From the NCBI GenBank assembly GCA_030550275.1, contig JAUQPR010000005.1, positions 19,899-83,898 on the forward strand: a stretch of DNA of 64,000 nucleotides, read 5' to 3'. The notes under the pieces were generated by a model that saw only the letters and a list, made by a program, of their open reading frames with translations, was not told the origin of the DNA and made no database searches. How positions within the stretch are numbered: the first letter of the stretch is position 1; each line of letters starts with the position of its first letter. This document shows, one piece after another, positions 1 through 64,000 of this stretch. Source of the stretch: Bacteroidota bacterium. GTDB taxonomy: Bacteria > Bacteroidota > Ignavibacteria > Kapaibacteriales > HRBIN21. The position numbers and the translations under genes are program-made.

Positions 1-1009
1 GCGGCGCGAACTGGGTGAGGACGCCATCATCCTTTCCACACGCACCGTCCGCGCAGCGGAGAAACCAGATCACGAGCTCATCGAGATCATCGCCACTGCC
101 GCCCCCGCGCACTCAAGCTCACCCGCCGTAGGCGAGGAGCTGCCCATGGCATCACAGCTCCAGCAGGAGCTGGCAGCGCTCCGCAGCGCCGTACACGAGC
201 TCTCCCTCCAACTGCGCTTCGGGCAGGTTCGCTCGCTTCCGCAATGGCAGCTCCTCTGGGAGCTTGCTGAACGGGAGGGCTTCTCCGAGAGCTTCCTCCT
301 GCGCCACAGTGCGGGGCTGGACCCGTCCCTCCCACTGCCGGAGCTGCAGCAGCAACTCCGGCATTCCCTCCTGCAACACCTCCGCTACGTTCCGCTACCG
401 GAACCCAGCCACCATCCGCTCCGCATCGTGCTCACGGGACTCCCCGGCGCGGGCGTTACCACGAGCCTGCTGAAACTGGCGCTGTTCTATGCCCTTGAGC
501 GCGGCTATCCCGTGCAGATCGTCTCCGCTGCAACCGATACGCTCGGCGCCCTCGAACAGCTCCAACTCTTCAGCTCGGTCACCGATATCCCGGTTGCCGA
601 AGTGCATACGGCACGGGAGCTGCAGCGTCTGCTCGGCAGCATCCCGCCGATTCCGCAGGTGGTCTTGGTCGAGCTCCCTACGGGGAATCCTCTGCACGGG
701 CAGCTCCAGCAGTTGTGGCAGAGCTACAAGAGCGCAGCTCAGCCGGATGCGACCTACGCAGTGATGAGCGCAACGGAATCCTCCGCCAACGCTTCCGCAT
801 TCGTGCAGGCGTGGCGGGAGCTGGGCAGCGATGCCCTGGTACTCACCAAACTGGACCTCGCCGTAGGAATTGGCGCTGTGGTGGAGGTCTTGAGTACCAC
901 CGCCCTCCCCATTGTTGCGTTGGGGATTGGACCGCGCATTCCGGAGGATTTCGCGGCAGCAAGCCCAGGAGCACTGGAGCAGTTTATTCTTCGAGGTCAG
1001 CAGCGATGA
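1..1009 (+). CDS. flhF: Flagellar biosynthesis GTPase FlhF (5' end outside window)
   Basis: Reading frame 2 is open from nt 2 (…GEDAIILSTR…) and continues into ORF 146..1009. SRP-type GTPase motifs are present: P-loop LTGLPGAGVTTS and VLTKLDLA. It is followed by flhG and fliA. Confidence 0.8.
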   Translation, partial: RRELGEDAIILSTRTVRAAEKPDHELIEIIATAAPAHSSSPAVGEELPMASQLQQELAALRSAVHELSLQLRFGQVRSLPQWQLLWELAEREGFSESFLLRHSAGLDPSLPLPELQQQLRHSLLQHLRYVPLPEPSHHPLRIVLTGLPGAGVTTSLLKLALFYALERGYPVQIVSAATDTLGALEQLQLFSSVTDIPVAEVHTARELQRLLGSIPPIPQVVLVELPTGNPLHGQLQQLWQSYKSAAQPDATYAVMSATESSANASAFVQAWRELGSDALVLTKLDLAVGIGAVVEVLSTTALPIVALGIGPRIPEDFAAASPGALEQFILRGQQR

Positions 1010-1788
1010 GACCTCCGCTGAGCATCGCCTTCGGGAGCGGTCGCGCCGGCGTAGGCAAAAGCACGCTTGTAGCCAACCTCGCCGTTGCTCTTCAGCGCCA
1101 GGGGTACCGCTGTCTGCTGTGGGATGCCAACATCTCGGCACCAACGCTGCATACGCTCTTCGGGGTGGACCCGCTCCTGCGCGCTGCCGATGCCTACTTC
1201 GGTCGCGTACAGCCGGAAGAGGTCCCGCTGGAGCTGCGCCCGGGGCTATGGCTGTTTGCCGAGCGCGCAACTTCATCGCCGGAAGCAGAGCAGCTCTTGG
1301 CGCGGCATTTCCAGAAGCTGTTGCAGCGGATTGCCCAACGCCTGCGCCCAGACGTTGTTCTGCTGGATCTCCCAGCCGGCTGGTCCGAGCTGGTCTACCT
1401 GGGCTGCTCCACGGCGGCGATGAACTGCCTGGTGCTGGGAGATGATATCGGCTCGGTCCTGGACGCTTACGGCTTTCTCAAAGCGCTCTCGGCACAGCCG
1501 GAAGCTCTCACGGTGCAGCTCATTGTCACCAACGTCGTGGACTCCTCCGATGCAGCCGAGATTGCGCAAAAGCTCAACACCGTTGCCGCGCGCTTTCTCG
1601 GACGGCGTTTTCCGCTCCTGGGAGAGGTGCCGTACGACCCGGCACACCGGGCAGCCCTCCTGCAACAGCGTCCGTTGGTTGAGCATCTGCCCACGGCGCC
1701 AGCGGCACAGGCATATCAGCGGCTTGCGATGGCGTTGATCCAAGCTCTGCAGCGCACCCATGCCCCGAGGGCGTCCCAAACAGCGTAG
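1006..1788 (+). CDS. flhG: MinD/ParA-type ATPase FlhG (FleN/YlxH)
   Basis: ATG at 1006 is in frame with ORF 715..1788. The N-terminus reads SIAFGSGRAGVGKSTLVANLA, a deviant Walker A. A 4-nt ATGA overlap with the flhF stop suggests translational coupling. Confidence 0.8.
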   Translation: MRPPLSIAFGSGRAGVGKSTLVANLAVALQRQGYRCLLWDANISAPTLHTLFGVDPLLRAADAYFGRVQPEEVPLELRPGLWLFAERATSSPEAEQLLARHFQKLLQRIAQRLRPDVVLLDLPAGWSELVYLGCSTAAMNCLVLGDDIGSVLDAYGFLKALSAQPEALTVQLIVTNVVDSSDAAEIAQKLNTVAARFLGRRFPLLGEVPYDPAHRAALLQQRPLVEHLPTAPAAQAYQRLAMALIQALQRTHAPRASQTA

Positions 1789-2014
1789 CAGCACCATCGG
1801 TTTCGTGCTCAATGTCGGCGTGCTTGCCGGCTGCGTTGCACTGATTATCTTTGCTGTGCAGCCAGAGCTTGCGCTGGAGGCAGCACTGGTGCGCGCGTTT
1901 CTCGTCTTCGTGGTCAGTGTGCTGGTGACAACCTTCGTCATCGGAGCCCTGCAGATGCTTCGCCGTGCCCGCCAGAGCTCTGGCACAGAGGACCGTGTTG
2001 GTGAACCGCTGTAA
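1760..2014 (+). CDS. Small hypothetical membrane protein
   Basis: 84-aa ORF with two hydrophobic helices lying between flhG and fliA. No recognisable family. Confidence 0.3.
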   Translation: MPRGRPKQRSSTIGFVLNVGVLAGCVALIIFAVQPELALEAALVRAFLVFVVSVLVTTFVIGALQMLRRARQSSGTEDRVGEPL

Positions 2015-2022
2015 GGACAGCC

Positions 2023-2805
2023 ATGCGGGGTCAGCAACTCTCACCCGAAGCGCTGCAAGAGACGTGGGAGCAGTATTGGCGCGAGCGCTCCGACGAGGCG
2101 CGCCGCCGCTTGCTCCTGCACTACCTCTGGCTTGTCCGCTACGCCGTGCAAAGCCTGGACCTGCCCGACCATAGCGTGCTGAGCGAAGAGGATCTGCTCC
2201 ACACGGGCGTGCTGGGGCTCAACGAAGCCATTGAGCGGTTCGACCCGACCCGGGGCACAAAGTTTGAAACCTACGCCCTCCCGCGAATTCGCGGGGCTAT
2301 GCTCGATGAGCTGCGCAAACTGGACTGGATGACCCGCTCCGCACGGCAGAAGCTGCATACCTACCATCGCGCTGCCGAGCTACTGCGCCAACAAAAGGGT
2401 GATGAGGTCTCCAGCGAAGAGGTGCGCCACTTCCTGGGGCTCTCCGAGCAGGAGTACCGCTCCTACCTGCAGGTGCTCTCCGAAGCGTACGCGACGCTCC
2501 CGAGCGAACCGTTCGGCGAGGAGGAGGAAGAGGCACACCCTGATCCACTGGAAACCGTGCCCGATCCCCATGCGCTCGATCCCAGCGAGGAGGTACACCG
2601 GCGCCAGCTCCTGGAGTTCATCCAGGAGTACCTGGCAAAGCTGCCCGAACGCAAGCGCCTGGTGATGGTGCTCTACTACTACGAAGGGCTGACCTTCCGC
2701 GAGATCGGGCAACTGCTCAACGTCACCGAAAGCCGCGTCTGCCAAATCCACGCCCAAGTGCTCGAAGAGATTCGCACCCAACTGCGCATCCACCACCATG
2801 CTTGA
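2023..2805 (+). CDS. fliA: RNA polymerase sigma factor FliA (sigma-28)
   Basis: 260 aa with sigma-70 region 2 and region 4 signatures (LVRYAVQS…, EGLTFREIGQLLNVTESRVCQIHAQ). Position is immediately after flhF-flhG. Confidence 0.85.
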   Translation: MRGQQLSPEALQETWEQYWRERSDEARRRLLLHYLWLVRYAVQSLDLPDHSVLSEEDLLHTGVLGLNEAIERFDPTRGTKFETYALPRIRGAMLDELRKLDWMTRSARQKLHTYHRAAELLRQQKGDEVSSEEVRHFLGLSEQEYRSYLQVLSEAYATLPSEPFGEEEEEAHPDPLETVPDPHALDPSEEVHRRQLLEFIQEYLAKLPERKRLVMVLYYYEGLTFREIGQLLNVTESRVCQIHAQVLEEIRTQLRIHHHA

Positions 2806-3712
2806 GCCCTCGCTGCAGCAGCGCCTCCGCCGGGTGGAATCCCTCCCCACTATTCCGCCGATTCTCCTCCAGGTACTGCACCTGCTGGAGAATCCGGAGG
2901 TTAGCGCCAGTGCTCTCGCCGACCTCATCGAGCGCGACCAGGCGCTGACGGCACGGCTGCTGCGCATCGCCAACTCGCCCCTCTATGGCTTCCCGCGCAA
3001 GGTAACCACAATTCGGCTGGCGATCGCCCTCTTGGGGAACGATACTCTCCGCGAGCTCCTCATGGGCACCGTTGCGTACGACTTCGTCCGCTTGGGACCC
3101 AACCACGAGCAGCTGCGCGAGGAGCTGTGGAGGTATTCGCTCTACTGCGCCGTTGCATGCCGCTGGCTGGCGCGCCGGCTGGGGTATCGCCCCCTTGGGG
3201 AAGCCTTTGTTGCCGGACTGCTGCACGACATTGGGGTTCTGCTTGCGGCAGCGTATCTGCCCGAGGAGTTCGCTGCCATCTTCCGCTACCAAGCCCGCCA
3301 CCGCATAGCCTACTGCGAAGCTGAGCTTGCCGTGTTGGGCACAACCCATGCCGAGCTGGGTTTCTGGCTTGCCGAACGCTGGGGATTGCCGGAGGTGCTC
3401 GCCATTGTGATGCGCGATCACCACATGCCCGACCCTCCCCCATACCCCAGCTCCCTCCCTCCGCACTCCCCGTTGGCGCAGTTGAACCAGCCATTGACCG
3501 CGCTTGCTGCCTGTGCTGAATATTTGGCGCACCACGCAGGGCTGCGTGCCTGGAGCGGCGAGGAGCAGCTCCATTCGCCGCTGTACTTCCCCACCGCCTT
3601 GCGGCAGCACCTTGTGGCACACGGCGTGCTATATGAATCGGGGGAACCCGAACCCGCCATCCTGGAGGAGCTCCACGCGGAATACCTCCAGTTGGCGAAC
3701 ATCCCGTGGTAG
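2798..3712 (+). CDS. HDOD domain signalling protein
   Basis: Contains LLRIANSPLYG…, GLLHDIGVLL and …HAELG…LAERWGLPE, typical of HD-related output domains. Overlaps the fliA stop by 8 nt. Confidence 0.75.
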   Translation: MLEPSLQQRLRRVESLPTIPPILLQVLHLLENPEVSASALADLIERDQALTARLLRIANSPLYGFPRKVTTIRLAIALLGNDTLRELLMGTVAYDFVRLGPNHEQLREELWRYSLYCAVACRWLARRLGYRPLGEAFVAGLLHDIGVLLAAAYLPEEFAAIFRYQARHRIAYCEAELAVLGTTHAELGFWLAERWGLPEVLAIVMRDHHMPDPPPYPSSLPPHSPLAQLNQPLTALAACAEYLAHHAGLRAWSGEEQLHSPLYFPTALRQHLVAHGVLYESGEPEPAILEELHAEYLQLANIPW

Positions 3713-3751
3713 CGCTGCCGCGCTGTACGCACAGCAGCAAAGACAGCAGCA

Positions 3752-5206
3752 ATGGCGCGATACGCCCTGTGCTCTCTCCTGATCGCCGTAGCCCTTGCAG
3801 AGGCTGCGCCGACGTTGGAGCGGTACGAGCGCGATAGCCTGGGACGCCTCCTCCTCTACTGCTCACAGCCTCCGACGGGGTGGAGCTCAGAGCTCTCTGC
3901 AGACAAACGGCGTGTGATCCTACGCCTCTCCGGCACACAGCTTTCGCCACAGGCGACCCAGCGCTCATGGCAATCGGGTCTGCTGCGCGAGGTCTACCCC
4001 CGCCGACATGGGGACAGTGTATGGGTGTACGTCCTCTTTGCCCAGCCCGTCGGATACAGCCTTGTATGGCTGCCTTACTCAAGCGCTTTCCTGCTGACCC
4101 CGGTGCAATGGGACCGGCTCACACCGGCGGAAGACCTCTACCACAGCGCTCTCCTGGCACTGGAGGTTGGAGCGGAAGCCCTTGCCGATAGCCTCCTCTC
4201 CGAAGCCGCACATGGCGGTCATCCCGACGCAGCTGCTTTGGTGGGCATCCGCACATTGCAACGGGGCATGCCGCTGACGGCATTGCAATGGCTGCGTGCT
4301 GGCTTCATACGTGGGAGCCGGCTGCCGGACCTCTACGCTGCAACCGCTCTGCTTGCCCTCTCCGCTGGGCAGGGTGTGCTCGCCCAATGGGCAGCCCGCT
4401 ACTTCACCGCTCTGTCGGCTCGCCCTCTTCCACCTGTGCCGAGCTTCCCTCCGGATAGCCTTGCAGCCGTGCTGGAACAGACACTTGCCGCACCGCTTCT
4501 GGATACCACAGTAGCTCCACCGCTGGCAGTGCCACCGGTGGACACTATCCCAACCGCACGAGCGGACTCGGCGTCTTCAGCCGTGAAGAACGCACGAAGC
4601 TCCTCCGGCACTCTCCCGCAATGGCTCCTGGTGTGGGCACCAATTGCCTTTGGGCTGGGCACAATTGGGCTTATTGCCCTGCTCCTGCGCAAGCTCTGGC
4701 AGAGGAGTCGGGCTCCGAGCTCGCCCACATCTTCGCCGCCGCCCGCTGCCGAGTTCGCCGCACATGTCCAGGCAGCCCTGCGCCGCTATCGGGAAGCCGA
4801 AGAGAGAACACCACCTTCGGAGCCGGCTCCTGTGGCAACGGCGTCGGAATCGGCTCCCTCCGCTCCAGAACCCACCCCATCTCTTGCAGACCCTGCAGCC
4901 GTCCTTGAAGAGACACGGCGAACGGCACAGCTCAGCACCGAGCTGCGCCAGCTCTGGAGGCACCGCATAGGGCAGCGGCAGCACTACGTGCGCTCGGTCC
5001 TGCAGCAGCTTACTCCCGAACACCTCCCGGAATCGGAGCAGGAGCGCGCACAACTGGCGCGGCGCCTCTCCATTGCTCCACAAGCGCTGGAGCTCCATCT
5101 CCGGTTGCGCGAACGCTCTGCTGCCGAATCCGCCCGGTGCATCCAAGGCTCTCCATCGTTCGTCTCCACCCCCAACGGAGCATCACATCCGGAAGGGGCA
5201 GCATGA
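3752..5206 (+). CDS. Hypothetical secreted/membrane protein (signal peptide, one TM, Pro-rich charged C-terminus)
   Basis: 484-aa ORF with an N-terminal signal-like segment and a TM helix (WLLVWAPIAFGLGTIGLIALLL). No recognisable catalytic motifs. Confidence 0.5.
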   Translation: MARYALCSLLIAVALAEAAPTLERYERDSLGRLLLYCSQPPTGWSSELSADKRRVILRLSGTQLSPQATQRSWQSGLLREVYPRRHGDSVWVYVLFAQPVGYSLVWLPYSSAFLLTPVQWDRLTPAEDLYHSALLALEVGAEALADSLLSEAAHGGHPDAAALVGIRTLQRGMPLTALQWLRAGFIRGSRLPDLYAATALLALSAGQGVLAQWAARYFTALSARPLPPVPSFPPDSLAAVLEQTLAAPLLDTTVAPPLAVPPVDTIPTARADSASSAVKNARSSSGTLPQWLLVWAPIAFGLGTIGLIALLLRKLWQRSRAPSSPTSSPPPAAEFAAHVQAALRRYREAEERTPPSEPAPVATASESAPSAPEPTPSLADPAAVLEETRRTAQLSTELRQLWRHRIGQRQHYVRSVLQQLTPEHLPESEQERAQLARRLSIAPQALELHLRLRERSAAESARCIQGSPSFVSTPNGASHPEGAA

Positions 5207-5607
5207 AGCAATGGGGACGTGTGTGGATTGTGCTCTTGGCAACGCTTGGACCGCTGTGGGCACGGGAGCAGCCGGCGCTGCGCTGGCAGGAGCCGGGAGC
5301 GCTTGTGCTCCAAGCCGAGCGCCGCACGGTTGCGGATTCGCTCCCGCGCGAGCATCGCATTCAGGGGATTCGGGAAGCCAACGGGGAGCACTTTCTCATC
5401 GTTGAGCTTGCCTCCGAGCAGCGCCGACTGGAGATCGCCGTATACAACCTGCTGGGCAAGCGCGTGGCGACGGTCTACCAGGGGAAGGCTTCTCCGGGGG
5501 TGCACGAGTATCCGATCCCGAGCGCCGGGCTCCCCAATGGCGTCTATATCTGCGTCGTGCAGGGCGATGGATTCCGGCTGGCACAGAAGTTCGTGGTGGC
5601 TCACTGA
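5203..5607 (+). CDS. Small secreted protein with T9SS C-terminal sorting domain
   Basis: ATG at 5203 follows a GGAAGGGG RBS and gives a signal peptide MKQWGRVWIVLLATLGPLWA. The C-terminus …EIAVYNLLGKRVATVYQG…GVYICVVQGDGFRLAQKFVV matches the Por/T9SS CTD pattern. Confidence 0.55.
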   Translation: MKQWGRVWIVLLATLGPLWAREQPALRWQEPGALVLQAERRTVADSLPREHRIQGIREANGEHFLIVELASEQRRLEIAVYNLLGKRVATVYQGKASPGVHEYPIPSAGLPNGVYICVVQGDGFRLAQKFVVAH

Positions 5608-6616
5608 AGTAGTCCTGCTCCTGGGGTGGCTGACAGCAGTCCAGGCGCAGCCGCTCATGCCGGCCACGGCAGGAGCATCCCTGCAACGCCCAGTTGGAGC
5701 TCGCCCCATTGGGCTGGGGGGCACGTACGTTGCCATCGCGAACGAACCCAGCGGCATCTTTGCCAATCCTGCGCCGATAGCCTGGTTGCCTCCACAGGCG
5801 CAGCTGAGCGCAACGGTGAGTGCACTGGGGCTGGGGCGGACCTCTGCTGCTCTGGCGTACGCTCAGGCAGTCAGCCCCGGTATCGGCATCGGTGTCGGGG
5901 TGCTCCGCTTCGGCGCCGGAGAGCTCCGGCTTCGTACCGCTGAGGGAATCCCCGCCGGAACGGCAACGGCACAGGATGTTGCACTCACCCTCTGCGGCGC
6001 CCTCGGCTGGGAGTTCCTCTCCACAGGGCTTGCCGCAAAGTACCTCTGGAGCGGGCTTTCCGGGACGGATATCAGCGCCAGCGGCTTTGCTTTCGACTTG
6101 GGAGCCAGCGCCCGTGTGGCGGAGCTCCTCTCCCTGGGCGTTGCGGTGCGCAACCTGGGAGGGCGGCTGCACTGGGCATCGGGCTGGGAGAATCTCCCCT
6201 ACACCGTGCACGTGGGGATTGCAACGGAGTTCAATTTCGGCGTCCCTGAGCGCGCCGAACGCTCTCCGGTCACCGGCGAGCTATCCCCGCAGCGGCTGAT
6301 ATCGGCAGAGTACGTGCTGCTGGGCATTGAACTGCAGTACGTCCAAGGGGCTGCGCGCCCGATGCTGCTGCTGGGCATCGAAGCGGTACCGATTGCCGGG
6401 CTTGCCGTGCGCGCCGGTACCAGCCTGTTTGCCGATTCCGAAGGGCATGCCCGCTGGCTGCCCGGGCATCACAGCGCAGCGGGCATCTCCGTGCAACTCC
6501 CTCCGCTGGAAGCAGTACCACTGCGCCTCCAGCTCGACTACAGCCTCAGCGCCGAACCCACCAGCCCCTCCCGCATTGCCCATACAGCGAGTCTGACCGC
6601 CTCCATTGCTCGATGA
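5567..6616 (+). CDS. Outer-membrane beta-barrel protein, PorV/PorQ-like (T9SS-associated)
   Basis: Signal peptide, then RPIGLGGTYVAIANEPSGIFANPA. Glycine-rich alternating hydrophobic strands follow to a C-terminal barrel. The start is uncertain; the ATG at 5567 was chosen. Confidence 0.5.
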   Translation: MDSGWHRSSWWLTEVVLLLGWLTAVQAQPLMPATAGASLQRPVGARPIGLGGTYVAIANEPSGIFANPAPIAWLPPQAQLSATVSALGLGRTSAALAYAQAVSPGIGIGVGVLRFGAGELRLRTAEGIPAGTATAQDVALTLCGALGWEFLSTGLAAKYLWSGLSGTDISASGFAFDLGASARVAELLSLGVAVRNLGGRLHWASGWENLPYTVHVGIATEFNFGVPERAERSPVTGELSPQRLISAEYVLLGIELQYVQGAARPMLLLGIEAVPIAGLAVRAGTSLFADSEGHARWLPGHHSAAGISVQLPPLEAVPLRLQLDYSLSAEPTSPSRIAHTASLTASIAR

Positions 6617-7770
6617 AGCAGTACGGCTTTGCCACGCGAGCGATCCACGTTGGGCAGGAAGCGGACCCGCTCACCGGAGCGGTTGTGCCGCCGCTGTACA
6701 TGACCTCCACCTACGCGCAGGAGGCTCCTGGGGTGCACAAGGGCTACGAGTACTCGCGCACCGACAACCCCACCCGGCGCGCCTGGGAGCGCAACATCGC
6801 AGCCCTGGAGGAGGGCACCGACGCAATCGCCTTCTCCAGCGGGATGGCGGCAATCGATAGCGTGGTGCGCCTGCTCCAACCGGGTGAGCACATCGTCGCG
6901 TGCGCTGACCTCTACGGCGGGACGGTGCGCCTGTTCGAGCGCGTCTGGAAAGCCTACGGTATCGGCGTCAGCTATGCCGAGGAGAGCACGCCCGATGCCA
7001 TCGCTGCCGAATTCACTCCACAGACGCGGATGCTGTACCTGGAGAGCCCCACCAACCCGCTGCTCCAGATCGCCGACATCGCGCAGCTCTCCGCCCTTGC
7101 CCACGCCCGCAATGCGTGGGTGGTGGTAGACAACACCTTCGCTACCCCATATGCCCAGACTCCGCTGACGCTGGGGGCAGACCTTGTGGTGCATTCCACG
7201 ACGAAGTACCTTGCAGGGCACTCCGACCTCATTGGGGGTGTTATCGTCGTGCGCCATGCCGAGCTTGCCGAACGGCTGCGCTTTCTTCAAAACGCCGTCG
7301 GTGCCATCCCCAGCCCTTTCGACTGCTGGCTATGCCTGCGCTCGGTCAAGACGCTGGCGCTGCGGATGCAGCAGCACGAGCGCAACGCGCTGGCAGTCGC
7401 CCAGCTCCTGGCACAGCACCCCCGGGTCGTTCGGGTCCACTATCCCGGGCTTGCCACCCATCCGCAGCACGAGCTGGCGCGACGGCAGATGCGCAACTTC
7501 GGTGGGGTCCTTTCGGTAGAGTTTCCCAGCGAGCAGCATGCACGCGCCTTCCTGCAAGCGCTGCGGCTTTTCACGCTGGCGGAATCTCTCGGCGGTGTGG
7601 AGTCCCTGGCGTGCCATCCGGCGACGATGACCCACGCCAGCGTGCCACGGGAGCGCCGTCTGCGGCTGGGCATCACCGATGGGTTGGTCCGGCTCTCGTG
7701 CGGAATCGAGGAGACGGAGGACCTCCTTGCCGATATCGAGCAGGCTCTGGCAGCCGTAGAGCGCCTCTAA
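6613..7770 (+). CDS. Cys/Met-metabolism PLP-dependent enzyme (cystathionine gamma-synthase/beta-lyase family)
   Basis: 385 aa with YSRTDNPTR…, PLP-lysine region HSTTKYLAGHSD, and EESLGGVESL. ATGA overlap with the upstream gene. Confidence 0.85.
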   Translation: MKQYGFATRAIHVGQEADPLTGAVVPPLYMTSTYAQEAPGVHKGYEYSRTDNPTRRAWERNIAALEEGTDAIAFSSGMAAIDSVVRLLQPGEHIVACADLYGGTVRLFERVWKAYGIGVSYAEESTPDAIAAEFTPQTRMLYLESPTNPLLQIADIAQLSALAHARNAWVVVDNTFATPYAQTPLTLGADLVVHSTTKYLAGHSDLIGGVIVVRHAELAERLRFLQNAVGAIPSPFDCWLCLRSVKTLALRMQQHERNALAVAQLLAQHPRVVRVHYPGLATHPQHELARRQMRNFGGVLSVEFPSEQHARAFLQALRLFTLAESLGGVESLACHPATMTHASVPRERRLRLGITDGLVRLSCGIEETEDLLADIEQALAAVERL

Positions 7771-9590
7771 CGCTTACGCTTCTTTGGAGTCCGGCGCGGA
7801 TTGGACTGCTGCGGGTTGAGCCGGCGTGCCAGGCTCGGCGGAAGGCGTTCGGCTTGCTCCTCGGCAAGGGCTTGCGCTTCGCGGAGACGGCGCATGAGCC
7901 AGCCCTCCTTCCGCGGTTGCCGCTTGAGGTCCTCCAGGGTGAGCTTCTGCTTGCGCCAGCGAGTCAGGTAGAGCTGGTGCACAATCCCCAGCAGGTTGAA
8001 CGTGAAGTAGTACAGGTTCAGCCCCGCGGGGAAGGCGGAGAAGAGCAGCGTCAGAAGCACCGGAAAGACGTAGGTCATCCAGCGTTGGCGCGGGTCCGTC
8101 ACCGTGAGGCGCTGCTGCACAAAGAGCGCTGCGCCCATCAGGAGCGCCAGCCCGGAGATGTAGTTGACCCCCAGGAGCGGGATCCGGAACGGAAGCGTCA
8201 CCAGGCGGTCCGGCACTGAAAGGTCCGTAATCCACAGCACAAAGGGGGTTTGGCGCAGCTCGATGGAGTAGTTCAGCACCGCCCAGAGGGCGTACAGGAT
8301 GGGGATCTGCAGCAGCATCGGCAGGCAACCGCTCATGGGGTTGATGCCGTACTCCTGGTAGAGCCGGAATAGCTCCCGCTGCTGCGCTTGGAGGTCGTCT
8401 CTGTAGCGTTCGCGAATCTTCTGGAGCTCTGGTGCCAGGAGCTGCATCCGCTGCGCCGAGCGCAGTTGCGGCAGTATCAGCGGGTGCAGCAGCAGCTTCA
8501 TCAGCAGCGCAAAGACAATGATGGCGATGCCGTAGTTGGGAATGAGCCAGTGGATCGCCTTGAGCACCGGCAGCATGAAGTACTCGCCGATGGGGCGCAC
8601 CAGCCAGCGGAGCCCGAACTCCACCATCGACTCCAGCCCGTACTGGCGCACCACATCGTAGGCAAGCGGTCCGACGTAGAGCTGCACTACATGTTCCTGC
8701 CTGCCCCCGCGGTAGGGCAGCCGAAGCGCCACTTCGTAGCGCTCCACCACGCCGTGATTCGGCGCCGGGAAGCGCTGCCCACGCGCGTAGACCGTCAGCT
8801 CGCTTGGGCGCGGCACAGGGATGAGCGCTGCAGCGAAGTACTTTACCTTCAGCCCCGCAAAGTCAATCTGCCCCGTTGCCTGCGTCTCCACGCTCTGACC
8901 GACCTCATGCGCATCGAGCTCTTCGAGCTCTCCGGCAAGGGAGATGAGCGCCCGTGCACTGTTGGACTCATCCACGCTGTTGTACTCCTGGTACTTGAGC
9001 CCACCGCTCCAGACCAGCTCCAGCCGGCGCTGGGCAACGAGATTCTCCACATTCGAGAGCACCACACCGGTCAGCACATCGTAGCGGTCGCCGTAGAAGC
9101 GGTACCAGCGTTCCACAAAGCGCACGGAATCCAGCCTGTAGCGCGCCCGTACCTCGAGCGAATCTCCAGCGGGGATGGTGTAGAGCGTATCGGTGGGGAG
9201 GTTGAATTCGAAGTGCCACCGGCGTGTATTCACGCGCCGCCCCTGGAAGTCGTAGAACTCCAGCGCCAAGGGGCGCTCGCCGGAAGGGATGAGCTGTACC
9301 GGCGTTCCGTTCCACGCCTTGTACTGGCGCAGCTCCCACCGGGCAAGGGTCCCGCCAGCGGAGCTGAGCCAGATCATCGCCCGCTGCGTCTGGACGCGGA
9401 GGAACACCTCCGGCGGCTGCGCTGCCGTATCGGCTGGCTGAAGCGCCGGTGGGGCCGTTGCCGGGGCAGCACTTGTCCGGAGCGTATCCGTAGGCTGCGG
9501 GGATGGAGCGTAGCGGATGGACATGTACAGGGTCCACACCGTCGTCAGTAGCGCAATCAGCACAATGCCCAGGAGCGCGCGGCGGTCCAT
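7767..9590 (-). CDS. yidC: Membrane protein insertase YidC
   Basis: 607 aa with the YidC/Oxa1 core (…GCLPMLLQIPILYALW…). Followed by yidD, rnpA and rpmH, the conserved cluster. Confidence 0.9.
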   Translation of the reverse strand: MDRRALLGIVLIALLTTVWTLYMSIRYAPSPQPTDTLRTSAAPATAPPALQPADTAAQPPEVFLRVQTQRAMIWLSSAGGTLARWELRQYKAWNGTPVQLIPSGERPLALEFYDFQGRRVNTRRWHFEFNLPTDTLYTIPAGDSLEVRARYRLDSVRFVERWYRFYGDRYDVLTGVVLSNVENLVAQRRLELVWSGGLKYQEYNSVDESNSARALISLAGELEELDAHEVGQSVETQATGQIDFAGLKVKYFAAALIPVPRPSELTVYARGQRFPAPNHGVVERYEVALRLPYRGGRQEHVVQLYVGPLAYDVVRQYGLESMVEFGLRWLVRPIGEYFMLPVLKAIHWLIPNYGIAIIVFALLMKLLLHPLILPQLRSAQRMQLLAPELQKIRERYRDDLQAQQRELFRLYQEYGINPMSGCLPMLLQIPILYALWAVLNYSIELRQTPFVLWITDLSVPDRLVTLPFRIPLLGVNYISGLALLMGAALFVQQRLTVTDPRQRWMTYVFPVLLTLLFSAFPAGLNLYYFTFNLLGIVHQLYLTRWRKQKLTLEDLKRQPRKEGWLMRRLREAQALAEEQAERLPPSLARRLNPQQSNPRRTPKKRKR

Positions 9591-9602
9591 AGGTTGCTCA
9601 GC

Positions 9603-9812
9603 TTATGGCACAGGATCGATGCCGCCAGGGTGCCAGGGATGACAGCGCAGGAGCCGTCGCAGCGCAAGCGCTCCACCTTTGAGCACGCCATAGCGCCGGA
9701 GTGCCTGTTCGGCATACTCGGAGCAGGAGGGATAGAAGCGGCACGCCCCGGGCAGCAGCGGCGAAACCAGCAGCCGGTACAGCCGAATCACTCCGATGAG
9801 GAGCGCACGCAT
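9603..9812 (-). CDS. yidD: Membrane protein insertion efficiency factor YidD
   Basis: Only the C-terminal 69 codons of ORF 9603..10415 are called: [42 protein letters not shown]…, a DUF37/YidD signature. Confidence 0.8.
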
Positions 9813-10177
9813 GAGCCCGAGACCGCTTGTTGCAGAACCTCTTGCACCACCGGCAGCACGTCGTGCAGTCGAATGCGGGCGGGATGCTCCGGTGCATTCC
9901 CCCGCCAAACCAACGCAACCGCCCGAAGCGGGAGCTGGAGGGCGAATCGGGGAAGGAGCTGACGGAGCGCTTCCCGCAGCAGCCGCCGAATCCGGCTCCG
10001 GACGACAGCCTTCTTGACTCGCCGCCGCGGGACGCTCACCACATACCCCACACTGCCGGGCGGCGCTCCAGCATCGGCAACCTGTACAACGAGCAACAGC
10101 ATGGGATGGACAACCCGCAACCCCGTTGTCCACAGCTCCTGAATTGCCTTCCGCTCCTTGAGTGGGCGCAGTACCAC
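9788..10177 (-). CDS. rnpA: Ribonuclease P protein component
   Basis: 129 aa with [20 protein letters not shown], the basic RnpA motif. Lies between rpmH and yidD. Confidence 0.8.
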
Positions 10178-10327
10178 TTACGGTCGCTCGTCGCTCACCG
10201 TGAGCTTGTGCCGCCCTTTGGCTCGGCGCCGTGCAAGTACCTTCCGTCCACTCTTGCTCTTCATCCGCGCCCGAAATCCATGCTTGCGGCGCCGCTTCGT
10301 GCGGCTGGGCTGATACGTCAAGCGCAT
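10178..10327 (-). CDS. rpmH: 50S ribosomal protein L34
   Basis: Hand-translated from the reverse strand as [49 protein letters not shown]. Not in the ORF track because it is under 60 aa. Confidence 0.8.
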
Positions 10328-10443
10328 GAGCCGTCCTCCGACTACACCGACGCAGCATGCAAAGATAGGGCTTCCGGCTGAGCTTGGAAGGCGGCTCCAC
10401 CGCTCTGGTGGTCACAGGGTTTTTGCTAATTTTGCGTCCAGAT

Positions 10444-10516
10444 GGGCCGGTAGCTCAGTTGGGAGAGCGCCAGAATCGCACTCTGGAGGTCGGGAGTTCG
10501 AATCTCCTCCGGTCCA
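10444..10516 (+). tRNA. tRNA-Ala (anticodon CGC)
   Basis: Hand-folded cloverleaf: 7-bp acceptor with the G3:U70 Ala identity pair, D-stem GCTC/GAGC, anticodon stem CCAGA/TCTGG with loop ATCGCAC, and T-loop TTCGAAT. Confidence 0.85.
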
Positions 10517-10527
10517 CCCGTTGGCGT

Positions 10528-10600
10528 TGCCCCGTGGTGTAACTGGCAACACGCCTGACTCTGGATCAGGAGAGTCCAGGTTCGAGTCCTGGCGGGGCAG
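10528..10600 (+). tRNA. tRNA-Gln (anticodon CTG)
   Basis: Hand-folded: acceptor TGCCCCG/CGGGGCA with U1:A72, anticodon stem CCTGA/TCAGG with loop CTCTGGA, T-loop TTCGAGT, discriminator G. Confidence 0.8.
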
Positions 10601-10620
10601 CAACCCACTTCCCCGAAAGG

Positions 10621-11274
10621 ATGCCCACAAAGAGCGCGGCTGATCCCCTCAGCATCCCCTCCGCAGCGCGATGGCAGCTATGGGCATGGCGGCTGGCACT
10701 GACGACGGTGCTGTACAACTTCGCCGAAGGCGCAGTAGCGTTGTGGCTGGGGCACGCCTCCGATAGCTTGGGGCTGGTGAGCTTTGGCATTGAAGGTGTG
10801 GCGGAATCCCTCTCGGGCATCGTAGTGCTGTGGCGCTTTGCACCGAGTTTGCGTCCGCACACCGCCGAACGGGGACTGGAGCGGGAGCGCCGAGCCGTTC
10901 TGCTCATTGGGCTGAGCTTCCTGGTGCTGGCGGCGGTCATTGCGATGGAGTCGCTTGGACAGCTGCTGGGCAGGGCAGCAGTGCACCTGCACGGTGGCAG
11001 CTTCGTCCTGGCGGCTGCCTCCGTCGTCGTCAAGCCCGCTCTCTTCGCCTTCAAACGGCGGGTTGGGCAGCAGCTTGGCAGCCGCGCCGTCCTTGCCGAT
11101 GCCGCCCAAACACTTGCCTGCGCGGCGCTCTCGGCAGCCCTGCTCCTGAGCTTACTGCTGCAGCAGCTCTGGGGAATCCACCAAGCGGACGCGCTGCTGG
11201 CACTGCTGATCTCGGCAGTGCTTGTGCGCGAAGGGCTCCACACACTGCGCCATCGCCACATCTTGTGCTGTTGA
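10621..11274 (+). CDS. Hypothetical polytopic membrane protein (CDF-transporter-like TM domain only)
   Basis: 217 aa with about 6 TM helices. The GHASDSLGLVSFGIEG segment weakly resembles the cation-diffusion-facilitator TM domain. There is no cytoplasmic domain. Confidence 0.45.
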   Translation: MPTKSAADPLSIPSAARWQLWAWRLALTTVLYNFAEGAVALWLGHASDSLGLVSFGIEGVAESLSGIVVLWRFAPSLRPHTAERGLERERRAVLLIGLSFLVLAAVIAMESLGQLLGRAAVHLHGGSFVLAAASVVVKPALFAFKRRVGQQLGSRAVLADAAQTLACAALSAALLLSLLLQQLWGIHQADALLALLISAVLVREGLHTLRHRHILCC

Positions 11275-11292
11275 ACACCTGCGGTATGCACG

Positions 11293-13014
11293 ATGCTCCT
11301 GCTGCTCCTTGCAGTGCTCTTGCTCGGCTGCGCTCGGAACGGGCAGGAGGGGCAATTACGCCCCGCTGCCGGCGATCGCTTCTACGGGGGAATCTACCGC
11401 GTCAACGAGGTCGGAGAGGTCCGCTCGCTGGACCCTGTGCAGATCAACGACGTGAGCTCCGCACACGTTGCCGAACAGATCTACGACAAGCTCCTGACGC
11501 TGGACGATTCCCTGCGGCTGCAGCCGGAGCTGGCCGAGCGTTGGGAGGTCTCCCCCGATGGACTCGTCTACCGCTACTACCTACGGCGTGGAGTCCTCTT
11601 CCACGACAACCCGTGCTTCCCACAGGGCAAGGGGCGCGAGCTGACTGCCGAAGACGTCAAGTATTCGCTGACACGCGCTTGCGACTTCCGCACCGGCACG
11701 CTCGGCTACAGCTACTTCCGCGGCAAGGTTCGCGGTGCCGATGAGTACTACGCCGCCACACGCGAGGCTGCCCGCACCGGAGGCGAACCCGCCGTGCGTG
11801 AAGTCTCCGGATTCGTAGTGCGCGACCGGTACACCTTCGAAATCCACCTCCTGCGCCCCTTTGCGCCGTTTGAGTACTACGTCTCGCTGGTCACCTTCGC
11901 AATCGTGCCGCGTGAAGCCGTTGAGTACTACGGTGCGGACTTCTTCCGCAATCCCGTCGGCTCGGGTCCATTTATCTTCGTCTCCTGGACGCCGGACCGC
12001 CAGCTTGTGCTGCGGCGCAATCCCAACTACTGGCAGCGCGACGAATACGGCAACGCCTTGCCCTACCTGGAAGGCATCCGCTTCAGCTTCATCAAGGACG
12101 AGAAGTCGCAGCTTCTGCAGTTCCGCCAGGGCAACCTTGAGGAGTGCTTCCGGATTCCGGCGGAATTCTTCCCGCAGATTGTAGATGAGCGCAAGCAACT
12201 GCGCGGAGAGTGGCAGCGCTTCCGGCTCCTGCGCACGATGGCGCTCTCGACACAGTACTACGGGATGCTCGTGACCGATTCGCTCTTCCGCAACCGGCTC
12301 GTCCGCCAAGCCTTTGCTTACGCCATCGACCGGGAACGCATCGTGCGGTATGTGCTCAAAGGGCAGGCTGCTGAGCCCGGGCACTACGGTCTCGTCCCTC
12401 CATCCATGCCGGACTATCCAGCGCGCTCCATCCGGGGCTACCGCTTCGATCCGCAGCGGGCGCGCCAACTGCTTGCCCAGGCTGGCTATCCCGATGGCAA
12501 GGGCTTCCCCACCGTCACGCTCCAGCTCAACGCAGGCGGCGGACGCAACCTCCAAGTTGCCGAAGCCGTCCAAGCCATGCTACGCGAGCACCTGGGCATC
12601 GAAGTGCAACTGCGCCAGGTGGAATTCGCACAACATCTGCAGAGCATTGATGCCGGGCGCGTTCCGTTCTTCCGCTTAGGCTGGGTGGCAGACTATCCCG
12701 ACCCGGAGAACTTCCTCAACCTGCTCTACGGCAAGCTGGTGCCGGACGATCCCAACGAGATCAGCCCAATCAACTCCACCCGGTACCGCAATCCGGCGGT
12801 GGATTCGCTACTGGAGCTTGCACTGGCAACGCGCGACCGTGCACGCCGCATGGAGCTCTACGCCCGCGCCGAACAGCTCGCCATCGAGGATGCCCCAATG
12901 CTCATCCTCTTCTACGACGAGGACTACCGCCTGCTCCAGCCCTATGTTGCCGGCTACCGCAACAACGCTATGGACCGCCGGATGTACAAGTACGTCTGGC
13001 TGCAACCCCACTGA
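11293..13014 (+). CDS. ABC transporter substrate-binding lipoprotein, family 5 (OppA/DppA-like)
   Basis: 573 aa with lipobox LLLGCA. SBP_bac_5-type motifs are present (…WTPDRQLVLRRNPNYW…, …GWVADYPDPENF…). Confidence 0.8.
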   Translation: MLLLLLAVLLLGCARNGQEGQLRPAAGDRFYGGIYRVNEVGEVRSLDPVQINDVSSAHVAEQIYDKLLTLDDSLRLQPELAERWEVSPDGLVYRYYLRRGVLFHDNPCFPQGKGRELTAEDVKYSLTRACDFRTGTLGYSYFRGKVRGADEYYAATREAARTGGEPAVREVSGFVVRDRYTFEIHLLRPFAPFEYYVSLVTFAIVPREAVEYYGADFFRNPVGSGPFIFVSWTPDRQLVLRRNPNYWQRDEYGNALPYLEGIRFSFIKDEKSQLLQFRQGNLEECFRIPAEFFPQIVDERKQLRGEWQRFRLLRTMALSTQYYGMLVTDSLFRNRLVRQAFAYAIDRERIVRYVLKGQAAEPGHYGLVPPSMPDYPARSIRGYRFDPQRARQLLAQAGYPDGKGFPTVTLQLNAGGGRNLQVAEAVQAMLREHLGIEVQLRQVEFAQHLQSIDAGRVPFFRLGWVADYPDPENFLNLLYGKLVPDDPNEISPINSTRYRNPAVDSLLELALATRDRARRMELYARAEQLAIEDAPMLILFYDEDYRLLQPYVAGYRNNAMDRRMYKYVWLQPH

Positions 13015-13027
13015 GTTTCCGCCGGCT

Positions 13028-14758
13028 ATGTCGGCGCGATTTTGTTTATTGCGTTCCCGACAGTGCGCCAAGCTGGGGAGAGGAGGGCGCTCTTTGACAA
13101 TCGGGCTGCTGGTAGCCGCCGCACTCATTGGCTGCCAGGGAAGTCGAGAGCCTGACCCACGCCACAGCTTCATCTACAACGAACCCGAGGGCATCACAAC
13201 GCTCGATCCGGCGCACATGAGCTACGTTGCCGCCATCTGGGTCGGCACGCAGCTCTACAACGGATTGGTCGAGCTGGATACAGCCCTGCGCGTTGTGCCC
13301 TGCCTGGCACGGGCATGGGAGGTGGATTCCACGGGAACGCGCTGGCGCTTCCATCTGCGCACGGACGTGTACTTCCACGATAACCCCTGCTTTGGGGCAT
13401 CGCCGCGCCGGCTGCGCGCGGAGGATGTCAAGTTCTCCTTCGAGCGGCTCTGTGATGCCCGAACCCGCTCGCCCGGGCTGTGGGTCTTCTGGGGAAAGCT
13501 CCGCGGAGCAAAGGAGTTCCACGCTGCCACCCGCCAGGGGCGCTCTCCGGCAGGGGGAATCCCCGGCATTCGGGTGCTCAACGATAGCACGGTCGAACTG
13601 GAGCTGGAGCGCCCGTTTGCCCCATTCCTGGCGCTGCTCACGCTGCCCTACTGCTGGATCGTCCCGCGCGAGGCAGTCGAGCACTACGGAGAGGACTTCT
13701 TCCGCAACCCGGTCGGCACCGGTCCCTTCCAGCTTGCCGAATGGCGCGCGGACGTCCGATTGGTGCTGCGGAGGAACCCGCGCTACTTCAAGCGCGACCC
13801 CCAGGGACGCCGGCTGCCCTACCTGGAGCACGTCGTTGTGCGCTTCCTGCGCGATCCCAAAACCGCCTTCTGGGAGTTCCAGCGTGGGCGACTGGACATG
13901 CTCACCGGCCTTGACCCCGCTGTGCTCCCGCAGGTGCTAACACCCGAGGGAACGCTGCAACCGGCGTTCCGCCACTACCAGTTGCTGCGCGCCCCCGCCC
14001 ATGCGATCGAGTACTACGGCATTCAACTGGACACGACCACCGAGGGCGGGCGCAATTCCCCGCTGGCTCGCTCCCGATTGCTGCGGCAAGCGCTCAACTG
14101 GGCAATCGATCGGGAGCGCATCATCCGCCATGTCCTCCACGGGCTGGCAACGCCGGCGTACTACGGGGTCCTTCCGCCGGGATTCCCAGGCTTCTCCGAG
14201 CAGACGCGGGGATACGGCTACGACCCCGAGCGTGCCCGCCGTCTCCTGGCTGCAGCTGGCTTCCCCAACGGACGCGGATTGCCCCCGCTGGTCCTGCAAT
14301 TGGGGGCAAACCCGCGAACGCTCTCCGTTGCCGAGGCAGTCCAGCAACAGCTCGCCGAGCTGGGAATTCGAGTCGAGCTGCGCCAGGTCAGCTTCCCACA
14401 ACACCTCTCGATGGTGCGCGAAGGGCGCTGCATGCTCTGGCGCACCAACTGGATCGCCGATTACCCCGACCCGGAGAACTTCCTGGCGCTCTTCTACTCC
14501 GCCTACGCTGCCCCGGGCGGACCCAATACAACGCGCATCCGCTCAAGTGCGCTGGATTCGCTCTACGAGCGCGCCCTTGCCGAGCCTTCCCAACACCGCC
14601 GCTTTGAGCTGTACCGCCGTATGGAGGCGCTGGTGCTGCAGGAAGCCCCGTGGGTCTTCCTGTACTATCCCCACGTGATTCGCCTGCTCCAGCCATCGGT
14701 TCAGGGGATGCACGTAGACGGGAGCGACCGGCTTGTGCTGGAGCACGTCCGCAAGTGA
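13028..14758 (+). CDS. ABC transporter substrate-binding lipoprotein, family 5 (paralog)
   Basis: Paralog of the upstream gene with the same motifs (…WRADVRLVLRRNPRYF…, …NWIADYPDPENF…) and lipobox LIGC. Start is either the ATG at 13028 or a TTG at 13094 preceded by GGAGG. Confidence 0.75.
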   Translation: MSARFCLLRSRQCAKLGRGGRSLTIGLLVAAALIGCQGSREPDPRHSFIYNEPEGITTLDPAHMSYVAAIWVGTQLYNGLVELDTALRVVPCLARAWEVDSTGTRWRFHLRTDVYFHDNPCFGASPRRLRAEDVKFSFERLCDARTRSPGLWVFWGKLRGAKEFHAATRQGRSPAGGIPGIRVLNDSTVELELERPFAPFLALLTLPYCWIVPREAVEHYGEDFFRNPVGTGPFQLAEWRADVRLVLRRNPRYFKRDPQGRRLPYLEHVVVRFLRDPKTAFWEFQRGRLDMLTGLDPAVLPQVLTPEGTLQPAFRHYQLLRAPAHAIEYYGIQLDTTTEGGRNSPLARSRLLRQALNWAIDRERIIRHVLHGLATPAYYGVLPPGFPGFSEQTRGYGYDPERARRLLAAAGFPNGRGLPPLVLQLGANPRTLSVAEAVQQQLAELGIRVELRQVSFPQHLSMVREGRCMLWRTNWIADYPDPENFLALFYSAYAAPGGPNTTRIRSSALDSLYERALAEPSQHRRFELYRRMEALVLQEAPWVFLYYPHVIRLLQPSVQGMHVDGSDRLVLEHVRK

Positions 14759-14794
14759 TCCTGCAGTTTGTCCAACTTTGAGGGAGGGTGGAGC

Positions 14795-15616
14795 ATGAAG
14801 ACCATCATCCGCATTCTGTGCGTGGCTGTTGCCTTCGTCGCCGTTGACATGTGGAAAGCCCCTGCAGCCTTCGCCGTGCAGCAACTCAAAAAGATCACGC
14901 ACCTGACCAAGAAGGCAAAGAAGAAGGTCACCCGGCGAACCTCTGTGCGGGCTGAGCGCCTTCGGCATGAGGCATTGGAGCTGCTGCGAACGAACTCTCC
15001 GACGCTGTGGACGCTGATGGTCTCGGATACCGTTGCCGTTGCCCCAGGGGAACCCGTAGCGGAGCTGGAGGGCGAAGACCCGGAGGAGCTCGCGCGCGAA
15101 GATGACCTGCCCGTAGACATCGAGAGCTTCCGTCAACTGTGGTTGGCGTACATGGAGGGCACGGCACCGGATGAGCTCACCGCCGCAGGGCTGAATAAGC
15201 GCCATCTGGCGGAGCTCATTCTGGAATGGTTAGGGACGCCGTACCGCTTCGGTGGGGAGAACCCCAATGGGATTGACTGCTCGGGCTTTGTCCGCCAAAT
15301 CTTTGCCGAAGTCGGCGGCATTCTGCTGCCTCGAACCGCCGCGCAGCAGTACATGCTGGGTACACCGGTAGAGCGGGACCAGCTCCAATTCGGAGACCTG
15401 GTCTTCTTCCACACCCGTCGCCATGCCTGGGTCTCCCACGTGGGAATCTACTTGGGCGATGGGCTCTTTGCCCATGCCAGCTCCCGCGGTGGGGTGACGA
15501 TCTCCTCGTTGCAGAGCACCTATTACAACCGGCGCTACATCGGCGCTCGGCGGCTGACGGCGCGCGACCTTGAACGGCTGGCAACAACGTCACTGGCGCC
15601 GGCACCTGCGGAATAG
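14795..15616 (+). CDS. NlpC/P60 family cell-wall peptidase
   Basis: Signal peptide MKTIIRILCVAVAFVAV. C-terminal NlpC/P60 catalytic region NGIDCSGFVRQIF…HVGIYLGDGLFAHAS with Cys and His. RBS GAGGGAGGG precedes the ATG. Confidence 0.8.
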   Translation: MKTIIRILCVAVAFVAVDMWKAPAAFAVQQLKKITHLTKKAKKKVTRRTSVRAERLRHEALELLRTNSPTLWTLMVSDTVAVAPGEPVAELEGEDPEELAREDDLPVDIESFRQLWLAYMEGTAPDELTAAGLNKRHLAELILEWLGTPYRFGGENPNGIDCSGFVRQIFAEVGGILLPRTAAQQYMLGTPVERDQLQFGDLVFFHTRRHAWVSHVGIYLGDGLFAHASSRGGVTISSLQSTYYNRRYIGARRLTARDLERLATTSLAPAPAE

Positions 15617-15697
15617 TCCGATGCCTTCAGCACAGGAAGCCACGACCGTCTAATTTTGCAGCCGCCTGAGCCGTCTGCTGGAATTGCTGGGAAGGAG

Positions 15698-16693
15698 ATG
15701 CGTGCGTTGGTCTTGCGCGAAGACAGCTTCGGAATCGAAGAGGTGGAGCTTCCTCAACCGCAGCCCGGAGAGGCGCGGGTCAGGCTCCTGGCAGCTGCGC
15801 TCAACCGGCGCGATGAATGGATTCGGCAAGGCAAGTACGCCCGCATCCGCTACCCAGCAATTCTGGGCTCGGACGGCTGCGGCGTCGTTGACGCCGTTGG
15901 CTCTCCAGACCACGCCGCCTGGCTCCACAAAACCGTCATCATCAACCCCAGCCTGGGTTGGGGGGATAACCCCCGAGCTCAAGCGCTGACCTACGAGATC
16001 CTGGGCATGCCCCGCCCGGGAACGCTTGCCGAGTACGTCGTCGTCCCTGTGGACCGGCTCCACGAAAAGCCGGCGCATCTCTCCGCCGAAGCTGCTGCAG
16101 CACTCCCGTTGGCGGGGTTGACCGCGTACCGCGCCCTCTTCACCCAGGGAGCCCTCCAGGCGGGGCAGAAGGTGCTCATCACCGGCATCGGCGGGGGCGT
16201 TGCTGTCATTGCGCTGCAATTTGCCGTTGCTGCGGGAGCCAACGTCTTTGTCACCTCCGGCAGCGATGAAAAGCTCCAGCGCGCCCAGCACCTGGGCGCC
16301 CTCGGCGGGGTAAACTACCGCCACCCCAACTGGGACCGGCTCCTGCGCGAGCTCGCCGATGGAGAGTTCGACTTGGTGCTCGATAGCGCCGGCGGTGAGC
16401 CCTTCAACACCTTGCTGACGCTGACCAAACCCGGTGGGACCCTCGTCTGCTACGGCGCGACTTTGGGACCGGTGCCCGAGTTCCATCTGGCGCGAGTCTT
16501 CTGGCGCCAACTACGCATCATCGGCAGCACAATGGGAACAGACGAGGAGTTCCGCGCCATGCTCGAATTCGTCTCGCACCACCGCATCGTCCCCCTCATT
16601 GACTCGGTGGTGCCCTTCTCGGAGGTGCTGAGCGCTTTCGAGCGGCTGCGCTCCGAAGCGCACATGGGCAAAATCGTCGTACGCTTCGCCTGA
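15698..16693 (+). CDS. Zinc-binding alcohol dehydrogenase / quinone oxidoreductase (MDR family)
   Basis: ATG at 15698 after GGAAGGAG. N-terminus MRALVLRE…; Rossmann motif ITGIGGGVAVIALQFAVAAGANV. Confidence 0.8.
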   Translation: MRALVLREDSFGIEEVELPQPQPGEARVRLLAAALNRRDEWIRQGKYARIRYPAILGSDGCGVVDAVGSPDHAAWLHKTVIINPSLGWGDNPRAQALTYEILGMPRPGTLAEYVVVPVDRLHEKPAHLSAEAAAALPLAGLTAYRALFTQGALQAGQKVLITGIGGGVAVIALQFAVAAGANVFVTSGSDEKLQRAQHLGALGGVNYRHPNWDRLLRELADGEFDLVLDSAGGEPFNTLLTLTKPGGTLVCYGATLGPVPEFHLARVFWRQLRIIGSTMGTDEEFRAMLEFVSHHRIVPLIDSVVPFSEVLSAFERLRSEAHMGKIVVRFA

Positions 16694-16699
16694 GCCCAC

Positions 16700-17503
16700 C
16701 TACGGGGTGAGATCCTCCGGAGCCACCGCACAAGAGAGCCGCCGGAGCAGCTCGGCATACCACTGCATCTGTGCACGCTGCTGGGCAATGCGCCGCTCCA
16801 GCTCTGCCCGATGCTGACGGACCCACTCGGGGTCATCCAGCGGCAGGGAGAAGGGCTCCTGGGCAAGCGTGCGCCGCAGCCGCTGCTGTTCAACCCGAAC
16901 CTGCGCCTCCAATCGGGCAAGCTCGCGCTGCCAGTACTGGAGCGGGTCGAGCTCGCACACAGGGGATTCCCCCACTGGCTCCTCGCAGAGCACCCGCACC
17001 AATCGGCGAAGTTGCTCCACATTGCGCTCCCTGTACGCCTGCTGCACAAGGAGCCAATAGCGGCGATACTCCTCGGTCTCCTCGCCGGTGCTATCCGGAT
17101 GGAGCCGTTTGACCAGCAACCGGTACAGGCGCGCAAGCTCCTCTTCGGCTGGCTCGACCGGGGCTGTGCGCTCGCTCCTGGGACGCAGGCGTGCAAACTC
17201 GTGCTCCACGGTCTGCTCAATCAAGCGCATCGCCTTTGCCGTGAGCGGCTCTCCACGCTGGAGCTTGACCAGGAGCAATTCCAGGCGCCGCCGCAGTTGT
17301 GCCGTCTGCCAGGCAAGCCACTCCAGCTCCTGCTCCAGCGCGTGGAAGTGCTGCTCGTAGAGCCGCTGCCGCCGGGTGTATTCCTCGGTGTGCAGCAGTA
17401 ACCACTGCTGCGTCAACTGGCGCAGCAACTGCCGCAGCTCCGCACAGCGCTGCTGGAGCTGCTGGAGCCGTGGATCGGGCTGCAAGGCGTGCGACAGCTC
17501 CAT
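16700..17503 (-). CDS. Coiled-coil protein with internal J-domain-like segment
   Basis: Gln/Arg/Leu-rich heptad sequence. The segment LARLYRLLVKRLHPDSTGEETEEYRRYWLLVQQAYRE matches the J-domain helix II–III with an HPD tripeptide. Start was chosen at MELSH… (17503), immediately abutting the upstream gene's stop. Confidence 0.5.
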   Translation of the reverse strand: MELSHALQPDPRLQQLQQRCAELRQLLRQLTQQWLLLHTEEYTRRQRLYEQHFHALEQELEWLAWQTAQLRRRLELLLVKLQRGEPLTAKAMRLIEQTVEHEFARLRPRSERTAPVEPAEEELARLYRLLVKRLHPDSTGEETEEYRRYWLLVQQAYRERNVEQLRRLVRVLCEEPVGESPVCELDPLQYWQRELARLEAQVRVEQQRLRRTLAQEPFSLPLDDPEWVRQHRAELERRIAQQRAQMQWYAELLRRLSCAVAPEDLTP

Positions 17504-19380
17504 CAGGGCACGTAGCTGAAGGGAACAGAGAGCAGCCGACTCGGCGTGCAGCACACCAGCACGTACCAGCCCGCTGCCGCATGGAGCGCGGTGCACCACT
17601 GATACGTTCCCGCCCGCAGCCATTGCACACCGCTGTGCCAGAGACGCTCGCCAGTTACCGAAAACAGCTCCAGCTCGTACGCGCCATCCTCCCCGGCGCG
17701 GAGCTGCACACACAGTTGCGGGGCATTCCACTGCAGGCTCACCTCCGAGGGCTCCCCGCGGAGGAGTACGTGTCCGCTATCCCCGCACGTGTGCACGAGG
17801 AGCTCTCCGGGGATGAGCTCGGCGCGGAAGGCTTCCGTTCCCTCCACCACGCACTGGAGCGGCTCCAGCGCAGCTCGCTGTGGATGCCCATCCAGGAGCA
17901 GCAGCGGGAGAGAGAGCCGTCCCGGCACGCTGAGCGGGAGCTGGAGCGTATCCCAGCGGTGCAGTGCCGGACGTGGCTGCCCCGATTCCAGCCGTGCGCA
18001 CAACCACGCCGGCAAGCGTATGGTGAGCCTGCTGCTGAATTGGCGCTCCTGCAACGGTGGAATCCACTCCACATCCTCGGTGCCGATCTCCAGCACTCGC
18101 TGCTCACCGGCCCGCCCTTCGAGTTCGGCAACGCGCAGCCGTAGCGGGTACTTCAGCACCACGCGCAGCGTCTCCTCCTGCGCTGCTCCGCTGCTCCACA
18201 GCCGCAGAGCGGAATCGCGCCCGACCGAAGCAATCCAGCGTCCATCGGGGGAGTAATCCGCCGAAAGCACCGCTCCACCGTGCCACAATGGTGTCCCCAG
18301 CGGTGTTCCCGAAGGAGTCCACTGCCGGAGCGTGCTATCCAAGGCAGCCGAGAGCAGGCGCCGCCCCCACGGCAACGCCCGCACCGAACGCACATGGAAG
18401 CGATGCCCGAGCGCACGCGCTCGCTCCCGCCCGTTGTACACATCCCATATCCGGACCGTGCCATCCACTCCGCCCGACAGCAGAAGCCCCTCCTCCGTGC
18501 CGAAGGCAACGGACCACACCACCCGGTTCCCCAGCGAATCCCCATGGCGTCCGAACCGCAGCGGGGCGCCCTGCTCCCGCCAGCGCCAGACGTAGATGTT
18601 GCCATCATTGCCGCCGGCAGCGAGCAGCTCCCCATCGAGCGAGAAGGCAACGCTGTACCAGGAGCTCACCTGCGGGACGGCAAAGCGGGCAATTGGCTGC
18701 AATTGCGCCAGCTCCCACACGCACAGAGCTGAATCATCCGCTGCCGTGGCAAGGAGCGTTCCCGTAGGATGGGCTGCGATATCGCGAATCACGCCTCGGT
18801 GAACCCCGGCACCGAAGAAGCGGCGCACCTTGCTCACCCGGTCGTAGAGCAGCAGCAGCGAATCCACCGAGACCACCACCTGCGTGCTATCCCGCAGGAA
18901 CGCCGCCGAAAGGAGCGCGGGCGTCCCAATCACCAGCACATCGGATGCCTCCAGCTCCGGCACAGTCCAGAGCTTGACTATGCCGTCCTCAGCGGTGGTG
19001 ACGAGGTAGCGCCCCTCCGGAGAGAAGCGCACGCAGCGGATTGGAGCGGTGTGCGCCCTCCGGCGTTCGGCAACCAGAGCGCTGGAGGTTGCCGATTCCA
19101 AATGCAGCCGTAGAAGCAGCGCGACCGTATCCAGTACGGGCACATCCCAGCGGTAGGAGGGCGCTTCCAGGTCGCGCTGCAGCAGGGTCCAGCTCCTGCC
19201 CGTATCGAGCGAATACGACAGTGTTGCCACAGCCCCCGGGGCTGCATTCCACTGCAGCAGGAGCGGGCGTCGCATCAGCACCGTGTCCCCTGCGCGCGGT
19301 GCAATCCATAGCTGCGCCGCCGCCGGCAGCGCTGCCAGCAGCGCTACTGCGGCGCTCACCCCTTCATGCATCGGTCGCAT
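17503..19380 (-). CDS. WD40-repeat protein with signal peptide
   Basis: Repeated …GH…V…FSPDG…LA…DG…RLW units ending in WD dipeptides. Signal peptide MRPMHEGVSAAVALLAALPAAAQ. The C-terminal ~80 aa is beta-rich and may be a sorting domain. Confidence 0.7.
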   Translation of the reverse strand: MRPMHEGVSAAVALLAALPAAAQLWIAPRAGDTVLMRRPLLLQWNAAPGAVATLSYSLDTGRSWTLLQRDLEAPSYRWDVPVLDTVALLLRLHLESATSSALVAERRRAHTAPIRCVRFSPEGRYLVTTAEDGIVKLWTVPELEASDVLVIGTPALLSAAFLRDSTQVVVSVDSLLLLYDRVSKVRRFFGAGVHRGVIRDIAAHPTGTLLATAADDSALCVWELAQLQPIARFAVPQVSSWYSVAFSLDGELLAAGGNDGNIYVWRWREQGAPLRFGRHGDSLGNRVVWSVAFGTEEGLLLSGGVDGTVRIWDVYNGRERARALGHRFHVRSVRALPWGRRLLSAALDSTLRQWTPSGTPLGTPLWHGGAVLSADYSPDGRWIASVGRDSALRLWSSGAAQEETLRVVLKYPLRLRVAELEGRAGEQRVLEIGTEDVEWIPPLQERQFSSRLTIRLPAWLCARLESGQPRPALHRWDTLQLPLSVPGRLSLPLLLLDGHPQRAALEPLQCVVEGTEAFRAELIPGELLVHTCGDSGHVLLRGEPSEVSLQWNAPQLCVQLRAGEDGAYELELFSVTGERLWHSGVQWLRAGTYQWCTALHAAAGWYVLVCCTPSRLLSVPFSYVP

Positions 19381-21439
19381 GGCGGGCAATCGCCTTACTG
19401 AGACCAATCTCCACCGCTGCGCACAGCAGGGCAATCACCAGGAAGAGCTGCCACAGCTCCGTTGCCGAGCTCACCTGCTGCGGCAGCCGCACGAGCTCTC
19501 CGGCATCTTCGATCACGGCGAACTGCTCGGATGCCGACACGATCGGCGCTGCCCAGCGGCGCAGCTCCGAAGGCGCTGCAGGCACAGCTTCCAGCTCGCT
19601 CTGGGGCACATTCACCGCCACCGCTGCAACAGGCGTTCCATCGGGCGCGAACACGCCGTAGACCCCAGGCTCCTGCAATCGCCCCAGCCACAGGTGTGTC
19701 CCCGTTGCCGTCGTACGGGTCTGGCGCGGCACTTCCCCACCTGCGGGCTCCCGCAGCCGGAGCTCCGGACCGAAGTAGCCCGGAAGCGTCAGCTCCAGCT
19801 CCTGCCCCGCCTCCGCCGAGAGCGTGGGCAGCGCACGCGTTCCCAAGTACAGCACGGCGCGCACCAGGAAGGTCGGGAAAAACCCGCTGTAGGGAAGCTC
19901 GCCCCACTGCGGCAGTGGTGCCACGCCGCACACGAGCATACGCCCTTTGCCCAGTGCATGCTCCACCACAAGAGGACCGGCGTTGCTCTCCACGATCGGC
20001 GCAGACGCTGGGATGACGAGCTGCCGCACCAATGCCGGCGTTTCGGGAAGCGCTGCCGCCTCCGTTTCCCCACGGAAGACCCCGCGGAAGATGGGATGCT
20101 GCTTGTCCACCCGAGCCAATGTCACCGCCTGCGGTGCTGTAAACTGGCGCAGTGCTGCTCCGGCAATCCCCACACTTGCCAGCCACTGCGGCAGTGCCTG
20201 TAGCGTTGCACCATCTGCGGCAAAGAGCAGCAAGCGCCCTCCTGCACGCACGTACGCTGCCAACTGCTCCAATTGCTGCGCCGTCAGTGCCGAGCTTGCA
20301 GCAACCACCACAGCCGCGCCGGCGAGGCTCCCGGCGGAGACACTCCCGGCCGGAAGTACGCGGAGCCGCAGTGGCGAGCTCTGCACCGGCAACGCCTGCA
20401 GCGCCGTTTGGAGGAAGGGCAGTGCCTCCGCATCGGCGATGAGCGCTACTTCGATGGGCTGCGGTACGATGACGGCGCTGTAGCGCTCGTTCCCGAACTC
20501 GGTGGCATCCCCCTCGACGGTAACGCGGATGGGGAGCAGCCCTGACTGCGGCAATGGAGCGCTCAGCAGTACTGTCTGCACCTTTCCAGCCCCCAGCAGG
20601 AGGCTCTGCTGCGCCACCCGCTCCTGCCCCAGGAAGAGGCTCACCACAACAGCAGCATCGCGCTCGCCGAGGTTGCGAAGGCGCGCGTAGACAACAACCG
20701 GCTGCCCTGCGGCATGGAGCTGGCTGACAAGCGCAACGGAATCGAGCACCACCTCTCCTGCAGCAGGCTGCTGCGCGGAGCCCACCGGAACGAAGAAGAG
20801 CTGCGTGCGCGCATCCAGGCGCAGCTCCGCAGGGAGCTGCGCTCCCAACTGCGTGCGGTGGAAGTCGCTCACCACGTACACCTGGCGATGCCAATGCCGG
20901 GCTTGCCCCAGCAGCCCAATGGCACGGCGGAGCACAACGCTCAGCGGTGCCGTCGTTGCCGTCGGCTGCATTCGCTGGAGCTGCTCCAGTACGGCACCGT
21001 GGTTTGCCGCCCACTCCGGGAGCACGGTATCGGAGACCACCGGCAGCAGGAGCACCTCATCATCGGCGTACAGGGAACGCAGCAGCTCCACTGCAGCGCG
21101 GCGTGCTGCTGCGAAGCGCTCCCCCAGCGCCATGCTGGCAGAGTTGTCCAGCACAAGGAGCACGCTCACTGGCGCCCGCTGCTGCAAGCCCGGCAGCTTC
21201 GCCGGCAGCACCGGTCGGGCAAACGCCAGCACCACCGCGGCGATGAGCAGCATTCGCACCGCCAGGAGCAGCAACTGCTGGAGCCGGAACCGGCGAATCG
21301 TGCTCCGCTCCAGTTGCTTGAGGAAGCGCAGCGTGCTGAACTCCTGCTGGCGCAACCGACGCAGATTCAGCAGATGCAGCAACAGCGGGATAAGCGCCGC
21401 CACCAGCCCCAGCAACACCACGGGGTTGAGGAAATTCAT
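19364..21439 (-). CDS. VWA-domain protein with N-terminal two-TM anchor (BatA-like)
   Basis: N-terminal MNFLNPVVLLGLVAALIPLLLHLLNLRR…, then a vWA MIDAS-like VLLVLDNSASMA. 691 aa. Confidence 0.7.
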   Translation of the reverse strand: MNFLNPVVLLGLVAALIPLLLHLLNLRRLRQQEFSTLRFLKQLERSTIRRFRLQQLLLLAVRMLLIAAVVLAFARPVLPAKLPGLQQRAPVSVLLVLDNSASMALGERFAAARRAAVELLRSLYADDEVLLLPVVSDTVLPEWAANHGAVLEQLQRMQPTATTAPLSVVLRRAIGLLGQARHWHRQVYVVSDFHRTQLGAQLPAELRLDARTQLFFVPVGSAQQPAAGEVVLDSVALVSQLHAAGQPVVVYARLRNLGERDAAVVVSLFLGQERVAQQSLLLGAGKVQTVLLSAPLPQSGLLPIRVTVEGDATEFGNERYSAVIVPQPIEVALIADAEALPFLQTALQALPVQSSPLRLRVLPAGSVSAGSLAGAAVVVAASSALTAQQLEQLAAYVRAGGRLLLFAADGATLQALPQWLASVGIAGAALRQFTAPQAVTLARVDKQHPIFRGVFRGETEAAALPETPALVRQLVIPASAPIVESNAGPLVVEHALGKGRMLVCGVAPLPQWGELPYSGFFPTFLVRAVLYLGTRALPTLSAEAGQELELTLPGYFGPELRLREPAGGEVPRQTRTTATGTHLWLGRLQEPGVYGVFAPDGTPVAAVAVNVPQSELEAVPAAPSELRRWAAPIVSASEQFAVIEDAGELVRLPQQVSSATELWQLFLVIALLCAAVEIGLSKAIARHATDA

Positions 21440-21496
21440 GCCGTTCGCTGCGAGCTTGCCCAGGGCAACGGACGAGTTCCCTCGCTGCGCAGTGCC

Positions 21497-23002
21497 TCAG
21501 AAGGGCACGTCGCTGTCGTACGGCGGCGGTGGAGGTTCGGGGTAGTGCAGTGCCAAGTTCTCAAAGCGTGCCCAATCGCGCAAGTACGCCAAGCGCACCT
21601 CACCGACGGGTCCATTGCGCTGCTTGCCGATGATGATCTCGGCTGTGCCCTCCGTCGGCGTCCCATCGTCGTAGGTGGTGATGCCATACATCTCCGGGCG
21701 ATGCACGAAGATGACCACATCGGCATCCTGTTCGAGCGAGCCCGATTCGCGGAGGTCAGAGAGCATCGGGCGCTTGTCCGCACGCGACTCAACGGCACGG
21801 TTCAGCTGCGCCAGGGCGACCACCGGGATGCCGAGCTCCTTTGCCATCATCTTCAGCGAGCGGGAGATGATGGCGACCTCGCGCTCGCGGCTCTCCGCCT
21901 TTGGTGGAGCAATGAGCTGGAGGTAGTCCACGATGATCAGCTCCACCCCGTGCTCCGAGCGCAACCGGCGGGATTTCGCCCGCAGCTCCACCAGCGACAG
22001 CATCGGCGTATCGTCAATGAAGATGGGCGCCTCCGCCAGCCGCCCCGTTGCCTGGACCAAGCGCGGCAGGAGCTCCGGCGAGAGCTTCCCCGTTCGCAAC
22101 CGATGGGAATCCACCTGCGCCTCGGCTGCCAGCAGACGCAGCACAAGCTGCAGTGCCGACATCTCCAGCGAGAAGATCGCCACCGGAATGCGGTACTCCA
22201 CCGCCGCATTGCGGGCAATCGAGAGCGCCAGCGCCGTCTTCCCCATCGAAGGACGCCCGGCAATGACGATGAAGTCCGACCGCTGCAGCCCACCGGTGAG
22301 CTCATCCAGCCGGATGTAGCCAGTGGGGATCCCCGTCAGCCCTGTGCGCTCCTTGCGCTCGAGCAGGCTTGCCACGTGCTCAAATGCCGTACGCGCCAGT
22401 GTGCGCATCGAGCGGGCACCCTGGCGTAGCCGCTTCTCAGCGATCTCGAAGATGGCGCTCTCCGCACGGTCCAGCTCCTCGAGCGCATCCGTGCTCTCGT
22501 CGTAACAAGCGTAGATGATCTCGGCAGCCGTGCGGATAAGGCTGCGCTTGAGGTAGTGCTCCAGCACAATCCGCGCATAGTGCTCTACCGCAGCAACTGA
22601 GGGCACCCGCAGCGTCAGCTCGGTCAGATATGCCGTTCCGCCGACCTGCTCCAAGACGCCCTGCCGGCGCAGCTCCTCGGCAACGGTGAGCAGGTCCACG
22701 GTGACGCCACGCTCGAACAGCGCCACGATTGCTTGGAAGAGCACACGATGCGCCTCACGGTAGAAGCAATCCGCCTCTAACAGCTCGATGGCTTTGACTA
22801 CCGCAGCGCGGTCCTGGAGCATCGCGCCCAGGACCGCCATCTCTGCATCAAGCGAATGTGGAGGAACCCGCTCGCTGATGCGCTCCAGCGGAATAACCTC
22901 CGCCACACGGCGGCGCCCGCCGCGCAGCATCGTCTCCAGCGGATAGCTGTGTTCGGCTTCTCCCCCGGGGAACATGGCAGCAGCTCCGCGTACGAGGGAC
23001 AT
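21497..23002 (-). CDS. dnaB: Replicative DNA helicase DnaB
   Basis: N-terminal PPHSLDAEMAVLGAML, Walker A GRPSMGKTALAL, Walker B LIIVDYLQL, arginine finger region. The start is ambiguous among Met codons at 23047, 23002 and 22975. Confidence 0.85.
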   Translation of the reverse strand: MSLVRGAAAMFPGGEAEHSYPLETMLRGGRRRVAEVIPLERISERVPPHSLDAEMAVLGAMLQDRAAVVKAIELLEADCFYREAHRVLFQAIVALFERGVTVDLLTVAEELRRQGVLEQVGGTAYLTELTLRVPSVAAVEHYARIVLEHYLKRSLIRTAAEIIYACYDESTDALEELDRAESAIFEIAEKRLRQGARSMRTLARTAFEHVASLLERKERTGLTGIPTGYIRLDELTGGLQRSDFIVIAGRPSMGKTALALSIARNAAVEYRIPVAIFSLEMSALQLVLRLLAAEAQVDSHRLRTGKLSPELLPRLVQATGRLAEAPIFIDDTPMLSLVELRAKSRRLRSEHGVELIIVDYLQLIAPPKAESREREVAIISRSLKMMAKELGIPVVALAQLNRAVESRADKRPMLSDLRESGSLEQDADVVIFVHRPEMYGITTYDDGTPTEGTAEIIIGKQRNGPVGEVRLAYLRDWARFENLALHYPEPPPPPYDSDVPF

Positions 23003-23101
23003 CTCTTGGAGCGTGAAAATAGCGAACCGCCGGCGAGCAGCACACATACGCCAAAGTCGCTACTTTCGCACTGCAAACTGTTCAACAGTCTCCGCACGGC
23101 A

Positions 23102-23323
23102 ATGCAGTACAACGTTGGGACCGTCGATCGGTGGGTTCGCCTGATTGCAGGCGCACTGCTCTTCGTCTTGGGCGGGTGGAGCTGGGGAGGATGGCAAGGG
23201 CATACCGGCGGTATCATCGCGCTCGTGGTAGGGGTGGTTCTGATTGCCACAGCGCTCCTGCGGTGGTGCCCGATGTATTCGCTCCTGCGGATCACGACCG
23301 CCCGGGAACAGGCGCGCTCGTAG
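23102..23323 (+). CDS. DUF2892 (YgaP-like) small inner-membrane protein
   Basis: 73 aa: MQYNVGTVDRWVRLIAGALLFVLGG…RWCPMYSLL, the typical DUF2892 pattern. Confidence 0.55.
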   Translation: MQYNVGTVDRWVRLIAGALLFVLGGWSWGGWQGHTGGIIALVVGVVLIATALLRWCPMYSLLRITTAREQARS

Positions 23324-23346
23324 CCTGATACGCTACACCACTGGGG

Positions 23347-25533
23347 ATGCTTCGGCGCTGGGCTGCCCCGGCAACGGCGGTGGGGCTGAGCCTGGGGTTT
23401 GCACTTGTGTGGCTGCGCGTGGTATACCTGCAGGTCGTGCAAGCCGAGCAGTACCGCCAGCAGCTCCAGCGGCAAGCCTTTGCACGGGTGCTCCTGTTGC
23501 CAGAGCGCGGGACTATCCTGGACTGCCGGGGCGAACCACTGGCACTGAGCGTTAAAGCCCCTTCGTACGCGGTGGACCCACAGCAGCTCCGCTGTGCGGA
23601 GTGCCTCTGCCGAGCAGCCCACGCCCTGGGTCTGGATTCGGCAACCTGCCTGCAGCGCATCCGCAGTGCCCGGGGACGCTTCCTGTGGCTGCTCCGCAGC
23701 GTCTGGGAGCGCCCCACTACAGCGCTGGATACGCTCTCCGACCCCGGACTCATCCGGCTGCAGGAGCTCCACCGAGTCTACCCCTACGGCGAGCTGACGC
23801 TTCCGCTCCTGGGCAGCGTCAACATTGACCAGGTGGGCATCTCCGGAGTGGAGCTCTCCTACGATTCGCTCCTGCGCATGCCACCGGTGGAGACCCTCAT
23901 GCGGCGTGATGCTCGGGGGCAATTGATTCCAGTGCCCCAATCGGCTGCCCATTCACCGCCGCAGCCGCCGATGCTGCGCACAACGCTGGATATCGAGCTG
24001 CAGCAGCTTATCGCCTACGAGCTGCAGCGAGGGCTTGAACGCTTCCGCGCCCGCTCTGGTGTTGCCATAGCACTGGAGGTCCGTAGCGGAGCGATCCGAG
24101 CCGCCGTTGCTCTCCCCACACCCGCCCGCGGGAGCGCGACGCTTCCAGTGGTGGGCGAGGTGTACGAACCCGGCTCGGTGCTCAAACCCTTCATCGCCGC
24201 TGCGGCACTGGACCAAGGGCTACTTCGCCCCGAAGACACGCTCGATGCCCGCAACGGGGAGTGGAGCATCCTGGGACAGCTCATCCGCGACGAGTACTCC
24301 CTGGGGCGGACGACGCTTCGCCGTGCCTTTGCGCTCTCCAGCAATATCGTCTTCGCCGAGCTTGCCTACCGGCTTCCTCGGCGCGTGCTCTACCGGTACG
24401 TTCGGGACTTCGGCTTTGGGCTTCCCACGGGCGTGGACCTGCCCGGCGAGGTCAACGGGATTGTCCCCACTCCGGAACGGATGGAGCCCACCACGCCGCT
24501 GTTTTGGGGCTTCGGCTATGGGCTTGCCGTGACGCCCCTACAGCTTGCCTGCGCGTACGCGGCAATTGGCAATGGAGGCGTGCTCGTGCGCCCGCGTATT
24601 GCCGACGCCCTGATTGCCCCCGATGGCACCGTGCTCAAGGAGTTCCCCACCGAGCGGGTCCGGCAGGTCATCACGGAGCGGACGGCACGGCAGCTGCTAT
24701 CCCTGCTGCGCAGCGTCGTAGAGGAGGGCACCGGGCGGGCAGCGGCACTGCCGCAGCTCCCGATCGCCGGCAAAACCGGTACGGCACGGCAACTGGTCGA
24801 GGGGCATTACAGTCCGCAAGCGCATACCGCCTCGTTTGTGGCGCTCCTGCCAGCGCATTCTCCGCGGCTGGTCCTGTTGGTGATGCTGCAGCAGCCACAG
24901 GAAGCGGTCTACGGCGGGCAAACCGCCGCCCCTATCGTGCGGCGCGTCCTCCTGCGAATGCTTGCCAATACTCGGCTCCGCTCGTATATTGCAGATGCAG
25001 CGCTGACACAGCACCCCTCCGTGCATGTTCCACAGCGTACGCAGAGCAATGACACACGAGCCCCCGACACCGACCCCCGCCCCCGAACCGGGCGAGCAGC
25101 CGCAACGCTCCTGGGTGGAGGGCTTCCGCGATATCATGGTGGCTCCAACCGAGCTGGCATCCACCCTGGGGCAGCATGTGGGGAAGGTCTTTGTTGCAGC
25201 GCTTCTGCTGCTGACCGTTACCTCGGCTGCGGTCAACTGGCTGCACAGCCGCAGTCCCGCACTCCGCGCGCAGCTGGAGGAGCTCACCCTGCAGCAACTG
25301 GAGCGCTACTTTGCCAAAAACCCGCAGCTTTCGTCGGAGGAGCGCCAGCGGATCCGCGAGACCGTTCCAGAGGGGCTGCGCTTCTCGCTGGCGCGGAGCC
25401 TGCTCGGGGGGCTTTTCACCAACGTCATCTCGCTTCTGGCTGTGCTGGGATTGCTCTGGCTGCTGCAGCTTCCCTTTGCGGGGAACCTCCAGCGGGTTCG
25501 CTTCGCTGTGCTGGCAGCGGCACTGGGATATAG
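23347..25533 (+). CDS. Penicillin-binding protein 2 / peptidoglycan D,D-transpeptidase (3' end uncertain)
   Basis: Transpeptidase motifs SVLKPF (SxxK), SSN and KTGTA. The homologous part ends near aa 545 (~nt 24980). The ORF then runs on with no stop to 25533 through a Gly/Arg/Ala/Pro-rich tail that overlaps the next gene (see findings). Confidence 0.7.
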   Translation: MLRRWAAPATAVGLSLGFALVWLRVVYLQVVQAEQYRQQLQRQAFARVLLLPERGTILDCRGEPLALSVKAPSYAVDPQQLRCAECLCRAAHALGLDSATCLQRIRSARGRFLWLLRSVWERPTTALDTLSDPGLIRLQELHRVYPYGELTLPLLGSVNIDQVGISGVELSYDSLLRMPPVETLMRRDARGQLIPVPQSAAHSPPQPPMLRTTLDIELQQLIAYELQRGLERFRARSGVAIALEVRSGAIRAAVALPTPARGSATLPVVGEVYEPGSVLKPFIAAAALDQGLLRPEDTLDARNGEWSILGQLIRDEYSLGRTTLRRAFALSSNIVFAELAYRLPRRVLYRYVRDFGFGLPTGVDLPGEVNGIVPTPERMEPTTPLFWGFGYGLAVTPLQLACAYAAIGNGGVLVRPRIADALIAPDGTVLKEFPTERVRQVITERTARQLLSLLRSVVEEGTGRAAALPQLPIAGKTGTARQLVEGHYSPQAHTASFVALLPAHSPRLVLLVMLQQPQEAVYGGQTAAPIVRRVLLRMLANTRLRSYIADAALTQHPSVHVPQRTQSNDTRAPDTDPRPRTGRAAATLLGGGLPRYHGGSNRAGIHPGAACGEGLCCSASAADRYLGCGQLAAQPQSRTPRAAGGAHPAATGALLCQKPAAFVGGAPADPRDRSRGAALLAGAEPARGAFHQRHLASGCAGIALAAAASLCGEPPAGSLRCAGSGTGI

Positions 25534-25825
25534 CTGCTTGCCCGGCGCCCTTGGGGAGCTGCTCAACGCCGCCGTGCAGGTACTCGGGGGCTCTCTGCAA
25601 TTCCAGCTCAGCCCAGCGGCGTTCGTTTCGCCCTTCGAGCACCCGATTGTGTTCTCCGTGCTGAGTCGCCTCCACGTCGGCACGGTGGCTCAGTATGCGC
25701 TCTTGGGCATTGTACTTGCCGACGCTGCATCCCTGCGCTCGCGCCTTGCCGGAGTAGCCTGGAGCTTTACGGCTCTGGGAATATGGCTGGGCGCGATTGC
25801 TACCTTGGGACGCTTGATGGCGTAG
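25025..25825 (+). CDS. Polytopic membrane protein (Yip1-domain-like)
   Basis: 266 aa with 5 clear TM helices. It overlaps the low-complexity tail of the PBP ORF in another frame. Confidence 0.5.
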   Translation: MFHSVRRAMTHEPPTPTPAPEPGEQPQRSWVEGFRDIMVAPTELASTLGQHVGKVFVAALLLLTVTSAAVNWLHSRSPALRAQLEELTLQQLERYFAKNPQLSSEERQRIRETVPEGLRFSLARSLLGGLFTNVISLLAVLGLLWLLQLPFAGNLQRVRFAVLAAALGYSCLPGALGELLNAAVQVLGGSLQFQLSPAAFVSPFEHPIVFSVLSRLHVGTVAQYALLGIVLADAASLRSRLAGVAWSFTALGIWLGAIATLGRLMA

Positions 25826-25880
25826 CCGAGATTTGCTATTTTGCGCTCTGCAGGGGTTGTCCAACACCGTGAGATGTGCC

Positions 25881-26378
25881 GTGGCTGCACCGTACGTGTT
25901 GGTCGTGGACGATAACCACATCGCCATCAAAATGCTGCGCCGATACCTGGAGCGGCAAGGCTATGAGGTCGGCGAGGCACACGACGGCATAGAGTGCCTG
26001 GAGCAGGTCGCCCAGCGTCTGCCCGATGCTATCGTGCTGGATGTGATGATGCCGAACTTGGATGGCTACGCAACCGTCCAGCAGTTGCGCAGCAATCCCC
26101 AGACGGCGCACGTTCCCGTGGTCATCGTCACGGCGCTCAACGATGTGTCGAACCAGCTCCGCGCCATCGAAGCCGGCGCCGATGACTTCCTGGGCAAGCC
26201 CGTGGAGGAACGGCTGCTCATCGCCAAGGTGAAGCTGCTGGTGACCATCAGCCGTCTCCGCAAAGCGGTAGCAGCGCTGCAGCAGTACATCCGCAATCTG
26301 TCCAACGGAACAGCTCAGCTTCCCTCCGACCTCCAGCAGCTATGGCACGAGCTTGGTATCGAGGAGCTCTCCTCATAG
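25881..26378 (+). CDS. Stand-alone response-regulator receiver protein (CheY-like)
   Basis: GTG start at 25881 gives MAAPYVLVVDDNH…; receiver motifs DVMMPNLDG and the Thr/Lys region …VVIVTALND…GADDFLGKP. There is no output domain. Confidence 0.7.
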   Translation: MAAPYVLVVDDNHIAIKMLRRYLERQGYEVGEAHDGIECLEQVAQRLPDAIVLDVMMPNLDGYATVQQLRSNPQTAHVPVVIVTALNDVSNQLRAIEAGADDFLGKPVEERLLIAKVKLLVTISRLRKAVAALQQYIRNLSNGTAQLPSDLQQLWHELGIEELSS

Positions 26379-26974
26379 GCGCGGTGGTGCTGACCGGCTG
26401 CGGTACCGTCCGGCAGGTAACGGAAACGCTCGTCGGCGTGGAGCGCCTGCGATTTCGCCTGGCGGGGGTATCGGAGTTCCGCTTGGCGGGAATTGCGCTT
26501 GCTCAGAAGGCATCGCCGCGGGATTTCTCCCCGATGGAGTTGGCGCAACTGCTCCAGTACCAGCAGCGCCGCTCGCTGCCGGTGGAGCTCCTGCTGCAGG
26601 TGGCAGCGTACAACCCGAACGATGGACGCGCGGGACGGCGCCGCCTCCCCGTCACGCTGACCGGGCTGGAGTGGAAGCTCCTGATCGATGAAACCCCGAC
26701 GGTCTCCGGCGATTTGGGCGCCCCTGTGGAGCTCCCCGGCGGTGGGGACACTGTGCTCATCCCTCTGCGCGTCAAGCTGGACCTGTACGAGTTCTTCGCC
26801 CAGCGCTCGTGGAACGAGCTCATAGAGCTGGCACTTGCCATCGGGGGTGCTCGCGGGAGCTGCGCGCGGCTGATGCTGCAGGCGCGCCCACGCGTTCTCA
26901 CCCCTCTCGGCGAGCTCCACTCCCCGGGCTACATCACGATTGTGGACAAGGAGTTCCGCTCCAGCCTGCGATGA
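26342..26974 (+). CDS. Hypothetical lipoprotein
   Basis: Lipobox VVLTGCGT and mostly beta content. No known catalytic motifs. Confidence 0.5.
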   Translation: MARAWYRGALLIGAVVLTGCGTVRQVTETLVGVERLRFRLAGVSEFRLAGIALAQKASPRDFSPMELAQLLQYQQRRSLPVELLLQVAAYNPNDGRAGRRRLPVTLTGLEWKLLIDETPTVSGDLGAPVELPGGGDTVLIPLRVKLDLYEFFAQRSWNELIELALAIGGARGSCARLMLQARPRVLTPLGELHSPGYITIVDKEFRSSLR

Positions 26975-27975
26975 ACGAGCTACTGTGGCTCGCGGGAGCG
27001 GTTGCCCTTGTGGCGGGCGCCGCACTCAATCTCTGGCGTGGGGCACTGGAGCACGACCCCTGGCTGCTGCTGACCGAGGTTGCACCCGAGGAATCCCACC
27101 TCTACTGGACCGGGCTGAGCCTGTGGGAAGCGCTCGCCGATGCCATCGTTGTGCTTGCTGCCGTTGGTTTGGGTTCCGCACTCCCACCCAGCATCATGCT
27201 GCTGATGGTTGCAGCCGCACTTGCAGTGCTGGTGCTGCTCAAGCCGACGCTGCGGGCGTTGGGCATGCGCTACGCCCCCACGGTGTTTGAACTCTCCCGC
27301 CGCTTCCTCAAGCTGCTGCGCTGGGGCGGTCAGCTCTGGGGAGCATTGGGGCGCGGCACGACAGCACAGCAGCACGAAGAGCTTGCCCGCCGCGAGCTGA
27401 CAACCGTTGTGGAGACAGCTCATCAAGAGGGAGCGCTCGACCCGGAGGAGTACCGCCTGGTAAGCAACCTGATGCGCCTGCGCAACATCCGCGTCTCCGA
27501 CGTCATGACTCCACGCACAGTGCTGGCGAGCTGCCCGGCGGACATCTCCGTGCGCGATGCGCTCCGGATGCCGGAGCTGCGCATCTTCTCCCGCATTCCA
27601 GTCTGGGAGGGCGAGCCCGACACCATCATCGGCTACGTGCTGACCAAGGACCTGCTCTGGGCAGCGCTCGAAGGAGCATCCGAGCTCCCCGTGCGCCAAT
27701 TCCTGCGCGAGGTGCACTTCCTGCCGGAGACGCTCGAACTGGACCGCGCCTTGGGGGCATTCCTGCAGCGGCGCCAACACCTCTTCGTCGTCGTGGACGA
27801 GTACGGTGGGGTGGAGGGCGTACTGACGCTGGAGGACCTCATCGAGACCCTGCTGGGGGTGGAGATCGTGGACGAAGCGGACCAGATTGCCGACCTGCGC
27901 GAGCTGGCACAGCAGCTCCGTCAGCAGCGCCTGGAGCGTCTGCGTTCGACACTGCCCCCACCGGTTCGCCCGTGA
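26971..27975 (+). CDS. HlyC/CorC (CNNM) family transporter, DUF21 + CBS pair
   Basis: ATG at 26971. N-terminal DUF21 TM region, CBS pair (VSDVMTPRTVL…, …RIPVWEGEPDTIIGYVLTKDLL), CorC-type C-terminus. Confidence 0.8.
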   Translation: MNELLWLAGAVALVAGAALNLWRGALEHDPWLLLTEVAPEESHLYWTGLSLWEALADAIVVLAAVGLGSALPPSIMLLMVAAALAVLVLLKPTLRALGMRYAPTVFELSRRFLKLLRWGGQLWGALGRGTTAQQHEELARRELTTVVETAHQEGALDPEEYRLVSNLMRLRNIRVSDVMTPRTVLASCPADISVRDALRMPELRIFSRIPVWEGEPDTIIGYVLTKDLLWAALEGASELPVRQFLREVHFLPETLELDRALGAFLQRRQHLFVVVDEYGGVEGVLTLEDLIETLLGVEIVDEADQIADLRELAQQLRQQRLERLRSTLPPPVRP

Positions 27976-28042
27976 GCGCTGCCCCTGCACGGGGTTGTGT
28001 ATTTTTGCCCAGCTTTCCGGTTGCACTGCCGAGAGCGCATTC

Positions 28043-28321
28043 ATGCAGCGTCGCGATGCCGTCCGCTACATCGTTGCCCGTACGGGGCTGCCCGCCCGCA
28101 CAGTTCGCGCGGTAATGGAGGCGTTCCTGAGCTTCATCATGGAGCAGCTTGCTGCGGGCAACCGTGTGGACCTGCGTGGCTTCGGTGCCTTCATGGTCCG
28201 ATGGCGCCGTCCCCGTATGGCGCGCAATCCCCGCACAGGGGAACCGGTTCCGCTGGGCGACCGGAAGGTGCCCTTCTTCAAGCCCTCGCCGAAGTTTCTC
28301 CGCCTGTTCAAATCGCAATGA
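28043..28321 (+). CDS. DNA-binding protein HU/IHF family
   Basis: 92 aa: …FGAFMVRWRRPRMARNPRTGEPVPLGDRKVPFFKPS…, the HU arm signature. Confidence 0.85.
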   Translation: MQRRDAVRYIVARTGLPARTVRAVMEAFLSFIMEQLAAGNRVDLRGFGAFMVRWRRPRMARNPRTGEPVPLGDRKVPFFKPSPKFLRLFKSQ

Positions 28322-28875
28322 CGCGCCCGTGGATGCCCACCCTTGCCATCCTCGGCGCTGTAGCAGCATTGACGGCGAGTTCGTGGCTGGTGCGTGAGTG
28401 GTCACTGCGCTCCGAGACAGCCTCCGCCGCCATCCCCGCCGAACAACGGCAACGCGTCGAACAGCTCCAACGGGAGCTGGAGCGCAATCCCGAAAATGCC
28501 CAAGCACTGCTGGAGCTTGCCAACCTCTACTACGACCTTTCGCGCTTCGCCGATGCCGTGCCGCTCTACCGGCGCTACCTGGAGCGCGACCCCGGTAACG
28601 CCGAAGTCCGTATTGACTACGCCTACAGCCTCTTCGCCAGCGGGCAGGAGGACGCCGGCATCGCCGAGCTGTATCGCGTGCTGGAGCGCTTTCTAGACCA
28701 CCCCATCGCCCTCTACAACCTGGGCATCCTCTATGCCCAGCGGGGGGAACTGGAGCGCGCCCGCCAACCTTTGAGCGAACTGATTCGTCTCCATCCCTCG
28801 CTGCCGATTGCCCAACGGGCTCGGCAAGCCCTGCAGATGCTGGATTCCCTATCCCGTTCCACAACCGCGCAGTAG
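28318..28875 (+). CDS. TPR-repeat protein with N-terminal TM anchor
   Basis: ATGA overlap with the HU stop. TPR-like repeats (ALLELANLYYDLSRFADAVPLYRRYLERDPGNAEV…). Confidence 0.65.
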   Translation: MTRPWMPTLAILGAVAALTASSWLVREWSLRSETASAAIPAEQRQRVEQLQRELERNPENAQALLELANLYYDLSRFADAVPLYRRYLERDPGNAEVRIDYAYSLFASGQEDAGIAELYRVLERFLDHPIALYNLGILYAQRGELERARQPLSELIRLHPSLPIAQRARQALQMLDSLSRSTTAQ

Positions 28876-28879
28876 ACCC

Positions 28880-28975
28880 ATGCCCTGTGGACGCAAGCGC
28901 AAGCGCTACAAGATGAACCGGCACAAGCTCAAGAAGCGGCGCCGGAAGAACCGCCACAAGAAGAAGAAGCGGTAG
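28880..28975 (+). CDS. Tiny basic ribosomal protein bS22-like (31 aa)
   Basis: Hand-translated as MPCGRKRKRYKMNRHKLKKRRRKNRHKKKKR. This matches the bS22 (RpsV/AURKAIP1-like) pattern seen in Bacteroidota and Actinobacteria ribosomes. Absent from the ORF track because it is under 60 aa. Confidence 0.5.
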   Translation: MPCGRKRKRYKMNRHKLKKRRRKNRHKKKKR

Positions 28976-28999
28976 CCCCACCCAGCAGGCTCCGGCACG

Positions 29000-30043
29000 A
29001 TGTGGCGCAAAATCGACATCCACGCCCATATTGTGCCCAAAGATTGGCCTGACCTGCACGCCCGCTACGGCTACGGCGACTTCCTCCGTATCGAACACTA
29101 CGCCCCCGGGCGTGCCCGCATGGTGCGCCGTGACGGCACGGTCTTCCGCGAGCTCTCGGAGAATGCCTGGAATCCCGAACGCATCCTGGAGGACATGGAG
29201 CGCCACGGCGTTGATGCTATGGTGCTCTCGCCCGTTCCGGTGCTCTTCTACTACTGGGCTCGGGCACGCGACGGCTGGGAGTGGTCGCGCTTCCTCAATG
29301 ACCATCTCGCCGAGGTCGTTGCGCGCTTTCCGGGGCGCTTCCTGGCGCTGGGGACGGTGCCACTACAGGACCCCGAACTGGCATGCCAGGAGCTGGAGCG
29401 CTGCATCCGCGAGCTGGGCTTCCCCGGGGTCGAGATCGGCACCAACGTCGCCGGGCTCGAACTCGACGATCCCCGCTTTGCGCCCTTCTTCGCAACTGCG
29501 GAAGCGCTCGGCGCGGCAATCTTCGTGCATCCCTGGAATATGCTCGGGCGCGAACGGCTACAGCGCTACTTCCTGGAATGGCTCGTGGGCATGCCGGCGG
29601 AGACGACCCTGGCCATCTGCACCTTCATCTTCGGTGGGCTTTTCGACCGCTTCCCGCGGCTGCGTGTGCTCTTTGCTCACGGTGGCGGCTCCTTTGCCTT
29701 CACCCTGGGCAGGATCTCGCGCGGCTACACTGCACGCCCGGACCTGTGCAACGTCAACAACGTTGCCGACCCTCGGCGCTACATCGGGCGCTTCTGGGTG
29801 GATGCGATCACGCACGACCCAGACGCCCTGCGCTACCTGCTGCAGGTCTTCGGTCCTGAGCGCGTCATCTACGGCACGGACTACCCATTCCCCTTGGGCG
29901 ACCTCGAGCACGGGCGCATGCTGGAGAGCTTAGAGCTTGCGCCGGAGACCAGAGAACTCATCCTCGCCCACAACGCCATGGAGTTCCTGGGTCTGACGGC
30001 TGACCTCCGCACCACCGATGCCCTCCACCGCACGGCTTCCTGA
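29000..30043 (+). CDS. Amidohydrolase-2 family decarboxylase, ACMSD-like (2-amino-3-carboxymuconate-6-semialdehyde decarboxylase)
   Basis: N-terminal MWRKIDIHAHIVP, …VHPWNM…, …LFAHGGG…, …GTDYPFP…, the ACMSD/amidohydrolase_2 metal-binding pattern. Adjacent to kynureninase. Confidence 0.75.
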   Translation: MWRKIDIHAHIVPKDWPDLHARYGYGDFLRIEHYAPGRARMVRRDGTVFRELSENAWNPERILEDMERHGVDAMVLSPVPVLFYYWARARDGWEWSRFLNDHLAEVVARFPGRFLALGTVPLQDPELACQELERCIRELGFPGVEIGTNVAGLELDDPRFAPFFATAEALGAAIFVHPWNMLGRERLQRYFLEWLVGMPAETTLAICTFIFGGLFDRFPRLRVLFAHGGGSFAFTLGRISRGYTARPDLCNVNNVADPRRYIGRFWVDAITHDPDALRYLLQVFGPERVIYGTDYPFPLGDLEHGRMLESLELAPETRELILAHNAMEFLGLTADLRTTDALHRTAS

Positions 30044-31319
30044 GGAGCTGACCGAAGAATACGCCCGGACACTGGACCAGGCGGATGAACTGGCGCCCTT
30101 CCGCGAGCGCTTTGCCATTCCGCAGCGCAACGGCACTCCAGTGGTCTACCTCTGCGGGCACTCGCTGGGCTTGATGCCCAAGGATGCTCCGGCTGCGATT
30201 GCGCAAGAGCTGGATGCTTGGGCACGGCTGGGCGTCGAAGGGCACTTCCATGCCCCTCGACCATGGTTCTCCTACCACCGCGAGGTGAGCGCGGCGCTGG
30301 CAGAACTGCTCGGCGCCCTGCCGCACGAGGTCGTGGCGATGAACTCGCTCACGGTCAATCTGCACCTGCTGCTGGCAAGCTTCTACCAACCGCGCGGGCA
30401 GCGCCGCAAAATCCTCCTGGAGCACTTTCCCTTCCCTTCAGACCTCTACGTGGCACAGACCCATGTGCGCTGGCACGGGCTCGATCCGCAGGACGTGCTG
30501 GAGCTGCTCGCGCCGCGCCCCGGCGAAGCCACCCTCCGCACCGAGGATACCTGCCGGCGCATCGAAGAGCTGGGCGAGGAGCTGGCGCTGGTCTTCATGA
30601 GCGGCGTCCACTACTACACGGGGCAGCGCTTCGATGTGGAGGCAATTACTGCTGCAGCGCATCGCGCTGGGGCTTTGGCGGGCTTTGACCTGGCACATGC
30701 AATCGGGAACGTAGAGCTCCGGCTCCACGACTGGGAGGTGGACTTCGCTGCGTGGTGCTCGTACAAGTACCTGAACTCGGGTCCGGGCGGCGTCGGCGGC
30801 ATCTTCGTGCATGAGCGGCACGGGCTCGATCCCGGGCGCTTCCGCCTGGGCGGATGGTGGGGTACACCGGAATCCGTGCGCTTCCAGCTCCTGGAGGAGT
30901 TCTCCCCAGCACCGGGCGCGGAGGGCTGGCAGCTCAGCAACGCACCAATTCTGCCGCTGGCGGTCCATCGTGTTGCGCTGCGCCTCTTCCAGGAAGCCGG
31001 ACCCGAACGGCTCTACCGGAAACGGGAGCGCCTGACCGCCTACGCCCAGCGGTGGATCGACTACGTCCGCTCACGCCTGCCAGCAGCTCCGCTGCGTGTG
31101 ATTACGCCACCTCCACCGGAGCGCGGCGCACAGCTCTCGCTCCTGGTCGAACGCGACGGAGGCAAGCTCTACAGCGCACTGCAGGAGGCAAACATCGTGG
31201 TGGATTGGCGCGAACCGAATGTGATTCGACTTGCGCCGGTGCCGCTCTACAACTCCTTTGCCGACCTCTACCGCTTCGGACAGGCGCTGCTCCAGGCAGC
31301 CCACGTGCTCTGGGGATAG
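30018..31319 (+). CDS. kynU: Kynureninase
   Basis: …VVYLCGHSLGLMPK…, …FAAWCSYKYLNSGPGGVGG… with the PLP-lysine. About 430 aa, typical for KynU. Confidence 0.85.
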   Translation: MPSTARLPEELTEEYARTLDQADELAPFRERFAIPQRNGTPVVYLCGHSLGLMPKDAPAAIAQELDAWARLGVEGHFHAPRPWFSYHREVSAALAELLGALPHEVVAMNSLTVNLHLLLASFYQPRGQRRKILLEHFPFPSDLYVAQTHVRWHGLDPQDVLELLAPRPGEATLRTEDTCRRIEELGEELALVFMSGVHYYTGQRFDVEAITAAAHRAGALAGFDLAHAIGNVELRLHDWEVDFAAWCSYKYLNSGPGGVGGIFVHERHGLDPGRFRLGGWWGTPESVRFQLLEEFSPAPGAEGWQLSNAPILPLAVHRVALRLFQEAGPERLYRKRERLTAYAQRWIDYVRSRLPAAPLRVITPPPPERGAQLSLLVERDGGKLYSALQEANIVVDWREPNVIRLAPVPLYNSFADLYRFGQALLQAAHVLWG

Positions 31320-31321
31320 CC

Positions 31322-32110
31322 TCACTCCGCCCACGGCAAACGGTACCGCTCCAGAAAGCGCTGCACAATCGGCTCGGGCGAGGAGAGCAGCTCCTGCGGT
31401 GAACCATCGAAGACGATTCGCCCCTCCTCCAGCAGCGCCACCCGCTGCGCTACGCGGAAGACGGAGACCAGATCGTGCGTAATCACCACCGAGGTCACGC
31501 GCAGCCGCTGCGCAAGCTCGGCGATGAGCTGGTCAATCTGCTCCGAGGTCACCGGGTCTATGCCGCTGGTGGGCTCGTCGTAGAAGAGGTATTCCGGTGC
31601 GCCGACGAGCGCCCGGGCGATGCCGACCCGTTTGCGCATCCCTCCGGAGAGCGCCGAGGGGTACTTCGAGCACAACTGCTCATACTCGCGGCGGAAGAGC
31701 TCCGTGTGCTGCTCCTCCAGCGGAGGCAGCAGCCCAACAGCGCTCAAGGCGCGGCGTGCTTCGGCGTGGAGCAGCTCGCGGTCGCGCACGTCGTGCTCGT
31801 AGAGCGGGAGGACGACGTTTTCGAAGACGGTCAGCGAATCAAACAGCGCCGCCCCTTGGAAGACGTACCCGAAGCGGCGCCGGAGCGCAAACCACTGCGC
31901 TCGCGTGAAGTGCGTTACCTCCTGCCCGTCGATGAGGATGCTGCCCGAATCCGGACGCAACAGCCCCACGATATGCTTGAGCAGCACAGTCTTGCCCGAG
32001 CCCGAACGCCCGATGATGTAGGTCGTCTGCCCCTGGGGAATCTGCAGTGAGACCTCGCGCAGCACCACATGGCTGCCGAAGCGCTTGCTCAGGGCGCGGA
32101 CCTCGATCAT
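31322..32110 (-). CDS. ABC transporter ATP-binding protein, MlaF/Ttg2A-like
   Basis: Walker A GRSGSGKT, signature [15 protein letters not shown], Walker [12 protein letters not shown]. Confidence 0.8.
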
Positions 32111-33897
32111 GAGCCTGCGGCAACGCGAAGCCGTTGGAGTTGCTCCAGCCTGGCTGCCGGGATTGCCGCAATGAGCGTTCGCGTGTACTCGTGGCGCGGG
32201 TTGGCGTACAGCTCATCGGCATCGCCCAGCTCTACAATGCGCCCCTGCTGCATGACGGCGATGCGGTCGCTGATGAACTTGACCACGCTCCAATCGTGCG
32301 TGATGAACAGGTAGGTCAACCCGAACTCCTGGCGCAGCTCCACCAGCAGGTTGAGCACCTGGGCTTGGACGGAGACATCCAGCGCAGAGACCGGCTCATC
32401 GCAGACGATGAAGCGCGGCTGCACCGCGAGCGCGCGGGCAATCCCAATGCGCTGGCGCTGCCCACCGGAGAACTCATGCGGGTAGTGCCAGAAGTGGCGC
32501 CGCTCCAACCCCACACGGTCCAGCAGCCAGAAGACATACTCCCGACGCTGCCGCTCATTGTCGAAGATGCCGTGCACGCGCAGCACCTCCATGAGTGCGC
32601 TGCCGACGGAGAGGCGCGGATTGAGCGACGCGTAGGGGTCCTGGAAGATGATCTGCATCTGGCGCCGCAACGCCTTGAGCTGCGCCCCAGAGAGCGCCCG
32701 CACATCCTGCCCATCGAAGAGCACGCGCCCGCCGGTGGGCTCAATCAAGCGCAGAATTGCTCGCCCGGTTGTGGTCTTCCCCGAACCGGATTCCCCCACC
32801 AGCCCCAGCGTCTCCCCTTGCCGGATCTCAAAGGAGACGCCGTCAACCGCACGGACGTAGCCGCGAATTCGCCCCAACACACCACGCCGAATGGGGAAGT
32901 GCACCTGCAGGTCCTCCACCTGGAGCAGCACTGGGCTCTGGCGCAACTGCTCGCGCCGTTGCTGCTGCTCCTGCGGCGTCACGGTCAACTGCTCAATGTA
33001 CTCGTGCACGCTCACGCGCAGCCGCTCTCGGATAGTGCCATCGGGCAGCTCCTCCATGAAATCACGCACCGTCGGCAGCCGACGCAGCCGGCGGTCCAAC
33101 CGCGGACGGCACGCCAAAAGCCCCTTGGTGTACGGATGCTGGGGCTGTGCAAAGAGCTGCTCTACCGGACCGTACTCGACAATGCGCCCGCGGTACATGA
33201 CGGCGACCTCGTCGGCAATCTCTGCAATCACGCCCAAGTCGTGCGTGATGAAGATGAGCGCCATCTGATGCGCCCGCTGCAACTGGCGCATGAGCTGGAG
33301 GATGGTCGCCTGCACCGTGACATCGAGCGCGGTGGTGGGCTCATCGGCGATGAGGATGTCCGGATTGCAGCTCATCGCCATGGCAATCATGACGCGCTGC
33401 TTCTGCCCGCCGGAGAGCTGGTGCGGATACCGGTCGAGCATGCCCTCCGGATCGGGAAGCCCAACCTCGCGGAACAGCTCGATGGTGCGCTCCCGGGCTT
33501 GCTCGCGCGTCATCCTCCGATGCAGCATCAGCGCCTCCATGACCTGATCCCCGCAGCGGAAGACGGGGTTGAGCGAGGTCATCGGCTCCTGGAAGATCAT
33601 CGCGATGCGGTTGCCGCGGTAGTGGCGCATCTCGCGCTCCGGCAGCGCAAGCAGATTCACCACCGTGCCGTCGCTATGGTGAAAGAGGATCTCGCCCTGC
33701 ACAATCCGCCCCGGCGGGGAGGGCACCAGCCGCATGATGGAGAGCGCCGTAACGGACTTCCCCGAGCCGGACTCGCCCACAATGCCCAGCACACGCCCCC
33801 GCTGCAGTCGAAAGCTCACCCCGTCCACGGCGCGGACGTGATACTGCTCGGTGCGAAACTCCGTGACCAGCTCCCGAACTTCCAACACCAGCGACAT
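32107..33897 (-). CDS. ABC transporter ATP-binding protein with duplicated ATPase domains (DppD/DppF-fusion, YejF-like)
   Basis: Two full ABC cassettes (GESGSGKS twice, LSGGQKQRV / FSGGQRQRI). C-terminal oligopeptide-type extension. Confidence 0.85.
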
Positions 33898-33943
33898 CAG
33901 CGCTCCTTGCTGCCGAGTGCAAAGTTATGGAGCCTGCATGCTG

Positions 33944-34480
33944 CTACTTGACCGCTGCACAGGACGCAAGCGGAAGGTAGCGCGATGTGGGGAATTGCCG
34001 ACGGAGCTGCTCGAACACCTGCGCTGCAGCAGCGCTGCGCCCCTGGGCGCAGAGGACATGCCCGTAGCGGAGCAGCGCACGCTCGCGGAGCGCGGGAGCG
34101 ATTGGCTGCTCCAGCAGGCGCTCATAGCCTTGTTGGGCGTCGCGGAGCTCCCCTTGTGCGGCAGCCAGTTCAGCGTGCAGAAACTGCGCCTCCGCTCGGA
34201 TGGAATCGCTTACCCCCGCCACCCGCTGCAGCCGCCCAAGGTACTCCCGTGCACGGGGATAGTTTGCCGCTTGCAGCGCTCGGGAGGCCAGTTCGAGCAG
34301 CTCGGCAGCGGATTCAGCTCCCTGCCGACTTCGCTCCACCACCGTATCGGCAAAGCGCATCGGGGAACGGGCTTCCGGCTCCCGTGCCCGCTCCACAAAC
34401 AGCCCTGGGCGTACCGGTGCAATGTGTACGGTTGCACATCCGCACAGCAGCAGCCACGCCACTGTGCTCCAGCCCTTCAT
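33944..34480 (-). CDS. Hypothetical lipoprotein with TPR-like helices
   Basis: Lipobox LLLCGCAT; helical repeats. Confidence 0.5.
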   Translation of the reverse strand: MKGWSTVAWLLLCGCATVHIAPVRPGLFVERAREPEARSPMRFADTVVERSRQGAESAAELLELASRALQAANYPRAREYLGRLQRVAGVSDSIRAEAQFLHAELAAAQGELRDAQQGYERLLEQPIAPALRERALLRYGHVLCAQGRSAAAAQVFEQLRRQFPTSRYLPLASCAAVK

Positions 34481-35019
34481 CGGAAGTAGTACATCAGCCC
34501 GAACTGCGGCATTGGGAGAATCTGGACGTCATCCCCGTTGGTGTACGCGGTGACTGCCAGCTCCGCACCCAGCGCCAGCATCTCCACCGGGAAGGTCTCA
34601 AAGCCCAGCCCCAGCCCAAAGCGCACAGGCCAGATCGGCTCGGGCTTCTCATCCGTCGTGTGCGAATAGTACCCCAAGCCCGCCAGGAGATAGGTGCGGT
34701 AGGAGGGCGAAATCCCCAAGCGGTACTGCAGCTCGCCTCCCAGGCACCAGAAGCTCATCTTCTGCAGCTTGAGGATGCCGAAGTTGAGTTCCCCACCCCA
34801 CCGCTCCGGTGTTGAAAGGCGGAAGCTTAGCCCAATGCCGCTGAGCCACCCCAACTGCGCACCGGCGCCGTAGTAGACCGCCTGCTGGAAGGGATGGCTC
34901 CACACGCGCGGAGCAGCTGGCTGCTCCTGCGGTGTCTCCAAGCGTTCGCGCGGAATCTGCGCCCACAGGCTCACAGCACACGCTGCGATTGCCGTGAGGA
35001 GCTTGAGTGTCCGCATGGG
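34477..35019 (-). CDS. Small outer-membrane beta-barrel protein
   Basis: Signal peptide MRTLKLLTAIAACAVSLWAQ. Alternating Gly/aromatic strands and a C-terminal …FGLMYYFR aromatic terminus. Confidence 0.5.
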   Translation of the reverse strand, partial: PMRTLKLLTAIAACAVSLWAQIPRERLETPQEQPAAPRVWSHPFQQAVYYGAGAQLGWLSGIGLSFRLSTPERWGGELNFGILKLQKMSFWCLGGELQYRLGISPSYRTYLLAGLGYYSHTTDEKPEPIWPVRFGLGLGFETFPVEMLALGAELAVTAYTNGDDVQILPMPQFGLMYYFR

Positions 35020-35027
35020 TTTCCTCG

Positions 35028-35873
35028 CTATTGGTTCGACTGAGCCCCCTCTGCCGCGTGCGGCTTCCACCACGTGATATCCACGATGTTCTCGCCGCCA
35101 TCGGCACCGATGATAGCACCGTTGATCCAATCGGCTTCTGGGCGCACCAACAGGGAGATGATGCGCGCGACGTCCTCCGGCGTCGTCAGCCGATGGTATG
35201 GATTGCGGGCGATGGCATTTTCGATGAGGATGTCGTTGCCCGGGATGCGGCGCAGGGCGGGGGTATCGGTCACCCCAGCCCGGATAGCGTTGGCAGTGAT
35301 GCCATAGGGTGCAAGCTCCAGCGCAAGCTGCCGAACGTAGGACTCCAGTGCAGCCTTTGCCGCCGAAACCGCCCCGTACATTGGGATGACGCGCTCGCTG
35401 CCCGCGCTGGTCATCGCCAGAATTCGACCGCCGCGCCCCATCAGCCGCTCCCGCACAAGGTCCTGCGTCCAGTACACCAGGCTGTTTGCCATCACGTCCA
35501 GGGTCATCTCCAGCCGCTTCTGCGTGACCACCTCCTGCGGCGGCTCAGCAACGAAGGGGAGCAACGTTCCAAAGGCGAGCGAGTGCAGCAGCACCCGGAC
35601 TGTGGAGCCGGGATACTCGGCGAACTCCTCTTTGAGCGCCGCAATGACCTCCTGACGGCATTGCGGATCGGCAGCGTTGCGGTTGAAGAAGAGCACCCGC
35701 ACATTGTACGACCTGAGCTGCTGCTTGAGCTCCTCCACCTGCGGCAGCGTCGCTGCTCGGTCCAGATGCACCCCCACGATGTGGTAGCCCTGCTGCGCTA
35801 ACTGCAGCGCCGTTGCCTTCCCAAAGCCGCTGGAGGCACCCAAGATCACCGCGTAGAGCCGTTGCCCATCCAT
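35028..35873 (-). CDS. SDR-family enoyl-ACP reductase-like oxidoreductase (FabI/FabL-like)
   Basis: N-terminal GASSGFGKA dinucleotide motif. Y-x6-K motif YGAVSAAK, FabI-type. Confidence 0.7.
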   Translation of the reverse strand: MDGQRLYAVILGASSGFGKATALQLAQQGYHIVGVHLDRAATLPQVEELKQQLRSYNVRVLFFNRNAADPQCRQEVIAALKEEFAEYPGSTVRVLLHSLAFGTLLPFVAEPPQEVVTQKRLEMTLDVMANSLVYWTQDLVRERLMGRGGRILAMTSAGSERVIPMYGAVSAAKAALESYVRQLALELAPYGITANAIRAGVTDTPALRRIPGNDILIENAIARNPYHRLTTPEDVARIISLLVRPEADWINGAIIGADGGENIVDITWWKPHAAEGAQSNQ

Positions 35874-36001
35874 ACAGCACCCTCGGCAGACGCAACAACT
35901 CGAAGCGGTGCAAAGTTATGAAGTGCTCAAGCAACGCCCGCCGGAGGGCACAGTTCGTGTGCTAATTTTGTGCCTTTGGTCCATCCGAGCCATGCCCGGC
36001 A

Positions 36002-38797
36002 ATGGCACAGCGTGCGATTGTGTTGCGTGGGGTCCGCACCCACAACCTGAAGAACATCTCGCTGGAGCTGCCACACAAGCGGCTCATCGTGCTCACCGGT
36101 CCGAGTGGCTCCGGGAAGTCCTCCCTGGCGCTGGATACGCTCTACGCCGAAGGGCAACGGCGCTTTGTGGAATCGCTTTCGGCCTATGCCCGCCAATTCC
36201 TCGAGCGTATGCCCAAGCCCGATGTGGACAGCATCAGCGGGCTTCCACCGGCAATTGCTCTGGAGCAGCGCCCTCCCAAGCGCAATCCCCGCTCCACAGT
36301 GGCGACGCTGACGGAGCTGTACGACTACTTCCGCCTGCTCTACGGTCGCATTGGCAAGACGTACTGCCGGCAGTGTAATCAGCTGGTCCGGCGCTCCTCA
36401 CCGGAGCGGTTTGCCCAGGAGCTGTGGGAGCTGCCTGAAGGGGAGCGCCTGCTCATTGGCTTCCCGATGCCGGAGACGCCTCCGTCGTGGCAGGAGCGGC
36501 TCTCGACACTGCAGGCGCAGGGCTTCTTCCGCTTGCTCCATCGCCCCACGGGTACGCTTGTGCAGCTCCCCGAGGAGTCCCCAGCACCGACTCCCGCCGA
36601 GGAGTGGATGGTGCTCGTGGACCGAATGGTGCTGCACCACGATGAGGAGACCCGCTCCCGGCTGGTGGATTCGCTCGAACAAGCCTTCCGTGCAGGCTCC
36701 GGGCGCGTGCTTGTGCGCCGAGCCACCGGCGAGGAGCTGCGTGCCAGCAGCCGCTACGAATGCCCCGATTGCCTCATCGAGTACGTGGAGCCGGAACCGC
36801 GCCTGTTCTCCTTCAACAGCCCCTTGGGAGCATGTCCAGTGTGCCAGGGCTTCGGGCGCACCATCGGCATCGACCCCGACCTGGTCATCCCCGACAAGCG
36901 GCGCTCCCTGCGCGATGGGGCAATCCATCCCTTTCGGACCCCGCAGGGCGCGCGCCTGTTGAAGCAACTGCTGGAGATTGCCCCGCGCTACGGCATCCCC
37001 ACCGACGTTCCCGTAGCGCAGCTCTCTCAGGAGCACTGGCGCATCATCTGGGAGGGCGCCGATGGCTACATCGGGCTGCGCCGCTTCTTTGCGATGCTGG
37101 AGGAGAATAGCCACAAGGTGCAGGCGCGCGTCTTCCTGAGCCGCTACCGCGCCTACACGCAATGCCCTGCCTGCCAAGGCTCGCGGGTGCGCACCTCCGC
37201 CCGCCGTGTTGCCGTCGGCGGTCTCTTCTTCGATGCACTCCTGCGGATGAGCCTTGCCGAAGCGCTGGAGTGGTTTGAACAGCTCCAGCTTCCGCCGCAC
37301 GAATACGAGATCGTTGCCACAGTGCTGGAGGAGATCCGGCGCCGCCTACGGCTGCTGGTGGATATCGGGCTGGGCTACCTTACGCTGGACCGGCTCTCGC
37401 ACACGCTCTCCGGCGGCGAAGCCCAGCGCATCCAGCTTGCAACGGCGCTGAGCTCGGCACTGGTCGGGACGCTCTACGTGCTGGATGAGCCCAGCATCGG
37501 GCTCCATGCGCGCGATACCGAACGGCTGCTGACCATCCTGCGCCGACTGCGCGATTTGGGCAATACGATCGTGGTGGTCGAGCATGACCCCGACCTCATC
37601 CGCGCTGCCGATTGGGTGGTGGAGCTGGGACCAGGCTCGGGCGAGCACGGTGGATACGTTGTCTTCGCCGGCACGGTCGAGCAGCTCCTGCGCTCGAACA
37701 CGTTGACCGGGGAGTACCTCTCCGGCAGGCGCCGGATTGAGCTCCCCAAGCGTGCCCGCCGCAGCACGGCTCGGCTGCGCATCCGCAAGCCCACCGCGCA
37801 CAACCTCAAGGGTGAGGATGTGGAGTTCCCGCTCGGCTGCATGACCGTCATCACCGGTGTATCGGGCTCGGGCAAGAGCACACTGCTCTACGACGTGCTC
37901 TACGGCAATCTGCGCCGGCTCAAAGGGCTGCCGGTGGAATCCGTCGGCGCCGTCGCCGGCATCGAGGGAGCCGATGCCATCGATTCCGTCGTGCTCATCG
38001 ACCAATCTCCGCCGGGGCGCTCGCTGCGCTCGACTCCGGCAACCTATACCAAGGCGTTCGACCCCATCCGCGAACTCTTCGCCAGCACTGAATACGCCCA
38101 GCGCAAGGGCTGGACGCCGGCGTACTTCTCCTTCAACCTCCCCGGCGGACGGTGCGAGGTCTGCCAGGGCGAGGGCACCATCTGGGTGGAGATGCAGTTC
38201 CTCTCCGATCTGCCGCTGGAGTGCGAGGCTTGCCGCGGCACGCGCTACAAAGCCGAAGTCCTGCAGGCACGCTACCGCGGCAAGAGCATCGTGGATGTGC
38301 TCGCCATGACGGTGGACCAGGCGATGGAGTTCTTCGCCGATTCGCCCAAGGTCCTCGAGCGGCTGCGCCCACTGCAGCAGGTGGGGCTGGGCTACCTCCG
38401 GTTGGGGCACCCCACAACGATGCTCTCCGGCGGCGAGGCACAGCGGCTCAAGCTGGCAGCCTACCTGCACGAGCCCTCCGCCGGGCATACGCTCTTCCTG
38501 CTGGACGAACCCACCACGGGTCTGCATCTGCACGACGTTGCCAAACTGCTGGAAGCCCTCCGTCAGTTGCTGGAGCAAGGGCACACCGTTGTGCTCATCG
38601 AGCACCATCTCCACGTCATCGCCGCAGCGGATTGGATCGTGGACCTGGGTCCGGAGGGTGGAGATGCCGGCGGGCACATCGTGGTCATGGGAACGCCGGA
38701 GCAGGTCGCGCGCCACCCGACCTCCTACACCGGGCAAGCGCTGCGCCGCTTCTTTGCCGAATCCGCCAAGCACACCGATGCCGAACTGGCTGCCTAA
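36002..38797 (+). CDS. uvrA: Excinuclease ABC subunit A
   Basis: 931 aa with two ABC ATPase modules and zinc-finger Cys clusters (CPDC…CPVCQG; CEVCQGEG…CEACRG). Confidence 0.95.
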
Positions 38798-39779
38798 GCT
38801 CGCACCGCGCCATCTCCTGCGCTGGGCGCTGAGCCTGGCACTCCTTGTGGCTTCCTTCTGGGTGGCGTTCCGGCTGACGGATTGGACCGAACTCTGGGCA
38901 ACGCTCCGTCGGGCAGACTACGGCTGGCTCCCTCTGTGCATTGCGCTGATGCTGCTCTCGCACCTGCTGCGGGCGTGGCGATGGCGCGAGCTCCTGCGCC
39001 CGGTTACTGACCGCCCTCCGCGGCTGTGGCATGCCTTCTCAGCACTCATGATCGGCTATGCGGTCAACATGCTGCTTCCGCGCGCTGGGGAGTTGGTGCG
39101 CCCCTATGTGCTCAGCCGGCGGGAACGGCTGCCGATGGCAACGGCGCTTTCGAGCGTCATCGTGGAGCGTACGCTCGATAGCCTCACGTTGCTCCTGCTG
39201 GTGGGCATTGGATTGCCGCTCTTCGCCGACGTTCTGCAGCAGACGCTGGAACGGTTGCAACTGGAGCCGGCAGCGGCGCTTCCGCTCCTGGTCGGGCTGC
39301 TCGCCGTACTCCTTGCCCTGATGAGCCTGCCCCGATGGGCACCCGGACTACTGGCTCGGCTGGGGCAGCATGCCCCCCGAGCTGCCGAACGCCTCCGCCG
39401 GCTTGCCCGCGAGCTCTACGCCGGCGCTGCCCCGCTGCGTTCACCACGGCTGCTCTGGCGCATAGGCGTGCAGACCGCCCTGCTGTGGGTGTGCTACCTG
39501 CTGCCGCTGTACGGGCTCTTCTGGGTCTTCCGACTGGAGCTGACCCTCTGGGATGCGGCGCTTGTCCTGCTGGTCTCCGCGGTCGCAATCGCTGTTGCCC
39601 CGACGCCCTCGGCTGCGGGCATCTACCACGTTGCCGTCCAGGTGGTGCTCATGGAGGCGTTTGCACTGCCGGCAGCGCAGGCGCTGGGCTACGCGCTGGT
39701 GGCACATGCGACAAATACGCTGGTGCAACTCGCGGTCGGAGCCCTGTGCTGGCTGTGGGAGCACGCCGTGCCGCCGTAA
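38778..39779 (+). CDS. Flippase-like / lysyl-PG-synthase TM-domain family membrane protein (UPF0104)
   Basis: ATG at 38778 (MPNWLPKL…) overlaps the uvrA stop by 20 nt. About 8 TM helices with RWRELLRP…, the DUF2156/UPF0104 pattern. Confidence 0.6.
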   Translation: MPNWLPKLAPRHLLRWALSLALLVASFWVAFRLTDWTELWATLRRADYGWLPLCIALMLLSHLLRAWRWRELLRPVTDRPPRLWHAFSALMIGYAVNMLLPRAGELVRPYVLSRRERLPMATALSSVIVERTLDSLTLLLLVGIGLPLFADVLQQTLERLQLEPAAALPLLVGLLAVLLALMSLPRWAPGLLARLGQHAPRAAERLRRLARELYAGAAPLRSPRLLWRIGVQTALLWVCYLLPLYGLFWVFRLELTLWDAALVLLVSAVAIAVAPTPSAAGIYHVAVQVVLMEAFALPAAQALGYALVAHATNTLVQLAVGALCWLWEHAVPP

Positions 39780-39814
39780 TTCGTCTGCGTGCGCAGCAGA
39801 CGACCCCGTACACC

Positions 39815-40516
39815 ATGCAGCAGCCAACACTGGAAGCGGTCAAGCGGGTGGACCCGCTGCGCGAGCGCTTTCACGTGAGCGAGATCTTCTACTCCATCCA
39901 GGGCGAGGGCACGCGCGCAGGGATGCCGTGCGTCTTCGTCCGATTGCAGGGCTGCAAGCTCCGCTGCTCCTGGTGCGATACGCCCTATGCCCTGGACCAC
40001 CGGCGTGGCGGCACCTGGATGAGCGGGGAGGAGCTCCTCGAGCAGGTTCGCCGCTACGGCTGCCGCTTCGTGGAGTTCACCGGTGGCGAGCCACTGGAGC
40101 AGTGGGGAAGCTTCGAGCTCATGCGCCTCCTCTGCGATGAGGGCTACCTCGTTGCCGTCGAAACTGGCGGGCACGTGGATATCGAGCCTCTCGATCCGCG
40201 CATCATCTGCATCCTGGATGTCAAGTGCCCCGCATCGCGCATGACGCCGCTCAACCGCTACCGCAACCTGGAGCTCCTGCGCCCACACGACGAGGTCAAG
40301 TTCGTCATCGCAGACCGTACCGACTACGAATGGGCATGGGGGATAGCCAAGCAGTATAGGCTCCCCGAACGGGTCGCTGCTGTGCTCTTCTCCCCCGCCT
40401 TCGGACTGCTGGAGCCGAAGACGCTGGCGGAATGGATTCTGCAGGACCGGCTGCCCGTTCGGCTGCAGTTGCAGTTGCACAAGTACATCTGGGACCCATC
40501 GCAGCGTGGCGTATGA
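39815..40516 (+). CDS. queE: 7-carboxy-7-deazaguanine synthase QueE (radical SAM)
   Basis: EIFYSIQGEGTRAGMPCVFVRLQGCKLRCSWCDTPYA, the QueE CxxxCxxC-like cluster. Confidence 0.85.
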   Translation: MQQPTLEAVKRVDPLRERFHVSEIFYSIQGEGTRAGMPCVFVRLQGCKLRCSWCDTPYALDHRRGGTWMSGEELLEQVRRYGCRFVEFTGGEPLEQWGSFELMRLLCDEGYLVAVETGGHVDIEPLDPRIICILDVKCPASRMTPLNRYRNLELLRPHDEVKFVIADRTDYEWAWGIAKQYRLPERVAAVLFSPAFGLLEPKTLAEWILQDRLPVRLQLQLHKYIWDPSQRGV

Positions 40517-41097
40517 GCCGCAGCTACCTCATCCCCGTCGGCGATGTGCTCGTAGACCCAACCGCTTGGCAGACCCCCTTCGCCTGCGATCTTGAGCGCT
40601 GCCGGGGCGCCTGCTGCACTGTGCCGGGTGCCGATGGCGCCCCACTGCTCCCGGAGGAGGTTCCCCTGCTGGAGGCGCTTGCGCCGCAGCTCCTTCCGAT
40701 GCTGCCATCGCCGGCACAGGAGCTCATCCAGCAGATGGGCGCAACGGTACAGACCGAGCGTGGCGCCTTCACGCGCTGTGTTGGTGAGGGCGCATGCGTG
40801 TTTGTCTTCTGGGAGGAGGGCATTGCCCGCTGCGCCATCGAGCGCGCTTGGGAGCAGGGCGCAAGCCCACTGCGCAAGCCGCTCTCCTGCCATCTCTTCC
40901 CGCTGCGGCTCCACCGGAGCGCGCACGGCACGGTGCTGCGCTTTGAGCCCTTCTCCGAGTGCGCTCCTGCGTACGCCCACGGTCGCCGCCTGGGATGCAC
41001 GGCAACGGAGATGGTGCACGAAGCGCTTGCCCGCGCCTTCGGCGCCGAATGGTACGAGCAGCTTCAGCACACAATTGCCCGCCAGTTGTGCCCATGA
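40513..41097 (+). CDS. DUF3109-family Cys-rich protein
   Basis: ATGA overlap with queE. Motifs CDLERCRGACCTVPGADG… and …CHLFPLRL…. Confidence 0.55.
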   Translation: MSRSYLIPVGDVLVDPTAWQTPFACDLERCRGACCTVPGADGAPLLPEEVPLLEALAPQLLPMLPSPAQELIQQMGATVQTERGAFTRCVGEGACVFVFWEEGIARCAIERAWEQGASPLRKPLSCHLFPLRLHRSAHGTVLRFEPFSECAPAYAHGRRLGCTATEMVHEALARAFGAEWYEQLQHTIARQLCP

Positions 41098-42605
41098 GGT
41101 GGCTTCGGCTCCCGCTGCGGATCCGGCTGACGCTCTGGTACGGCAGCATCGTGGGGATAACACTGCTGGGCTTTGCCGCCTTCTGGTACTGGAGTGTCCG
41201 CCGAGAGCTGCTCCAGGAGCTGGACTACTCGATGGAGCAGGTCGCCAGCTCAATCCACCTGCTGCTGGAGCGGGAACGCCCGCATCTGCGGCGGCTTCAT
41301 CAGCATTCGGTGCGCCACGTGGAACGCCAGCGCCTGGGCTCGGAGCTCCTGGAGCGCCCCCTGCGCTCCTTCGTCGGACCACTGCCCGCCGACACTCTGC
41401 CGGGGAGCGAATCGCCGGTCTGGAGCGCCATCTACCAGCACATTCTGCTCAACCCGCGCAGCTACTTCCTGCAGATTGCCACCCCCGACGGGCAGCTCCT
41501 GTGGCGCTCGGCAAATCTGCAGCCCGACACACTCCCCGTGCTGCCCGATACGGTCTGGGGCATCGTGCGCGGCGGTGAACAGCTCGTGCGCGGTCGCCCG
41601 ACTCGCTTGCTGCTCTACCGCACCAGCACAGCCCAAATTGGCGTTGCCTACAGCATGGAGGAGATCACCGCCGTGCTCACTCGGCTGATGCAAACCCTGT
41701 TGTGGGGCATCCCCGTGGTGCTGCTGCTCTCGATGCTGGGTGGCTGGATGCTGGCGCGCGCAGCACTGCGACCGGTGGAGGATATCCGCCGCACCGCCGA
41801 GCGCATCACCGCGCACAATCTCAGCCAGCGCCTGCCCATCCCGCCGACCGAGGACGAGCTGGCAAATCTCAGCCGCACCCTCAACCAGATGATCGAGCGG
41901 CTGGAGCGCTCCTTCCACCAGATTCGCCAGTTCAGCGCCGATGTCTCCCACGAGCTGCGCACCCCACTGACCATCCTCATGGGCGAGCTGGAGCTGGCGC
42001 TCCGCTCACGCCAAACCCCCGAACAGTACGAAGCCGTGCTCTCCAGCGCCCTGGAGGAGGTCATGCGGCTCCACCGCATCGTGGAGCTGCTGCTGGAACT
42101 GGCTCGCGCCGAAAGCGGACAGCTCCGGCTGGAACGCACTCCGCTGGACCTTGCCGCCCTTGCCCGCGAAGCCGTCCAAGACATGGAGCCCCTGGCAAAC
42201 GAGAGGGGCATCCAATTGTGCTACGAGGGCGTCGAGCACGCTGCCTTTACCGGTGACCCCATCCGCTTGCGCCAACTGCTGCTCAACCTGCTCAGCAACG
42301 CCCTCAAGTACACGCCCAGCGGCGGAGTGGTCCGAGTCCGCCTCCGGCACCATCCACCGGAGGGGTTGGTCCTGGAGGTTACCGATACGGGCATCGGGAT
42401 CCCACCGGAGGAGCTCCCGCACATCTTCGAGCGCTTCTACCGCGTGGACAAATCCCGTACCCGCTCCGATGGTACCGATGGGCTCGGGCTGGGATTGTCC
42501 ATCGTGCGCTGGATTGTCGAAGCCCACGGGGGCTCGATCCAGGTCGAGAGTCAGCCCGGGCACGGGAGCTGCTTCCGTGTGCTCCTCCCCACCGAGCAGC
42601 AATGA
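41094..42605 (+). CDS. Sensor histidine kinase (TM sensor, HAMP, HisKA, HATPase_c)
   Basis: ATGA overlap with the upstream gene. H-box VSHELRTPLT; N, G1 and G2 boxes present (…NALKYTP…, DTGIGIP, GLGLSIV). Confidence 0.8.
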   Translation: MRWLRLPLRIRLTLWYGSIVGITLLGFAAFWYWSVRRELLQELDYSMEQVASSIHLLLERERPHLRRLHQHSVRHVERQRLGSELLERPLRSFVGPLPADTLPGSESPVWSAIYQHILLNPRSYFLQIATPDGQLLWRSANLQPDTLPVLPDTVWGIVRGGEQLVRGRPTRLLLYRTSTAQIGVAYSMEEITAVLTRLMQTLLWGIPVVLLLSMLGGWMLARAALRPVEDIRRTAERITAHNLSQRLPIPPTEDELANLSRTLNQMIERLERSFHQIRQFSADVSHELRTPLTILMGELELALRSRQTPEQYEAVLSSALEEVMRLHRIVELLLELARAESGQLRLERTPLDLAALAREAVQDMEPLANERGIQLCYEGVEHAAFTGDPIRLRQLLLNLLSNALKYTPSGGVVRVRLRHHPPEGLVLEVTDTGIGIPPEELPHIFERFYRVDKSRTRSDGTDGLGLGLSIVRWIVEAHGGSIQVESQPGHGSCFRVLLPTEQQ

Positions 42606-43474
42606 AGCGGCGTCGAACTGCCCCAAGGCTTGCCGCCGTGTGGCACTTCTTGCAGGCGCTGCACCAGCGCTTTGCGCGAGAGCACCTCTTCTTGCTCTCC
42701 GCCGGCATCGCCTTCAACATGCTGCTGTGCGTTGTGCCGATAGGGCTGCTCATCCTGTGGGGGATCGCACTGCTGCTGCCGGCGGATTTGGTGGAGACCG
42801 CCTTCCAGTCTGTGCTCCTGCACCTGGTTGCTCCCTCGGCGCAGCTGGAGCGTCTGCTGCAGGGAGTTTTGCGCGAACTCCGCATCGCCTTTGCCCATAG
42901 CTCGATTGCTGGCGTCATCGGTGCGGTGGGATTGCTATGGTCTGCTTCGGCGCTGCTGCAATCCCTGCGCACAGGGCTGGATGCCGTCTTTGGACGCGAT
43001 AGCACCAGCACGGGATGGCTGCTCCATCGGCTGCGCGATGCCGCGCTCACGGTTGCACTGCTGCTGGTGAGCCTACTGCTGGGAGCATTGACCATTGGCT
43101 GGAGCATCCTCACCGCGTTTGGCACTGAGCTGCTGCCGGAGCCTTGGCATTCGCCCCTGCAGCGGACGCTGGGCTTGGCAATTACACTGGTTGTGGAGTT
43201 CGCGCTGTTCCTGTTCCTCTTCAGCGCTGTTCCATCGCGTCCGCCGGCGCTGCGGGTGCGTCTGGTGGCAAGCCTTGCCGCAGTTGTCCTCTTGGAGCTT
43301 GCCCGCGTTGGTTTCCTCTACTACCTGCAGCATGCCCCGCTGCTGGGCTACATCTACGGCAGCTACATTGGGCTGGCAGCGCTGGGGCTGTGGACCTACT
43401 ACGCGAGCTTCCTGCTGCTGCTCTCGGCAACAGTTGCACACGAGCTCTTCCGGTTCCGCACCCATGGCGCATAG
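42602..43474 (+). CDS. YihY/BrkB-family membrane protein
   Basis: …FLLSAGIAFNMLLCVVPIGLL… with 6 TM helices, typical YihY. Confidence 0.75.
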   Translation: MKRRRTAPRLAAVWHFLQALHQRFAREHLFLLSAGIAFNMLLCVVPIGLLILWGIALLLPADLVETAFQSVLLHLVAPSAQLERLLQGVLRELRIAFAHSSIAGVIGAVGLLWSASALLQSLRTGLDAVFGRDSTSTGWLLHRLRDAALTVALLLVSLLLGALTIGWSILTAFGTELLPEPWHSPLQRTLGLAITLVVEFALFLFLFSAVPSRPPALRVRLVASLAAVVLLELARVGFLYYLQHAPLLGYIYGSYIGLAALGLWTYYASFLLLLSATVAHELFRFRTHGA

Positions 43475-44486
43475 CCTGCAGCGCGTGGGCATCGGTACGC
43501 TGCTGCTCTGCGGCATCGGAGCCGTGCTGCTGGGGATTGGGGTGCTGCTGCTGGACATCGCGCCAGGGCTGCGGTGGCTGCTGCTACTCCTGGTGGGGAT
43601 GCTCTGGACGGGGCTGTGCCTGTGGCACTGGCGAAGGCGCGTGCGCGCCTACATCGAGCAGTGGCTCCCCGGAGTGCTGGAGCGGCTCGGGCGCGTCTCC
43701 GGTGGTGCGCTGGCGGTGCGCTTCTCGGAGGCGGAGTTCCCAAAGGAGCTGCGCGCCTTGGCAGCGGAGCTCAACCGGCTCATCGGTGCTGTCGAGACAC
43801 AGCTCAGCCGCGTCCGCACACTCGAACGCTCCCACACGGAGCTGCTCGGCACCCTTGCCCATGAGCTGCGCAATCCGCTGTTCCTGCTGCGCGGCTCTGT
43901 GGAAACAGCGCTCGACAGCAGCGACCCCGCCCAGCGAGAGCACCTACTGCAGAAATCCCTGCAGCACATCGCCCGAATGGAGCGGCTGCTGGAGCAGCTG
44001 CTCGAGCTATCGCGCTTGGAATCCGGCACCCTCCCGCTCCGATGGCGCAGCATCCGGTTGGCGCCGCTGTGCACCGAGCTCTGCAACCACTTCAGCCTCC
44101 TGGCTGCCCAGCACGAGGTCACCCTGCACGTAGAGGTGCCCGAAGAGCTGGAGGTGCTTGCCGACCGCGACCGGCTGGAACAGGCGCTGGCGAACCTGCT
44201 GGAGAACGCCATCAAGTACAATCGCCCCGGCGGGCAGGTCTGGCTGCGCGCCCAGCCGCAGGAGCAGTACGTCCTCATCAGCGTGGAGGATACCGGTATC
44301 GGCATCCCGCCGGAGCACCAGGAACGCGTCTTTGAGCGCTTCTACCGGGTGCGCGAACGCCCCGTTCAGGGGAGCGGGCTGGGATTGGCGATTGTGCGCC
44401 ACATCCTGCAGGCGCACGGAGCGCGCTACGAGCTGCAGAGCCAGCCGGGCGTGGGCACCATCGTCCGCTTCTGGCTGCGCCGCTGA
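43464..44486 (+). CDS. Sensor histidine kinase (second, compact)
   Basis: ATG at 43464 (MAHSLQRVG…). H-box LAHELRNPL, DTGIGIPPEHQERVFERFYRV, GSGLGLAIV. Confidence 0.75.
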   Translation: MAHSLQRVGIGTLLLCGIGAVLLGIGVLLLDIAPGLRWLLLLLVGMLWTGLCLWHWRRRVRAYIEQWLPGVLERLGRVSGGALAVRFSEAEFPKELRALAAELNRLIGAVETQLSRVRTLERSHTELLGTLAHELRNPLFLLRGSVETALDSSDPAQREHLLQKSLQHIARMERLLEQLLELSRLESGTLPLRWRSIRLAPLCTELCNHFSLLAAQHEVTLHVEVPEELEVLADRDRLEQALANLLENAIKYNRPGGQVWLRAQPQEQYVLISVEDTGIGIPPEHQERVFERFYRVRERPVQGSGLGLAIVRHILQAHGARYELQSQPGVGTIVRFWLRR

Positions 44487-44543
44487 GGGAGTGCTCCAGC
44501 CGCGCCGCGTAAGTTTGCATGCCGTACAACTGCCCATTCGCGT

Positions 44544-45755
44544 ATGACCTCTGCCGTTGCCTCGCATCGCCGCGCCCTTGGCATCCTGTTCCTGGCGGTG
44601 TTAACCAATCTCATCGGCTTCGGCATCATCATCCCGCTGCTGCCCTTCTATGGGCAAGCCATGGGGGCGTCGGAGCTACAGATTGGGCTGCTGTTCGCCT
44701 CCTTCTCGGTTGCGCAGCTCCTGAGCTCGCCCGTGTGGGGGACGCTTTCGGACCGGTACGGGCGCAAACCCTTCCTGTTGCTGGGATTGCTGGGCGCGGC
44801 TGCCGGATTTGTCATCATGGCGCTGGCACCATCGCTGGAATGGCTCTTCATCGCCCGCCTTGTGGACGGCGCCTGCGGCGGGATGATCGCCACCGTGCGG
44901 GCATACCTGTCGGATGTGCTCGAGGAGCGGGAGCGCGCACGGGGATTTGGATTCATCGGGGCAGCCTTCGGCATCGGCTTCATCGCTGGTCCGGCATTGG
45001 GGTCGCTCCTGGTTCAGTGGAACCTGAAAGCCCCGGCATGGGCTGCTGCGGCGCTGAGTATGTTGGCAGCGGCAGTGGTGCTGCTGTGGCTGCCCGAACC
45101 CTCGCAGCATCGCCCACTCCAGCGGGGAATCCTCGTCCGGCGCTTTGCAGAGCTGTGGGGATTGCCCGCCCTGCGTCCGCTGCTACTGTTCGACCTGCTC
45201 TACTGGAGCTGCCAGGCGGTCTACCAGACCGGCTTTGCGCTCTTCCTGCATCGGCGCTTTGGCGCGAGCGAAGCACAGGTCGGCGCGCTGCTGGCAGTTG
45301 CCGGAGGCATCGGAGTGTTGACACAGCTTGTGCTGGTTGGACGCGTGACACGGCGTTGGGGCGAAACGCGCACCCTTGTGGTCGGCACACTCCTGGCAGC
45401 CCTCGGGTTGGGCGCGGCAGCGCTCGTTCCGACAATCCCGCTGTTTGTGCTCTGCCTGGTACCGGCGGCGGTCGGTGCCGGGCTTGCTTCCCCCGCCCTG
45501 CTGAGCCTGCTGAGCCGCACCACGCCACAACCTTTGCAGGGGAGCCTGCAGGGCGTGACGACCTCGCTGGAGAGCTTCGCCCGCATCGTCGGTCCCATCT
45601 GGGGCAACGGGCTGTTGCAGTTCGGGCTCTCACTGCCCTTCCTTTCTGCAGCTGCTGTGCTGCTTGGAGTAAGCGTTGCTGCTGGTCAGTACCACGAGCG
45701 CTATGCACTGGCTCCCGATGCAACCGCGCAGAGCCCTGCTGAGCGTGTGGGATAA
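44544..45755 (+). CDS. MFS transporter (Tet/TCR-like)
   Basis: 12 TM helices. MFS motif A GTLSDRYGRKP. Confidence 0.8.
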   Translation: MTSAVASHRRALGILFLAVLTNLIGFGIIIPLLPFYGQAMGASELQIGLLFASFSVAQLLSSPVWGTLSDRYGRKPFLLLGLLGAAAGFVIMALAPSLEWLFIARLVDGACGGMIATVRAYLSDVLEERERARGFGFIGAAFGIGFIAGPALGSLLVQWNLKAPAWAAAALSMLAAAVVLLWLPEPSQHRPLQRGILVRRFAELWGLPALRPLLLFDLLYWSCQAVYQTGFALFLHRRFGASEAQVGALLAVAGGIGVLTQLVLVGRVTRRWGETRTLVVGTLLAALGLGAAALVPTIPLFVLCLVPAAVGAGLASPALLSLLSRTTPQPLQGSLQGVTTSLESFARIVGPIWGNGLLQFGLSLPFLSAAAVLLGVSVAAGQYHERYALAPDATAQSPAERVG

Positions 45756-47241
45756 ACGCGGCATCACCGAGTTCGCTGCCGCCCTGGCGGAATTGGGCGT
45801 GGAACTCATCGCTTCGGAGGGCACCGGCGCCACCCTGCGTGCAGCGGGCATCCCCGTGCGCTCCCTCGGCGAACTTTTGGGAGCGACAGAGCTGCTCGAC
45901 GGACGGGTCAAGACGCTCCATCCCCTGCTGCATGCAGCAATCCTGGCGCGGCGTGACCGCCCGGAGCATCTGCAGCAGCTTGAGCAGCTTGGCATCGCTC
46001 CAATCGAGCTCGTCGTGGTGAACTTCTACCCCTTCCAGGCAATGGAGCGCTCCGGAGCTGCCCTGCCGGAGCTGCTGGAGTTCATCGACATCGGTGGTCC
46101 GGCGCTGGTGCGCGCTGCTGCCAAAAACTACCCATGGGTGGCGGTGGTGACCTCCCCGAGGCAGTACGAGGAGGTCATCGCCGAGCTGCGGCAGCACGGC
46201 TCCCTCTCGGAGGAGCTGCGCCGGCGCTACGCTGCCGAGGCGTTCGCCCTCACCGCCGCGTACGACGCTGCAATTGCCCGTGCGCTCAGCACCGAGCCCT
46301 TCCCACCGCAGTGGAGCGTGAGCCTGCCGCAGGTCCAGCGTCTGCGGTACGGAGAGAATCCCCACCAGCAGGGCTGCCTCTACGGTGATGCCTTCGGCGA
46401 ACTCTTCGAGCAGCTCCACGGCAAGGAGCTCTCGTACAACAACGTGCTCGACCTGGACGCGGCTGTTCGCCTAATCCGCGACTTCCCCGAGCCGACAGTT
46501 GCCATCCTCAAGCACACCACGCCCTGCGGGGTTGGCAGCGCTCCCGCGCTTGAGCACGCCTGGGAGAAAGCCCTTGCAACCGATCCAGTCTCGGCATTCG
46601 GCGGCATCGTTGTCACCAACAGAGCCGTCACGCGCGCGCTGGCGGAGCGGCTCTCGGAGCTCTTCCTGGAGATCATCGTTGCCCCGGAGTTTGCCGAGGA
46701 TGCCTTGGAGGTGCTGCAGCGCAAGCGGAATCTGCGTCTGCTGCGCTACCGTGCCGAGCTCCTGGCGCGGGCAGATGCGCTGGAGTTCCGCAGCATCCTG
46801 GGCGGAGCATTGGTGCAGAGCCCGGATATCGCCGTACTGCCTCCGGAGGGCTGGCAGGTGGTCACGCACCGGGCTCCAACGGAGCAGGAAGCCGCTGCAC
46901 TGGAGTTCGCCTGGCGCGTTGTCAAGCACGCAAAGTCGAACGCTGTGGTGTTTGCCGCGCCCGACCGCACCTTAGCCATCGGTTGCGGGCAGCCCTCGCG
47001 CGTGGATGCCGTGCGCGTTGCCATCCGCAAAGCCGCCGATGTGGGCATCTCGCTGGAGGGGTCGGTGATCGCCTCCGACGCCTTCTTCCCCTTTCCCGAT
47101 GCGCTCCAGGAAGCCATCCATGCCGGTATCACTGCTGCAGTCCAGCCCGGCGGCTCCGTGCGCGATGCCCTGGTCATCGAGGCTGCCAATGCCGCCGGCA
47201 TCGCCATGGTCTTCACCGGCATGCGCCACTTCCGGCATTGA
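45718..47241 (+). CDS. purH: Bifunctional AICAR transformylase / IMP cyclohydrolase
   Basis: MQPRRALLSVWDKRG… (MGS-like domain) followed by the AICARFT domain. About 507 aa. Confidence 0.9.
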   Translation: MQPRRALLSVWDKRGITEFAAALAELGVELIASEGTGATLRAAGIPVRSLGELLGATELLDGRVKTLHPLLHAAILARRDRPEHLQQLEQLGIAPIELVVVNFYPFQAMERSGAALPELLEFIDIGGPALVRAAAKNYPWVAVVTSPRQYEEVIAELRQHGSLSEELRRRYAAEAFALTAAYDAAIARALSTEPFPPQWSVSLPQVQRLRYGENPHQQGCLYGDAFGELFEQLHGKELSYNNVLDLDAAVRLIRDFPEPTVAILKHTTPCGVGSAPALEHAWEKALATDPVSAFGGIVVTNRAVTRALAERLSELFLEIIVAPEFAEDALEVLQRKRNLRLLRYRAELLARADALEFRSILGGALVQSPDIAVLPPEGWQVVTHRAPTEQEAAALEFAWRVVKHAKSNAVVFAAPDRTLAIGCGQPSRVDAVRVAIRKAADVGISLEGSVIASDAFFPFPDALQEAIHAGITAAVQPGGSVRDALVIEAANAAGIAMVFTGMRHFRH

Positions 47242-47559
47242 AGCAGGGCTCTTCGCCGCGCACTCCAAGCACACTCGGGCGTTTGCCCAAGCCCGACCCG
47301 AGGGGCAGATTGTGCAGCAGCTCGGCACACAGATCCCCTGGCACCACCACGCTCGCCTCACCCAGAGTCTGCCCGCCGAGCTGCAGGGAAGCTGCCGAGT
47401 ATTGAGGAGCTCAAAAGAGAACCCGCGCGATAGCACCCCAAGAGGCAGTACCGCCGCCCAAGGCTTGCCTGACATTCCCTGCGACGCGCGTAAATTAGCA
47501 CGCCGAGCGCTCGATGTGCTTTCTCTGCTATACTTGGGCGAAAGTGGAGAGGAGGTGCT

Positions 47560-47760
47560 ATGGCGAAGAGGGCGCAACCCACAACCTCGTCCGCCACGTT
47601 GGGCTTCGAATCCCAGCTCTGGGCTGCCGCCAATGCCCTGCGCGGTTCCATGGACGCGGCGGAGTACAAGCACGTCGTCCTGGGGCTCATCTTCCTGAAG
47701 TACATCTCCGACGCCTTCGAGGAGCATTACGGTTACTTTTTGGCAACCATGGAGGAATGA
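47560..47760 (+). pseudogene. Remnant of a type I R-M hsdM gene, HsdM_N first part, truncated after 66 codons
   Basis: …[36 protein letters not shown]… is the canonical start of the HsdM N-terminal domain. A stop follows at codon 67. Its last codons GGAGGAATGA supply the RBS for mrr. Confidence 0.6.
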
Positions 47761-47763
47761 AGC

Positions 47764-48663
47764 ATGCCCATTCCTGATTACCAATCGCTCATGTTGCCTC
47801 TCCTTGAGCTGTTGGAGGACGGCAAGGAACACCGGCTACGCGACGTGATATCTGCACTGGAGCAGCAGTTTGGCTTGACCGAGGAGGAGCGCAAAGCTCT
47901 CCTTCCAAGCGGGCAGCAGCCTATTTTTCATAACCGGGTAGGATGGGCAAGGACATACCTCAAGAATGCTGGGCTCTTGGAGGCACCGCAGCGAGGTTGG
48001 ATACGAATCAGCGGGCGAGGCTTGGAGGTACTTAAGCAAAAACCAGAGCGGATTGACGTGAATTTCCTTATGCAGTTTGAGGAGTTCAGGACCTTTCGAT
48101 TCTCGCGACAGCGGACGCCAGCCGAGTCCAATGCAGCAGATATCGAAACCCCCGAGGAGCTTCTGGCAAGCGCGTATGACATGCACAAGCGAAGCGTCCT
48201 ATCCGAGCTACTCGAACTGGTCAAGAAAGCCTCTCCTGAGTTCTTCGAGCGCCTGGTTGTAGAGCTGTTGGTCAAAATGGGGTACGGTGGTTCATACAAA
48301 GAAGCTGCGCAAGCTGTCGGCCGGAGCGGAGATGAAGGTGTAGACGGAGTTATTAAGGAAGACCGGCTCGGGCTCGATGTGATCTATCTCCAAGCAAAAC
48401 GCTGGGAAGGACCTGTTGGTAGACCTGAACTGCAAAAGTTCGCTGGAGCACTCCAGGGGCTCCGTGCCGGCAAAGGAGTATTCCTCACTACCTCAAGCTT
48501 CACAAGAGATGCGATCGACTATGCAGACCGACTCGGAATCAAAATCGTGCTCATTGACGGACAGCGCCTGGCTGAACTCATGTTCGAATACGGCGTCGGG
48601 GTATCGACTGTATCTACGTACGCTGTCAAAAAGGTCGACCATGACTTTTTCCTTGAAGAGTGA
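47764..48663 (+). CDS. mrr: Mrr restriction system protein (type IV, modification-dependent restriction)
   Basis: Mrr_N winged-helix N-terminus (…[10 protein letters not shown]…) and Mrr_cat PD-(D/E)xK C-terminus (…GDEGVDGV…IYLQAKRW…). Confidence 0.85.
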
Positions 48664-48667
48664 CGTC

Positions 48668-48929
48668 ATGTCCTCCAACCAGTCCGGCGTAGGCGAAATC
48701 CGCAAGAACATCATCGAAGCCGACCTGGTGGACCGCGCCATGGAGGCGGTGGAGCGGGACAACCCCTCCCTCAAGGGCGTCCTCCCCAAGGACTACGCGC
48801 GTCCGGCGCTCGACAAGACCCGTCTCGGCCAGCTCATAGACCTGATCAGCAACATCAAAGTCGGCGATGAGGAAAGCCGCTACAGCACCCTGCTCGACCC
48901 ATGCGAAGGTAGCACGCTGGAGGCAGACC

Positions 48930-48937
<8 letters not shown>
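48668..48937 (+). pseudogene. Second remnant of the old hsdM (HsdM_N second part), ends overlapping the start of the intact hsdM
   Basis: …[40 protein letters not shown]… corresponds to residues ~95–150 of HsdM proteins, alignable with the intact hsdM downstream. It diverges and stops at 48937. Confidence 0.5.
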
Positions 48938-50534
<1,597 letters not shown>

Positions 50535-50547
50535 AGGGCTGTAAGCG

Positions 50548-53500
50548 ATGAGTCCGCAAGTTTCATCTGGAGGAGCAGCCGCCGCCGGCGGTATGGATTT
50601 CCAGCACCGCGTTGCAGCCTGGGTAGCCGTCCACGTTCTCGCCGAAAAGGCTGCAACCCCTCCGTGGGACCTCCCCGCAGCCACGGTTCTTGAGTGGTTC
50701 CAATGTGAGACCGGCCATCCCGTTGACGATCTCCTCGTGAGAACCTCGGGCAGCGGGCTCGTTTTCTCTCAGGTCAAGCGCCGGCTCAGCCTCTCGTCGG
50801 ATGCAGCTTCGGATCTCGCATCCGCCCTCGATCAGTTTGTCCGCCAATTCATCACGTGTCACAACAAGAGCGGTGGATCACGCCCTACGGATCGCCCCCT
50901 TGATCCCGCAAGAGATCGGCTAGTGCTAATCACATCTTCCGTTAGCTCTGAGCCAATCCGGGGTCACTTCGCGACCGTCCTCCGTCGGGCACGAAACCTG
51001 ACCCCGGGTCAGGCCCTCGACGAAGCTGCCACCAACGACGAGGAGCGCAGGGCGTTTTCGGTAGTCCGGGAGCATATCCGCAGATCGTGGCAGGCGATCC
51101 TCAACGCCGAGCCGTCGGAGGCGGAGCTTCGCCAACTGCTTTCCCTGATCCGGATTCATGTTCTCGACGTTGAAGCCGAGGGGCCAAGCGAGCGGGAGGC
51201 GAAGCACGTGCTCCGCTCCGCAGTTCTGCGCGATCCCGACCAAGCGGACCAGGCATGGACCACACTAGTCACTTTGTGCGCGGGCTACGCGGCGCAGCGT
51301 TCCGGTGCCGATCGCGCTATTCTACAACGCGAACTCCTCAACGCGGGATGTGACCTCAAGGTCCCACGCAGTTACGAAGAAGACATTGAAAAACTTCGGA
51401 AGCATTCTTACCAGATTTTGTCTGCCCTCGGCCATCTTGCCCAAATCCGAGTAGGCTCAACGACGATCAGAATTCGTCGGGCGTGCACCGAAGCGCTGCG
51501 CCAGGCGGCTGAGGAGGGATCAATCCTCGTCACTGGTGAACCAGGTGCCGGGAAATCAGGGGCTCTCCACGACTTCGTCGAGGCGCTTCGTGACGGTGGC
51601 AGGGATTGTGTCCTCCTCGCCGTCGATCGGCTGGCCGCCCAGAGTCTCGGCCAGCTTCGGGAAGAGCTCGGCCTGGAGCACGAATTACCTGAAGTTTTTG
51701 AAAACTGGCCCGGCCTGCAACCGGCGTTCCTTGTAATCGACGCGCTGGATGCCGCTCGCGCGGATCCCGCGGCCGCAATGGTCCGTGATCTCATCCGCCA
51801 AGTGGTGGAAAGGAACGGGCGCTGGCGGGTGGTGGCCTCCATCCGCAAGTTTGATCTCCGTTATGGACCAGACATCCAGCAACTGTTTGCCGGAAATCCG
51901 CCGACGCAGTTTGCAGACGCTGAGTTCCAGCGGGTTCGACACCTGAATGTTCCGCGGTTTTCCGACGACGAACTCAGCCGGATTGGCTCGGAGTCTCCGC
52001 CGCTACAACGGCTCATTACCAACGCCCCTGCAGAACTCCGGGACCTCCTCCGCGTGCCGTTCAATCTCCGCTTGGTGGCGGAGCTACTCGGCGGAGGCGT
52101 CAGCCCGGACGAACTTACACCGGTAAAAACCCAGCTCGAGCTGCTGGATCGCTACTGGCGGCATCGCGTGGTGGGCTTCGATGGCCAAGGAGACGGGCGC
52201 GAGGCGATCTTGCGCGAGGTGTGCGAACGAATGGTGGAATCCCGTGTGCTCCGCGCAGACCGCGCCGCTGTCGCGCGCCCGGAGACGAGCGCCCTGCTCA
52301 ACGATCTCCTCAGTACGCAGGTCCTTATCGAGTGGCAGGCGTCACCGGACGCGCAACCTGACCGGTACACCCTCGCTTTCTCGCACCATGTTCTTTTCGA
52401 CTATGCGGTGGCGCGCCTTCTATTTCGAGGCGATCCCGAAAACGTCATGCACCGCCTTTCCGAAGACCCTGAGCTCGTGATATTCGTTCGCCCCAGTTTG
52501 GTTCTTCACTTCCGACACCTCTGGGACTCAAGTCCAGATCGTCACCCATTCTGGGAGTTGACCTTTCGGGTCATTGCTGACTCTGAGATTCCCGAAGTTG
52601 GGAAACTTATCGGCCCAGCTGTGGCTGCCGAGCTGGCTCGTTCCACTCGAGACCTAGAACCCGTCTGCGCAGCCCTTGAGCATGAGGATGAGGAAAAGCA
52701 CGGGCCTGCAGATGGCGCCATTCGCCACCTGGTCGGGGCTCTACTAGCTGGGATGGGGGGCAAGACTCTTGCAGGTCCCAATGCCGGTCCGTGGTGCGAA
52801 CTGCTGGAACGCGTCAGCCGGAGGCTCCGGCCATCGGTCGCTTACACCGTTCGAGCCCTGCTCGCAACCATGTGTGACCACCCTGAGAGCTTTACCCCCG
52901 AGCAGCGGACCGCCGCCGGACATACAGCGCGACGGCTTCTGGAGTTTGCATGGTCTCACGTGCCTAGGGATTCTTGGCTGGTGGTCCATGCGCTCCAGTG
53001 CGTTTGCCGAACGTTCGAGAGCGACCCCGCGGCATCTAGCCTGCTTATTCGCCGTTGTCTGGAGCCTGTGCACATTTCGGAGTTCGGCTTTGAAGAGATT
53101 CCTTGGCTGGCCCGAGAAGTTATACGGCTCATTAAGCTCGATCCGACATTAGTGGCGAGCATCTATTGCGCCGCCTTTGGCCACCAAGAGGAATCACAGG
53201 AGCCGACCCCCATCGGAGGCAGCCGCATCTTCCCTCTGGTTTCGAACCGCCGCCAGCACTATGAGAGCGCATTGTACCAGCTGGCCGAGTCCTTCCCCGC
53301 ATTCCTGGAAACGGCGCCAGAAGAGGCGACACGCACTCTTGTGCGTGTTCTGGAATCGTATGTCGGCCAAAGGCATTCTCAGCCCTTCCGTGAGACGGAG
53401 CAGGCGGTCTTCGACTTCCGTGATCAGCAAGCACGTCTGCTCGAAGATTACAGCTCCGTCTGGGACGAGGGAGATACCTACCGCGAAGAAGAGCCCATCA

Positions 53501-55536
53501 AGATGCTAGATGCCTTCCAGAACTTCCTGGAAGGACTAGCAACCGAAAAAGACAGCAAAAGCACGCTCCGTGCTTTGATCGGGATTTTCGTCTCGGAAAA
53601 CCAGCTCGCTGTTGCCTGGCGGCGGCTTCTTCTTGCGGGGGCCCGTTTTCCTGAAACCCTAGGCTTGGAGATATTGCCGCTCGCCTGGGCGGTTCCGATT
53701 CTTACGTGCCATGACACCACTGTGCCGGCTGGTGATTACCTCAAGGCAGTATTCCCGATCCTGCGAGGCAATCAGCGTCGGAAGATCGAACGGGCTATTT
53801 TGGGCATCCCTGACGCGATGCCGGCAGATCGGCGCGAGGAGGCCGAACAAGTTCGGGACCGGCTTCTCGGATGCCTGCCCCTCGCCGCCATCGTTACCGA
53901 CGAGGCGCACCAGAAATTAGCAGAGCTTCAAGCCCATAACGCTGTCCCACCTAATCAACCACCCGTGGGCTTAGAAGAGGAGTGGTTCGGCACTTACGGG
54001 GAGGAGGACTATCTCGAGGATCAAGGGGTCCCGGTCGAAGCCGAGGGAAACCGAAGGATCCGCGAGCTGGAGCGGCCGGTCAAGGAGTTCGCTGACCGGC
54101 ATCTCAACTCCACCCCTACCTTGGAAGAAGCCCACTCCGTGCTTCCGGCCCTGCGTGCCCTTTACGACGCTCTGGGTCGCGCCAACGCGGACGACGTACA
54201 CCCAAAGCAAAAGGACTATGCCTGGGGAATCCTCGCGCAGGGATGTGCGCGTATCGCAAGAGCCGAGGGTCTCTCCGGTGGCGAGGAGCCCGGCACGTTC
54301 ATAATGGCCGTTCTCCTCGAGGCGTGCCGCCACCATGAGCCGGTCCATGACCCTCAGTACGATGCCCAGTTCGACGAACATCCTTCATGGGGAAGCCCAG
54401 CAGCCAGGATCGACGCGGCCCAAGGGCTGATCATTCTGGCGAGTCACCAAGACTGCGCCACGCCATATGTCCTCAAAGCGATAGAAGCGCTAAGCGACGA
54501 CCCAGTTCCAGCTGTGCGCTATCAGATCGCTGCTCGCTTAGATGCCCTTTACCGGACGGCCCACGAGCTGATGTGGTCCATCATCGAGCGGCTGGCTCGT
54601 AAAGAGGCAAGCCGTGGAGTCCTTCAGGGACTGCTTGTCGGTCCCCTCAGCCGGCTAGTCGGCGCAGAACCCGATCGCGTGGCCAATGTTACGAAGGCCA
54701 TCTTCGAGCGGATCAGCGCCGGTCCTGGCGCGAACCGGGTCCGCGAGTTCGGCATGAGTATCCTCGCGGATCTCTACATCTGGCGCGATCATCCGCTATC
54801 CCGCGACGTAGTCCACGAGATCGTCTCGAATCCCGCCGGCTATCCCGCAGAGGCGGGTCACGTCTTGGGGCAACTTCGCAACCCCATCACCCACGGCCCA
54901 ACGGACCCCTCCGATCCCGAGGCTGACGCGATTCGCAGGCGGGCGCTGGAACTGCTCGAGCGTCTACTCCGCTCGTCACGAGACGGCCTCAAGGAGCTTG
55001 AAGGCCGTCATGCTGGGGTCGGCTTCGGCAAGTGGCCCCAGGCCGATCAGGAAACAGCTCAGTCGCTGATGCGTCTCATCGATGCCATCGGAAGGGAAGT
55101 CTATTTCGCCTCGGGAGCGTACGACGCCAAGAGCCAGGGGCAAGCACACGGCGTGCGTGAAGTCAGTCCTCAGTCCAAGCGGTTCTACCAGGAAGCCGGT
55201 GCGATCCTCGACGAGCTCACGGACGCACCCCTTCCCAGTGTCGCGCACCACCTGGTGGAGACCCTGGAGCACTTCATCCCCGTGGATCCCCGCGGTGTCT
55301 TCCTTCGCATCCACCGTGTGGTTTCAGCCGGGCAACAGGCAGGCTATCAGTACGAATCCATGGCCGCTGAGCTCATCGTCCGACTCGTCGAGCGCTACCT
55401 GGCTGAGTACCGGACGCTACTTCAGCAGGACGTCGCCTGTCGCAGGGCTCTGATCGAAGTACTGGATGTGTTCGTCAAGGCCGGCTGGCCGAGCGCGCGA
55501 AGGCTTGCGTATCGCCTGGAGGAGATTTTCCGGTAA
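50548..55536 (+). CDS. 1,662-aa NACHT/STAND-like P-loop NTPase with ~320-aa N-terminal domain and ~1,200-aa C-terminal helical-repeat region; candidate antiphage defense protein embedded in the type I R-M operon
   Basis: Single uninterrupted ORF, same strand, 13 nt after the hsdM stop and 15 nt before the hsdS start. Walker A ILVTGEPGAGKS (aa 326–337, nt ~51535) and NACHT-type Walker B FLVIDALDAAR (aa ~394–404). The long Leu/Ala/Arg-rich helical repeats include HEAT-like DDPVPAVRYQIAARLDAL. No obvious housekeeping homolog is recognisable. Confidence 0.6.
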   Translation: MSPQVSSGGAAAAGGMDFQHRVAAWVAVHVLAEKAATPPWDLPAATVLEWFQCETGHPVDDLLVRTSGSGLVFSQVKRRLSLSSDAASDLASALDQFVRQFITCHNKSGGSRPTDRPLDPARDRLVLITSSVSSEPIRGHFATVLRRARNLTPGQALDEAATNDEERRAFSVVREHIRRSWQAILNAEPSEAELRQLLSLIRIHVLDVEAEGPSEREAKHVLRSAVLRDPDQADQAWTTLVTLCAGYAAQRSGADRAILQRELLNAGCDLKVPRSYEEDIEKLRKHSYQILSALGHLAQIRVGSTTIRIRRACTEALRQAAEEGSILVTGEPGAGKSGALHDFVEALRDGGRDCVLLAVDRLAAQSLGQLREELGLEHELPEVFENWPGLQPAFLVIDALDAARADPAAAMVRDLIRQVVERNGRWRVVASIRKFDLRYGPDIQQLFAGNPPTQFADAEFQRVRHLNVPRFSDDELSRIGSESPPLQRLITNAPAELRDLLRVPFNLRLVAELLGGGVSPDELTPVKTQLELLDRYWRHRVVGFDGQGDGREAILREVCERMVESRVLRADRAAVARPETSALLNDLLSTQVLIEWQASPDAQPDRYTLAFSHHVLFDYAVARLLFRGDPENVMHRLSEDPELVIFVRPSLVLHFRHLWDSSPDRHPFWELTFRVIADSEIPEVGKLIGPAVAAELARSTRDLEPVCAALEHEDEEKHGPADGAIRHLVGALLAGMGGKTLAGPNAGPWCELLERVSRRLRPSVAYTVRALLATMCDHPESFTPEQRTAAGHTARRLLEFAWSHVPRDSWLVVHALQCVCRTFESDPAASSLLIRRCLEPVHISEFGFEEIPWLAREVIRLIKLDPTLVASIYCAAFGHQEESQEPTPIGGSRIFPLVSNRRQHYESALYQLAESFPAFLETAPEEATRTLVRVLESYVGQRHSQPFRETEQAVFDFRDQQARLLEDYSSVWDEGDTYREEEPIKMLDAFQNFLEGLATEKDSKSTLRALIGIFVSENQLAVAWRRLLLAGARFPETLGLEILPLAWAVPILTCHDTTVPAGDYLKAVFPILRGNQRRKIERAILGIPDAMPADRREEAEQVRDRLLGCLPLAAIVTDEAHQKLAELQAHNAVPPNQPPVGLEEEWFGTYGEEDYLEDQGVPVEAEGNRRIRELERPVKEFADRHLNSTPTLEEAHSVLPALRALYDALGRANADDVHPKQKDYAWGILAQGCARIARAEGLSGGEEPGTFIMAVLLEACRHHEPVHDPQYDAQFDEHPSWGSPAARIDAAQGLIILASHQDCATPYVLKAIEALSDDPVPAVRYQIAARLDALYRTAHELMWSIIERLARKEASRGVLQGLLVGPLSRLVGAEPDRVANVTKAIFERISAGPGANRVREFGMSILADLYIWRDHPLSRDVVHEIVSNPAGYPAEAGHVLGQLRNPITHGPTDPSDPEADAIRRRALELLERLLRSSRDGLKELEGRHAGVGFGKWPQADQETAQSLMRLIDAIGREVYFASGAYDAKSQGQAHGVREVSPQSKRFYQEAGAILDELTDAPLPSVAHHLVETLEHFIPVDPRGVFLRIHRVVSAGQQAGYQYESMAAELIVRLVERYLAEYRTLLQQDVACRRALIEVLDVFVKAGWPSARRLAYRLEEIFR

Positions 55537-55551
55537 TGGTAGCGAAGGTGC

Positions 55552-56775
<1,224 letters not shown>

Positions 56776-56780
56776 ACGCC

Positions 56781-59672
56781 ATGAGCATCGGCGCCGAACG
56801 GACCGCGGTGCAGAACCCATTCCTCCGCTACGCCGTGGAGGTGGGCTGGACCTACCTGCCTCCGGAGGAGGCGACGCGACTTCGCCGGGGGGAGACAGGC
56901 CTGGTGCTGCACGAGGTCCTCGTCCGCCAGCTTCAGGCATTGAACCCGGGCGTGGTGGACCACCAGCGGGCCGAGGACATCGCGGGGCGTCTGGTGCGCG
57001 TTCGTCCCAGCATCGAGGGGAATCTGGAGGCCTGGGAGTTCCTCAAGGGGTTGAAGACGGTCTTCATTCCGGAAGAGAGACGGGAGCGTAACGTCCGCCT
57101 GATAGACCCCGTACGTGTCGAGGCGAACTCGTTCCACGTGACGGACGAGCTTCCTTTTCAGAGCGGCACCCGGCGTATCCGGCTGGACCTTGTCTTCTTC
57201 GTGAATGGGATTCCGGTGATCGTGGTGGAGACGAAAGCTTCGAGGCACCTGGATGGAATGACCCGGGCACTCGAGCAGATCCGCCGTTATCACGCCGAAG
57301 GCCCCGAACTCATGGCGGTGGCGCAGCTCTACGCCCTCACGCACCTGGTTCAGTTCCTCTACGCCGCCACCTGGAGCCTTTCGCCCAAGGATCTCCTCAA
57401 CTGGAGGGACGAGCAGGCGGGTGACTTCGAGACTTTGGTGAAGACCTTCATCGCTCCGTCCCGCGTACTGCGGGTGCTCACGGAGTTCGTCCTGTTCGTG
57501 CGGCGCGATGGCGAGCTCTCCAAGGTGGTGCTGCGTCCCCACCAGATGCGGGCCGTTGAGCGCGTGCTCGCGCGAGCGCGGGACCCACACAAGCGTCGGG
57601 CACTTGTCTGGCACACCCAGGGCTCCGGGAAGACCTACACGATGATCACCGTCGCCCGGCGCCTGATTCAGGACCCGGCATTCGGAAACCCCACGGTCCT
57701 CATGCTCGTGGACCGCAACGAACTGGAGCAGCAGCTCTTCACCAACCTCGAGGCGGTTGGTCTCGGGCATGTCGAGGTGGCGCAGAGTAAGAGGCACCTT
57801 CAGGACCTCCTTCGCTCAGACCGTCGGGGGATCATCGTCTCCACCATCCACAAGTTCGAGGGGATCCCGGCCAACATCTGCACGCGCACGAACGTCTTCG
57901 TGCTGGTGGACGAAGCACACCGCTCCACGGGCGGCGATCTGGGCAACTACCTCATGGGTGCGCTACCTAATGCGACCTACATCGGCTTCACCGGTACCCC
58001 GATAGACCGAACCGCCTACGGCAAAGGGACGTTCAAGGTCTTCGGCGTGGACGACCCGCCTCACGGATATCTCGACCGCTACTCCATCCGCGAGTCCATC
58101 GCCGACGGTACCACGGTACCGCTGCACTATGCGCTCGCCCCCAACGAGCTCCTGGTGGACCGCGACACCCTCGACCGAGAATTCTTGGCTCTGACCGAAC
58201 TCGAGGGAGTGAGTGACATCGAGGACATCAACCGCGCCCTCGAACATGCGGTCACCCTTAGGAACATGCTCAAGTCGCCGGAGCGCATGCGGCGAGTCGC
58301 GGAGTTCGTGGCGCGCCATTTTCGGGAAAAGATCGAGCCGATGGGCTACAAGGCCTTCCTGGTCGCAGTCGACCGAGAGGCCTGTTGCCGCTACAAGGCT
58401 CTGTTGGACGAGTATCTCCCCCCGGACTACTCGAGGGTGGTGATCAGCCCGGCCGCCAACGACCCTCCCGAACTTCGCGCCTATCATCTGAGCGAGGACG
58501 AGGAGCGACGCATCCGCGAGGCCTTCCGCAAACCGGACGAGCTTCCGAAGATTCTCATCGTGACCGAAAAGCTCTTGACCGGGTTCGACGCGCCGATCCT
58601 CTACTGCATGTATCTGGACAAGCCCATGCGCGATCATGTGCTGCTGCAGGCGATCGCGCGAGTCAATCGGCCGTACGAGGACGAGACCGGTCGGCGCAAG
58701 CCCTCAGGCTTTGTCCTCGATTTCGTGGGCATCTTTGAAAACCTGGAGCGCGCCCTGGCCTTCGATTCTCAGGACATTCAGGGGGTAGTGGAGGGCCTGG
58801 ACGTCCTGAAGGAGCGGTTTCGGCAGCTTATGGAACAAGGGCGCCGCGACTACCTCGGCATCGTGGCAGGGCTTTCAGGTGACAAGGCGGTGGAAGCTGT
58901 CTTGGAGTACTTCCGTGACCCGGACGGGCGTGACAAGTTCTACCGTTACTTTCGAGAGCTCGAGGAAGTCTACGAGATCCTCTCGCCCGATGAATTCCTT
59001 CGACCGTTCCTCGATGACTACCGTGCCTTGAGCGAGATGTACCAGGTCCTGCGCTCCAGCTATGAGGCCCGCCCCATCGCCAGCCTGGATTTCCTCAAGA
59101 AGACCGCTCGCCTTGTCCAGGAGCACACACATGGGTCCATGGTTCGGGAGCCACCGGCGATTTACGGGATCGACGTAGAGACGCTCGGTCGCTTGGCGCA
59201 GGACGACGCGCCGGATGCGGTCAAAGTATTCAACTTGCTCAAGGCGATTCGGCAGATTGTAGAGGCGCAGGCTTCAGAGCAGCCCTATCTGATCTCCATT
59301 GGGGAGCGGGCGGAAGCCATTGTGCAGGCTTTTCAAGAGCGACAGATCACCACAGAGGAAACGCTCCGGCAGCTCGTGGACGGACCGGTGCAAGAATTGC
59401 AGGAAGCGGAGTCTGCCCGAGCCAGCATGGACCTCTCGGCAGAAGCCTTCACGATCTTCTGGCTGCTCAGCCGCGAAGGAGTTCAGGAAAGCGAGGCGGT
59501 TGCCCGTCAGATTGCAGACGTACTGGACCGATTCCCACACTGGCACACGAGCGAGCAGCACGAACGCGAGGTGAGGAGGGAAATCTACAAGGCGCTCCTG
59601 CCGACCGGCGTCGCGGACCCGGTGTCTGTTGCTGACCGGCTACTGCAGGTCCTCCGCGAGTCGCACCGATGA
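56781..59672 (+). CDS. hsdR: Type I restriction enzyme endonuclease/helicase subunit
   Basis: N-terminal nuclease (…VFFVNGIPVIVVETK…), SF2 helicase motifs (TQGSGKT; DEAH as VDEAHRS; …QAIARVNR…), C-terminal HsdR-type helical domain. 5 nt after hsdS. Confidence 0.9.
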   Translation: MSIGAERTAVQNPFLRYAVEVGWTYLPPEEATRLRRGETGLVLHEVLVRQLQALNPGVVDHQRAEDIAGRLVRVRPSIEGNLEAWEFLKGLKTVFIPEERRERNVRLIDPVRVEANSFHVTDELPFQSGTRRIRLDLVFFVNGIPVIVVETKASRHLDGMTRALEQIRRYHAEGPELMAVAQLYALTHLVQFLYAATWSLSPKDLLNWRDEQAGDFETLVKTFIAPSRVLRVLTEFVLFVRRDGELSKVVLRPHQMRAVERVLARARDPHKRRALVWHTQGSGKTYTMITVARRLIQDPAFGNPTVLMLVDRNELEQQLFTNLEAVGLGHVEVAQSKRHLQDLLRSDRRGIIVSTIHKFEGIPANICTRTNVFVLVDEAHRSTGGDLGNYLMGALPNATYIGFTGTPIDRTAYGKGTFKVFGVDDPPHGYLDRYSIRESIADGTTVPLHYALAPNELLVDRDTLDREFLALTELEGVSDIEDINRALEHAVTLRNMLKSPERMRRVAEFVARHFREKIEPMGYKAFLVAVDREACCRYKALLDEYLPPDYSRVVISPAANDPPELRAYHLSEDEERRIREAFRKPDELPKILIVTEKLLTGFDAPILYCMYLDKPMRDHVLLQAIARVNRPYEDETGRRKPSGFVLDFVGIFENLERALAFDSQDIQGVVEGLDVLKERFRQLMEQGRRDYLGIVAGLSGDKAVEAVLEYFRDPDGRDKFYRYFRELEEVYEILSPDEFLRPFLDDYRALSEMYQVLRSSYEARPIASLDFLKKTARLVQEHTHGSMVREPPAIYGIDVETLGRLAQDDAPDAVKVFNLLKAIRQIVEAQASEQPYLISIGERAEAIVQAFQERQITTEETLRQLVDGPVQELQEAESARASMDLSAEAFTIFWLLSREGVQESEAVARQIADVLDRFPHWHTSEQHEREVRREIYKALLPTGVADPVSVADRLLQVLRESHR

Positions 59673-60001
59673 AACCGATGAAGAAGCGAAAGGATCGACT
59701 CAGCTGGGCGCCCCTTGAAGACATCGTCCCGGTGGAGGTCTTCAAGGCGGAGGTGCGTGCCTGGGCCGAGCGCATTGGCGTCCAGCCGCGTGAGATTCAC
59801 GTTCGGCCGATGAAGCGAAAATGGGCGAGCTGCTCCTCGAACGGCCGCCTGACGTTCGATCTTGACCTTTTGCGCCAGCCCTCGAAGGTTCGGGCAGAGG
59901 TCATCATTCACGAGCTGCTCCATTTGAAGCTTCCGAACCATGGCCGCCTGTTCCGCGCCCTTTTGAAGGCCTACAAAGCACAGCAATTGGAGAGCGATTA
60001 G
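59669..60001 (+). CDS. DUF45 / M48-like (WLM/SprT-type) zinc metallopeptidase
   Basis: HExxH motif [10 protein letters not shown]. 110 aa. ATGA overlap with the hsdR stop. This family commonly follows hsdR genes. Confidence 0.7.
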
Positions 60002-60026
60002 GAAACATCCGGCGATCCGCGACGAC

Positions 60027-60749
60027 GTGGCCTTCTTCCAAGCGGTGCGAGCAGCCCTGACAAAGCGAGCACCGGCAGAGGAGCGGCCGGAGGAGGAGCT
60101 GGACCACGCCATCCGGCAGATCATCTCGCGAGCTCTCACGCCGGAAGGTGTCATCGACCTCTTCTCCGCCGCAGGCTTGAAGAAGCCGGACATCTCCATC
60201 CTCTCCGATGAGTTCCTGGCCGAGGTCCGGGGCATGCCGCAGAAGAACCTGGCCGTGGAGCTCCTGCGGAAACTCCTGGAGGGCGAGATCAAGGTGCGCC
60301 GTCGGAAGAACGTGGTGCAGGCGCGGTCGTTCGCGGAGATGCTGGAGCAGGCCATCCGCCGCTACCAGAACCGGGCGGTGGAGGCAGTGCAGGTCATCGA
60401 GGAGCTCATTGCCCTAGCCAAGGAGATGCGCGAGGCGGACCGGAGAGGCGAACAACTTGGCCTTTCCGAAGAAGAACTTGCTTTCTACGACGCCCTGGAA
60501 ACCAACGACAGCGCCGTAAAGGTCCTGGGCGAGCCGACCCTAAAGCGAATTGCGCGGGAGCTGGTGGAGACGGTGCGGCGGAACGTGACCATCGACTGGG
60601 CCGAACGGGAGAACGTGCGGGCGCACCTGCGGCGCCTCGTGAAGCGGGTGCTGCGGAAGTACGGCTACCCGCCCGACAAACAGGAGAAGGCCACCCAGAC
60701 CGTCATGGAGCAGGCAGAAGTGCTTTCTGTGGAGTGGGCAATGGCATGA
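60027..60749 (+). pseudogene. Orphan HsdR C-terminal domain (DUF3387-like) fragment, probable remnant of a displaced type I R-M system
   Basis: Matches the C-terminal helical domain of HsdR proteins (…[30 protein letters not shown]…[24 protein letters not shown]…[10 protein letters not shown]…). Opens with GTG, the first valid start after an in-frame TGA at 59964. The intact hsdR upstream already has its own C-terminal domain. Confidence 0.55.
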
Positions 60750-60760
60750 GAGGGGCCTCG

Positions 60761-61375
60761 AACAACGGCGTGCAGCGGACGGCGTCTCGCCGCCGCTGAA
60801 CTGGAGCGTTCGCTACCCCGGATACTTCCACGCAGTCAAAGGTACAGAACCAGATCGCGCCGGTGATCCATGTTGTCAAGCATTGCTTGCTGTTCTGCGC
60901 CTGAACTCAATCTGGCTGTACAGAATCGGCAGGACGGTAAAGCCTATCGGTCTCCTCCAGCTCGGAAGGAGACAGCTTGAAGAACCTTCTTCTTTCCCAC
61001 CTTACAGCTCGACTTCGCGTGGGGGAGCAAGCCTGCAAGTCACATCGGACTTTTGCTTGACAGTCGCAGAGCCGTTTTTTAAATTTGCAATGTAGGGGTG
61101 TGCAGTACATACTTGACCCCGACGGCAAGGGGGTTCAAAGCCCAGTCGACGCCTTGTGAACTAGAGGCGTGCCTGACGGCAGTCGGGACTACGCGCCGAA
61201 GTGTAGGTCACGTAGGCGGACTTCAGATGGCAACCAGATTACACAACAACCATCTGAGGAGCAAAGATGATGGAAACAAAGATGATGGAAACAAAAAGTT
61301 GACAACTCACCCGCCAGCGCATGTTATGCCGACAACTTGCGGTATAAGCGTGTTAGGTGGAAACCATACAATAGT
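60761..61375. repeat. Direct repeat copy 1 (~615 bp)
   Basis: About 97% identical to 62757..63375 with an offset of ~1,996–2,000 nt. Contains a tandem 15-mer AAAGATGATGGAAAC ×2 (61264..61293) followed by TTGACA (61299..61304). GC is lower than the flanking genome. Confidence 0.8.
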
Positions 61376-61954
61376 TCGGCGTCATCAATTGCTTCCAAGG
61401 GGTTCCCATGAGCTACGAATTGTCCCCTATGCTTCCCCCAAAGCGACCGTCTGTACTCGTCACGGTGCTCAGATGGGTTGCGGTGTTACCAGCTGCTATT
61501 GGTGCCTGGATAGTAGTTCAACTCTTAGTTATCTTGGCGAACGCAGCGGTTATACCTCGATGATCGGATTGGTGGTTGGAGTTAATCAATAGTGCCGCGT
61601 CCTCTTATGCTTTTGTGTACGCCGACGCAGCTACTGCCCCAAACACAACTTCATCGTAGGAATTGTCGTTGCTATTCTCTACGGCATATTCATGGTCGTC
61701 ATCATCACTGCGGGTTTCTTTATCGAAACGTCCGTCCCGCTCTGGCGGCTTGTACTCTCGGGCGTTATCAGTCTAGTCGCGACCATCGCTGCCGTCGTAA
61801 AATTGCGCGAAGAATACTGACGGGTGCGACGCCGAACAAATCGTTGGACGCGAGCGGCGGGAGCGCTTCTCGCAACTAGCTTGGTGCGGCGAAGGATGCT
61901 TTGATTCCCGCCGCCGCGTCAACTCAATCGTTAGGCGGCTATGAGGATCGCGCG

Positions 61955-62434
61955 ATGAACGTAAAGGACACGCTGGCCGGGCTCGGTGGCCTCCTCATCA
62001 TGGGAGCCTTCCTCGTCGTCGGCATCGCAATCGCCGGTGTCTTTATCTTCGGTGCGGCTTGGGCGAGTACGAAGCTACTGCCGTGGTTCTCCGTTCTGAC
62101 ACGGGTGGCCTTCGGCATCGTTGTCTTCATCCTTTTGCCCCTTGCGATTCCGAAAGCGACTCGCGGATTCTCAAGCGTGGCGCTTTTCGTCGCGTCCTAC
62201 GTGTTCGGCGCAACGCTCTGGATGAAGGGCCTCTTGTTGACGCTCGCAATCTGGGGCGTGGGCGCTGTCTTCATCGGTCTCTTCCTCGCGGGCGTCGGCG
62301 TAGTACCGATCGCGATGCTGGCGACCCTGATCAAGGGCATGTGGGGCCAGCTCGTCGAACTCGTGCTGCTCGCGATCATGACCTTCGGCAGCCGGATCGG
62401 CGCCATGGCCCTTGCGGAAAGCCTAGAAGGCTGA
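61955..62434 (+). CDS. Hypothetical polytopic membrane protein
   Basis: ATG at 61955 is preceded by GAGGA. 4–5 TM helices (…LLIMGAFLVVGIAIAGVFIFGAAW…). Lies between the two direct repeats. Confidence 0.4.
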   Translation: MNVKDTLAGLGGLLIMGAFLVVGIAIAGVFIFGAAWASTKLLPWFSVLTRVAFGIVVFILLPLAIPKATRGFSSVALFVASYVFGATLWMKGLLLTLAIWGVGAVFIGLFLAGVGVVPIAMLATLIKGMWGQLVELVLLAIMTFGSRIGAMALAESLEG

Positions 62435-62437
62435 GGC

Positions 62438-62758
62438 ATGCGGCGAATCTGGGTTCCACAACTCCTTGCCAGCTTGATGCTGCTCTGGGCCCTCAACCCG
62501 GAGAACCCGTATGGGTACTACATTCTGCTTCGCTGGGTCTGCTGCGGCGTCTTCGCCTACCTGGCTTTCAAGGCACTTGATCAGGGGCATCAGGGCTGGG
62601 TCTGGGTTCTGGGAATCACGGCCGCCGTGTACAACCCGATCTTTAGAGTGCACCTCACGAGGGAGATCTGGTCTGTTGTCAATGTCGTCACGATAGGAAT
62701 CGCGGTGGCGTCAGTCTTCGCCATCAAGTTCAAGGACGAGAAGCACGACACCGCCTAA
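62438..62758 (+). CDS. Hypothetical small membrane protein
   Basis: 106 aa with 3 TM helices. Starts 4 nt after the upstream gene, so probably co-transcribed. Confidence 0.4.
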   Translation: MRRIWVPQLLASLMLLWALNPENPYGYYILLRWVCCGVFAYLAFKALDQGHQGWVWVLGITAAVYNPIFRVHLTREIWSVVNVVTIGIAVASVFAIKFKDEKHDTA

Positions 62759-63375
62759 CAACCGGTTGCAGCGGACGGCGTCTCGCCGCCACTGAGCTGG
62801 AGCGTTCGCTACCCCGGATACTTCCACGCAGTCAAAGGTACAGAACCAGATCGCGCCGGTGATCCATGTTGTCAAGCATTGCTTGCTGTTCTGCGCCTGA
62901 ACTCAATCTGGCTGTACAGAATCGGCAGGACGGTAAAGCCTATCGGTCTCCTCCAGCTCGGAAGGAGACAGCTTGAAGAACCTTCTTCTTTCCCACCTTA
63001 CAGCTCGACTTCGCGTGGGGGAGCAAGCCTGCAAGTCACATCGGACTTTTGCTTGACAGTCGCAGAGCCGTTTTTTAAATTTGCAATGTAGGGGTGTGCG
63101 GTACATACTTGACCCCGACGGCAAGGGTGTTCAAAGTCCAATCGCCGCCTGGTCAACTAAGCGCCTGCCTGACGGCAGTCGGGCCTACGCGCCGAAGTGT
63201 AGGTCACGTAGGCGGACTTTAGATGGCAACCAGATTACATAACAACCATCTGACTGAAGAGCAAAGATGATGGAAACAAAGATGATGGAAACAAAAAGTT
63301 GACAACTCACCCGCCAGCGCATGTTATGCCGGCGGAAAGCGGCAGAGGCGCGTTAGGTGGAAACCAGATAGACTA
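62757..63375. repeat. Direct repeat copy 2 (~619 bp)
   Basis: See copy 1. It has the same internal 15-mer tandem (63264..63293) and TTGACA. Copy 2 carries a 4-nt insertion (…CTGACTGAAGAGC vs CTGAGGAGC) and a few substitutions. Confidence 0.8.
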
Positions 63376-63410
63376 TAGTTATGCGCCGTAGCCACAAGTC
63401 CGAATCGGCG

Positions 63411-64000
63411 ATGGTCATAGTTCTTATGATGGAGAAAAGCGCTCGGCGAATTGTTCCTCTTCTCCTGATTCAGTTTCTCCTCGCCACTGAAACCAGAGCC
63501 CAATCTATCGCCGACATAGCAGAGCGCGTCGGGAAATCAGTAACGATGATCGTTACTTACGATGCGACCGGTTCGGTCATAGGACAAGGGAGCGGCGTGT
63601 TTATAAACAAAAACGGACTTGTGCTTACCAATGCCCATGTGCTTGAAGATGCATACTCCGCCGAAGTTATCTCCGACCTTGGAACTTTTGACAGAATCAC
63701 GATTGTCTTTCGTGACCCAACGCGTGATCTAGCCTTGATTCAACTGAAAACTAATCAAGCCAGTCCGATAAGTTTTGCCAGCGATCCTAACTTCAGGCCG
63801 GGGGATCGAGTTGTCGCAATCGGCAACCCATTAGGTCTTGAGAAAACCGTGTCCGATGGTTTGATAAGCGGCATCCGTTTGACAAATGATGGAGTCGAAC
63901 TCATTCAAACTACCGTCCCAATTTCGCCGGGCAGTAGTGAGGGAGTTCTGCTAAACACATCGGGCGAACTAATCGGAATAACCTCCTCCACGCTTAAAGC
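63411..64000 (+). CDS. Trypsin-like (S1 family) serine protease, 3' end outside window
   Basis: Hand-translated as MVIVLMMEKSARRIVPLLLIQFLLATETRAQ… (signal peptide), His motif LTNAHVL, Asp motif TRDLALIQL, Ser motif PGSSEGVL. GC ~45%, far below the window average. Confidence 0.65.
   Translation, partial: MVIVLMMEKSARRIVPLLLIQFLLATETRAQSIADIAERVGKSVTMIVTYDATGSVIGQGSGVFINKNGLVLTNAHVLEDAYSAEVISDLGTFDRITIVFRDPTRDLALIQLKTNQASPISFASDPNFRPGDRVVAIGNPLGLEKTVSDGLISGIRLTNDGVELIQTTVPISPGSSEGVLLNTSGELIGITSSTLK

Follow-up and report, generated by a model that had tools for sequence, protein, structure and literature searches.

A predicted type I restriction-modification operon lies between the end remnants of an older, unrelated type I operon downstream of purH

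Downstream (3′) of purH in the 64,000-nucleotide stretch of DNA from a hot-spring Bacteroidota bacterium analyzed here (the window; contig JAUQPR010000005.1), a type I restriction-modification (R-M) operon that is predicted to be working lies between the end remnants of an older, unrelated type I operon. We regard it as likely that this is a layered defence locus assembled in the stepwise manner proposed below. Such turnover is known for defence loci; the case is ordinary in kind and well resolved, and it provides a clear example. All features described are on the forward strand, and the gaps between genes of the array are no more than 25 nt each. An Rfam search over the whole window returned two distant tRNAs only.

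The present operon was examined by profile matches and by comparison with the related locus L109 (JGI Ga0599197_27220). The intact hsdM of the new family (48930–50534) matched HsdM_N (E = 2e-21), N6_Mtase (E = 1e-93) and the PADLOC profile MTase_I (E = 9e-249), the domain content of an HsdM. It is preceded by the left junction segment of the incoming cassette (48884–48929), in which GGAGG at 48919–48923 is the ribosome-binding site of hsdM; the stop of the upstream stub ORF overlaps the hsdM start (ATGCTTGA). Between hsdM and hsdS, a gene at 50548–55536 encodes a 1662-aa P-loop protein that matched the profile of the PADLOC phage-defence candidate PDC-M54A (PDLC04700) over its full length (2321 bits, residues 7–1662 on model positions 2–1657), with weak AAA matches at residues 314–415. 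A literature search for the name PDC-M54 found no paper. The hsdS gene (55555–56775) matched Pfam Methylase_S in two stretches and contains an internal conserved repeat (55596–55649 and 56208–56261), as found in an HsdS with two target-recognition domains (TRDs). The intact hsdR (56781–59672, 963 aa) has HSDR_N, SWI2_SNF2/ResIII and T1R_D3-like domains and matched TIGR00348 (E = 3e-130, 435 bits against a cut-off of 284). Its stop is overlapped by the start of a short YgjP-like (DUF45) HExxH gene (59669–60001, 110 aa; Pfam E = 5.6e-23). An orthologue of 102 aa ends the stub-free native cassette of L202, in which an SLFN/AlbA_2 ATPase gene lies between hsdM and hsdS. As judged from these sequences, a short YgjP/DUF45 protein such as this one of 110 aa is normal for the cassette, and its gene is the natural 3′ end. 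The dN/dS values against L109 were 0.15 for hsdM and 0.13 for hsdR, the latter being 98.7% identical at the nucleotide level. The present cassette is thus a predicted type I R-M system whose hsdM and hsdR appear to be under purifying selection.

The remnants of the older operon are recognizable on both sides. The ORF f1 (47560–47760) had been predicted to be an HsdM N-terminal piece, and this was borne out (Pfam HsdM_N positions 2–41, E = 8.9e-14); homology stops at 47726, and the rest of the ORF runs into donor-derived sequence. The stub proper (47560–47726, codons 1 to ~55) is 95% identical to L109, the identity ending at the same position, and 82% identical in nucleotides to the hsdM of L105. 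The second piece, f2 (48668–48937), had been thought colinear with the first throughout. Colinearity holds in that the two pieces represent codons 1–55 and ~107–154 of one gene, and fails for the first 23 codons of f2. These codons (48667–48733) derive from the part of an hsdM that encodes the C-terminal half, and 48884–48937 at its other end is not HsdM-derived. What remains, 48734–48883, is the end of the HsdM_N domain; its DNA is ~97% identical to that of the contiguous 172-aa stub in L109, from which it differs by two amino acids, and 79% identical to the L105 hsdM, and the match by Pfam alone is weak (HsdM_N positions 88–135, E = 0.03). The N6_Mtase domain is absent from both pieces, as expected of a pseudogene.

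On the right side, the stub f3 consists of the last ~245 codons of an old-family hsdR (60012–60749). The prediction of an HsdR C-terminal DUF3387 fragment without an ATG at 60027–60749 was confirmed: the ORF opens with GTG at 60027 and matched T1RH-like_C/DUF3387 (E = 5e-106, positions 94–327 of 329) and the last 236 positions of PADLOC REase_I. DNA homology to hsdR begins at 60012, which corresponds to aa 174 of P0043 and aa 182 of the L104 reference. The stub has neither nuclease nor motor, again as in a pseudogene, and a search of solved structures with f3 gave no match. As anticipated, the fragments differ from the intact genes: f1 shares 50% identity with the intact HsdM over 40 aa, and no significant similarity was detected between f3 and the intact HsdR. 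By sequence, all three fragments are from a type I family other than that of the intact hsdM and hsdR and are therefore not local duplicates.

Comparison with other loci revealed what the remnants enclose elsewhere. In L109, purH is followed by an unbroken 172-aa stub, hsdM, hsdS, hsdR, ygjP and an HsdR stub, without mrr or PDC-M54A. The window differs from it in mrr, PDC-M54A, TRD2, the second stub, and PEGA and glyoxalase genes. The original prediction had expected other content between the same stubs in related strains, and this was seen in L109; with the same flanks and differing gene content, the locus has the character of a strain-variable defence hotspot. L200, a 629-kb contig with other neighbours and no purH, has the same old/new junctions, as does L201 in another genomic context, with outer stub sequence that is allele-specific; the HsdR stub junction of the window recurs in L109, L200 and L201. 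Across the left junction (48812–48961) there is 100% identity between the window and L200, while their hsdM genes are 88% identical overall. On the right, identity falls from 93–100% in ygjP and the inner stub to 73–83% in the outer stub. Against L109, identity along the locus is mosaic. A scan of species-representative genomes for purH yielded a best match of 54% identity and no usable synteny, no intact old-family operon was found at purH in the relatives compared, and the search brought up neither a donor nor a recipient state for the first replacement. Directly 3′ of the HsdR stub there is a non-coding repeat of ~610 nt (60761–61366, second copy at 62757–63366), which carries TTGACA-17-TAAATT and had no Rfam match in the search of 60700–64000; it lies 3′ of the HsdR stub in L109 too.

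The stubs show decay in their orthologues and an unusual divergence. The first HsdR stub of L109, the positional orthologue of f3, is frameshifted by a 1-nt insertion, the right stub of L200 is shortened to 54 codons and its 5′ stub has an in-frame internal deletion, and members of the f3 cluster have many truncation points (199–266 aa). Between f3 and its positional orthologue, 70 of 735 nt differ (9.5%; 12:4:54 by codon position), as against 38 of 2892 nt (1.3%) for the adjoining hsdR. The divergence of the stub is thus ~7 times the baseline of the locus and falls mainly at third codon positions, which is not the pattern of neutral change in situ. We read these differences as probable imported allelic variation.

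A later layer is represented by mrr. The imported mrr cassette (47727–48733) consists of a 37-nt leader with GGAGGA, mrr (47764–48663) and 67 nt of old-family hsdM. The mrr product has the Mrr_N winged helix (E = 5e-33) and the Mrr_cat PD-(D/E)xK nuclease (E = 1.5e-36) of an Mrr type IV restriction enzyme at full length, with residues 1–297 on positions 1–315 of 317 of the PADLOC model mREase_IV (E = 1.7e-83). The 67 nt (48667–48733) are 87% identical to L105 and continuous with mrr in other genomes, and they came in together with it. At least ten metagenomic loci, including L114–L119 and L128, have the donor-type arrangement hsdM′::mrr::′hsdM, and the old hsdS and hsdR are still present 3′ of it in L128. 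The right join of mrr is a 9-nt microhomology (CTGGTGGAC, 48725–48733) common to donor and recipient; on the left, ~137 nt of hsdM 5′ sequence (47590–47726) are common to the window and the donor-type loci. Extended homology on one side and microhomology on the other are the pattern of homology-facilitated illegitimate recombination. The left switch falls exactly where the homology ends and not inside it, so the true donor may differ from the loci found.

The order of arrival differs from that in the original prediction, which had placed mrr before the core cassette and had treated hsdM, NTPase gene, hsdS, hsdR and DUF45 gene as a single incoming unit. The cassette of L109 is accompanied by an unbroken stub and no mrr, and the 1662-aa gene is missing from L109, L200 and L201, which points to its later arrival. 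In the 3′ third of hsdM (from 49922), identity to L109 drops from 99–100% to 70–85%; by this measure it is a divergent imported allele, and the blastn blocks show that TRD2 of hsdS differs from L109 as well. PDC-M54A entered with this hsdM segment and the new TRD. Both mrr and the 1662-aa gene thus arrived after the core cassette, neither before nor with it.

Neither old/new junction falls inside a new gene: the left one precedes the hsdM ATG by 46 nt, and the right one follows the ygjP stop by 10 nt. Hybrid genes are absent, and the old and new proteins are locally at most 37–50% identical. Since the old and new genes are too dissimilar for a homologous crossover, the first join was most likely illegitimate. 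The data support the proposal that the stubs descend from another, older type I operon that lost its interior to replacement. That recombination proceeded through the hsdM 5′ and hsdR 3′ ends holds for exchange inside the stubs, as seen in the L200 and L201 junctions and in the excess divergence of f3, and does not hold for the original old/new joins. The sequence GATNAGGAAA, present near both cassette junctions, was considered as a target duplication and rejected because its left copy is in old sequence and its right copy in new sequence, a geometry unlike duplication.

We propose the following history. An hsdM…hsdR operon of a widespread, highly conserved type I family, with an HsdR ending in DUF3387, once occupied the locus; its survivors are hsdM codons 1–154 and approximately the last 245 codons of hsdR. 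Its interior was then replaced by a compact hsdM-hsdS-hsdR-ygjP cassette of another type I family, a step evident in the anatomy of the locus and for which the illegitimate mechanism is a deduction. The junction pair appears to have arisen once and then to have moved among resident old-family loci by homologous recombination inside the stubs, such that the inner ~100–150 nt of each stub travels with the cassette and the outer parts are alleles of the recipient; the sequence pattern is observed and the process is the one that it suggests. The comparison with L109 shows two later imports: mrr, in a way that fits homology-facilitated illegitimate recombination, from a donor whose own old-family hsdM had lost its middle part to mrr, and PDC-M54A with the new TRD, by a homologous exchange from the hsdM 3′ third through hsdS. 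The stub divergence and the recurring junctions suggest that later exchanges use the stubs as homology arms.

As R-M subunits the stubs are presumed non-functional. The stub ORFs remain open and are start/stop-coupled to mrr and hsdM, and the spacer between purH and the stub contains a sigma-70-like promoter match, CTGACA-16-TAAATT (47469–47496). This is a consensus match, the sole one of its kind upstream of the gene array; the sigma-70-like consensus may not be that of the host, and promoter-like matches over the region are no more numerous than expected from shuffled sequence. Judged by the consensus matches and by the ORF phase in three variants, the array probably draws its promoter and a translated leader from the 5′ stub. 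The in-frame phase was rejected as proof of selection, as its chance is ~1/9.

Other explanations for the fragments were considered. If the fragments were local duplicates or decayed copies of today's hsdM and hsdR, formed through tandem duplication followed by erosion, it would be clear why they share orientation with, and adjoin, genes of the same functional class. This explanation is refuted by the low similarity of f1 and the lack of similarity of f3 to the intact proteins; f3 is instead 80–96% identical to HsdR C-termini of the other family across many phyla. A chimeric metagenomic mis-assembly joining two type I loci is refuted by independent contigs. Many contigs do break within f1 and just past f3, but these breaks are accounted for by the 610-nt repeat and by the presence/absence polymorphism of mrr. 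More than 20 contigs, independent of each other and from different samples and assemblers (Logan, JGI, ENA and NCBI, including the metagenome-assembled genome contig L097), run across the junctions, as do the sequences of the divergent relatives L109, L200 and L201. It is also unlikely that f3, perhaps along with the HsdM N-terminal ORFs, has been kept because it works as a stand-alone protein, for instance with the DUF3387 domain binding a methyltransferase core and modulating assembly of the restriction complex. Such a role would fit the uninterrupted 240-codon ORF of f3 running to the native stop, the strong third-position bias of its allele differences (dN/dS 0.07 against the second HsdR stub of L109), and fragments of similar length (~263–289 aa) standing alone in L105 and L110. 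None of the best 120 database matches of f3 is full length, whereas those of the new HsdR almost all are; many of the short matches, however, are contig ends or follow frameshifts. The decayed orthologues in L109 and L200 and the varied truncation points argue against retention, as do the GTG start, the lack of a clear Shine-Dalgarno sequence in the 10 nt that follow ygjP, and the absence of an old-family methyltransferase partner from the window. Import from functional alleles would explain the signature of purifying selection equally well.

Equally unlikely is a site-specific mobile element with type I hsd genes as its target, which would be, or would have delivered, the cassette and have left the stubs as insertion scars at preferred sites. 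The HsdR stubs of L105, L110 and the second stub of L109 start within ~6 nt of each other, at ~aa 161 on the L104 scale, where the contig of L198 also starts. mrr is found at similar positions inside old-family hsdM genes, even in L128 with only 67% DNA identity to the window, and in L104 an IS21-family pair interrupts one hsdR copy and a Transposase_mut gene precedes the other. On the other hand, the junction of the window itself is at aa 182, and the flanks upstream of the recurrent breakpoint are mutually unrelated. Pfam gene tables showed no integrase, transposase or recombinase gene from purH to 64000, and no inverted or direct repeats were found bounding 47727–48733 or 48884–60011. Separately, ORF-length classes among f3 homologues (240/241, 263–266 and 315/316 aa) were considered as fixed breakpoints and largely rejected, since in several the ORF simply opens at the next start codon past an in-frame stop or a frameshift (L193, L197) or with the contig itself (L198). 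Stepwise replacement and exchange, our preferred explanation, leaves the shared start points of the HsdR stubs unexplained, and a site-specific process could be indicated by them.

The locus can be compared with known systems. In the enterobacterial immigration control region (ICR), hsd, mrr and mcrBC content varies between the anchors yjiA and yjiN, and related strains here likewise vary in mrr, the accessory defence gene and the HsdS TRD. Unlike in the ICR, the flanks are not housekeeping anchors but truncated ends of a displaced type I operon, and part of them travels with the cassette to other contexts (L200). Accessory genes occur in type I R-M operons, such as prrC in the E. coli prr locus and rlo in Campylobacter jejuni hsd loci. 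Similarly, an unrelated defence gene lies between hsd genes here (PDC-M54A) and at the same place in L202 (the SLFN/AlbA_2 ATPase); the gene here differs in being a large P-loop protein gene, a PADLOC candidate only, which arrived with a divergent hsdM 3′ end. Homology-facilitated illegitimate recombination has been described in naturally transformable bacteria. The mrr import resembles it in that shared hsdM 5′ sequence flanks one join and a microhomology marks the other, and departs from it in the position of the left switch. Natural recombination among type I R-M systems is the subject of a preprint on Xylella fastidiosa (bioRxiv 10.1101/2022.09.01.506293). Here, homologous recombination has likewise exchanged allelic hsd segments between strains (the hsdM 3′ third, hsdS and TRD2); exchange between remnants of a second, non-functional family comes in addition.

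The finding provides a resolved stepwise history of the overwriting of a defence locus, which probably comprised illegitimate replacement, remnant-mediated spread, one-sided import of mrr and allelic exchange that brought in a candidate gene. In annotations, each of the three fragments is best labelled a pseudogene remnant, and 48667–48733 should not be included in the N-terminal domain. It is possible, and we suggest it tentatively, that the hsdM 5′ and hsdR 3′ ends of one promiscuous type I family serve as portable homology arms between which cargo (type I systems, mrr, GmrSD with an ATPase, and others) is copied by double crossover into operons of the same family that reside in further genomes, across lineages, with the 5′ stub kept as promoter and leader and a breakpoint ~265 codons from the HsdR C-terminus acting as a recombination hotspot. 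If this were true generally, "partial hsdM/hsdR" annotations would be useful markers for such cargo, and widespread type I R-M operons would serve as landing pads, helping unrelated defence genes to pass between distant bacteria.

From 45.7 to 60.8 kb, every gene is on the plus strand. Downstream of purH (45703-47241) are f1, a 66-aa ORF with an hsdM piece (47560-47760), mrr (47764-48663), f2, a second ORF with hsdM pieces that ends at 48937, an intact hsdM (48930-50534), a gene for a 1662-aa protein (50548-55536), hsdS (55555-56775), an intact hsdR (56781-59672), a YgjP-like (DUF45) gene of 110 aa (59669-60001) and f3, a 240-codon HsdR C-terminal ORF (60027-60749), with intergenic gaps of at most 25 nt in this array. 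The G+C content changes from ~66% around purH to 51-63% over the f1-f3 block. Matches to Pfam, PADLOC and TIGRFAM-type profiles showed that the intact genes between the stubs f1, f2 and f3 form a complete type I system. More than 20 independent contigs, drawn from Logan, JGI (one from the sample labeled GxsBSedJan11), ENA and one NCBI metagenome-assembled genome, run across this arrangement, so it is not an assembly chimera. A scan of species-representative genomes with purH found no close relative, the best match being 54% identical. The spacer between purH and f1 (~47290-47420) translates as 'QIVQQLGTQIPWHHHARLTQ...LPAELQG(KLPSIEELKRE)' and matches DUF1016_N weakly, with an E value of 0.0024 that misses the Pfam cut-off. 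The YhcG/DUF1016 family is a frequent companion of type I R-M loci, and the spacer may be a further decayed gene of this kind.

The stubs were compared with the intact genes of the cassette. f1 matches positions 2-41 of Pfam HsdM_N (E 8.9e-14), and f3 matches positions 94-327 of the 329 in T1RH-like_C/DUF3387 (E 5e-106) as well as the last 236 positions of the PADLOC type I HsdR model, which bears out their assignment as HsdM N-terminal and HsdR C-terminal pieces. f1 is 50% identical to the intact HsdM over 40 residues, and sequence comparison found no significant similarity between f3 and the intact HsdR. The fragments are therefore clearly different from the intact genes, as had been claimed, and local duplication of hsdM or hsdR is ruled out as their source. 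The second hsdM piece, f2, is a composite. Its start, 48667-48733, shares 87% DNA identity with part of the C-terminal half of an hsdM of the displaced operon's family (the old family) on contig L105; 48734-48883 corresponds to HsdM codons ~107-154 and terminates in '...VGDEESR'; and the 46 nt after 48883 are unrelated to HsdM, with GGAGG 6 nt upstream of the hsdM ATG. The predicted colinearity of the hsdM pieces thus holds for f1 and 48734-48883 and fails for the opening 23 codons of f2.

The order of events was examined with L109, a 17 kb contig (JGI 3300066320) from a related strain with the same purH locus. It carries, in order, purH, an unbroken 172-aa HsdM_N stub, hsdM (512 aa), hsdS (451 aa), hsdR (963 aa), ygjP (110 aa), an HsdR-C stub, PEGA and glyoxalase genes and a second HsdR-C stub. 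By blastn, L109 positions 1-914, 1051-2791, 2886-3563 and 3968-8530 align with window positions 46812-47726, 48722-50462, 55575-56252 and 56594-61144, respectively. Window 47727 to ~48721, with mrr and its flanks, stands in place of 136 nt of the L109 stub, and 50463-55574, with the 1662-aa gene, is extra. The absence of mrr and the 1662-aa gene from the L109 locus indicates that both were later additions to an already resident cassette. This reverses the order in the original prediction, in which mrr arrived earlier and the large gene came as part of the cassette.

Searching metagenomes with Mrr gave at least 10 loci (L114-L119, L122, L124, L125, L129 and L131) that match the window from 47590 to 48733-48736, a segment that includes the 5' region of the old hsdM, then mrr, then the 'MSSNQSG...' piece. 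Past this point, these loci run on into the remainder of the old-family hsdM C-terminus, and in L128 (67% nucleotide identity) the old hsdS and hsdR are still downstream of mrr. There are thus donors whose old-family hsdM has lost its central part to mrr. The sequence at the right join is ...GACCTGGTGGAC|TGCATGG in the donor type and ...GAGCTGGTGGAC|CGCGCC in the recipient type; CTGGTGGAC is common to both (window 48725-48733), and the window switches type there. At the left join, the window is of L109 type as far as 47726 and of donor type beyond. Many metagenome contigs break off inside f1, which fits a presence/absence polymorphism of mrr in the population. In the donor-type loci and L128, mrr is recurrently nested in old-family hsdM with the methyltransferase core replaced; it lies at about 6001-6900 in the long loci, and the DNA identity of these mrr cassettes to that of the window goes down to 67%. 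One speculative reading is that a methylation-dependent nuclease is best tolerated if the same event inactivates the resident methyltransferase.

Accessory genes embedded in hsd operons are well known. The 1662-aa gene, which sits between hsdM and hsdS and is missing in the closest relatives of the cassette, has a full-length match to the PADLOC phage-defense candidate PDC-M54A (2321 bits), with a P-loop at residues ~314-415; a literature search for the name PDC-M54 found no mention. It is not present in two other loci with the cassette, L200 and L201, and L202, a Thermodesulforhabdaceae assembly, has a SLFN/AlbA_2 ATPase gene at its position. Over 48872-49921 the window and L109 are 99-100% identical, and over 49922-50462 they are 70-85% identical; in hsdS, TRD1 is 93-95% identical and TRD2 unrelated, and identity returns to 97-100% in hsdR and ygjP. 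This profile is the footprint of a homologous exchange of the hsdM 3' end, the cargo and hsdS within the family of the intact cassette (the new family).

The original prediction had the incoming cassette recombine with the resident operon through the conserved hsdM 5' and hsdR 3' ends. At the left junction, the old hsdM is last seen after '...GAGGAAAGCCGC' at 48883, where the corresponding intact gene goes on 'GCTAAGGACGTGCTCGG...'. At the right junction, HsdR homology begins at 60012 ('GCGATCCGCGAC', AIRDD), 10 nt past the ygjP TAG. There are no hybrid old/new genes at either junction, the HsdM N-terminal domains of the two families are ~37% identical overall, and their HsdR C-termini are not alignable. 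For the first join, the data therefore do not support a homologous crossover at subunit termini. The L202 operon (HsdR 80% identical) ends in a 102-aa YgjP without stubs, and thus the short YgjP is the natural end of the cassette.

The same junctions occur in L200, a 629-kb contig with neighbors different from those of the window and no purH. Its locus consists of a 95-aa stub ORF, hsdM, hsdS, hsdR (94% amino acid identity), ygjP and a short HsdR-C stub. This ORF begins with an hsdM start of its own ('MAKRKNNLSTANVTGATVGYETQLWQMTDA') that differs from that of the window, and after an internal deletion that keeps the frame it runs into the same tail as in the window; the two loci are 100% identical over 48812-48961, across the left junction, and 88% over hsdM. 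On the right, the stub begins at the same HsdR codon in the window, L200 and L201. Identity to the window is 93-100% across ygjP and over ~90 nt at the start of the stub, and drops to 73-83% further on. The same junctions in an unrelated context with a differing outer stub indicate that they arose once. The inner stub, next to the cassette, would travel with it, and the outer stub would be specific to its context. f3 and its positional orthologue in L109 differ at 70 of 735 sites (12:4:54 by codon position), and the adjacent hsdR differs at 38 of 2892. Divergence at ~7 times the baseline of the locus, in a pattern typical of coding sequence, argues for alleles imported by recombination and not for accumulation in place. 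These observations support, in modified form, a role of the hsdM 5' and hsdR 3' ends in mediating exchange: they would do so from remnants on either side of the cassette, not as termini of the genes that came in. Overall, the original observation was confirmed in part and its interpretation supported in part. The differences in f3 are patchy, and some patches are closer to the second L109 stub than to the first, which indicates gene conversion or deletion between tandem stubs. That second stub is in direct orientation, after the PEGA-domain and glyoxalase genes (L109:8551-10759).

A ~610-nt non-coding direct repeat, also present after the stub in L109, follows f3 (60761-61366) and recurs 2 kb away (62757-63366, 94% identical). 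Each copy opens with a G+C-rich hairpin-like stretch directly after a stop codon, that of f3 in one case and that of a DUF6804 gene in the other, and contains a strong promoter-like TTGACA-17-TAAATT (61057-61085 and 63053-63081). Rfam gave no match for the repeat, and it is the reason that most metagenome contigs end after f3.

As R-M subunits the stubs are predicted to be non-functional, because the methyltransferase, nuclease and motor parts are absent. Retention of f3 for a stand-alone role of its DUF3387 fragment is quite improbable given that its orthologues are decaying: the first L109 stub has a 1-nt insertion, the L200 stub is a 54-codon remnant, and members of the 90% cluster of f3 homologues vary in length between 199 and 266 aa. 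The 5' stub may contribute to expression. The sole promoter-like match ahead of the array (47469-47496) is a consensus match that does not stand out statistically. A distance of 3 nt separates the f1 stop from the mrr ATG, with GGAGGA within the final codons of f1; the f2 stop overlaps the hsdM ATG (ATGCTTGA); and the reading frame of the stub is open in each of the three variants observed.

The best 120 database matches to the old-family HsdR C-terminus of f3, 79-97% identical and from many phyla, include none of full length, and none exceeds 417 aa. The best 120 to the new-family HsdR are nearly all full length. Either old-family hsdR is often truncated in genomes, or it is often broken in assembly since its 3' end is so conserved. 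Several short f3 hits proved to be artefacts, caused by contig ends or by ORFs that only begin at the first start codon downstream of a stop or frameshift. Real stubs are found in L110, alone between housekeeping genes, and in L105, where a decayed old-family locus also has GmrSD and an ATPase next to the stub. Three independent stubs, at L105:10001, L110:10067 and L109:9968 (the second stub), share nearly the same starting point, to within ~6 nt and ~265 codons before the C-terminus; their upstream flanks are unrelated, and metagenome contig L198 starts (position 1) at this boundary. The recurrent boundary may reflect a recombination hotspot or, alternatively, the point where a conserved module ends. 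Real stubs also occur on a hot-spring contig (L104:6901-10783 and 16172-18912) with two old-family hsdR copies, one split by an IS21-family pair (istA/istB) and the other truncated with a Transposase_mut gene upstream; an opposite-strand Uma2-family gene follows each.

The nearest parallel described is the immigration control region of enterobacteria, in which conserved anchor genes enclose a variable content of hsd, mrr, mcrBC and GmrSD (PMC12707154). Unlike in that region, the anchors here are displaced R-M operon ends that move with the cargo. The decayed locus in L105 (1147-20798) comprises a split hsdM, Fic, hsdS, GmrSD, an AAA_14/DUF4143 ATPase and the HsdR-C stub, and directly adjoins a cas-family cluster (Cas_GSU0053, Cas_GSU0054 and a Cas3-like helicase). 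It is another example of defense genes collecting at old-family remnants. Rather than a new kind of system, the window locus is a well-documented new case of a known type of locus dynamics.

Follow-up and report, generated by a model that had tools for sequence, protein, structure and literature searches.

An intact mrr gene, coding for a type IV restriction endonuclease, lies between two pieces of a broken type I methylase gene, hsdM1, in the 64,000-nt stretch of DNA that was analysed here (the window). This structure is most probably an evolutionary scar, left by recombination through conserved hsdM sequence in two successive events. The nesting had been described in a first-pass annotation of the same DNA and is confirmed here, with small corrections of the coordinates (Table 1). 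The locus is a variant of type I loci with an embedded defence gene and not a new kind of system; no new enzyme and no new defence mechanism are revealed by it. The intact parental gene, an allele with the site empty and several intermediates together provide a nucleotide-level, stepwise record of the rebuilding of a defence hotspot. An older type I shell would have received first a single defence gene and later an entire second restriction system, the joints lying in conserved hsd sequence.

Table 1 Features of the mrr locus, with window coordinates
Feature	Coordinates	Strand	Basis
5' upstream region of resident hsdM1	47366..47559	+	L181 homology end, promoter scan, sister-strain conservation
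Promoter candidate CTGACA-16-TAAATT	47469-47496	+	promoter scan
Promoter candidate, extended -10 TGcTATACT	47526-47534	+	read from sequence; TATACT 47529-47534, TG 47526-47527
Shine-Dalgarno GGAGAGGAGG	upstream of ATG 47560	+	hsdM1 start
N1, hsdM1 codons 1-56, 5' remnant of resident type I methylase gene	47560..47726	+	Pfam and L177 alignment
Leader of mrr block	47727..47763	+	GGAGGA 47751-47756; TGA 47758-47760 closes fragment-1 frame
mrr, intact type IV (modification-dependent) restriction endonuclease gene, 299 aa	47764..48663	+	Pfam, PADLOC
C22, 22 codons of foreign hsdM (codons 336-357), arrived with mrr	48668..48733	+	comparison with L177, L093-L098
Right recombination joint, 9-nt microhomology CTGGTGGAC	48725..48733	+	three-way alignment of L093, window, L177
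Distal N-domain remnant, hsdM1 codons ~106-154	48734..48880	+	first part identical to L177, last part like L091
Non-hsdM1 tail, hsdM2 5' leader, Shine-Dalgarno GGAGG 48919-48923	48881..48929	+	same tail in L091/P0001
Second intact type I system, genes tightly packed	48930..59672	+	Pfam, PADLOC
hsdM2	48930-50534	+	Pfam, PADLOC
PDC-M54A ATPase (PADLOC candidate, between hsdM2 and hsdS2)	50548-55536	+	Pfam, PADLOC
hsdS2	55555-56775	+	Pfam, PADLOC
hsdR2	56781-59672	+	Pfam, PADLOC
YgjP-like metallopeptidase gene, end of incoming type I block	59669..60001	+	Pfam PF01863 5.6e-23
hsdR1 3' remnant, last ~243 codons; right edge of replaced system 1 interior	60011..60749	+	L185 identity, Pfam

Resident hsdM1 and the nested mrr gene

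Downstream of purH lies a defence-gene hotspot of variable content, in which recombination has probably exchanged defence genes repeatedly: with purH as the anchor, at least four alternative contents were found there. Its older occupant was a complete type I restriction-modification operon (hsdM1, yhcG, hsdS, M78 peptidase, DUF4411, hsdR1). In the sister strains, an intact hsdM1 of 514 codons stands at this same site after purH, at the head of the complete operon. The intact parental gene is represented by the loci L177/L185, the HsdM of L177 carrying both the HsdM_N and the N6_Mtase domains, and an uninterrupted allele is also present in L091/P0001. The window from 45000 to 47726 is 97.8-98.3% identical to the sister-strain contigs with intact hsdM, and the collinearity with L177-L180 breaks off exactly at 47726; in the variant locus L181 the homology with the window stops at 47365. 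On the other side of mrr, positions 48722-48856 correspond to codons 102-146 of the same sister gene with a 93% match. Considering the identity of the left flank to the intact genes and the match of the right flank to the same gene, the nesting is not due to chance. As the first-pass annotation had it, mrr interrupts the part of an older hsdM that encodes the N-terminal domain, and the two flanks do correspond to consecutive parts of one hsdM, codons 1-56 and about 102-154. Alignment to the full HsdM locates the deleted segment at codons 57-101, i.e. 136 nt.

The amino acids of N1 are identical to those of the intact 514-aa HsdM of L177; its bases 47625-47649 are unlike those of every intact sister allele (gene-conversion patch). 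The ORF of fragment 1 (47560-47760, 66 aa) matches Pfam HsdM_N with an E value of 8.9e-14 over profile positions 2-41 of 135, an incomplete domain, and N6_Mtase is absent from both pieces; fragment 2 has no Pfam match. The hsdM1 pieces are remnants, non-functional as a methylase because the catalytic domain is gone.

The mrr gene itself is complete. The winged-helix DNA-binding domain Mrr_N (PF14338, E=4.9e-33) aligns over residues 6-92 with profile positions 1-87 of 87, the catalytic domain Mrr_cat (PF04471, E=1.5e-36) is covered over its full profile, and the PADLOC model mREase_IV matches residues 1-297 at full length (1.7e-83). The sequence has the D...QAK motif, as defined for Mrr-family enzymes (PMC12707154). 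The dN/dS ratio against relatives is 0.09-0.34. The best match in the genome collection is 91%, in a Binatia MAG, and no PDB sequence matched the window Mrr at E<=1e-3. The GC content of mrr is 54% vs 66-67% for the core flank. The fusion of mrr within hsdM suggested earlier is not borne out, as there is no sign of a fusion protein. Mrr would be expected to act on its own as a modification-dependent endonuclease, complementing the type I attack on unmodified DNA.

We also considered that the nesting was created by the assembly of metagenomes, with contigs joined chimerically at conserved hsdM k-mers. Several short-read contigs do begin or end inside fragment 1, at about 47697-47727, and show that the assembly graph branches at this junction. 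However, the identical structure is found across both junctions in more than 20 independent contigs of up to 150 kb, from different samples in Logan, JGI, ENA and NCBI, and allele-specific variants lie 3-17 nt from the junction in other contexts, so that reads must span the joint. An artefact is hardly credible.

The mrr block and its joints

A block of 995 nt (47727-48721) stands in place of the 136 nt of hsdM1. It contains a 37-nt leader with its own Shine-Dalgarno, the intact mrr and 22 codons of a foreign hsdM C-terminal methylase part. The leader is identical across L092-L098. In L099/L100 it is preceded by an IS1595-family element instead of hsdM, and the element ends 0-3 nt from the same left point. 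The stop and Shine-Dalgarno GGAGGAATGA, which had been read as the end of the hsdM remnant, belong instead to the block and are also found downstream of this IS element. The left joint reads TTCGAGGARCAT up to the junction and TACGGTTAC after it. In at least four diverged hsdM alleles, whose sequences differ as far as the joint itself, the left end falls on one and the same nucleotide.

At the right joint, the 9 nt are common to the donor (..EADLVD/CMVALP..) and to the resident N-domain (..GELVD/RAMEAVE..), the slash marking the junction. The joint sequence, GAAGARTGAYGYCATGTCCTC, links non-corresponding positions, hsdM codon 357 to codon 105. The second remnant adjoins mrr, as had been reported, with its ATG (48668) 4 nt after the mrr stop and not 5; its TGA (48935-48937) overlaps the ATG (48930) of the full-length hsdM2. 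This fragment-2 ORF is composite: amino acids 1-22 correspond to hsdM codons 336-357, in the C-terminal methylase part, amino acids 23-71 to N-domain codons ~106-154, and amino acids 72-89 are the hsdM2 5' leader translated in frame. It continues the N-domain register, as first proposed, in the middle segment, but its first 22 codons are foreign and were brought with mrr. The foreign origin is indicated by an identity of 84% to the resident hsdM1 C-part (L177 10858-10927) vs near-identity to the DNA that follows mrr in L093-L098 and in which the hsdM C-terminal part runs on.

In P0001 (L091), the distal N-domain sequence is uninterrupted, with an identical tail and junction and an identical hsdM2 downstream. 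A one-step insertion into an L091-type allele is ruled out: the first ~20 nt past the right joint match L177 and L092, not L091, and therefore at least two recombination events are needed. From about codon 154 on, a second type I system (hsdM2, PDC-M54A, hsdS, hsdR, ygjP) takes the place of hsdM1. The hsdR1 remnant is 88.8% identical at the nucleotide level to L185 19790-20517, the 3' end of a 1045-aa hsdR, and matches positions 94-327 of 329 of Pfam T1RH-like_C (5e-106). The remnant derives from the 3' end of a gene of the hsdR1 type and is unrelated to the window hsdR2 and to the hsdR of L012.

The anatomy of the locus, its empty-site alleles, junctions and mosaicism, and the return of the block in other hsdM contexts are observations, and the following pathway is our reading of them. 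We propose that, in the first event, a promoterless mrr block of ~1 kb was swapped in for hsdM1 codons 57-101. The donor would be another locus, in which an hsdM already contained mrr in its interval from codon 56 to codon 336. On the left, the join would have formed at the end of conserved hsdM sequence (..FEEH), and on the right by an illegitimate crossover in the microhomology CTGGTGGAC. In the second event, the operon interior, from hsdM1 codon ~154 to hsdR1 codon ~800, would have been overwritten by the second type I system, which would have brought its own hsdM1-derived N-domain stub.

Homology-facilitated illegitimate recombination, a route of foreign-DNA integration described in naturally transformable bacteria, combines one homologous anchor with a microhomology joint. 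The window has this arrangement, with conserved hsdM (codons 1-56), common to donor-type loci and the resident gene, as the anchor on the left and the 9-nt joint on the right, the likeness being one of sequence pattern alone, and departs from it in that the left crossover is at the very edge of homology. The fixed position of the left end, at one nucleotide, counts against the recombination reading, since ordinary homologous recombination is expected to scatter crossovers; branch migration stalling at the heterology border could be the cause. The flanks, 70-88% identical, are poor substrates for RecA-dependent recombination, which also argues against it, as does the search for a vehicle for the block, which gave no close match in PLSDB plasmids (best 69% over 29%), none in INPHARED phages and at best 58%, at the amino-acid level, in IMG/VR.

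Recurrence of the block in other hsdM alleles

A survey of relatives for hsdM::mrr junctions showed hsdM debris abutting mrr in 21 of 22 loci whose Mrr is at least 67% identical. For more distant Mrr homologues, hsdM was near mrr in 3 of 139 loci and nesting occurred in none. Between the window and L093, L094 and L096, where the same block sits in other hsdM alleles, the dS of mrr is 0.043-0.049, vs 0.93-1.27 for the adjoining N1 flank, and the DNA further upstream is unrelated. Between L012 and L107 the values are 0.23 for mrr and 0.95 for the C-part. The low mrr dS beside the high flank dS indicates that block and flanks have different histories. The block is 93-100% identical between genomes of 35-67% GC.

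A dedicated mobile cassette, IS-assisted or site-specific/homing-like and aimed at a conserved hsdM site instead of spreading passively through general recombination, would agree with this identity across genomes, with the left end invariant in the diverged hsdM alleles and in the IS-flanked copy, with a near-identical tract whose right end falls within about 11 nt across the window, L093 and L094, and with Mrr itself being a PD-(D/E)xK-type nuclease. Nevertheless, we consider it unlikely. No terminal repeats (inverted or direct) and no target-site duplication were found around the block, no recombinase gene travels with it and no transposase adjoins mrr in the window. The right junction varies in position (+928 in L099, +971 in the window, about +982 in L093/L094), and in the window it joins non-homologous hsdM positions by microhomology. 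The length of hsdM replaced also varies, 136 nt in the window vs about 840 nt in L093-type loci, which is typical of recombination and not of insertion. In L100, only the transposase (124-1029) lies between the inverted repeats (124-154 and 999-1029), and with the target duplication also absent, the IS1595-family element of L099/L100 is ruled out as the carrier of mrr. An integron cassette is likewise rejected, since inspection of the sequence showed neither a GTTRRRY core at the ends nor an attC-like repeat, and no integrase in the neighbourhood.

Conserved genes are also the insertion sites of free-standing homing endonuclease genes and of mobile restriction-modification units. Like these, mrr is a nuclease gene found repeatedly, across unrelated genomes, at a single site of a conserved host gene. 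Unlike them, it has no intron or intein that spares the host gene, and hsdM is lost as a gene, with part of it deleted.

Recombination through conserved hsdM sequence is the reading that we prefer. Since one mrr block recurs in different hsdM alleles and in unrelated genomes, the data suggest that conserved restriction-modification genes can anchor recombination of defence cargo without integrases, which, if general, would help explain the frequent embedded defence genes in type I loci. It is conceivable, though somewhat doubtful, that the block is moreover a recombination-borne "hsdM-replacing" cassette, framed by the most conserved hsdM stretches, able for this reason to enter unrelated genomes by recombining with a resident type I methylase gene, and knocking out that gene on entry. 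If so, its arrival would do away with an m6A methylase whose marks are potential targets of Mrr, displacement of type I modification would be the means by which the type IV enzyme spreads, and remnants of hsdM (and of hsdR) would be general landing pads for defence-gene exchange.

Expression and comparison with known loci

The hsdM pieces probably supply the promoter for mrr. The TATACT noted earlier upstream of 47560 is present, at the corrected coordinates of Table 1, and bases 47508-47591 have zero mismatch to the sister strains with intact hsdM1. A promoter of its own for mrr does not fit into the leader, which is only 37 nt long, and no terminator-like site was found in 47200-49100. The transcription of mrr from the hsdM' promoter that had been put forward is plausible, considering the short leader, the conserved 5' region and the absence of a terminator-like site in that interval. 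The genes from fragment 1 to hsdR2 are on the same strand, with spacings of 3, 4, -8, 13, 18 and 5 nt, and mrr is embedded within this hsd cluster. We infer that the hsdM1 pieces probably give promoter and 5' UTR to one long transcript (N1, mrr, fragment 2, hsdM2, PDC-M54A, hsdS, hsdR).

The first three of these spacings, down to the 8-nt overlap with hsdM2, would also fit hsdM fragments kept for a function, either as small partner or regulator proteins or as translated spacers for coupling or anti-polarity on hsdM2. Neither the window nor L092-L094 has an interrupted fragment ORF, and L012 and L107 have intact C-part ORFs (dN/dS 0.13). This explanation is, however, very improbable. The remnants are frameshifted, stopped or deleted in L011, L095-L098, L101, L103, L104, L108 and L110, where mrr is intact, and the missing catalytic domain and the lack of a Pfam match for fragment 2 also speak against it. 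The C-part dS is four times the mrr dS, and therefore the low dN/dS reflects a separate history in working hsdM genes and not selection on the fragment. From the ORF decay in many copies, together with this comparison of dN/dS and dS, selection on the hsdM fragments is rejected.

[quoted passage not shown] The window is similar in having a type IV Mrr-family enzyme beside a type I system in a variable, core-bounded locus. In E. coli K-12, mrr is separate and outside the hsd genes, whereas the window mrr is inside the disrupted hsdM coding region, preceded by a 37-nt leader and followed by a 4-nt trailer, and very probably depends on the hsdM promoter. In Vibrio cholerae, the type IV system TgvAB of VPI-2 is embedded in a type I operon (PMC11411939). 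Both loci have same-strand modification-dependent genes in a type I cluster, and the targeting of modified and unmodified DNA would be complementary. TgvAB, however, is of the GmrSD family and lies between intact hsd genes; the window gene is of the Mrr family and lies in a broken hsdM, and the type I system that it interrupted no longer works, part of it having been overwritten by a second one. Full-text searches of the literature turned up type IV genes embedded between hsd genes, and no account of mrr nested inside hsdM. Additionally, the window carries PDC-M54A between hsdM2 and hsdS2, in the manner of the PADLOC "embedded" defence candidates.

Structure of the mrr block and the parental hsdM1

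The coordinates of the first-pass annotation, in which mrr was nested between two pieces of a decayed hsdM, agreed with the ORF check to within one or two bases. The core genes have a GC content of 66-67%, compared with 54% for mrr and about 61% for the type I genes. The mrr product is a member of the Mrr family, with both Mrr domains and a PD-QxK-type motif (Pfam, PADLOC; motif as defined in PMC12707154), and its restriction activity is predicted. No match to the 89-codon fragment 2 was found in the Pfam search.

Features of the mrr locus and of the second type I system (window positions)
Feature	Position	Strand	Remarks
purH	45676-47241	+	core gene upstream of the locus
Fragment 1, 66-codon ORF	47560-47760	+	Pfam HsdM_N, E=8.9e-14, profile positions 2-41 of 135 only
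mrr	47764-48663	+	Mrr_N 4.9e-33, Mrr_cat 1.5e-36
Fragment 2, 89-codon ORF	48668-48937	+	ATG 48668 to TGA 48937
Incoming block	48881-60010		hsdM2, ATPase, hsdS2, hsdR2, YgjP-like gene
hsdM2	48930-50534	+	full-length hsdM
ATPase, 1662 codons	50548-55536	+	AAA-type, between hsdM2 and hsdS2; PADLOC candidate PDC-M54A, full-length match
hsdS2 (hsdS)	55555-56775	+
hsdR2 (hsdR)	56781-59672	+
hsdR1 3′ remnant	60011-60749		last ~243 codons; Pfam T1RH-like_C 5e-106; 88.8% identity to L185 (sister strain) 19790-20517

A search with fragments 1 and 2 joined returned P0001, a 175-aa HsdM N-domain protein without interruption, which ends in the same odd tail as fragment 2; on the 2.1-kb contig that carries it, L091, the same hsdM2 comes next. 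The sister-strain contigs L177-L180 and L185, obtained from the members of the purH protein cluster, are collinear with 45000-47726 at 97.8-98.3% identity, and an intact hsdM1 of 514 codons (HsdM_N and N6_Mtase) occupies exactly this site, followed by yhcG, hsdS, an M78 peptidase gene, a DUF4411 gene and a 1045-codon hsdR. Codons 1-56 of hsdM1 correspond to fragment 1 with identical amino acids, and codons 102-146 match 48722-48856 at 93%. The pieces flanking mrr are therefore consecutive parts of one HsdM N-domain, the point set beforehand as the test of the nested arrangement. Alignment to the intact gene gave a deleted segment of 136 nt (codons 57-101), with 995 nt (47727-48721) in its place, and the central proposal, that mrr entered the 5′ part of an old hsdM and probably uses its promoter, was right.

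The inserted block is composed, in order, of a 37-nt leader (TTACGGTTACTTTTTGGCAACCATGGAGGAATGAAGC), mrr, a 4-nt spacer and 22 codons. The Shine-Dalgarno sequence and the TGA that ends the fragment 1 frame, first attributed to the hsdM remnant itself, both belong to the leader. Nor does fragment 2 continue the N-domain register, as had been thought, its first 22 codons being the start of a foreign C-terminal methylase segment. Window positions 48667-48736 match hsdM1 codons 335-358 at 84%, and in L093-L098, loci with Mrr 97-98% identical, the C-terminal segment runs on to the natural hsdM end. At the right joint, the donor type passes from GCCGACCTGGTGGAC into TGCATGG, the resident hsdM1 from GGGGAGCTGGTAGAC into CGCGCCATGGAGGCGG, and the window from GCCGACCTGGTGGAC into CGCGCCATGGAGGCGG. 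On sequence comparison, this joint is read as a crossover between non-corresponding hsdM parts in a 9-nt microhomology, CTGGTGGAC, which differs from the L177 allele (CTGGTAGAC) at one position. Beyond it, the window follows the resident allele without a mismatch for ~30 nt and then resembles L091. Fragment 2 is therefore chimeric, made up of three parts: foreign C-terminal codons, resident N-domain codons ~106-154 and the hsdM2 5′ leader read in frame.

The promoter scan gave one sigma-70-like site, at 47469-47496, and each ORF starts a few bases from the preceding stop. A promoter would not fit into the 37-nt leader. The hsdM1 5′ region (47508-47591), which contains TGcTATACT (47526-47534), a Shine-Dalgarno sequence and the start codon, is identical to that of the sister strains with a working gene. 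With no terminator-like site found in 47200-49100 and only 49 nt between the hsdM1 remnant and the hsdM2 start, mrr would most likely be read from the old hsdM1 promoter, as would probably the whole downstream type I operon.

Recurrence and origin of the block

The survey for hsdM::mrr junctions in homologous loci covered 160 loci fetched from genome and metagenome collections. hsdM-derived sequence abuts mrr in 21 of the 22 loci with Mrr at least 67% identical, whereas for more distant Mrr an hsdM is nearby in only 3/139 loci, there as a separate gene. Many loci share the left joint exactly (TTCGAGGARCAT into TACGGTTAC), and many the right one (mrr stop, 4 nt, ATGTCCTC). Compared with L093, L094 and L096, the window's block shows 98-100% identity and a mrr dS of 0.043-0.049; the fragment 1 flank has a dS of 0.93-1.27, and the sequence farther upstream is unrelated. 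Between L012 and L107, dS is 0.23 for mrr and 0.95 for the C-terminal part. The GC content of the block is 53-55% throughout, in flanks ranging from 35-40% up to 67%. This one block has therefore arrived recently in distinct hsdM alleles, in different organisms.

Other breaks were also observed. In L012 and L107 the left hsdM break is nine codons later and the right one just before the NPPF motif; in L101 hsdM breaks at codon ~38; in L099, L100 and L102 the right side, starting at "MSSNQSGE", belongs to another hsdM family; L092 has both window joints, yet its hsdM1 continues into the catalytic core and is then broken again. Since the hsdM remnants carry frameshifts, stops or deletions in many copies while mrr is intact (dN/dS 0.09-0.34), the remnants are without consistent selection. 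A donor-type context of the block is present in L097 (190-10028), a decayed type I locus around hsdM'::mrr, with Fic/RhuM, intact 1004-aa hsdR, AlbA_2/HATPase_c_4, nucleotidyltransferase and YhcG genes as neighbours.

The block is a cargo framed by the most conserved hsdM stretches, with flanks of another history, and fragment 1 of the window contains a 25-nt gene-conversion patch (47625-47649). These features, together with the microhomology joint, fit recombination through hsdM sequence, the most likely route of arrival. The left side would result from homologous or short-homology exchange, and the right side, in the window's lineage, from an illegitimate microhomology joint; type I system 2 would have arrived later, by a second exchange with its anchors in the N-domain stub and in hsdR.

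The left end of the block falls at the same nucleotide in hsdM alleles differing within 3-17 nt of the joint, and an IS1595-family element (L100 124-1029, 31-nt inverted repeats at 124-154 and 999-1029; also in L099), with a miaA 3′ end upstream of it in both loci, ends 0-3 nt from this position. Both points speak for a targeted mechanism behind the fixed end, which we nevertheless consider unlikely; no target duplication was found at the element in L099/L100, and crossovers stalling at the heterology border could give such an end. The locus in the window is best regarded as a well-documented scar of recombination within a defence hotspot, and its one intriguing feature is the recurrent hsdM-framed mrr block.

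The short-read contigs L003, L005, L007, L008 and L174-L176 start or stop at 47697-47727, which indicates an assembly-graph branch at the joint between hsdM1 and the block, and other same-sample sequences with this hsdM stretch.

Second type I system and the purH hotspot

By comparison, the remnant at 60011-60749 is of hsdR1 type and unrelated to hsdR2. The incoming block has therefore replaced the interior of the old system between hsdM1 codon ~154 and hsdR1 codon ~800. The orphaned hsdR1 3′ end forms the right edge of the overwritten older system.

The PDC-M54A ATPase is absent from the sister contigs L186-L188, in which the mrr arrangement is otherwise the same; there, hsdM2 (512 aa) is directly followed by hsdS, and in L190 a 1537-aa gene stands at the ATPase position. 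In the L181 variant, a PLD-helicase gene (9769-13311, ~1180 aa, PLDc_2 and SNF2-type helicase) directly follows purH; in L186 it lies behind the hsdR1 remnant (14798 onward). This gene is the probable next occupant of the hotspot and may serve in defence. The site downstream of purH thus exists in at least four states and is a polymorphic hotspot of defence genes.

In the E. coli immigration control region a type IV gene lies beside type I genes (PMC12707154), and in V. cholerae VPI-2 the type IV genes TgvAB are embedded between type I genes (PMC11411939). The window likewise has a defence gene embedded in a type I locus, an already known kind of arrangement, of which mrr within hsdM is a new form. 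A full-text literature search, incomplete in coverage, returned no description of mrr nested within the hsdM coding region and no report of a single mrr block that recurs across different hsdM alleles.

Just past the purH stop, tblastn weakly matched 47246-47353 to the YhcG/DUF1016 nuclease encoded in the sister-strain type I operon (E=3e-5 over 36 aa); this stretch is possibly an older remnant at the margin of the hotspot. Within hsdS2, the GC content drops to 43-44% at 55650-55949 and 56250-56549. These stretches are presumably its two target-recognition domains; if so, they may have been acquired or exchanged apart from the conserved hsdS framework. Two direct repeat pairs (300 nt, 98%; 113 nt, 90%), at 60761-61366 and 62757-63366 with ~2 kb between copies, enclose a 177-aa membrane-like ORF (61901-62434).

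What the first reader, a model, noticed from the sequence alone, without database searches (positions are those of the whole stretch)
60761..63375. Two ~615-bp, ~97%-identical direct repeats bracket a 1.4-kb two-gene membrane-protein module in a lower-GC block
Copies at 60761..61375 and 62757..63375 each begin immediately after a stop codon. Each contains a tandem duplicated 15-mer (AAAGATGATGGAAAC ×2) followed by a sigma70-like TTGACA…N17…TGTTAT. They are much more AT-rich than the 65% GC core. Between them lie two small membrane-protein genes, 61955..62434 and 62438..62758, plus two possible micro-ORFs. After copy 2 comes a ~45% GC S1 protease gene. The repeats could be a duplicated promoter or leader for paralogous cargo, a MITE-like element, or att-like boundaries of a small mobile module at the edge of the defense island. 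The 70-aa and 73-aa ORFs inside them are identical only because of the repeat and look non-coding.
Basis: seen in the sequence. Interest (0 to 1): 0.6.

Follow-up and report, generated by a model that had tools for sequence, protein, structure and literature searches.

The report
Integron cassettes separated by integrase-less platform relics
The two 615-bp repeats are copies of an integron recombination and expression module (a cassette attC site joined to an integron platform that has lost its integrase gene), so the DNA between them is a pair of mobile gene cassettes; the unusual part is that the platform relic recurs between cassettes.

Summary
There are two direct repeats, at 60761-61375 and 62757-63375, 94-95% identical overall and about 99% over the first 340 nt. 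The same layout appears in independent metagenome contigs from at least 8 samples.

Each repeat is a composite of two parts:
- A canonical 58-nt integron attC site that closes the upstream unit.
- A module of about 565 bp, here called M. M starts exactly at the attC crossover (G|TT) and ends exactly at an attI-type crossover (…CAATAG|TT).

M contains, in order:
- a conserved ~245-nt stretch of unknown origin;
- a promoter homologous to the intI promoter of a related integron;
- the last 17 codons of an integron-integrase gene (…GVQSPVDAL*);
- an attI region with repeated GTTAGG-type boxes and a second promoter-like site.

The "1.4-kb module" is two cassettes, separated by a third attC at 61831-61936. 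Each cassette's first six bases are complementary to its own attC.

No intI lies in the window, so this is an integrase-less cassette array (CALIN type). It abuts a type I restriction locus in a Chlorobiota genome. Relatives carry up to four M copies in 6.6 kb, with restriction-modification, HicB and membrane-protein cassettes between them.

The kind of element is known, but this is a new variant. How M spread, and whether it drives cassette expression, are inferred.

The parts
60027..60749 (+). Orphan C-terminal fragment of a type I restriction R subunit (T1RH-like_C). It lies immediately upstream of repeat copy 1 and is context, not part of the repeat.
   Evidence: Pfam PF11867, E=5e-106, covering profile positions 94-327 of 329. 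About 92% DNA identity to the 3' ends of otherwise different hsdR genes in L001-L004.
60757..60814 (+). attC_1, a 58-nt attC-type site: R''-like CTCGAAC, a central stem with one bulged base, and R' GTTCGCT. The crossover is G60808|T60809.
   Evidence: Aligns base for base with attC_B and with the attC of a real array, L019 1728. The bottom strand folds with a CGAAC/GTTCG R-box stem, an unpaired spacer and an L stem with a bulge.
60809..61374 (+). M1, an integrase-deleted integron platform relic. It starts with TTCGCT at the attC crossover and ends with ...CAATAG at the attI-type crossover.
   Evidence: Homology among all copies starts and stops at these two points, whatever the attC type or the downstream cargo.
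60815..61050 (+). Conserved spacer of unknown origin. It is the best conserved part of the repeat.
   Evidence: Column identity of 0.86-0.97 across 10 copies from two lineages. No homologue in related integrons. Not coding.
61057..61085 (+). P1, TTGACA-17-TAAATT. It is homologous to the promoter region upstream of intI in a related integron.
   Evidence: Promoter scan scores 10/12. 85% identity to L023 9620-9653, which I place about 65 nt upstream of the intI ATG by reading the alignment.
61106..61159 (+). Relic of the last 17 codons plus stop of an integron-integrase gene (YILDPDGKGVQSPVDAL*).
   Evidence: tblastn against the L007 IntI C-terminus ([17 protein letters not shown]): 10/17 identical, 15/17 similar, ending at the stop. 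The DNA alignment is collinear with intI-attI of L007, L014, L015 and L017.
61263..61292 (+). Tandem 15-mer AAAGATGATGGAAAC x2, a polymorphic duplication within the attI-proximal region.
   Evidence: Most related copies have a single unit. The homologous stretch in integrons with intI reads GACGATGAGAAC.
61299..61380 (+). attI-type region:
- TTGACA-17-TGTTAT (P2), in the position expected for a cassette promoter (Pc).
- Three direct core-like boxes: GCGTGTTATGCC, GCGTGTTAGGTG, and the crossover box GTTCGGC at 61374-61380.
- Crossover at G61374|T61375.
   Evidence: 75-95% identity to the region that directly follows intI in L007, L014-L018, L022 and L023. Sequences of different loci diverge exactly after ...TAG|TT.
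61375..61930 (+). Cassette A, a small membrane-protein gene that is disrupted here (ORFs 61408-61563 and 61692-61820). It ends in attC_A.
   Evidence: L007 has an 83-aa ORF where the window has a TGA after 51 codons. The first bases, GTTCGGC, are the exact complement of attC_A R'' GCCGAAC.
61831..61936 (+). attC_A, a 106-nt attC: R'' GCCGAAC ... R' GTTAGGC. The crossover is G61930|T61931.
   Evidence: Found by the R''/R' scan. The bottom-strand fold shows an R-box stem, an unpaired spacer and an L stem with two bulged bases, z=-2.4. The same site follows cassette A in L022.
61931..62804 (+). Cassette B, with two membrane-protein genes: 61955-62434 (159 aa, no family) and 62438-62758 (DUF6804).
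   Evidence: Pfam. The first bases, GTTAGGC, are the exact complement of attC_B R'' GCCTAAC. The same cassette sits behind intI-attI in L007.
62753..62810 (+). attC_B, a 58-nt attC: R'' GCCTAAC (which includes the TAA stop of the DUF6804 gene) ... R' GTTCGCT. The crossover is G62804|T62805.
   Evidence: Homologous to attCs of arrays next to intI (L014 12087, L019 1728, L023 9272). Central stem with a bulged base.
62805..63378 (+). M2, the second copy of the platform relic:
- P1 at 63053-63081
- intI relic at 63102-63152
- 15-mers at 63263-63292
- P2 at 63299-63327
- GTTAGGT box at 63352-63358
- crossover at G63378|T63379
   Evidence: 94.5% identical to M1. Alignment. attI comparison.
63379..64000 (+). 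Start of cassette C, a trypsin-like serine protease gene (ATG at 63381). It runs off the end of the window.
   Evidence: Pfam Trypsin_2, E=1e-29. Full length is 318 aa in L003/L004. PADLOC similarity to the protease domain of RT-Protease_XI, E=7e-18.

Best explanation
The region is an integrase-less integron cassette array. Each 615-bp repeat has two parts:
- The attC site of the preceding unit.
- Module M, joined to that attC exactly at the recombination crossover. M is an integron platform whose integrase gene has been deleted. What remains is an upstream stretch, the intI promoter (P1), about 25 nt of 5' UTR fused to the last 17 codons of intI, and the complete attI region with its promoter-like site (P2).

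M ends exactly at the attI crossover, and the next cassette begins there.

Shown:
- The sites, the homologies, and the position of the boundaries at G|TT on both sides.
- The cassette structure of the DNA between the repeats.

Inferred:
1. M was formally a cassette. An integron integrase could excise it by attC x attI recombination and re-insert it at other attC sites. Alternatively, M was duplicated by unequal attC x attC exchange followed by attI x attC excision.
2. Copies within one genome are now homogenised by gene conversion.
3. The consequence is that every cassette, or pair of cassettes, sits directly behind its own attI and promoter(s), that is, in 'first position'. It therefore does not depend on one distant Pc.
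4. The 565-bp repeats also give portable homology for RecA-dependent swapping of cassettes between strains.
For: attC part:
- The first 58 nt of each repeat align with attCs found in arrays next to intI (GCCTAACAAC..TGCAGCGG...).
- They fold as attC bottom strands.

attI part:
- The last ~110-140 nt are 75-95% identical to the sequence that directly follows intI in L007, L014-L018, L022 and L023.
- Homology between loci ends at ...TAG|TT.
- The end, AAACAATAG|TTAGGC, resembles the attI1 minimum AAACAAAG|TTRRRY quoted in PMC12901181.

Integrase link:
- JGI names the L007 gene and its relatives 'integron integrase'.
- An intI tail relic sits inside the repeat.
- P1 is homologous to the promoter region upstream of intI in L023.

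Cassette rule:
- In 5 of 5 cassettes, the six bases after the attI-type crossover are the exact complement of that cassette's own attC R''.

Boundaries of M:
- The left boundary of M is at G|TT behind at least three different attC types.
- attC_B (GCCTAAC) is not complementary to the TTCGCT that follows it, so that junction is recombinant.

Related forms:
- L022 carries a full intI+attI. Two ORFs later it carries a second, truncated intI (residues 157-318) plus attI.
- L013 has four M copies in 6.6 kb, mixed with ordinary attCs.

Other:
- Cargo is typical cassette content: type II MTase+REase, HicB, small membrane proteins.
- Integrons in Chlorobi are on record (PMC4889954). Clusters at >=90% identity holding the window's UvrA and oligopeptide-binding protein include NCBI proteins named 'Chlorobiota bacterium'.
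Against: - There is no intI in the window.
- Every intI I translated in relatives carries a frameshift or stop (L007, L014, L015). The others are called as split or truncated genes or match in separate pieces (L016-L019, L022-L024). Present-day integrase activity is therefore doubtful.
- The attC sites were recognised by homology, motifs and folding, not by the IntegronFinder covariance model.
- R' of attC_1 and attC_B (GTTCGCT) and R'' of attC_1 (CTCGAAC) depart from the consensus.
- The ~245-nt spacer, the best conserved part, has no identified origin or role.
- P2's -35 box is not conserved in L007 (TTAATA). Its '-10' overlaps a GTTATGC box that may instead be an integrase-binding repeat.
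- No transcription data exist.
- Spread of M by plain homologous recombination cannot be excluded.
Confidence: 0.85

Rival explanations
1. Each 615-bp repeat is one giant attC site. Its R'' is at the 5' end (GCCTAAC) and its R' at the 3' end (GTTAGGC-type), with a ~500-nt central region.
For: The two ends are complementary in several copies: GCCTAAC at 62753, and GTTAGGC after the repeat in L001/L002. Cargo-specific sequence begins only after the 3' end.
Against: - The first 58 nt are already a complete attC, with their own R' and crossover. They are homologous to 58-63-nt attCs in ordinary arrays.
- The 3' part is homologous to the attI region next to intI.
- The end complementarity is explained by the ordinary cassette rule.
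- Known attCs are 57-141 nt long (PMC12901181).
Confidence: 0.04
2. An ordinary tandem segmental duplication of an intergenic promoter or leader region, made and kept by homologous recombination, with no role for site-specific recombination.
For: - The two window copies share haplotypes that orthologous copies in other strains lack. This shows gene conversion or recent duplication.
- No intact intI was seen: the three translated carry a frameshift or stop, and the rest are called split or truncated.
Against: - The unit is bounded on both sides by recombination crossovers (G|TT).
- It is found behind at least three unrelated attC types and before unrelated cargo.
- It contains attI and an intI relic.
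Confidence: 0.06
3. A non-autonomous transposable element (MITE) or an IS fragment.
For: It is a multi-copy unit of ~0.6 kb with lower GC than the genome.
Against: - I saw no terminal inverted repeats when comparing the two ends by eye, and the repeat finder's only inverted pair in 58000-64000 lies outside the unit.
- The ends fall at recombination crossovers, not between flanking duplications.
- No transposase-like ORF is present.
- All copies are in one orientation within cassette arrays.
- There is no match in plasmid or phage collections, viral contigs, or 185,579 species genomes.
Confidence: 0.02
4. The repeat encodes a structured regulatory RNA (an sRNA or a cis-acting leader) transcribed from P1, and that RNA is the reason for its conservation.
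For: - P1 is a strong consensus promoter, conserved in all copies.
- The downstream 210 nt fold somewhat better than shuffles, z=-2.1.
- In L013 copy b, P2 is missing, so hicB would be read from P1.
Against: - No Rfam family matches.
- RNAalifold gives a positive (unfavourable) covariation term, with many broken pairs.
- This stretch is less conserved than the spacer upstream of P1 and is explained as an intI relic plus attI.
- This rival could coexist with the main explanation.
Confidence: 0.05

Closest known systems
Clusters of attC sites lacking an integron integrase (CALIN), as defined for IntegronFinder (Cury et al. 2016, PMC4889954)
   Same: There are three attC sites within 2.1 kb, all oriented with the ORFs, with no intI in 64 kb. 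Cargo is small genes of unknown, membrane or defence function. The host phylum (Chlorobi) is known to carry integrons.
   Different: By definition, CALINs have no platform parts. That paper states that Pc cannot drive CALIN cassettes. Here a platform relic with attI and promoter-like sites precedes each cassette group.
Unusual ΔattI-type gene cassettes of class 1 and 2 mobile integrons (Partridge et al. 2009; Gonzales Machuca et al. 2026, PMC12901181)
   Same: - attI-derived sequence occurs inside a cassette array and ends at the crossover point.
- The end motif is similar (AAACAAAG|TTRRRY against AAACAATAG|TTRRRY).
- Units bounded by attC on one side and attI on the other were shown there to be recombined by IntI1.
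   Different: - There, a short partial attI (8-12 nt, once 238 nt) replaces the attC of a resistance gene.
- Here the attC is kept, and a ~565-bp unit follows it. That unit holds a complete attI region, an intI tail, the intI promoter and an unknown 245-nt stretch.
- The unit has no ORF, recurs up to four times per array, and sits in a chromosome of an environmental Chlorobiota.
Sedentary chromosomal integrons with intI in the same orientation as the cassettes (Treponema type; PMC3607928 was listed but not read)
   Same: In relatives L007, L014-L019 and L022-L024, intI is read in the same direction as the cassettes and attI lies just after its stop codon. The attCs of one lineage are similar to each other.
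   Different: The window has no intI. Repeated integrase-deleted platforms inside an array are, to my knowledge, not described for these integrons (from memory, not checked in that paper).
Integron cassettes as stores of anti-phage systems (Darracq et al. 2024, bioRxiv 10.1101/2024.07.02.601686)
   Same: The array lies in a defence island and carries defence-type cargo in relatives: a type II RM pair, HicB, and a protease related to a defence-system domain. Some Vibrio cassettes have their own promoter.
   Different: In that model most cassettes are promoter-less and must move to the single attI to be expressed. Here attI and promoter(s) are copied to the cassettes.

Membership tests
Integron attC site | Inverse core R'' (RYYYAAC) at the 5' end, just after the ORF | tested here: met
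   - attC_B is GCCTAAC (62753), an exact match.
- attC_A is GCCGAAC (61831), with one departure.
- attC_1 is CTCGAAC (60757), where only ..GAAC fits.
Integron attC site | Core R' (GTTRRRY) at the 3' end, with the crossover between G and TT | tested here: inconclusive
   - attC_A is GTTAGGC, an exact match.
- attC_1 and attC_B are GTTCGCT: GTT is kept but RRRY is not.
- The bases after G belong to the adjoining unit M, so a departure there is expected. It remains a departure.
Integron attC site | Imperfect palindrome whose bottom strand folds into an R box, an unpaired central spacer and an L box with extrahelical bases; length 57-141 nt | tested here: met
   - Lengths are 58, 106 and 58 nt.
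- Folds show a bulged base in the L stem and an unpaired spacer.
- The R-box stem is predicted for attC_1 and attC_A.
- It is not predicted for attC_B, whose R' half comes from M.
Integron attC site | A cassette's first bases (TTRRRY) are complementary to its own R'' | tested here: met
   Exact in 5 of 5 cassettes: window A and B, and three in L013.
Integron attC site | Score above threshold with the IntegronFinder attC covariance model | not testable with these tools
   The model is not available here. It is not in Rfam, or at least no attC-type hit appeared.
Integron attC site | Recombined by an integron integrase | not testable with these tools
   Needs a recombination assay.
Integron attI site / platform | Lies next to intI | tested here: not met
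   In the window only a 17-codon intI relic remains, and no intI is found in 64 kb. The homologous sequence does lie directly after intI in L007, L014-L018, L022 and L023.
Integron attI site / platform | R box GTTRRRY at which first cassettes are joined (crossover G|TT) | tested here: met
   27 sites are compared. The sequence is conserved up to the …AG|TT / …GG|TT crossover and is cargo-specific after it, both behind intI and at the end of M.
Integron attI site / platform | Additional direct repeats of core-like boxes upstream (DR1/DR2 in attI1) | tested here: met
   GCGTGTTATGCC and GCGTGTTAGGTG lie upstream of the crossover box and are conserved in all loci. Binding was not tested.
Integron attI site / platform | Cassette promoter Pc | tested here: inconclusive
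   P2 (TTGACA-17-TGTTAT) and P1 (TTGACA-17-TAAATT) are consensus matches only (and the sequence itself). P2's -35 box is absent in L007.
Complete integron | Functional intI gene next to the array | tested here: not met
   tblastn with the lineage's IntI finds nothing in the window.
CALIN | [quoted passage not shown] | tested here: met
   There are three attC sites between 60757 and 62810 and no intI. Definition from PMC4889954.
ΔattI-type unusual cassette | The attC of a gene cassette is replaced by a partial attI | tested here: not met
   The attC sites are complete and the attI-bearing unit follows them. The unit carries no ORF (PMC12901181).
MITE / IS element | Terminal inverted repeats and target-site duplication | tested here: not met
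   - The ends (TTCGCT... and ...CAATAG) are not inverted repeats (my reading).
- The repeat finder reports only one inverted pair in 58000-64000, at 59129-59951, outside the unit.
- The flanks differ between copies.
Rfam RNA families | Match to a curated covariance model | tested here: not met
   No relevant hit at E<=1 in 56000-64000.

The most novel reading that the evidence does not exclude
In integrons where intI points the same way as the cassettes, the platform itself (promoter, intI, attI) is formally a cassette. It starts at an attC crossover and ends at the attI crossover. An integrase can therefore cut it out as a circle carrying attI and insert it into any attC.

The integrase-deleted derivative M has spread in this way as a mobile 'attI plus promoter' unit. 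It turns a silent stockpile into an array in which every cassette sits in an expressed, exchangeable first position.

The conserved 245-nt stretch would then be a functional part of this unit, for example a control region, and not debris.
Probability: 0.3. Interest if true: 0.75.

Novelty: new variant of a known kind. Interest (0 to 1): 0.55.

Why it matters
In the standard integron model there is one attI and one cassette promoter. Cassettes far from them are silent until an integrase moves them to the front. That is the basis of the 'biobank' view of integrons, including for anti-phage genes.

An array in which a platform relic with attI and promoter(s) is copied in front of each cassette would differ in three ways:
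- Stored genes could be expressed constitutively.
- There would be several entry points for new cassettes.
- Long identical repeats would allow cassette exchange by ordinary homologous recombination once the integrase is lost.

It also suggests that an integron platform can itself behave as a cassette.

For genome annotation, it shows that ~0.6-kb repeats at the edge of defence islands can be integron parts. Searches based on intI, and on attC spacing, may miss or misread them.

Tried and rejected
- Rfam scan of 56-64 kb: nothing relevant.
- tRNA/tmRNA scan: only two distant tRNAs.
- Diversity-generating retroelement (template/variable repeat): the mismatches between copies are not adenine-specific.
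- Group II intron, which can target attC sites: no Rfam intron hit on either strand.
- Protein-coding reading of the repeat:
  - The 70-aa ORF has no homologue.
  - No Pfam match for any repeat ORF.
  - Indels and stop codons in related copies.
- The idea that the 245-nt spacer is a decayed N-terminal part of intI:
  - The local alignment QALLAVL..LYRIGR against QALSALL..YRYVLGR has p about 0.016 by shuffling.
  - There is no HMM support and no DNA similarity.
  - The stretch lies upstream of the intI-type promoter, which is the wrong order. Dropped.
- Structured RNA from P1: z=-2.1 for the single sequence, but no covariation.
- Exact-pattern scans for the repeat:
  - 0 hits in 185,579 species genomes.
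  - 3 metagenome contigs.
  - 0 in viral contigs with two degenerate patterns.
  - No blastn match in plasmids or phages.
- Naming the organism through UvrA in the species genomes failed: the best hit was 46% identical. The phylum comes from NCBI protein names in >=90% clusters.
Full report
**The observation**

The two repeats are real. blastn of the unit against the window gives one other copy: 60761-61366 against 62757-63366, 94.4% identity over 610 nt. Nothing else in 64 kb scores above chance. The first 300 nt are 98% identical, and substitutions cluster at 61103-61260.

The other listed features are all present:
- the start right after a stop codon;
- the doubled 15-mer;
- TTGACA-N17-TGTTAT;
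- lower GC (52-53% against 64%);
- two membrane-protein genes, one of them DUF6804;
- a trypsin-like protease gene after copy 2.

The scan also finds a better promoter-like site in each copy, TTGACA-17-TAAATT at 61057-61085 and 63053-63081.

**Related sequences**

An exact-protein look-up with the DUF6804 protein returned ten contigs from eight samples, including one of 2.9 Mb. In all of them the same genes are flanked by the repeat. L001 and L003 carry three copies.

A 20-nt pattern scan of metagenome contigs added three more contigs. One of them, L013, has four more diverged copies (82-86% identity) in 6.6 kb, with unrelated genes between them.

All copies point the same way. Each begins just after the stop codon of the gene before it and ends just before the next gene. 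The doubled 15-mer is polymorphic.

In the window, the two copies share a haplotype that the orthologous copies of other strains lack. This points to gene conversion within the genome.

**The integron link**

In contig L007, the same cassette genes are preceded not by the whole repeat but by a tyrosine-recombinase gene, followed by the last 140 nt of the repeat.

Its product (…[22 protein letters not shown]…[52 protein letters not shown]) finds thousands of relatives. JGI names the closest ones 'integron integrase'.

Look-ups of those relatives gave chromosomal integrons (L014-L019, L022-L024). In these, intI is read in the same direction as a row of small ORFs.

Only two parts of the repeat recur in these integrons:
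- Positions ~524-632 recur once per integron, directly after intI.
- Positions 12-64 recur after cassette ORFs.

**The 5' part is an attC**

The window sequence GCCTAAC AACCGGT TGCAGCGGACGGCG TCT CGCCGCCACTGA GCTGGAGC GTTCGCT (62753-62810) matches, box for box, attCs of arrays next to intI. Examples are L019 1728 and L014 12087; L023 9272 is also close.

- It has the inverse core RYYYAAC and a GTT core.
- It is 58 nt long.
- Its bottom strand has a central stem with a bulged base.

The copy behind the hsdR fragment (60757-60814) is the same site with a departing R'' (CTCGAAC).

A motif-and-fold scan found a third attC of 106 nt inside the "module" at 61831-61936 (GCCGAAC…GTTAGGC). It has a textbook fold, and the same site follows the same ORF in L022.

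**The 3' part is an attI region**

Twenty-seven sites were compared. All share the pattern …TTGACA-N17-T(G/C)TTATGCCG…GCGTGTTAGGTGGAAAC…(A)TAG|TT. This holds whether the site follows intI or ends the repeat.

The sequences diverge immediately after TAG|TT, where the next cassette begins.

Three direct core-like boxes (GTTATGC, GTTAGGT and the crossover box) recall DR1, DR2 and the R box of attI1. The end AAACAATAG|TTRRRY resembles the attI1 minimum AAACAAAG|TTRRRY (PMC12901181).

**The middle**

Upstream of the attI region, the repeat reads YILDPDGKGVQSPVDAL-stop (61106-61159). This aligns with the IntI C-terminus [17 protein letters not shown]-stop and is collinear at the DNA level with intI-attI of four integrons.

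Just upstream, P1 is 85% identical to a promoter-like site that I place about 65 nt before the intI start codon of L023, reading the alignment. By eye, some 25 nt of 5' UTR also line up.

So the integrase gene has been deleted from its 5' UTR to about codon 300. The fusion point appears to have a short microhomology (…AGTACA / …TCTACA), which is my reading of the alignment.

The remaining ~245 nt (60815-61050) have no detectable relative. Yet this is the best conserved part of the repeat.

**Cassette boundaries**

If the attI-type crossover is real, each cassette should begin with six bases complementary to the R'' of its own attC. This holds exactly in five of five cases:
- window cassette A: GTTCGGC / GCCGAAC
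- window cassette B: GTTAGGC / GCCTAAC
- L013 cassettes: GTTAGGT / ACCTAAC, GTTAGCC / GGCTAAC, GTTGGGC / GCCCAAC

So the window holds:
- cassette A (61375-61930), whose ORF is broken by a TGA that L007 lacks;
- cassette B (61931-62804);
- the start of cassette C (63379 onward).

**What M is formally**

The unit between an attC crossover and the next attI-type crossover is M: 60809-61374 and 62805-63378. It occupies exactly the place of a cassette.

- Its left junction is recombinant. attC_B has R'' GCCTAAC but is followed by TTCGCT.
- attC_1 has R'' ..CGAAC, which pairs with GTTCG.
- M is found behind at least three different attC types.

Two related contigs show fuller forms:
- L023 has a near-full-length but frameshifted intI, with an attC about 290 nt upstream of its promoter and further attCs downstream.
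- L022 has intI+attI, then two ORFs, then a second truncated intI (residues 157-318) with its own attI and cassette A.

**How it most likely works**

Shown: the sites, their homologies and the boundaries.

Inferred:
- A platform flanked by attC on the left and carrying attI on the right can be excised by an integron integrase as a circle with an attI-like junction, then inserted into any attC. attI x attC is the reaction used for cassette insertion.
- The same end state follows from unequal attC x attC exchange plus attI x attC excision.
- Every intI translated here carries a frameshift or stop (L007, L014, L015). The others are called as split or truncated genes or match in pieces. The copies may therefore now be maintained and shuffled by homologous recombination. 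The strain-to-strain differences around otherwise >95% identical flanks fit either route.
- The likely consequence is that each cassette group has its own promoter(s) and entry site. In the standard model, distal cassettes are silent (bioRxiv 2024.07.02.601686), and Pc cannot serve a detached array (PMC4889954). No expression data exist.

**Comparison and novelty**

The region passes the definition of a CALIN and fails that of a complete integron.

The nearest described oddity is the ΔattI-type cassette of clinical class 1 and 2 integrons. There, a short piece of attI replaces an attC, and IntI1 recombines such units (PMC12901181). The present case differs in four ways:
- It keeps the attC.
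- It adds a whole integrase-deleted platform with promoters and an unknown conserved stretch.
- It repeats that platform up to four times per array.
- It sits in an environmental Chlorobiota chromosome at the end of a type I restriction locus.

I found no description of this layout in two full-text searches, which is not proof of absence.

**Verdict**

The finding is real and now largely explained. It is a new variant of a known kind of system, of moderate interest.

The open points are the origin and role of the 245-nt stretch, whether M moves by site-specific recombination, and whether it drives expression.

Noticed in passing
window 56781-60749: The type I R subunit gene (963 aa; HSDR_N, SWI2_SNF2, T1R_D3-like, no T1RH-like_C hit) is followed by two ORFs:
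- a YgjP-like metallopeptidase ORF (59669-60001);
- a separate 240-aa T1RH-like_C fragment (60027-60749).

This ~740-bp hsdR 3' segment is ~92% identical to the 3' ends of otherwise unrelated hsdR genes in L001-L004. It recurs as extra orphan copies downstream of the array (L001 12301-13034, L002 11602-12329). It looks like an anchor for swapping whole restriction loci.
   Followed up: partly
window 60757-60814: An attC-type site sits directly behind the hsdR fragment. Its R'' (..CGAAC) pairs with the first bases of M (GTTCG), as if this attC were M's cognate site. How an hsdR 3' end came to carry an attC is unexplained.
   Followed up: partly
window 50548-55536: A 1662-aa gene lies between hsdM (48867-50534) and hsdS (55555-56775). 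It matches the PADLOC candidate defence family PDC-M54A end to end (2321 bits).
   Followed up: partly
window 55400-56800: A low-GC patch (47-56%) covers the hsdS gene, inside an otherwise 60-65% GC locus.
   Followed up: no
L001 6454-7951 and L003 6451-7948: The cargo between the first and second repeat copies in these strains is a type II methyltransferase plus restriction enzyme pair (PADLOC E=2e-143 and 1e-61). It is followed by a half attC fused to an internal hsdR fragment.
   Followed up: partly
L007 1-578; L014 9740-10732; L015 9500-10462; L016-L019; L022-L024: No integron-integrase gene seen in this lineage looks intact. L007, L014 and L015 show a frameshift or in-frame stop when translated. 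The others are called as split or truncated genes, or match IntI in separate pieces.
   Followed up: partly
window 61057-61085 and all related copies; L023 9620-9653: The -10 region of P1 always reads TAnnTTTG (TAAATTTG, TAAGTTTG, TAATTTTG, TATGTTTG). From memory, this is the -7 motif of Bacteroidetes-type promoters. The host is in the same superphylum. The TTGACA-17 spacing fits a classical sigma-70 site as well.
   Followed up: no
window 60843-60857 and 60931-60945: Two direct copies of GTACAGAAYC lie about 88 nt apart in the conserved 245-nt stretch. The second is embedded in the palindrome CTGTACAG. This is a possible protein-binding site.
   Followed up: no
L022 9940-10000: Three to four tandem copies of GCACTAGAATTTTC lie directly upstream of the truncated second intI copy.
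   Followed up: no
window 61160-61232: A stretch of about 70 nt lies between the intI relic and the attI region. It is absent from L007, from L013 copy c and from the integrons that have intI. It looks like an insertion specific to most M copies.
   Followed up: no
L003 12005-17762; L004 8565-15955: Beyond the protease cassette lies a PLD-nuclease/SNF2-helicase gene, then an MmeI/Eco57I-type methyltransferase gene. So the array sits between two restriction-type systems.
   Followed up: no
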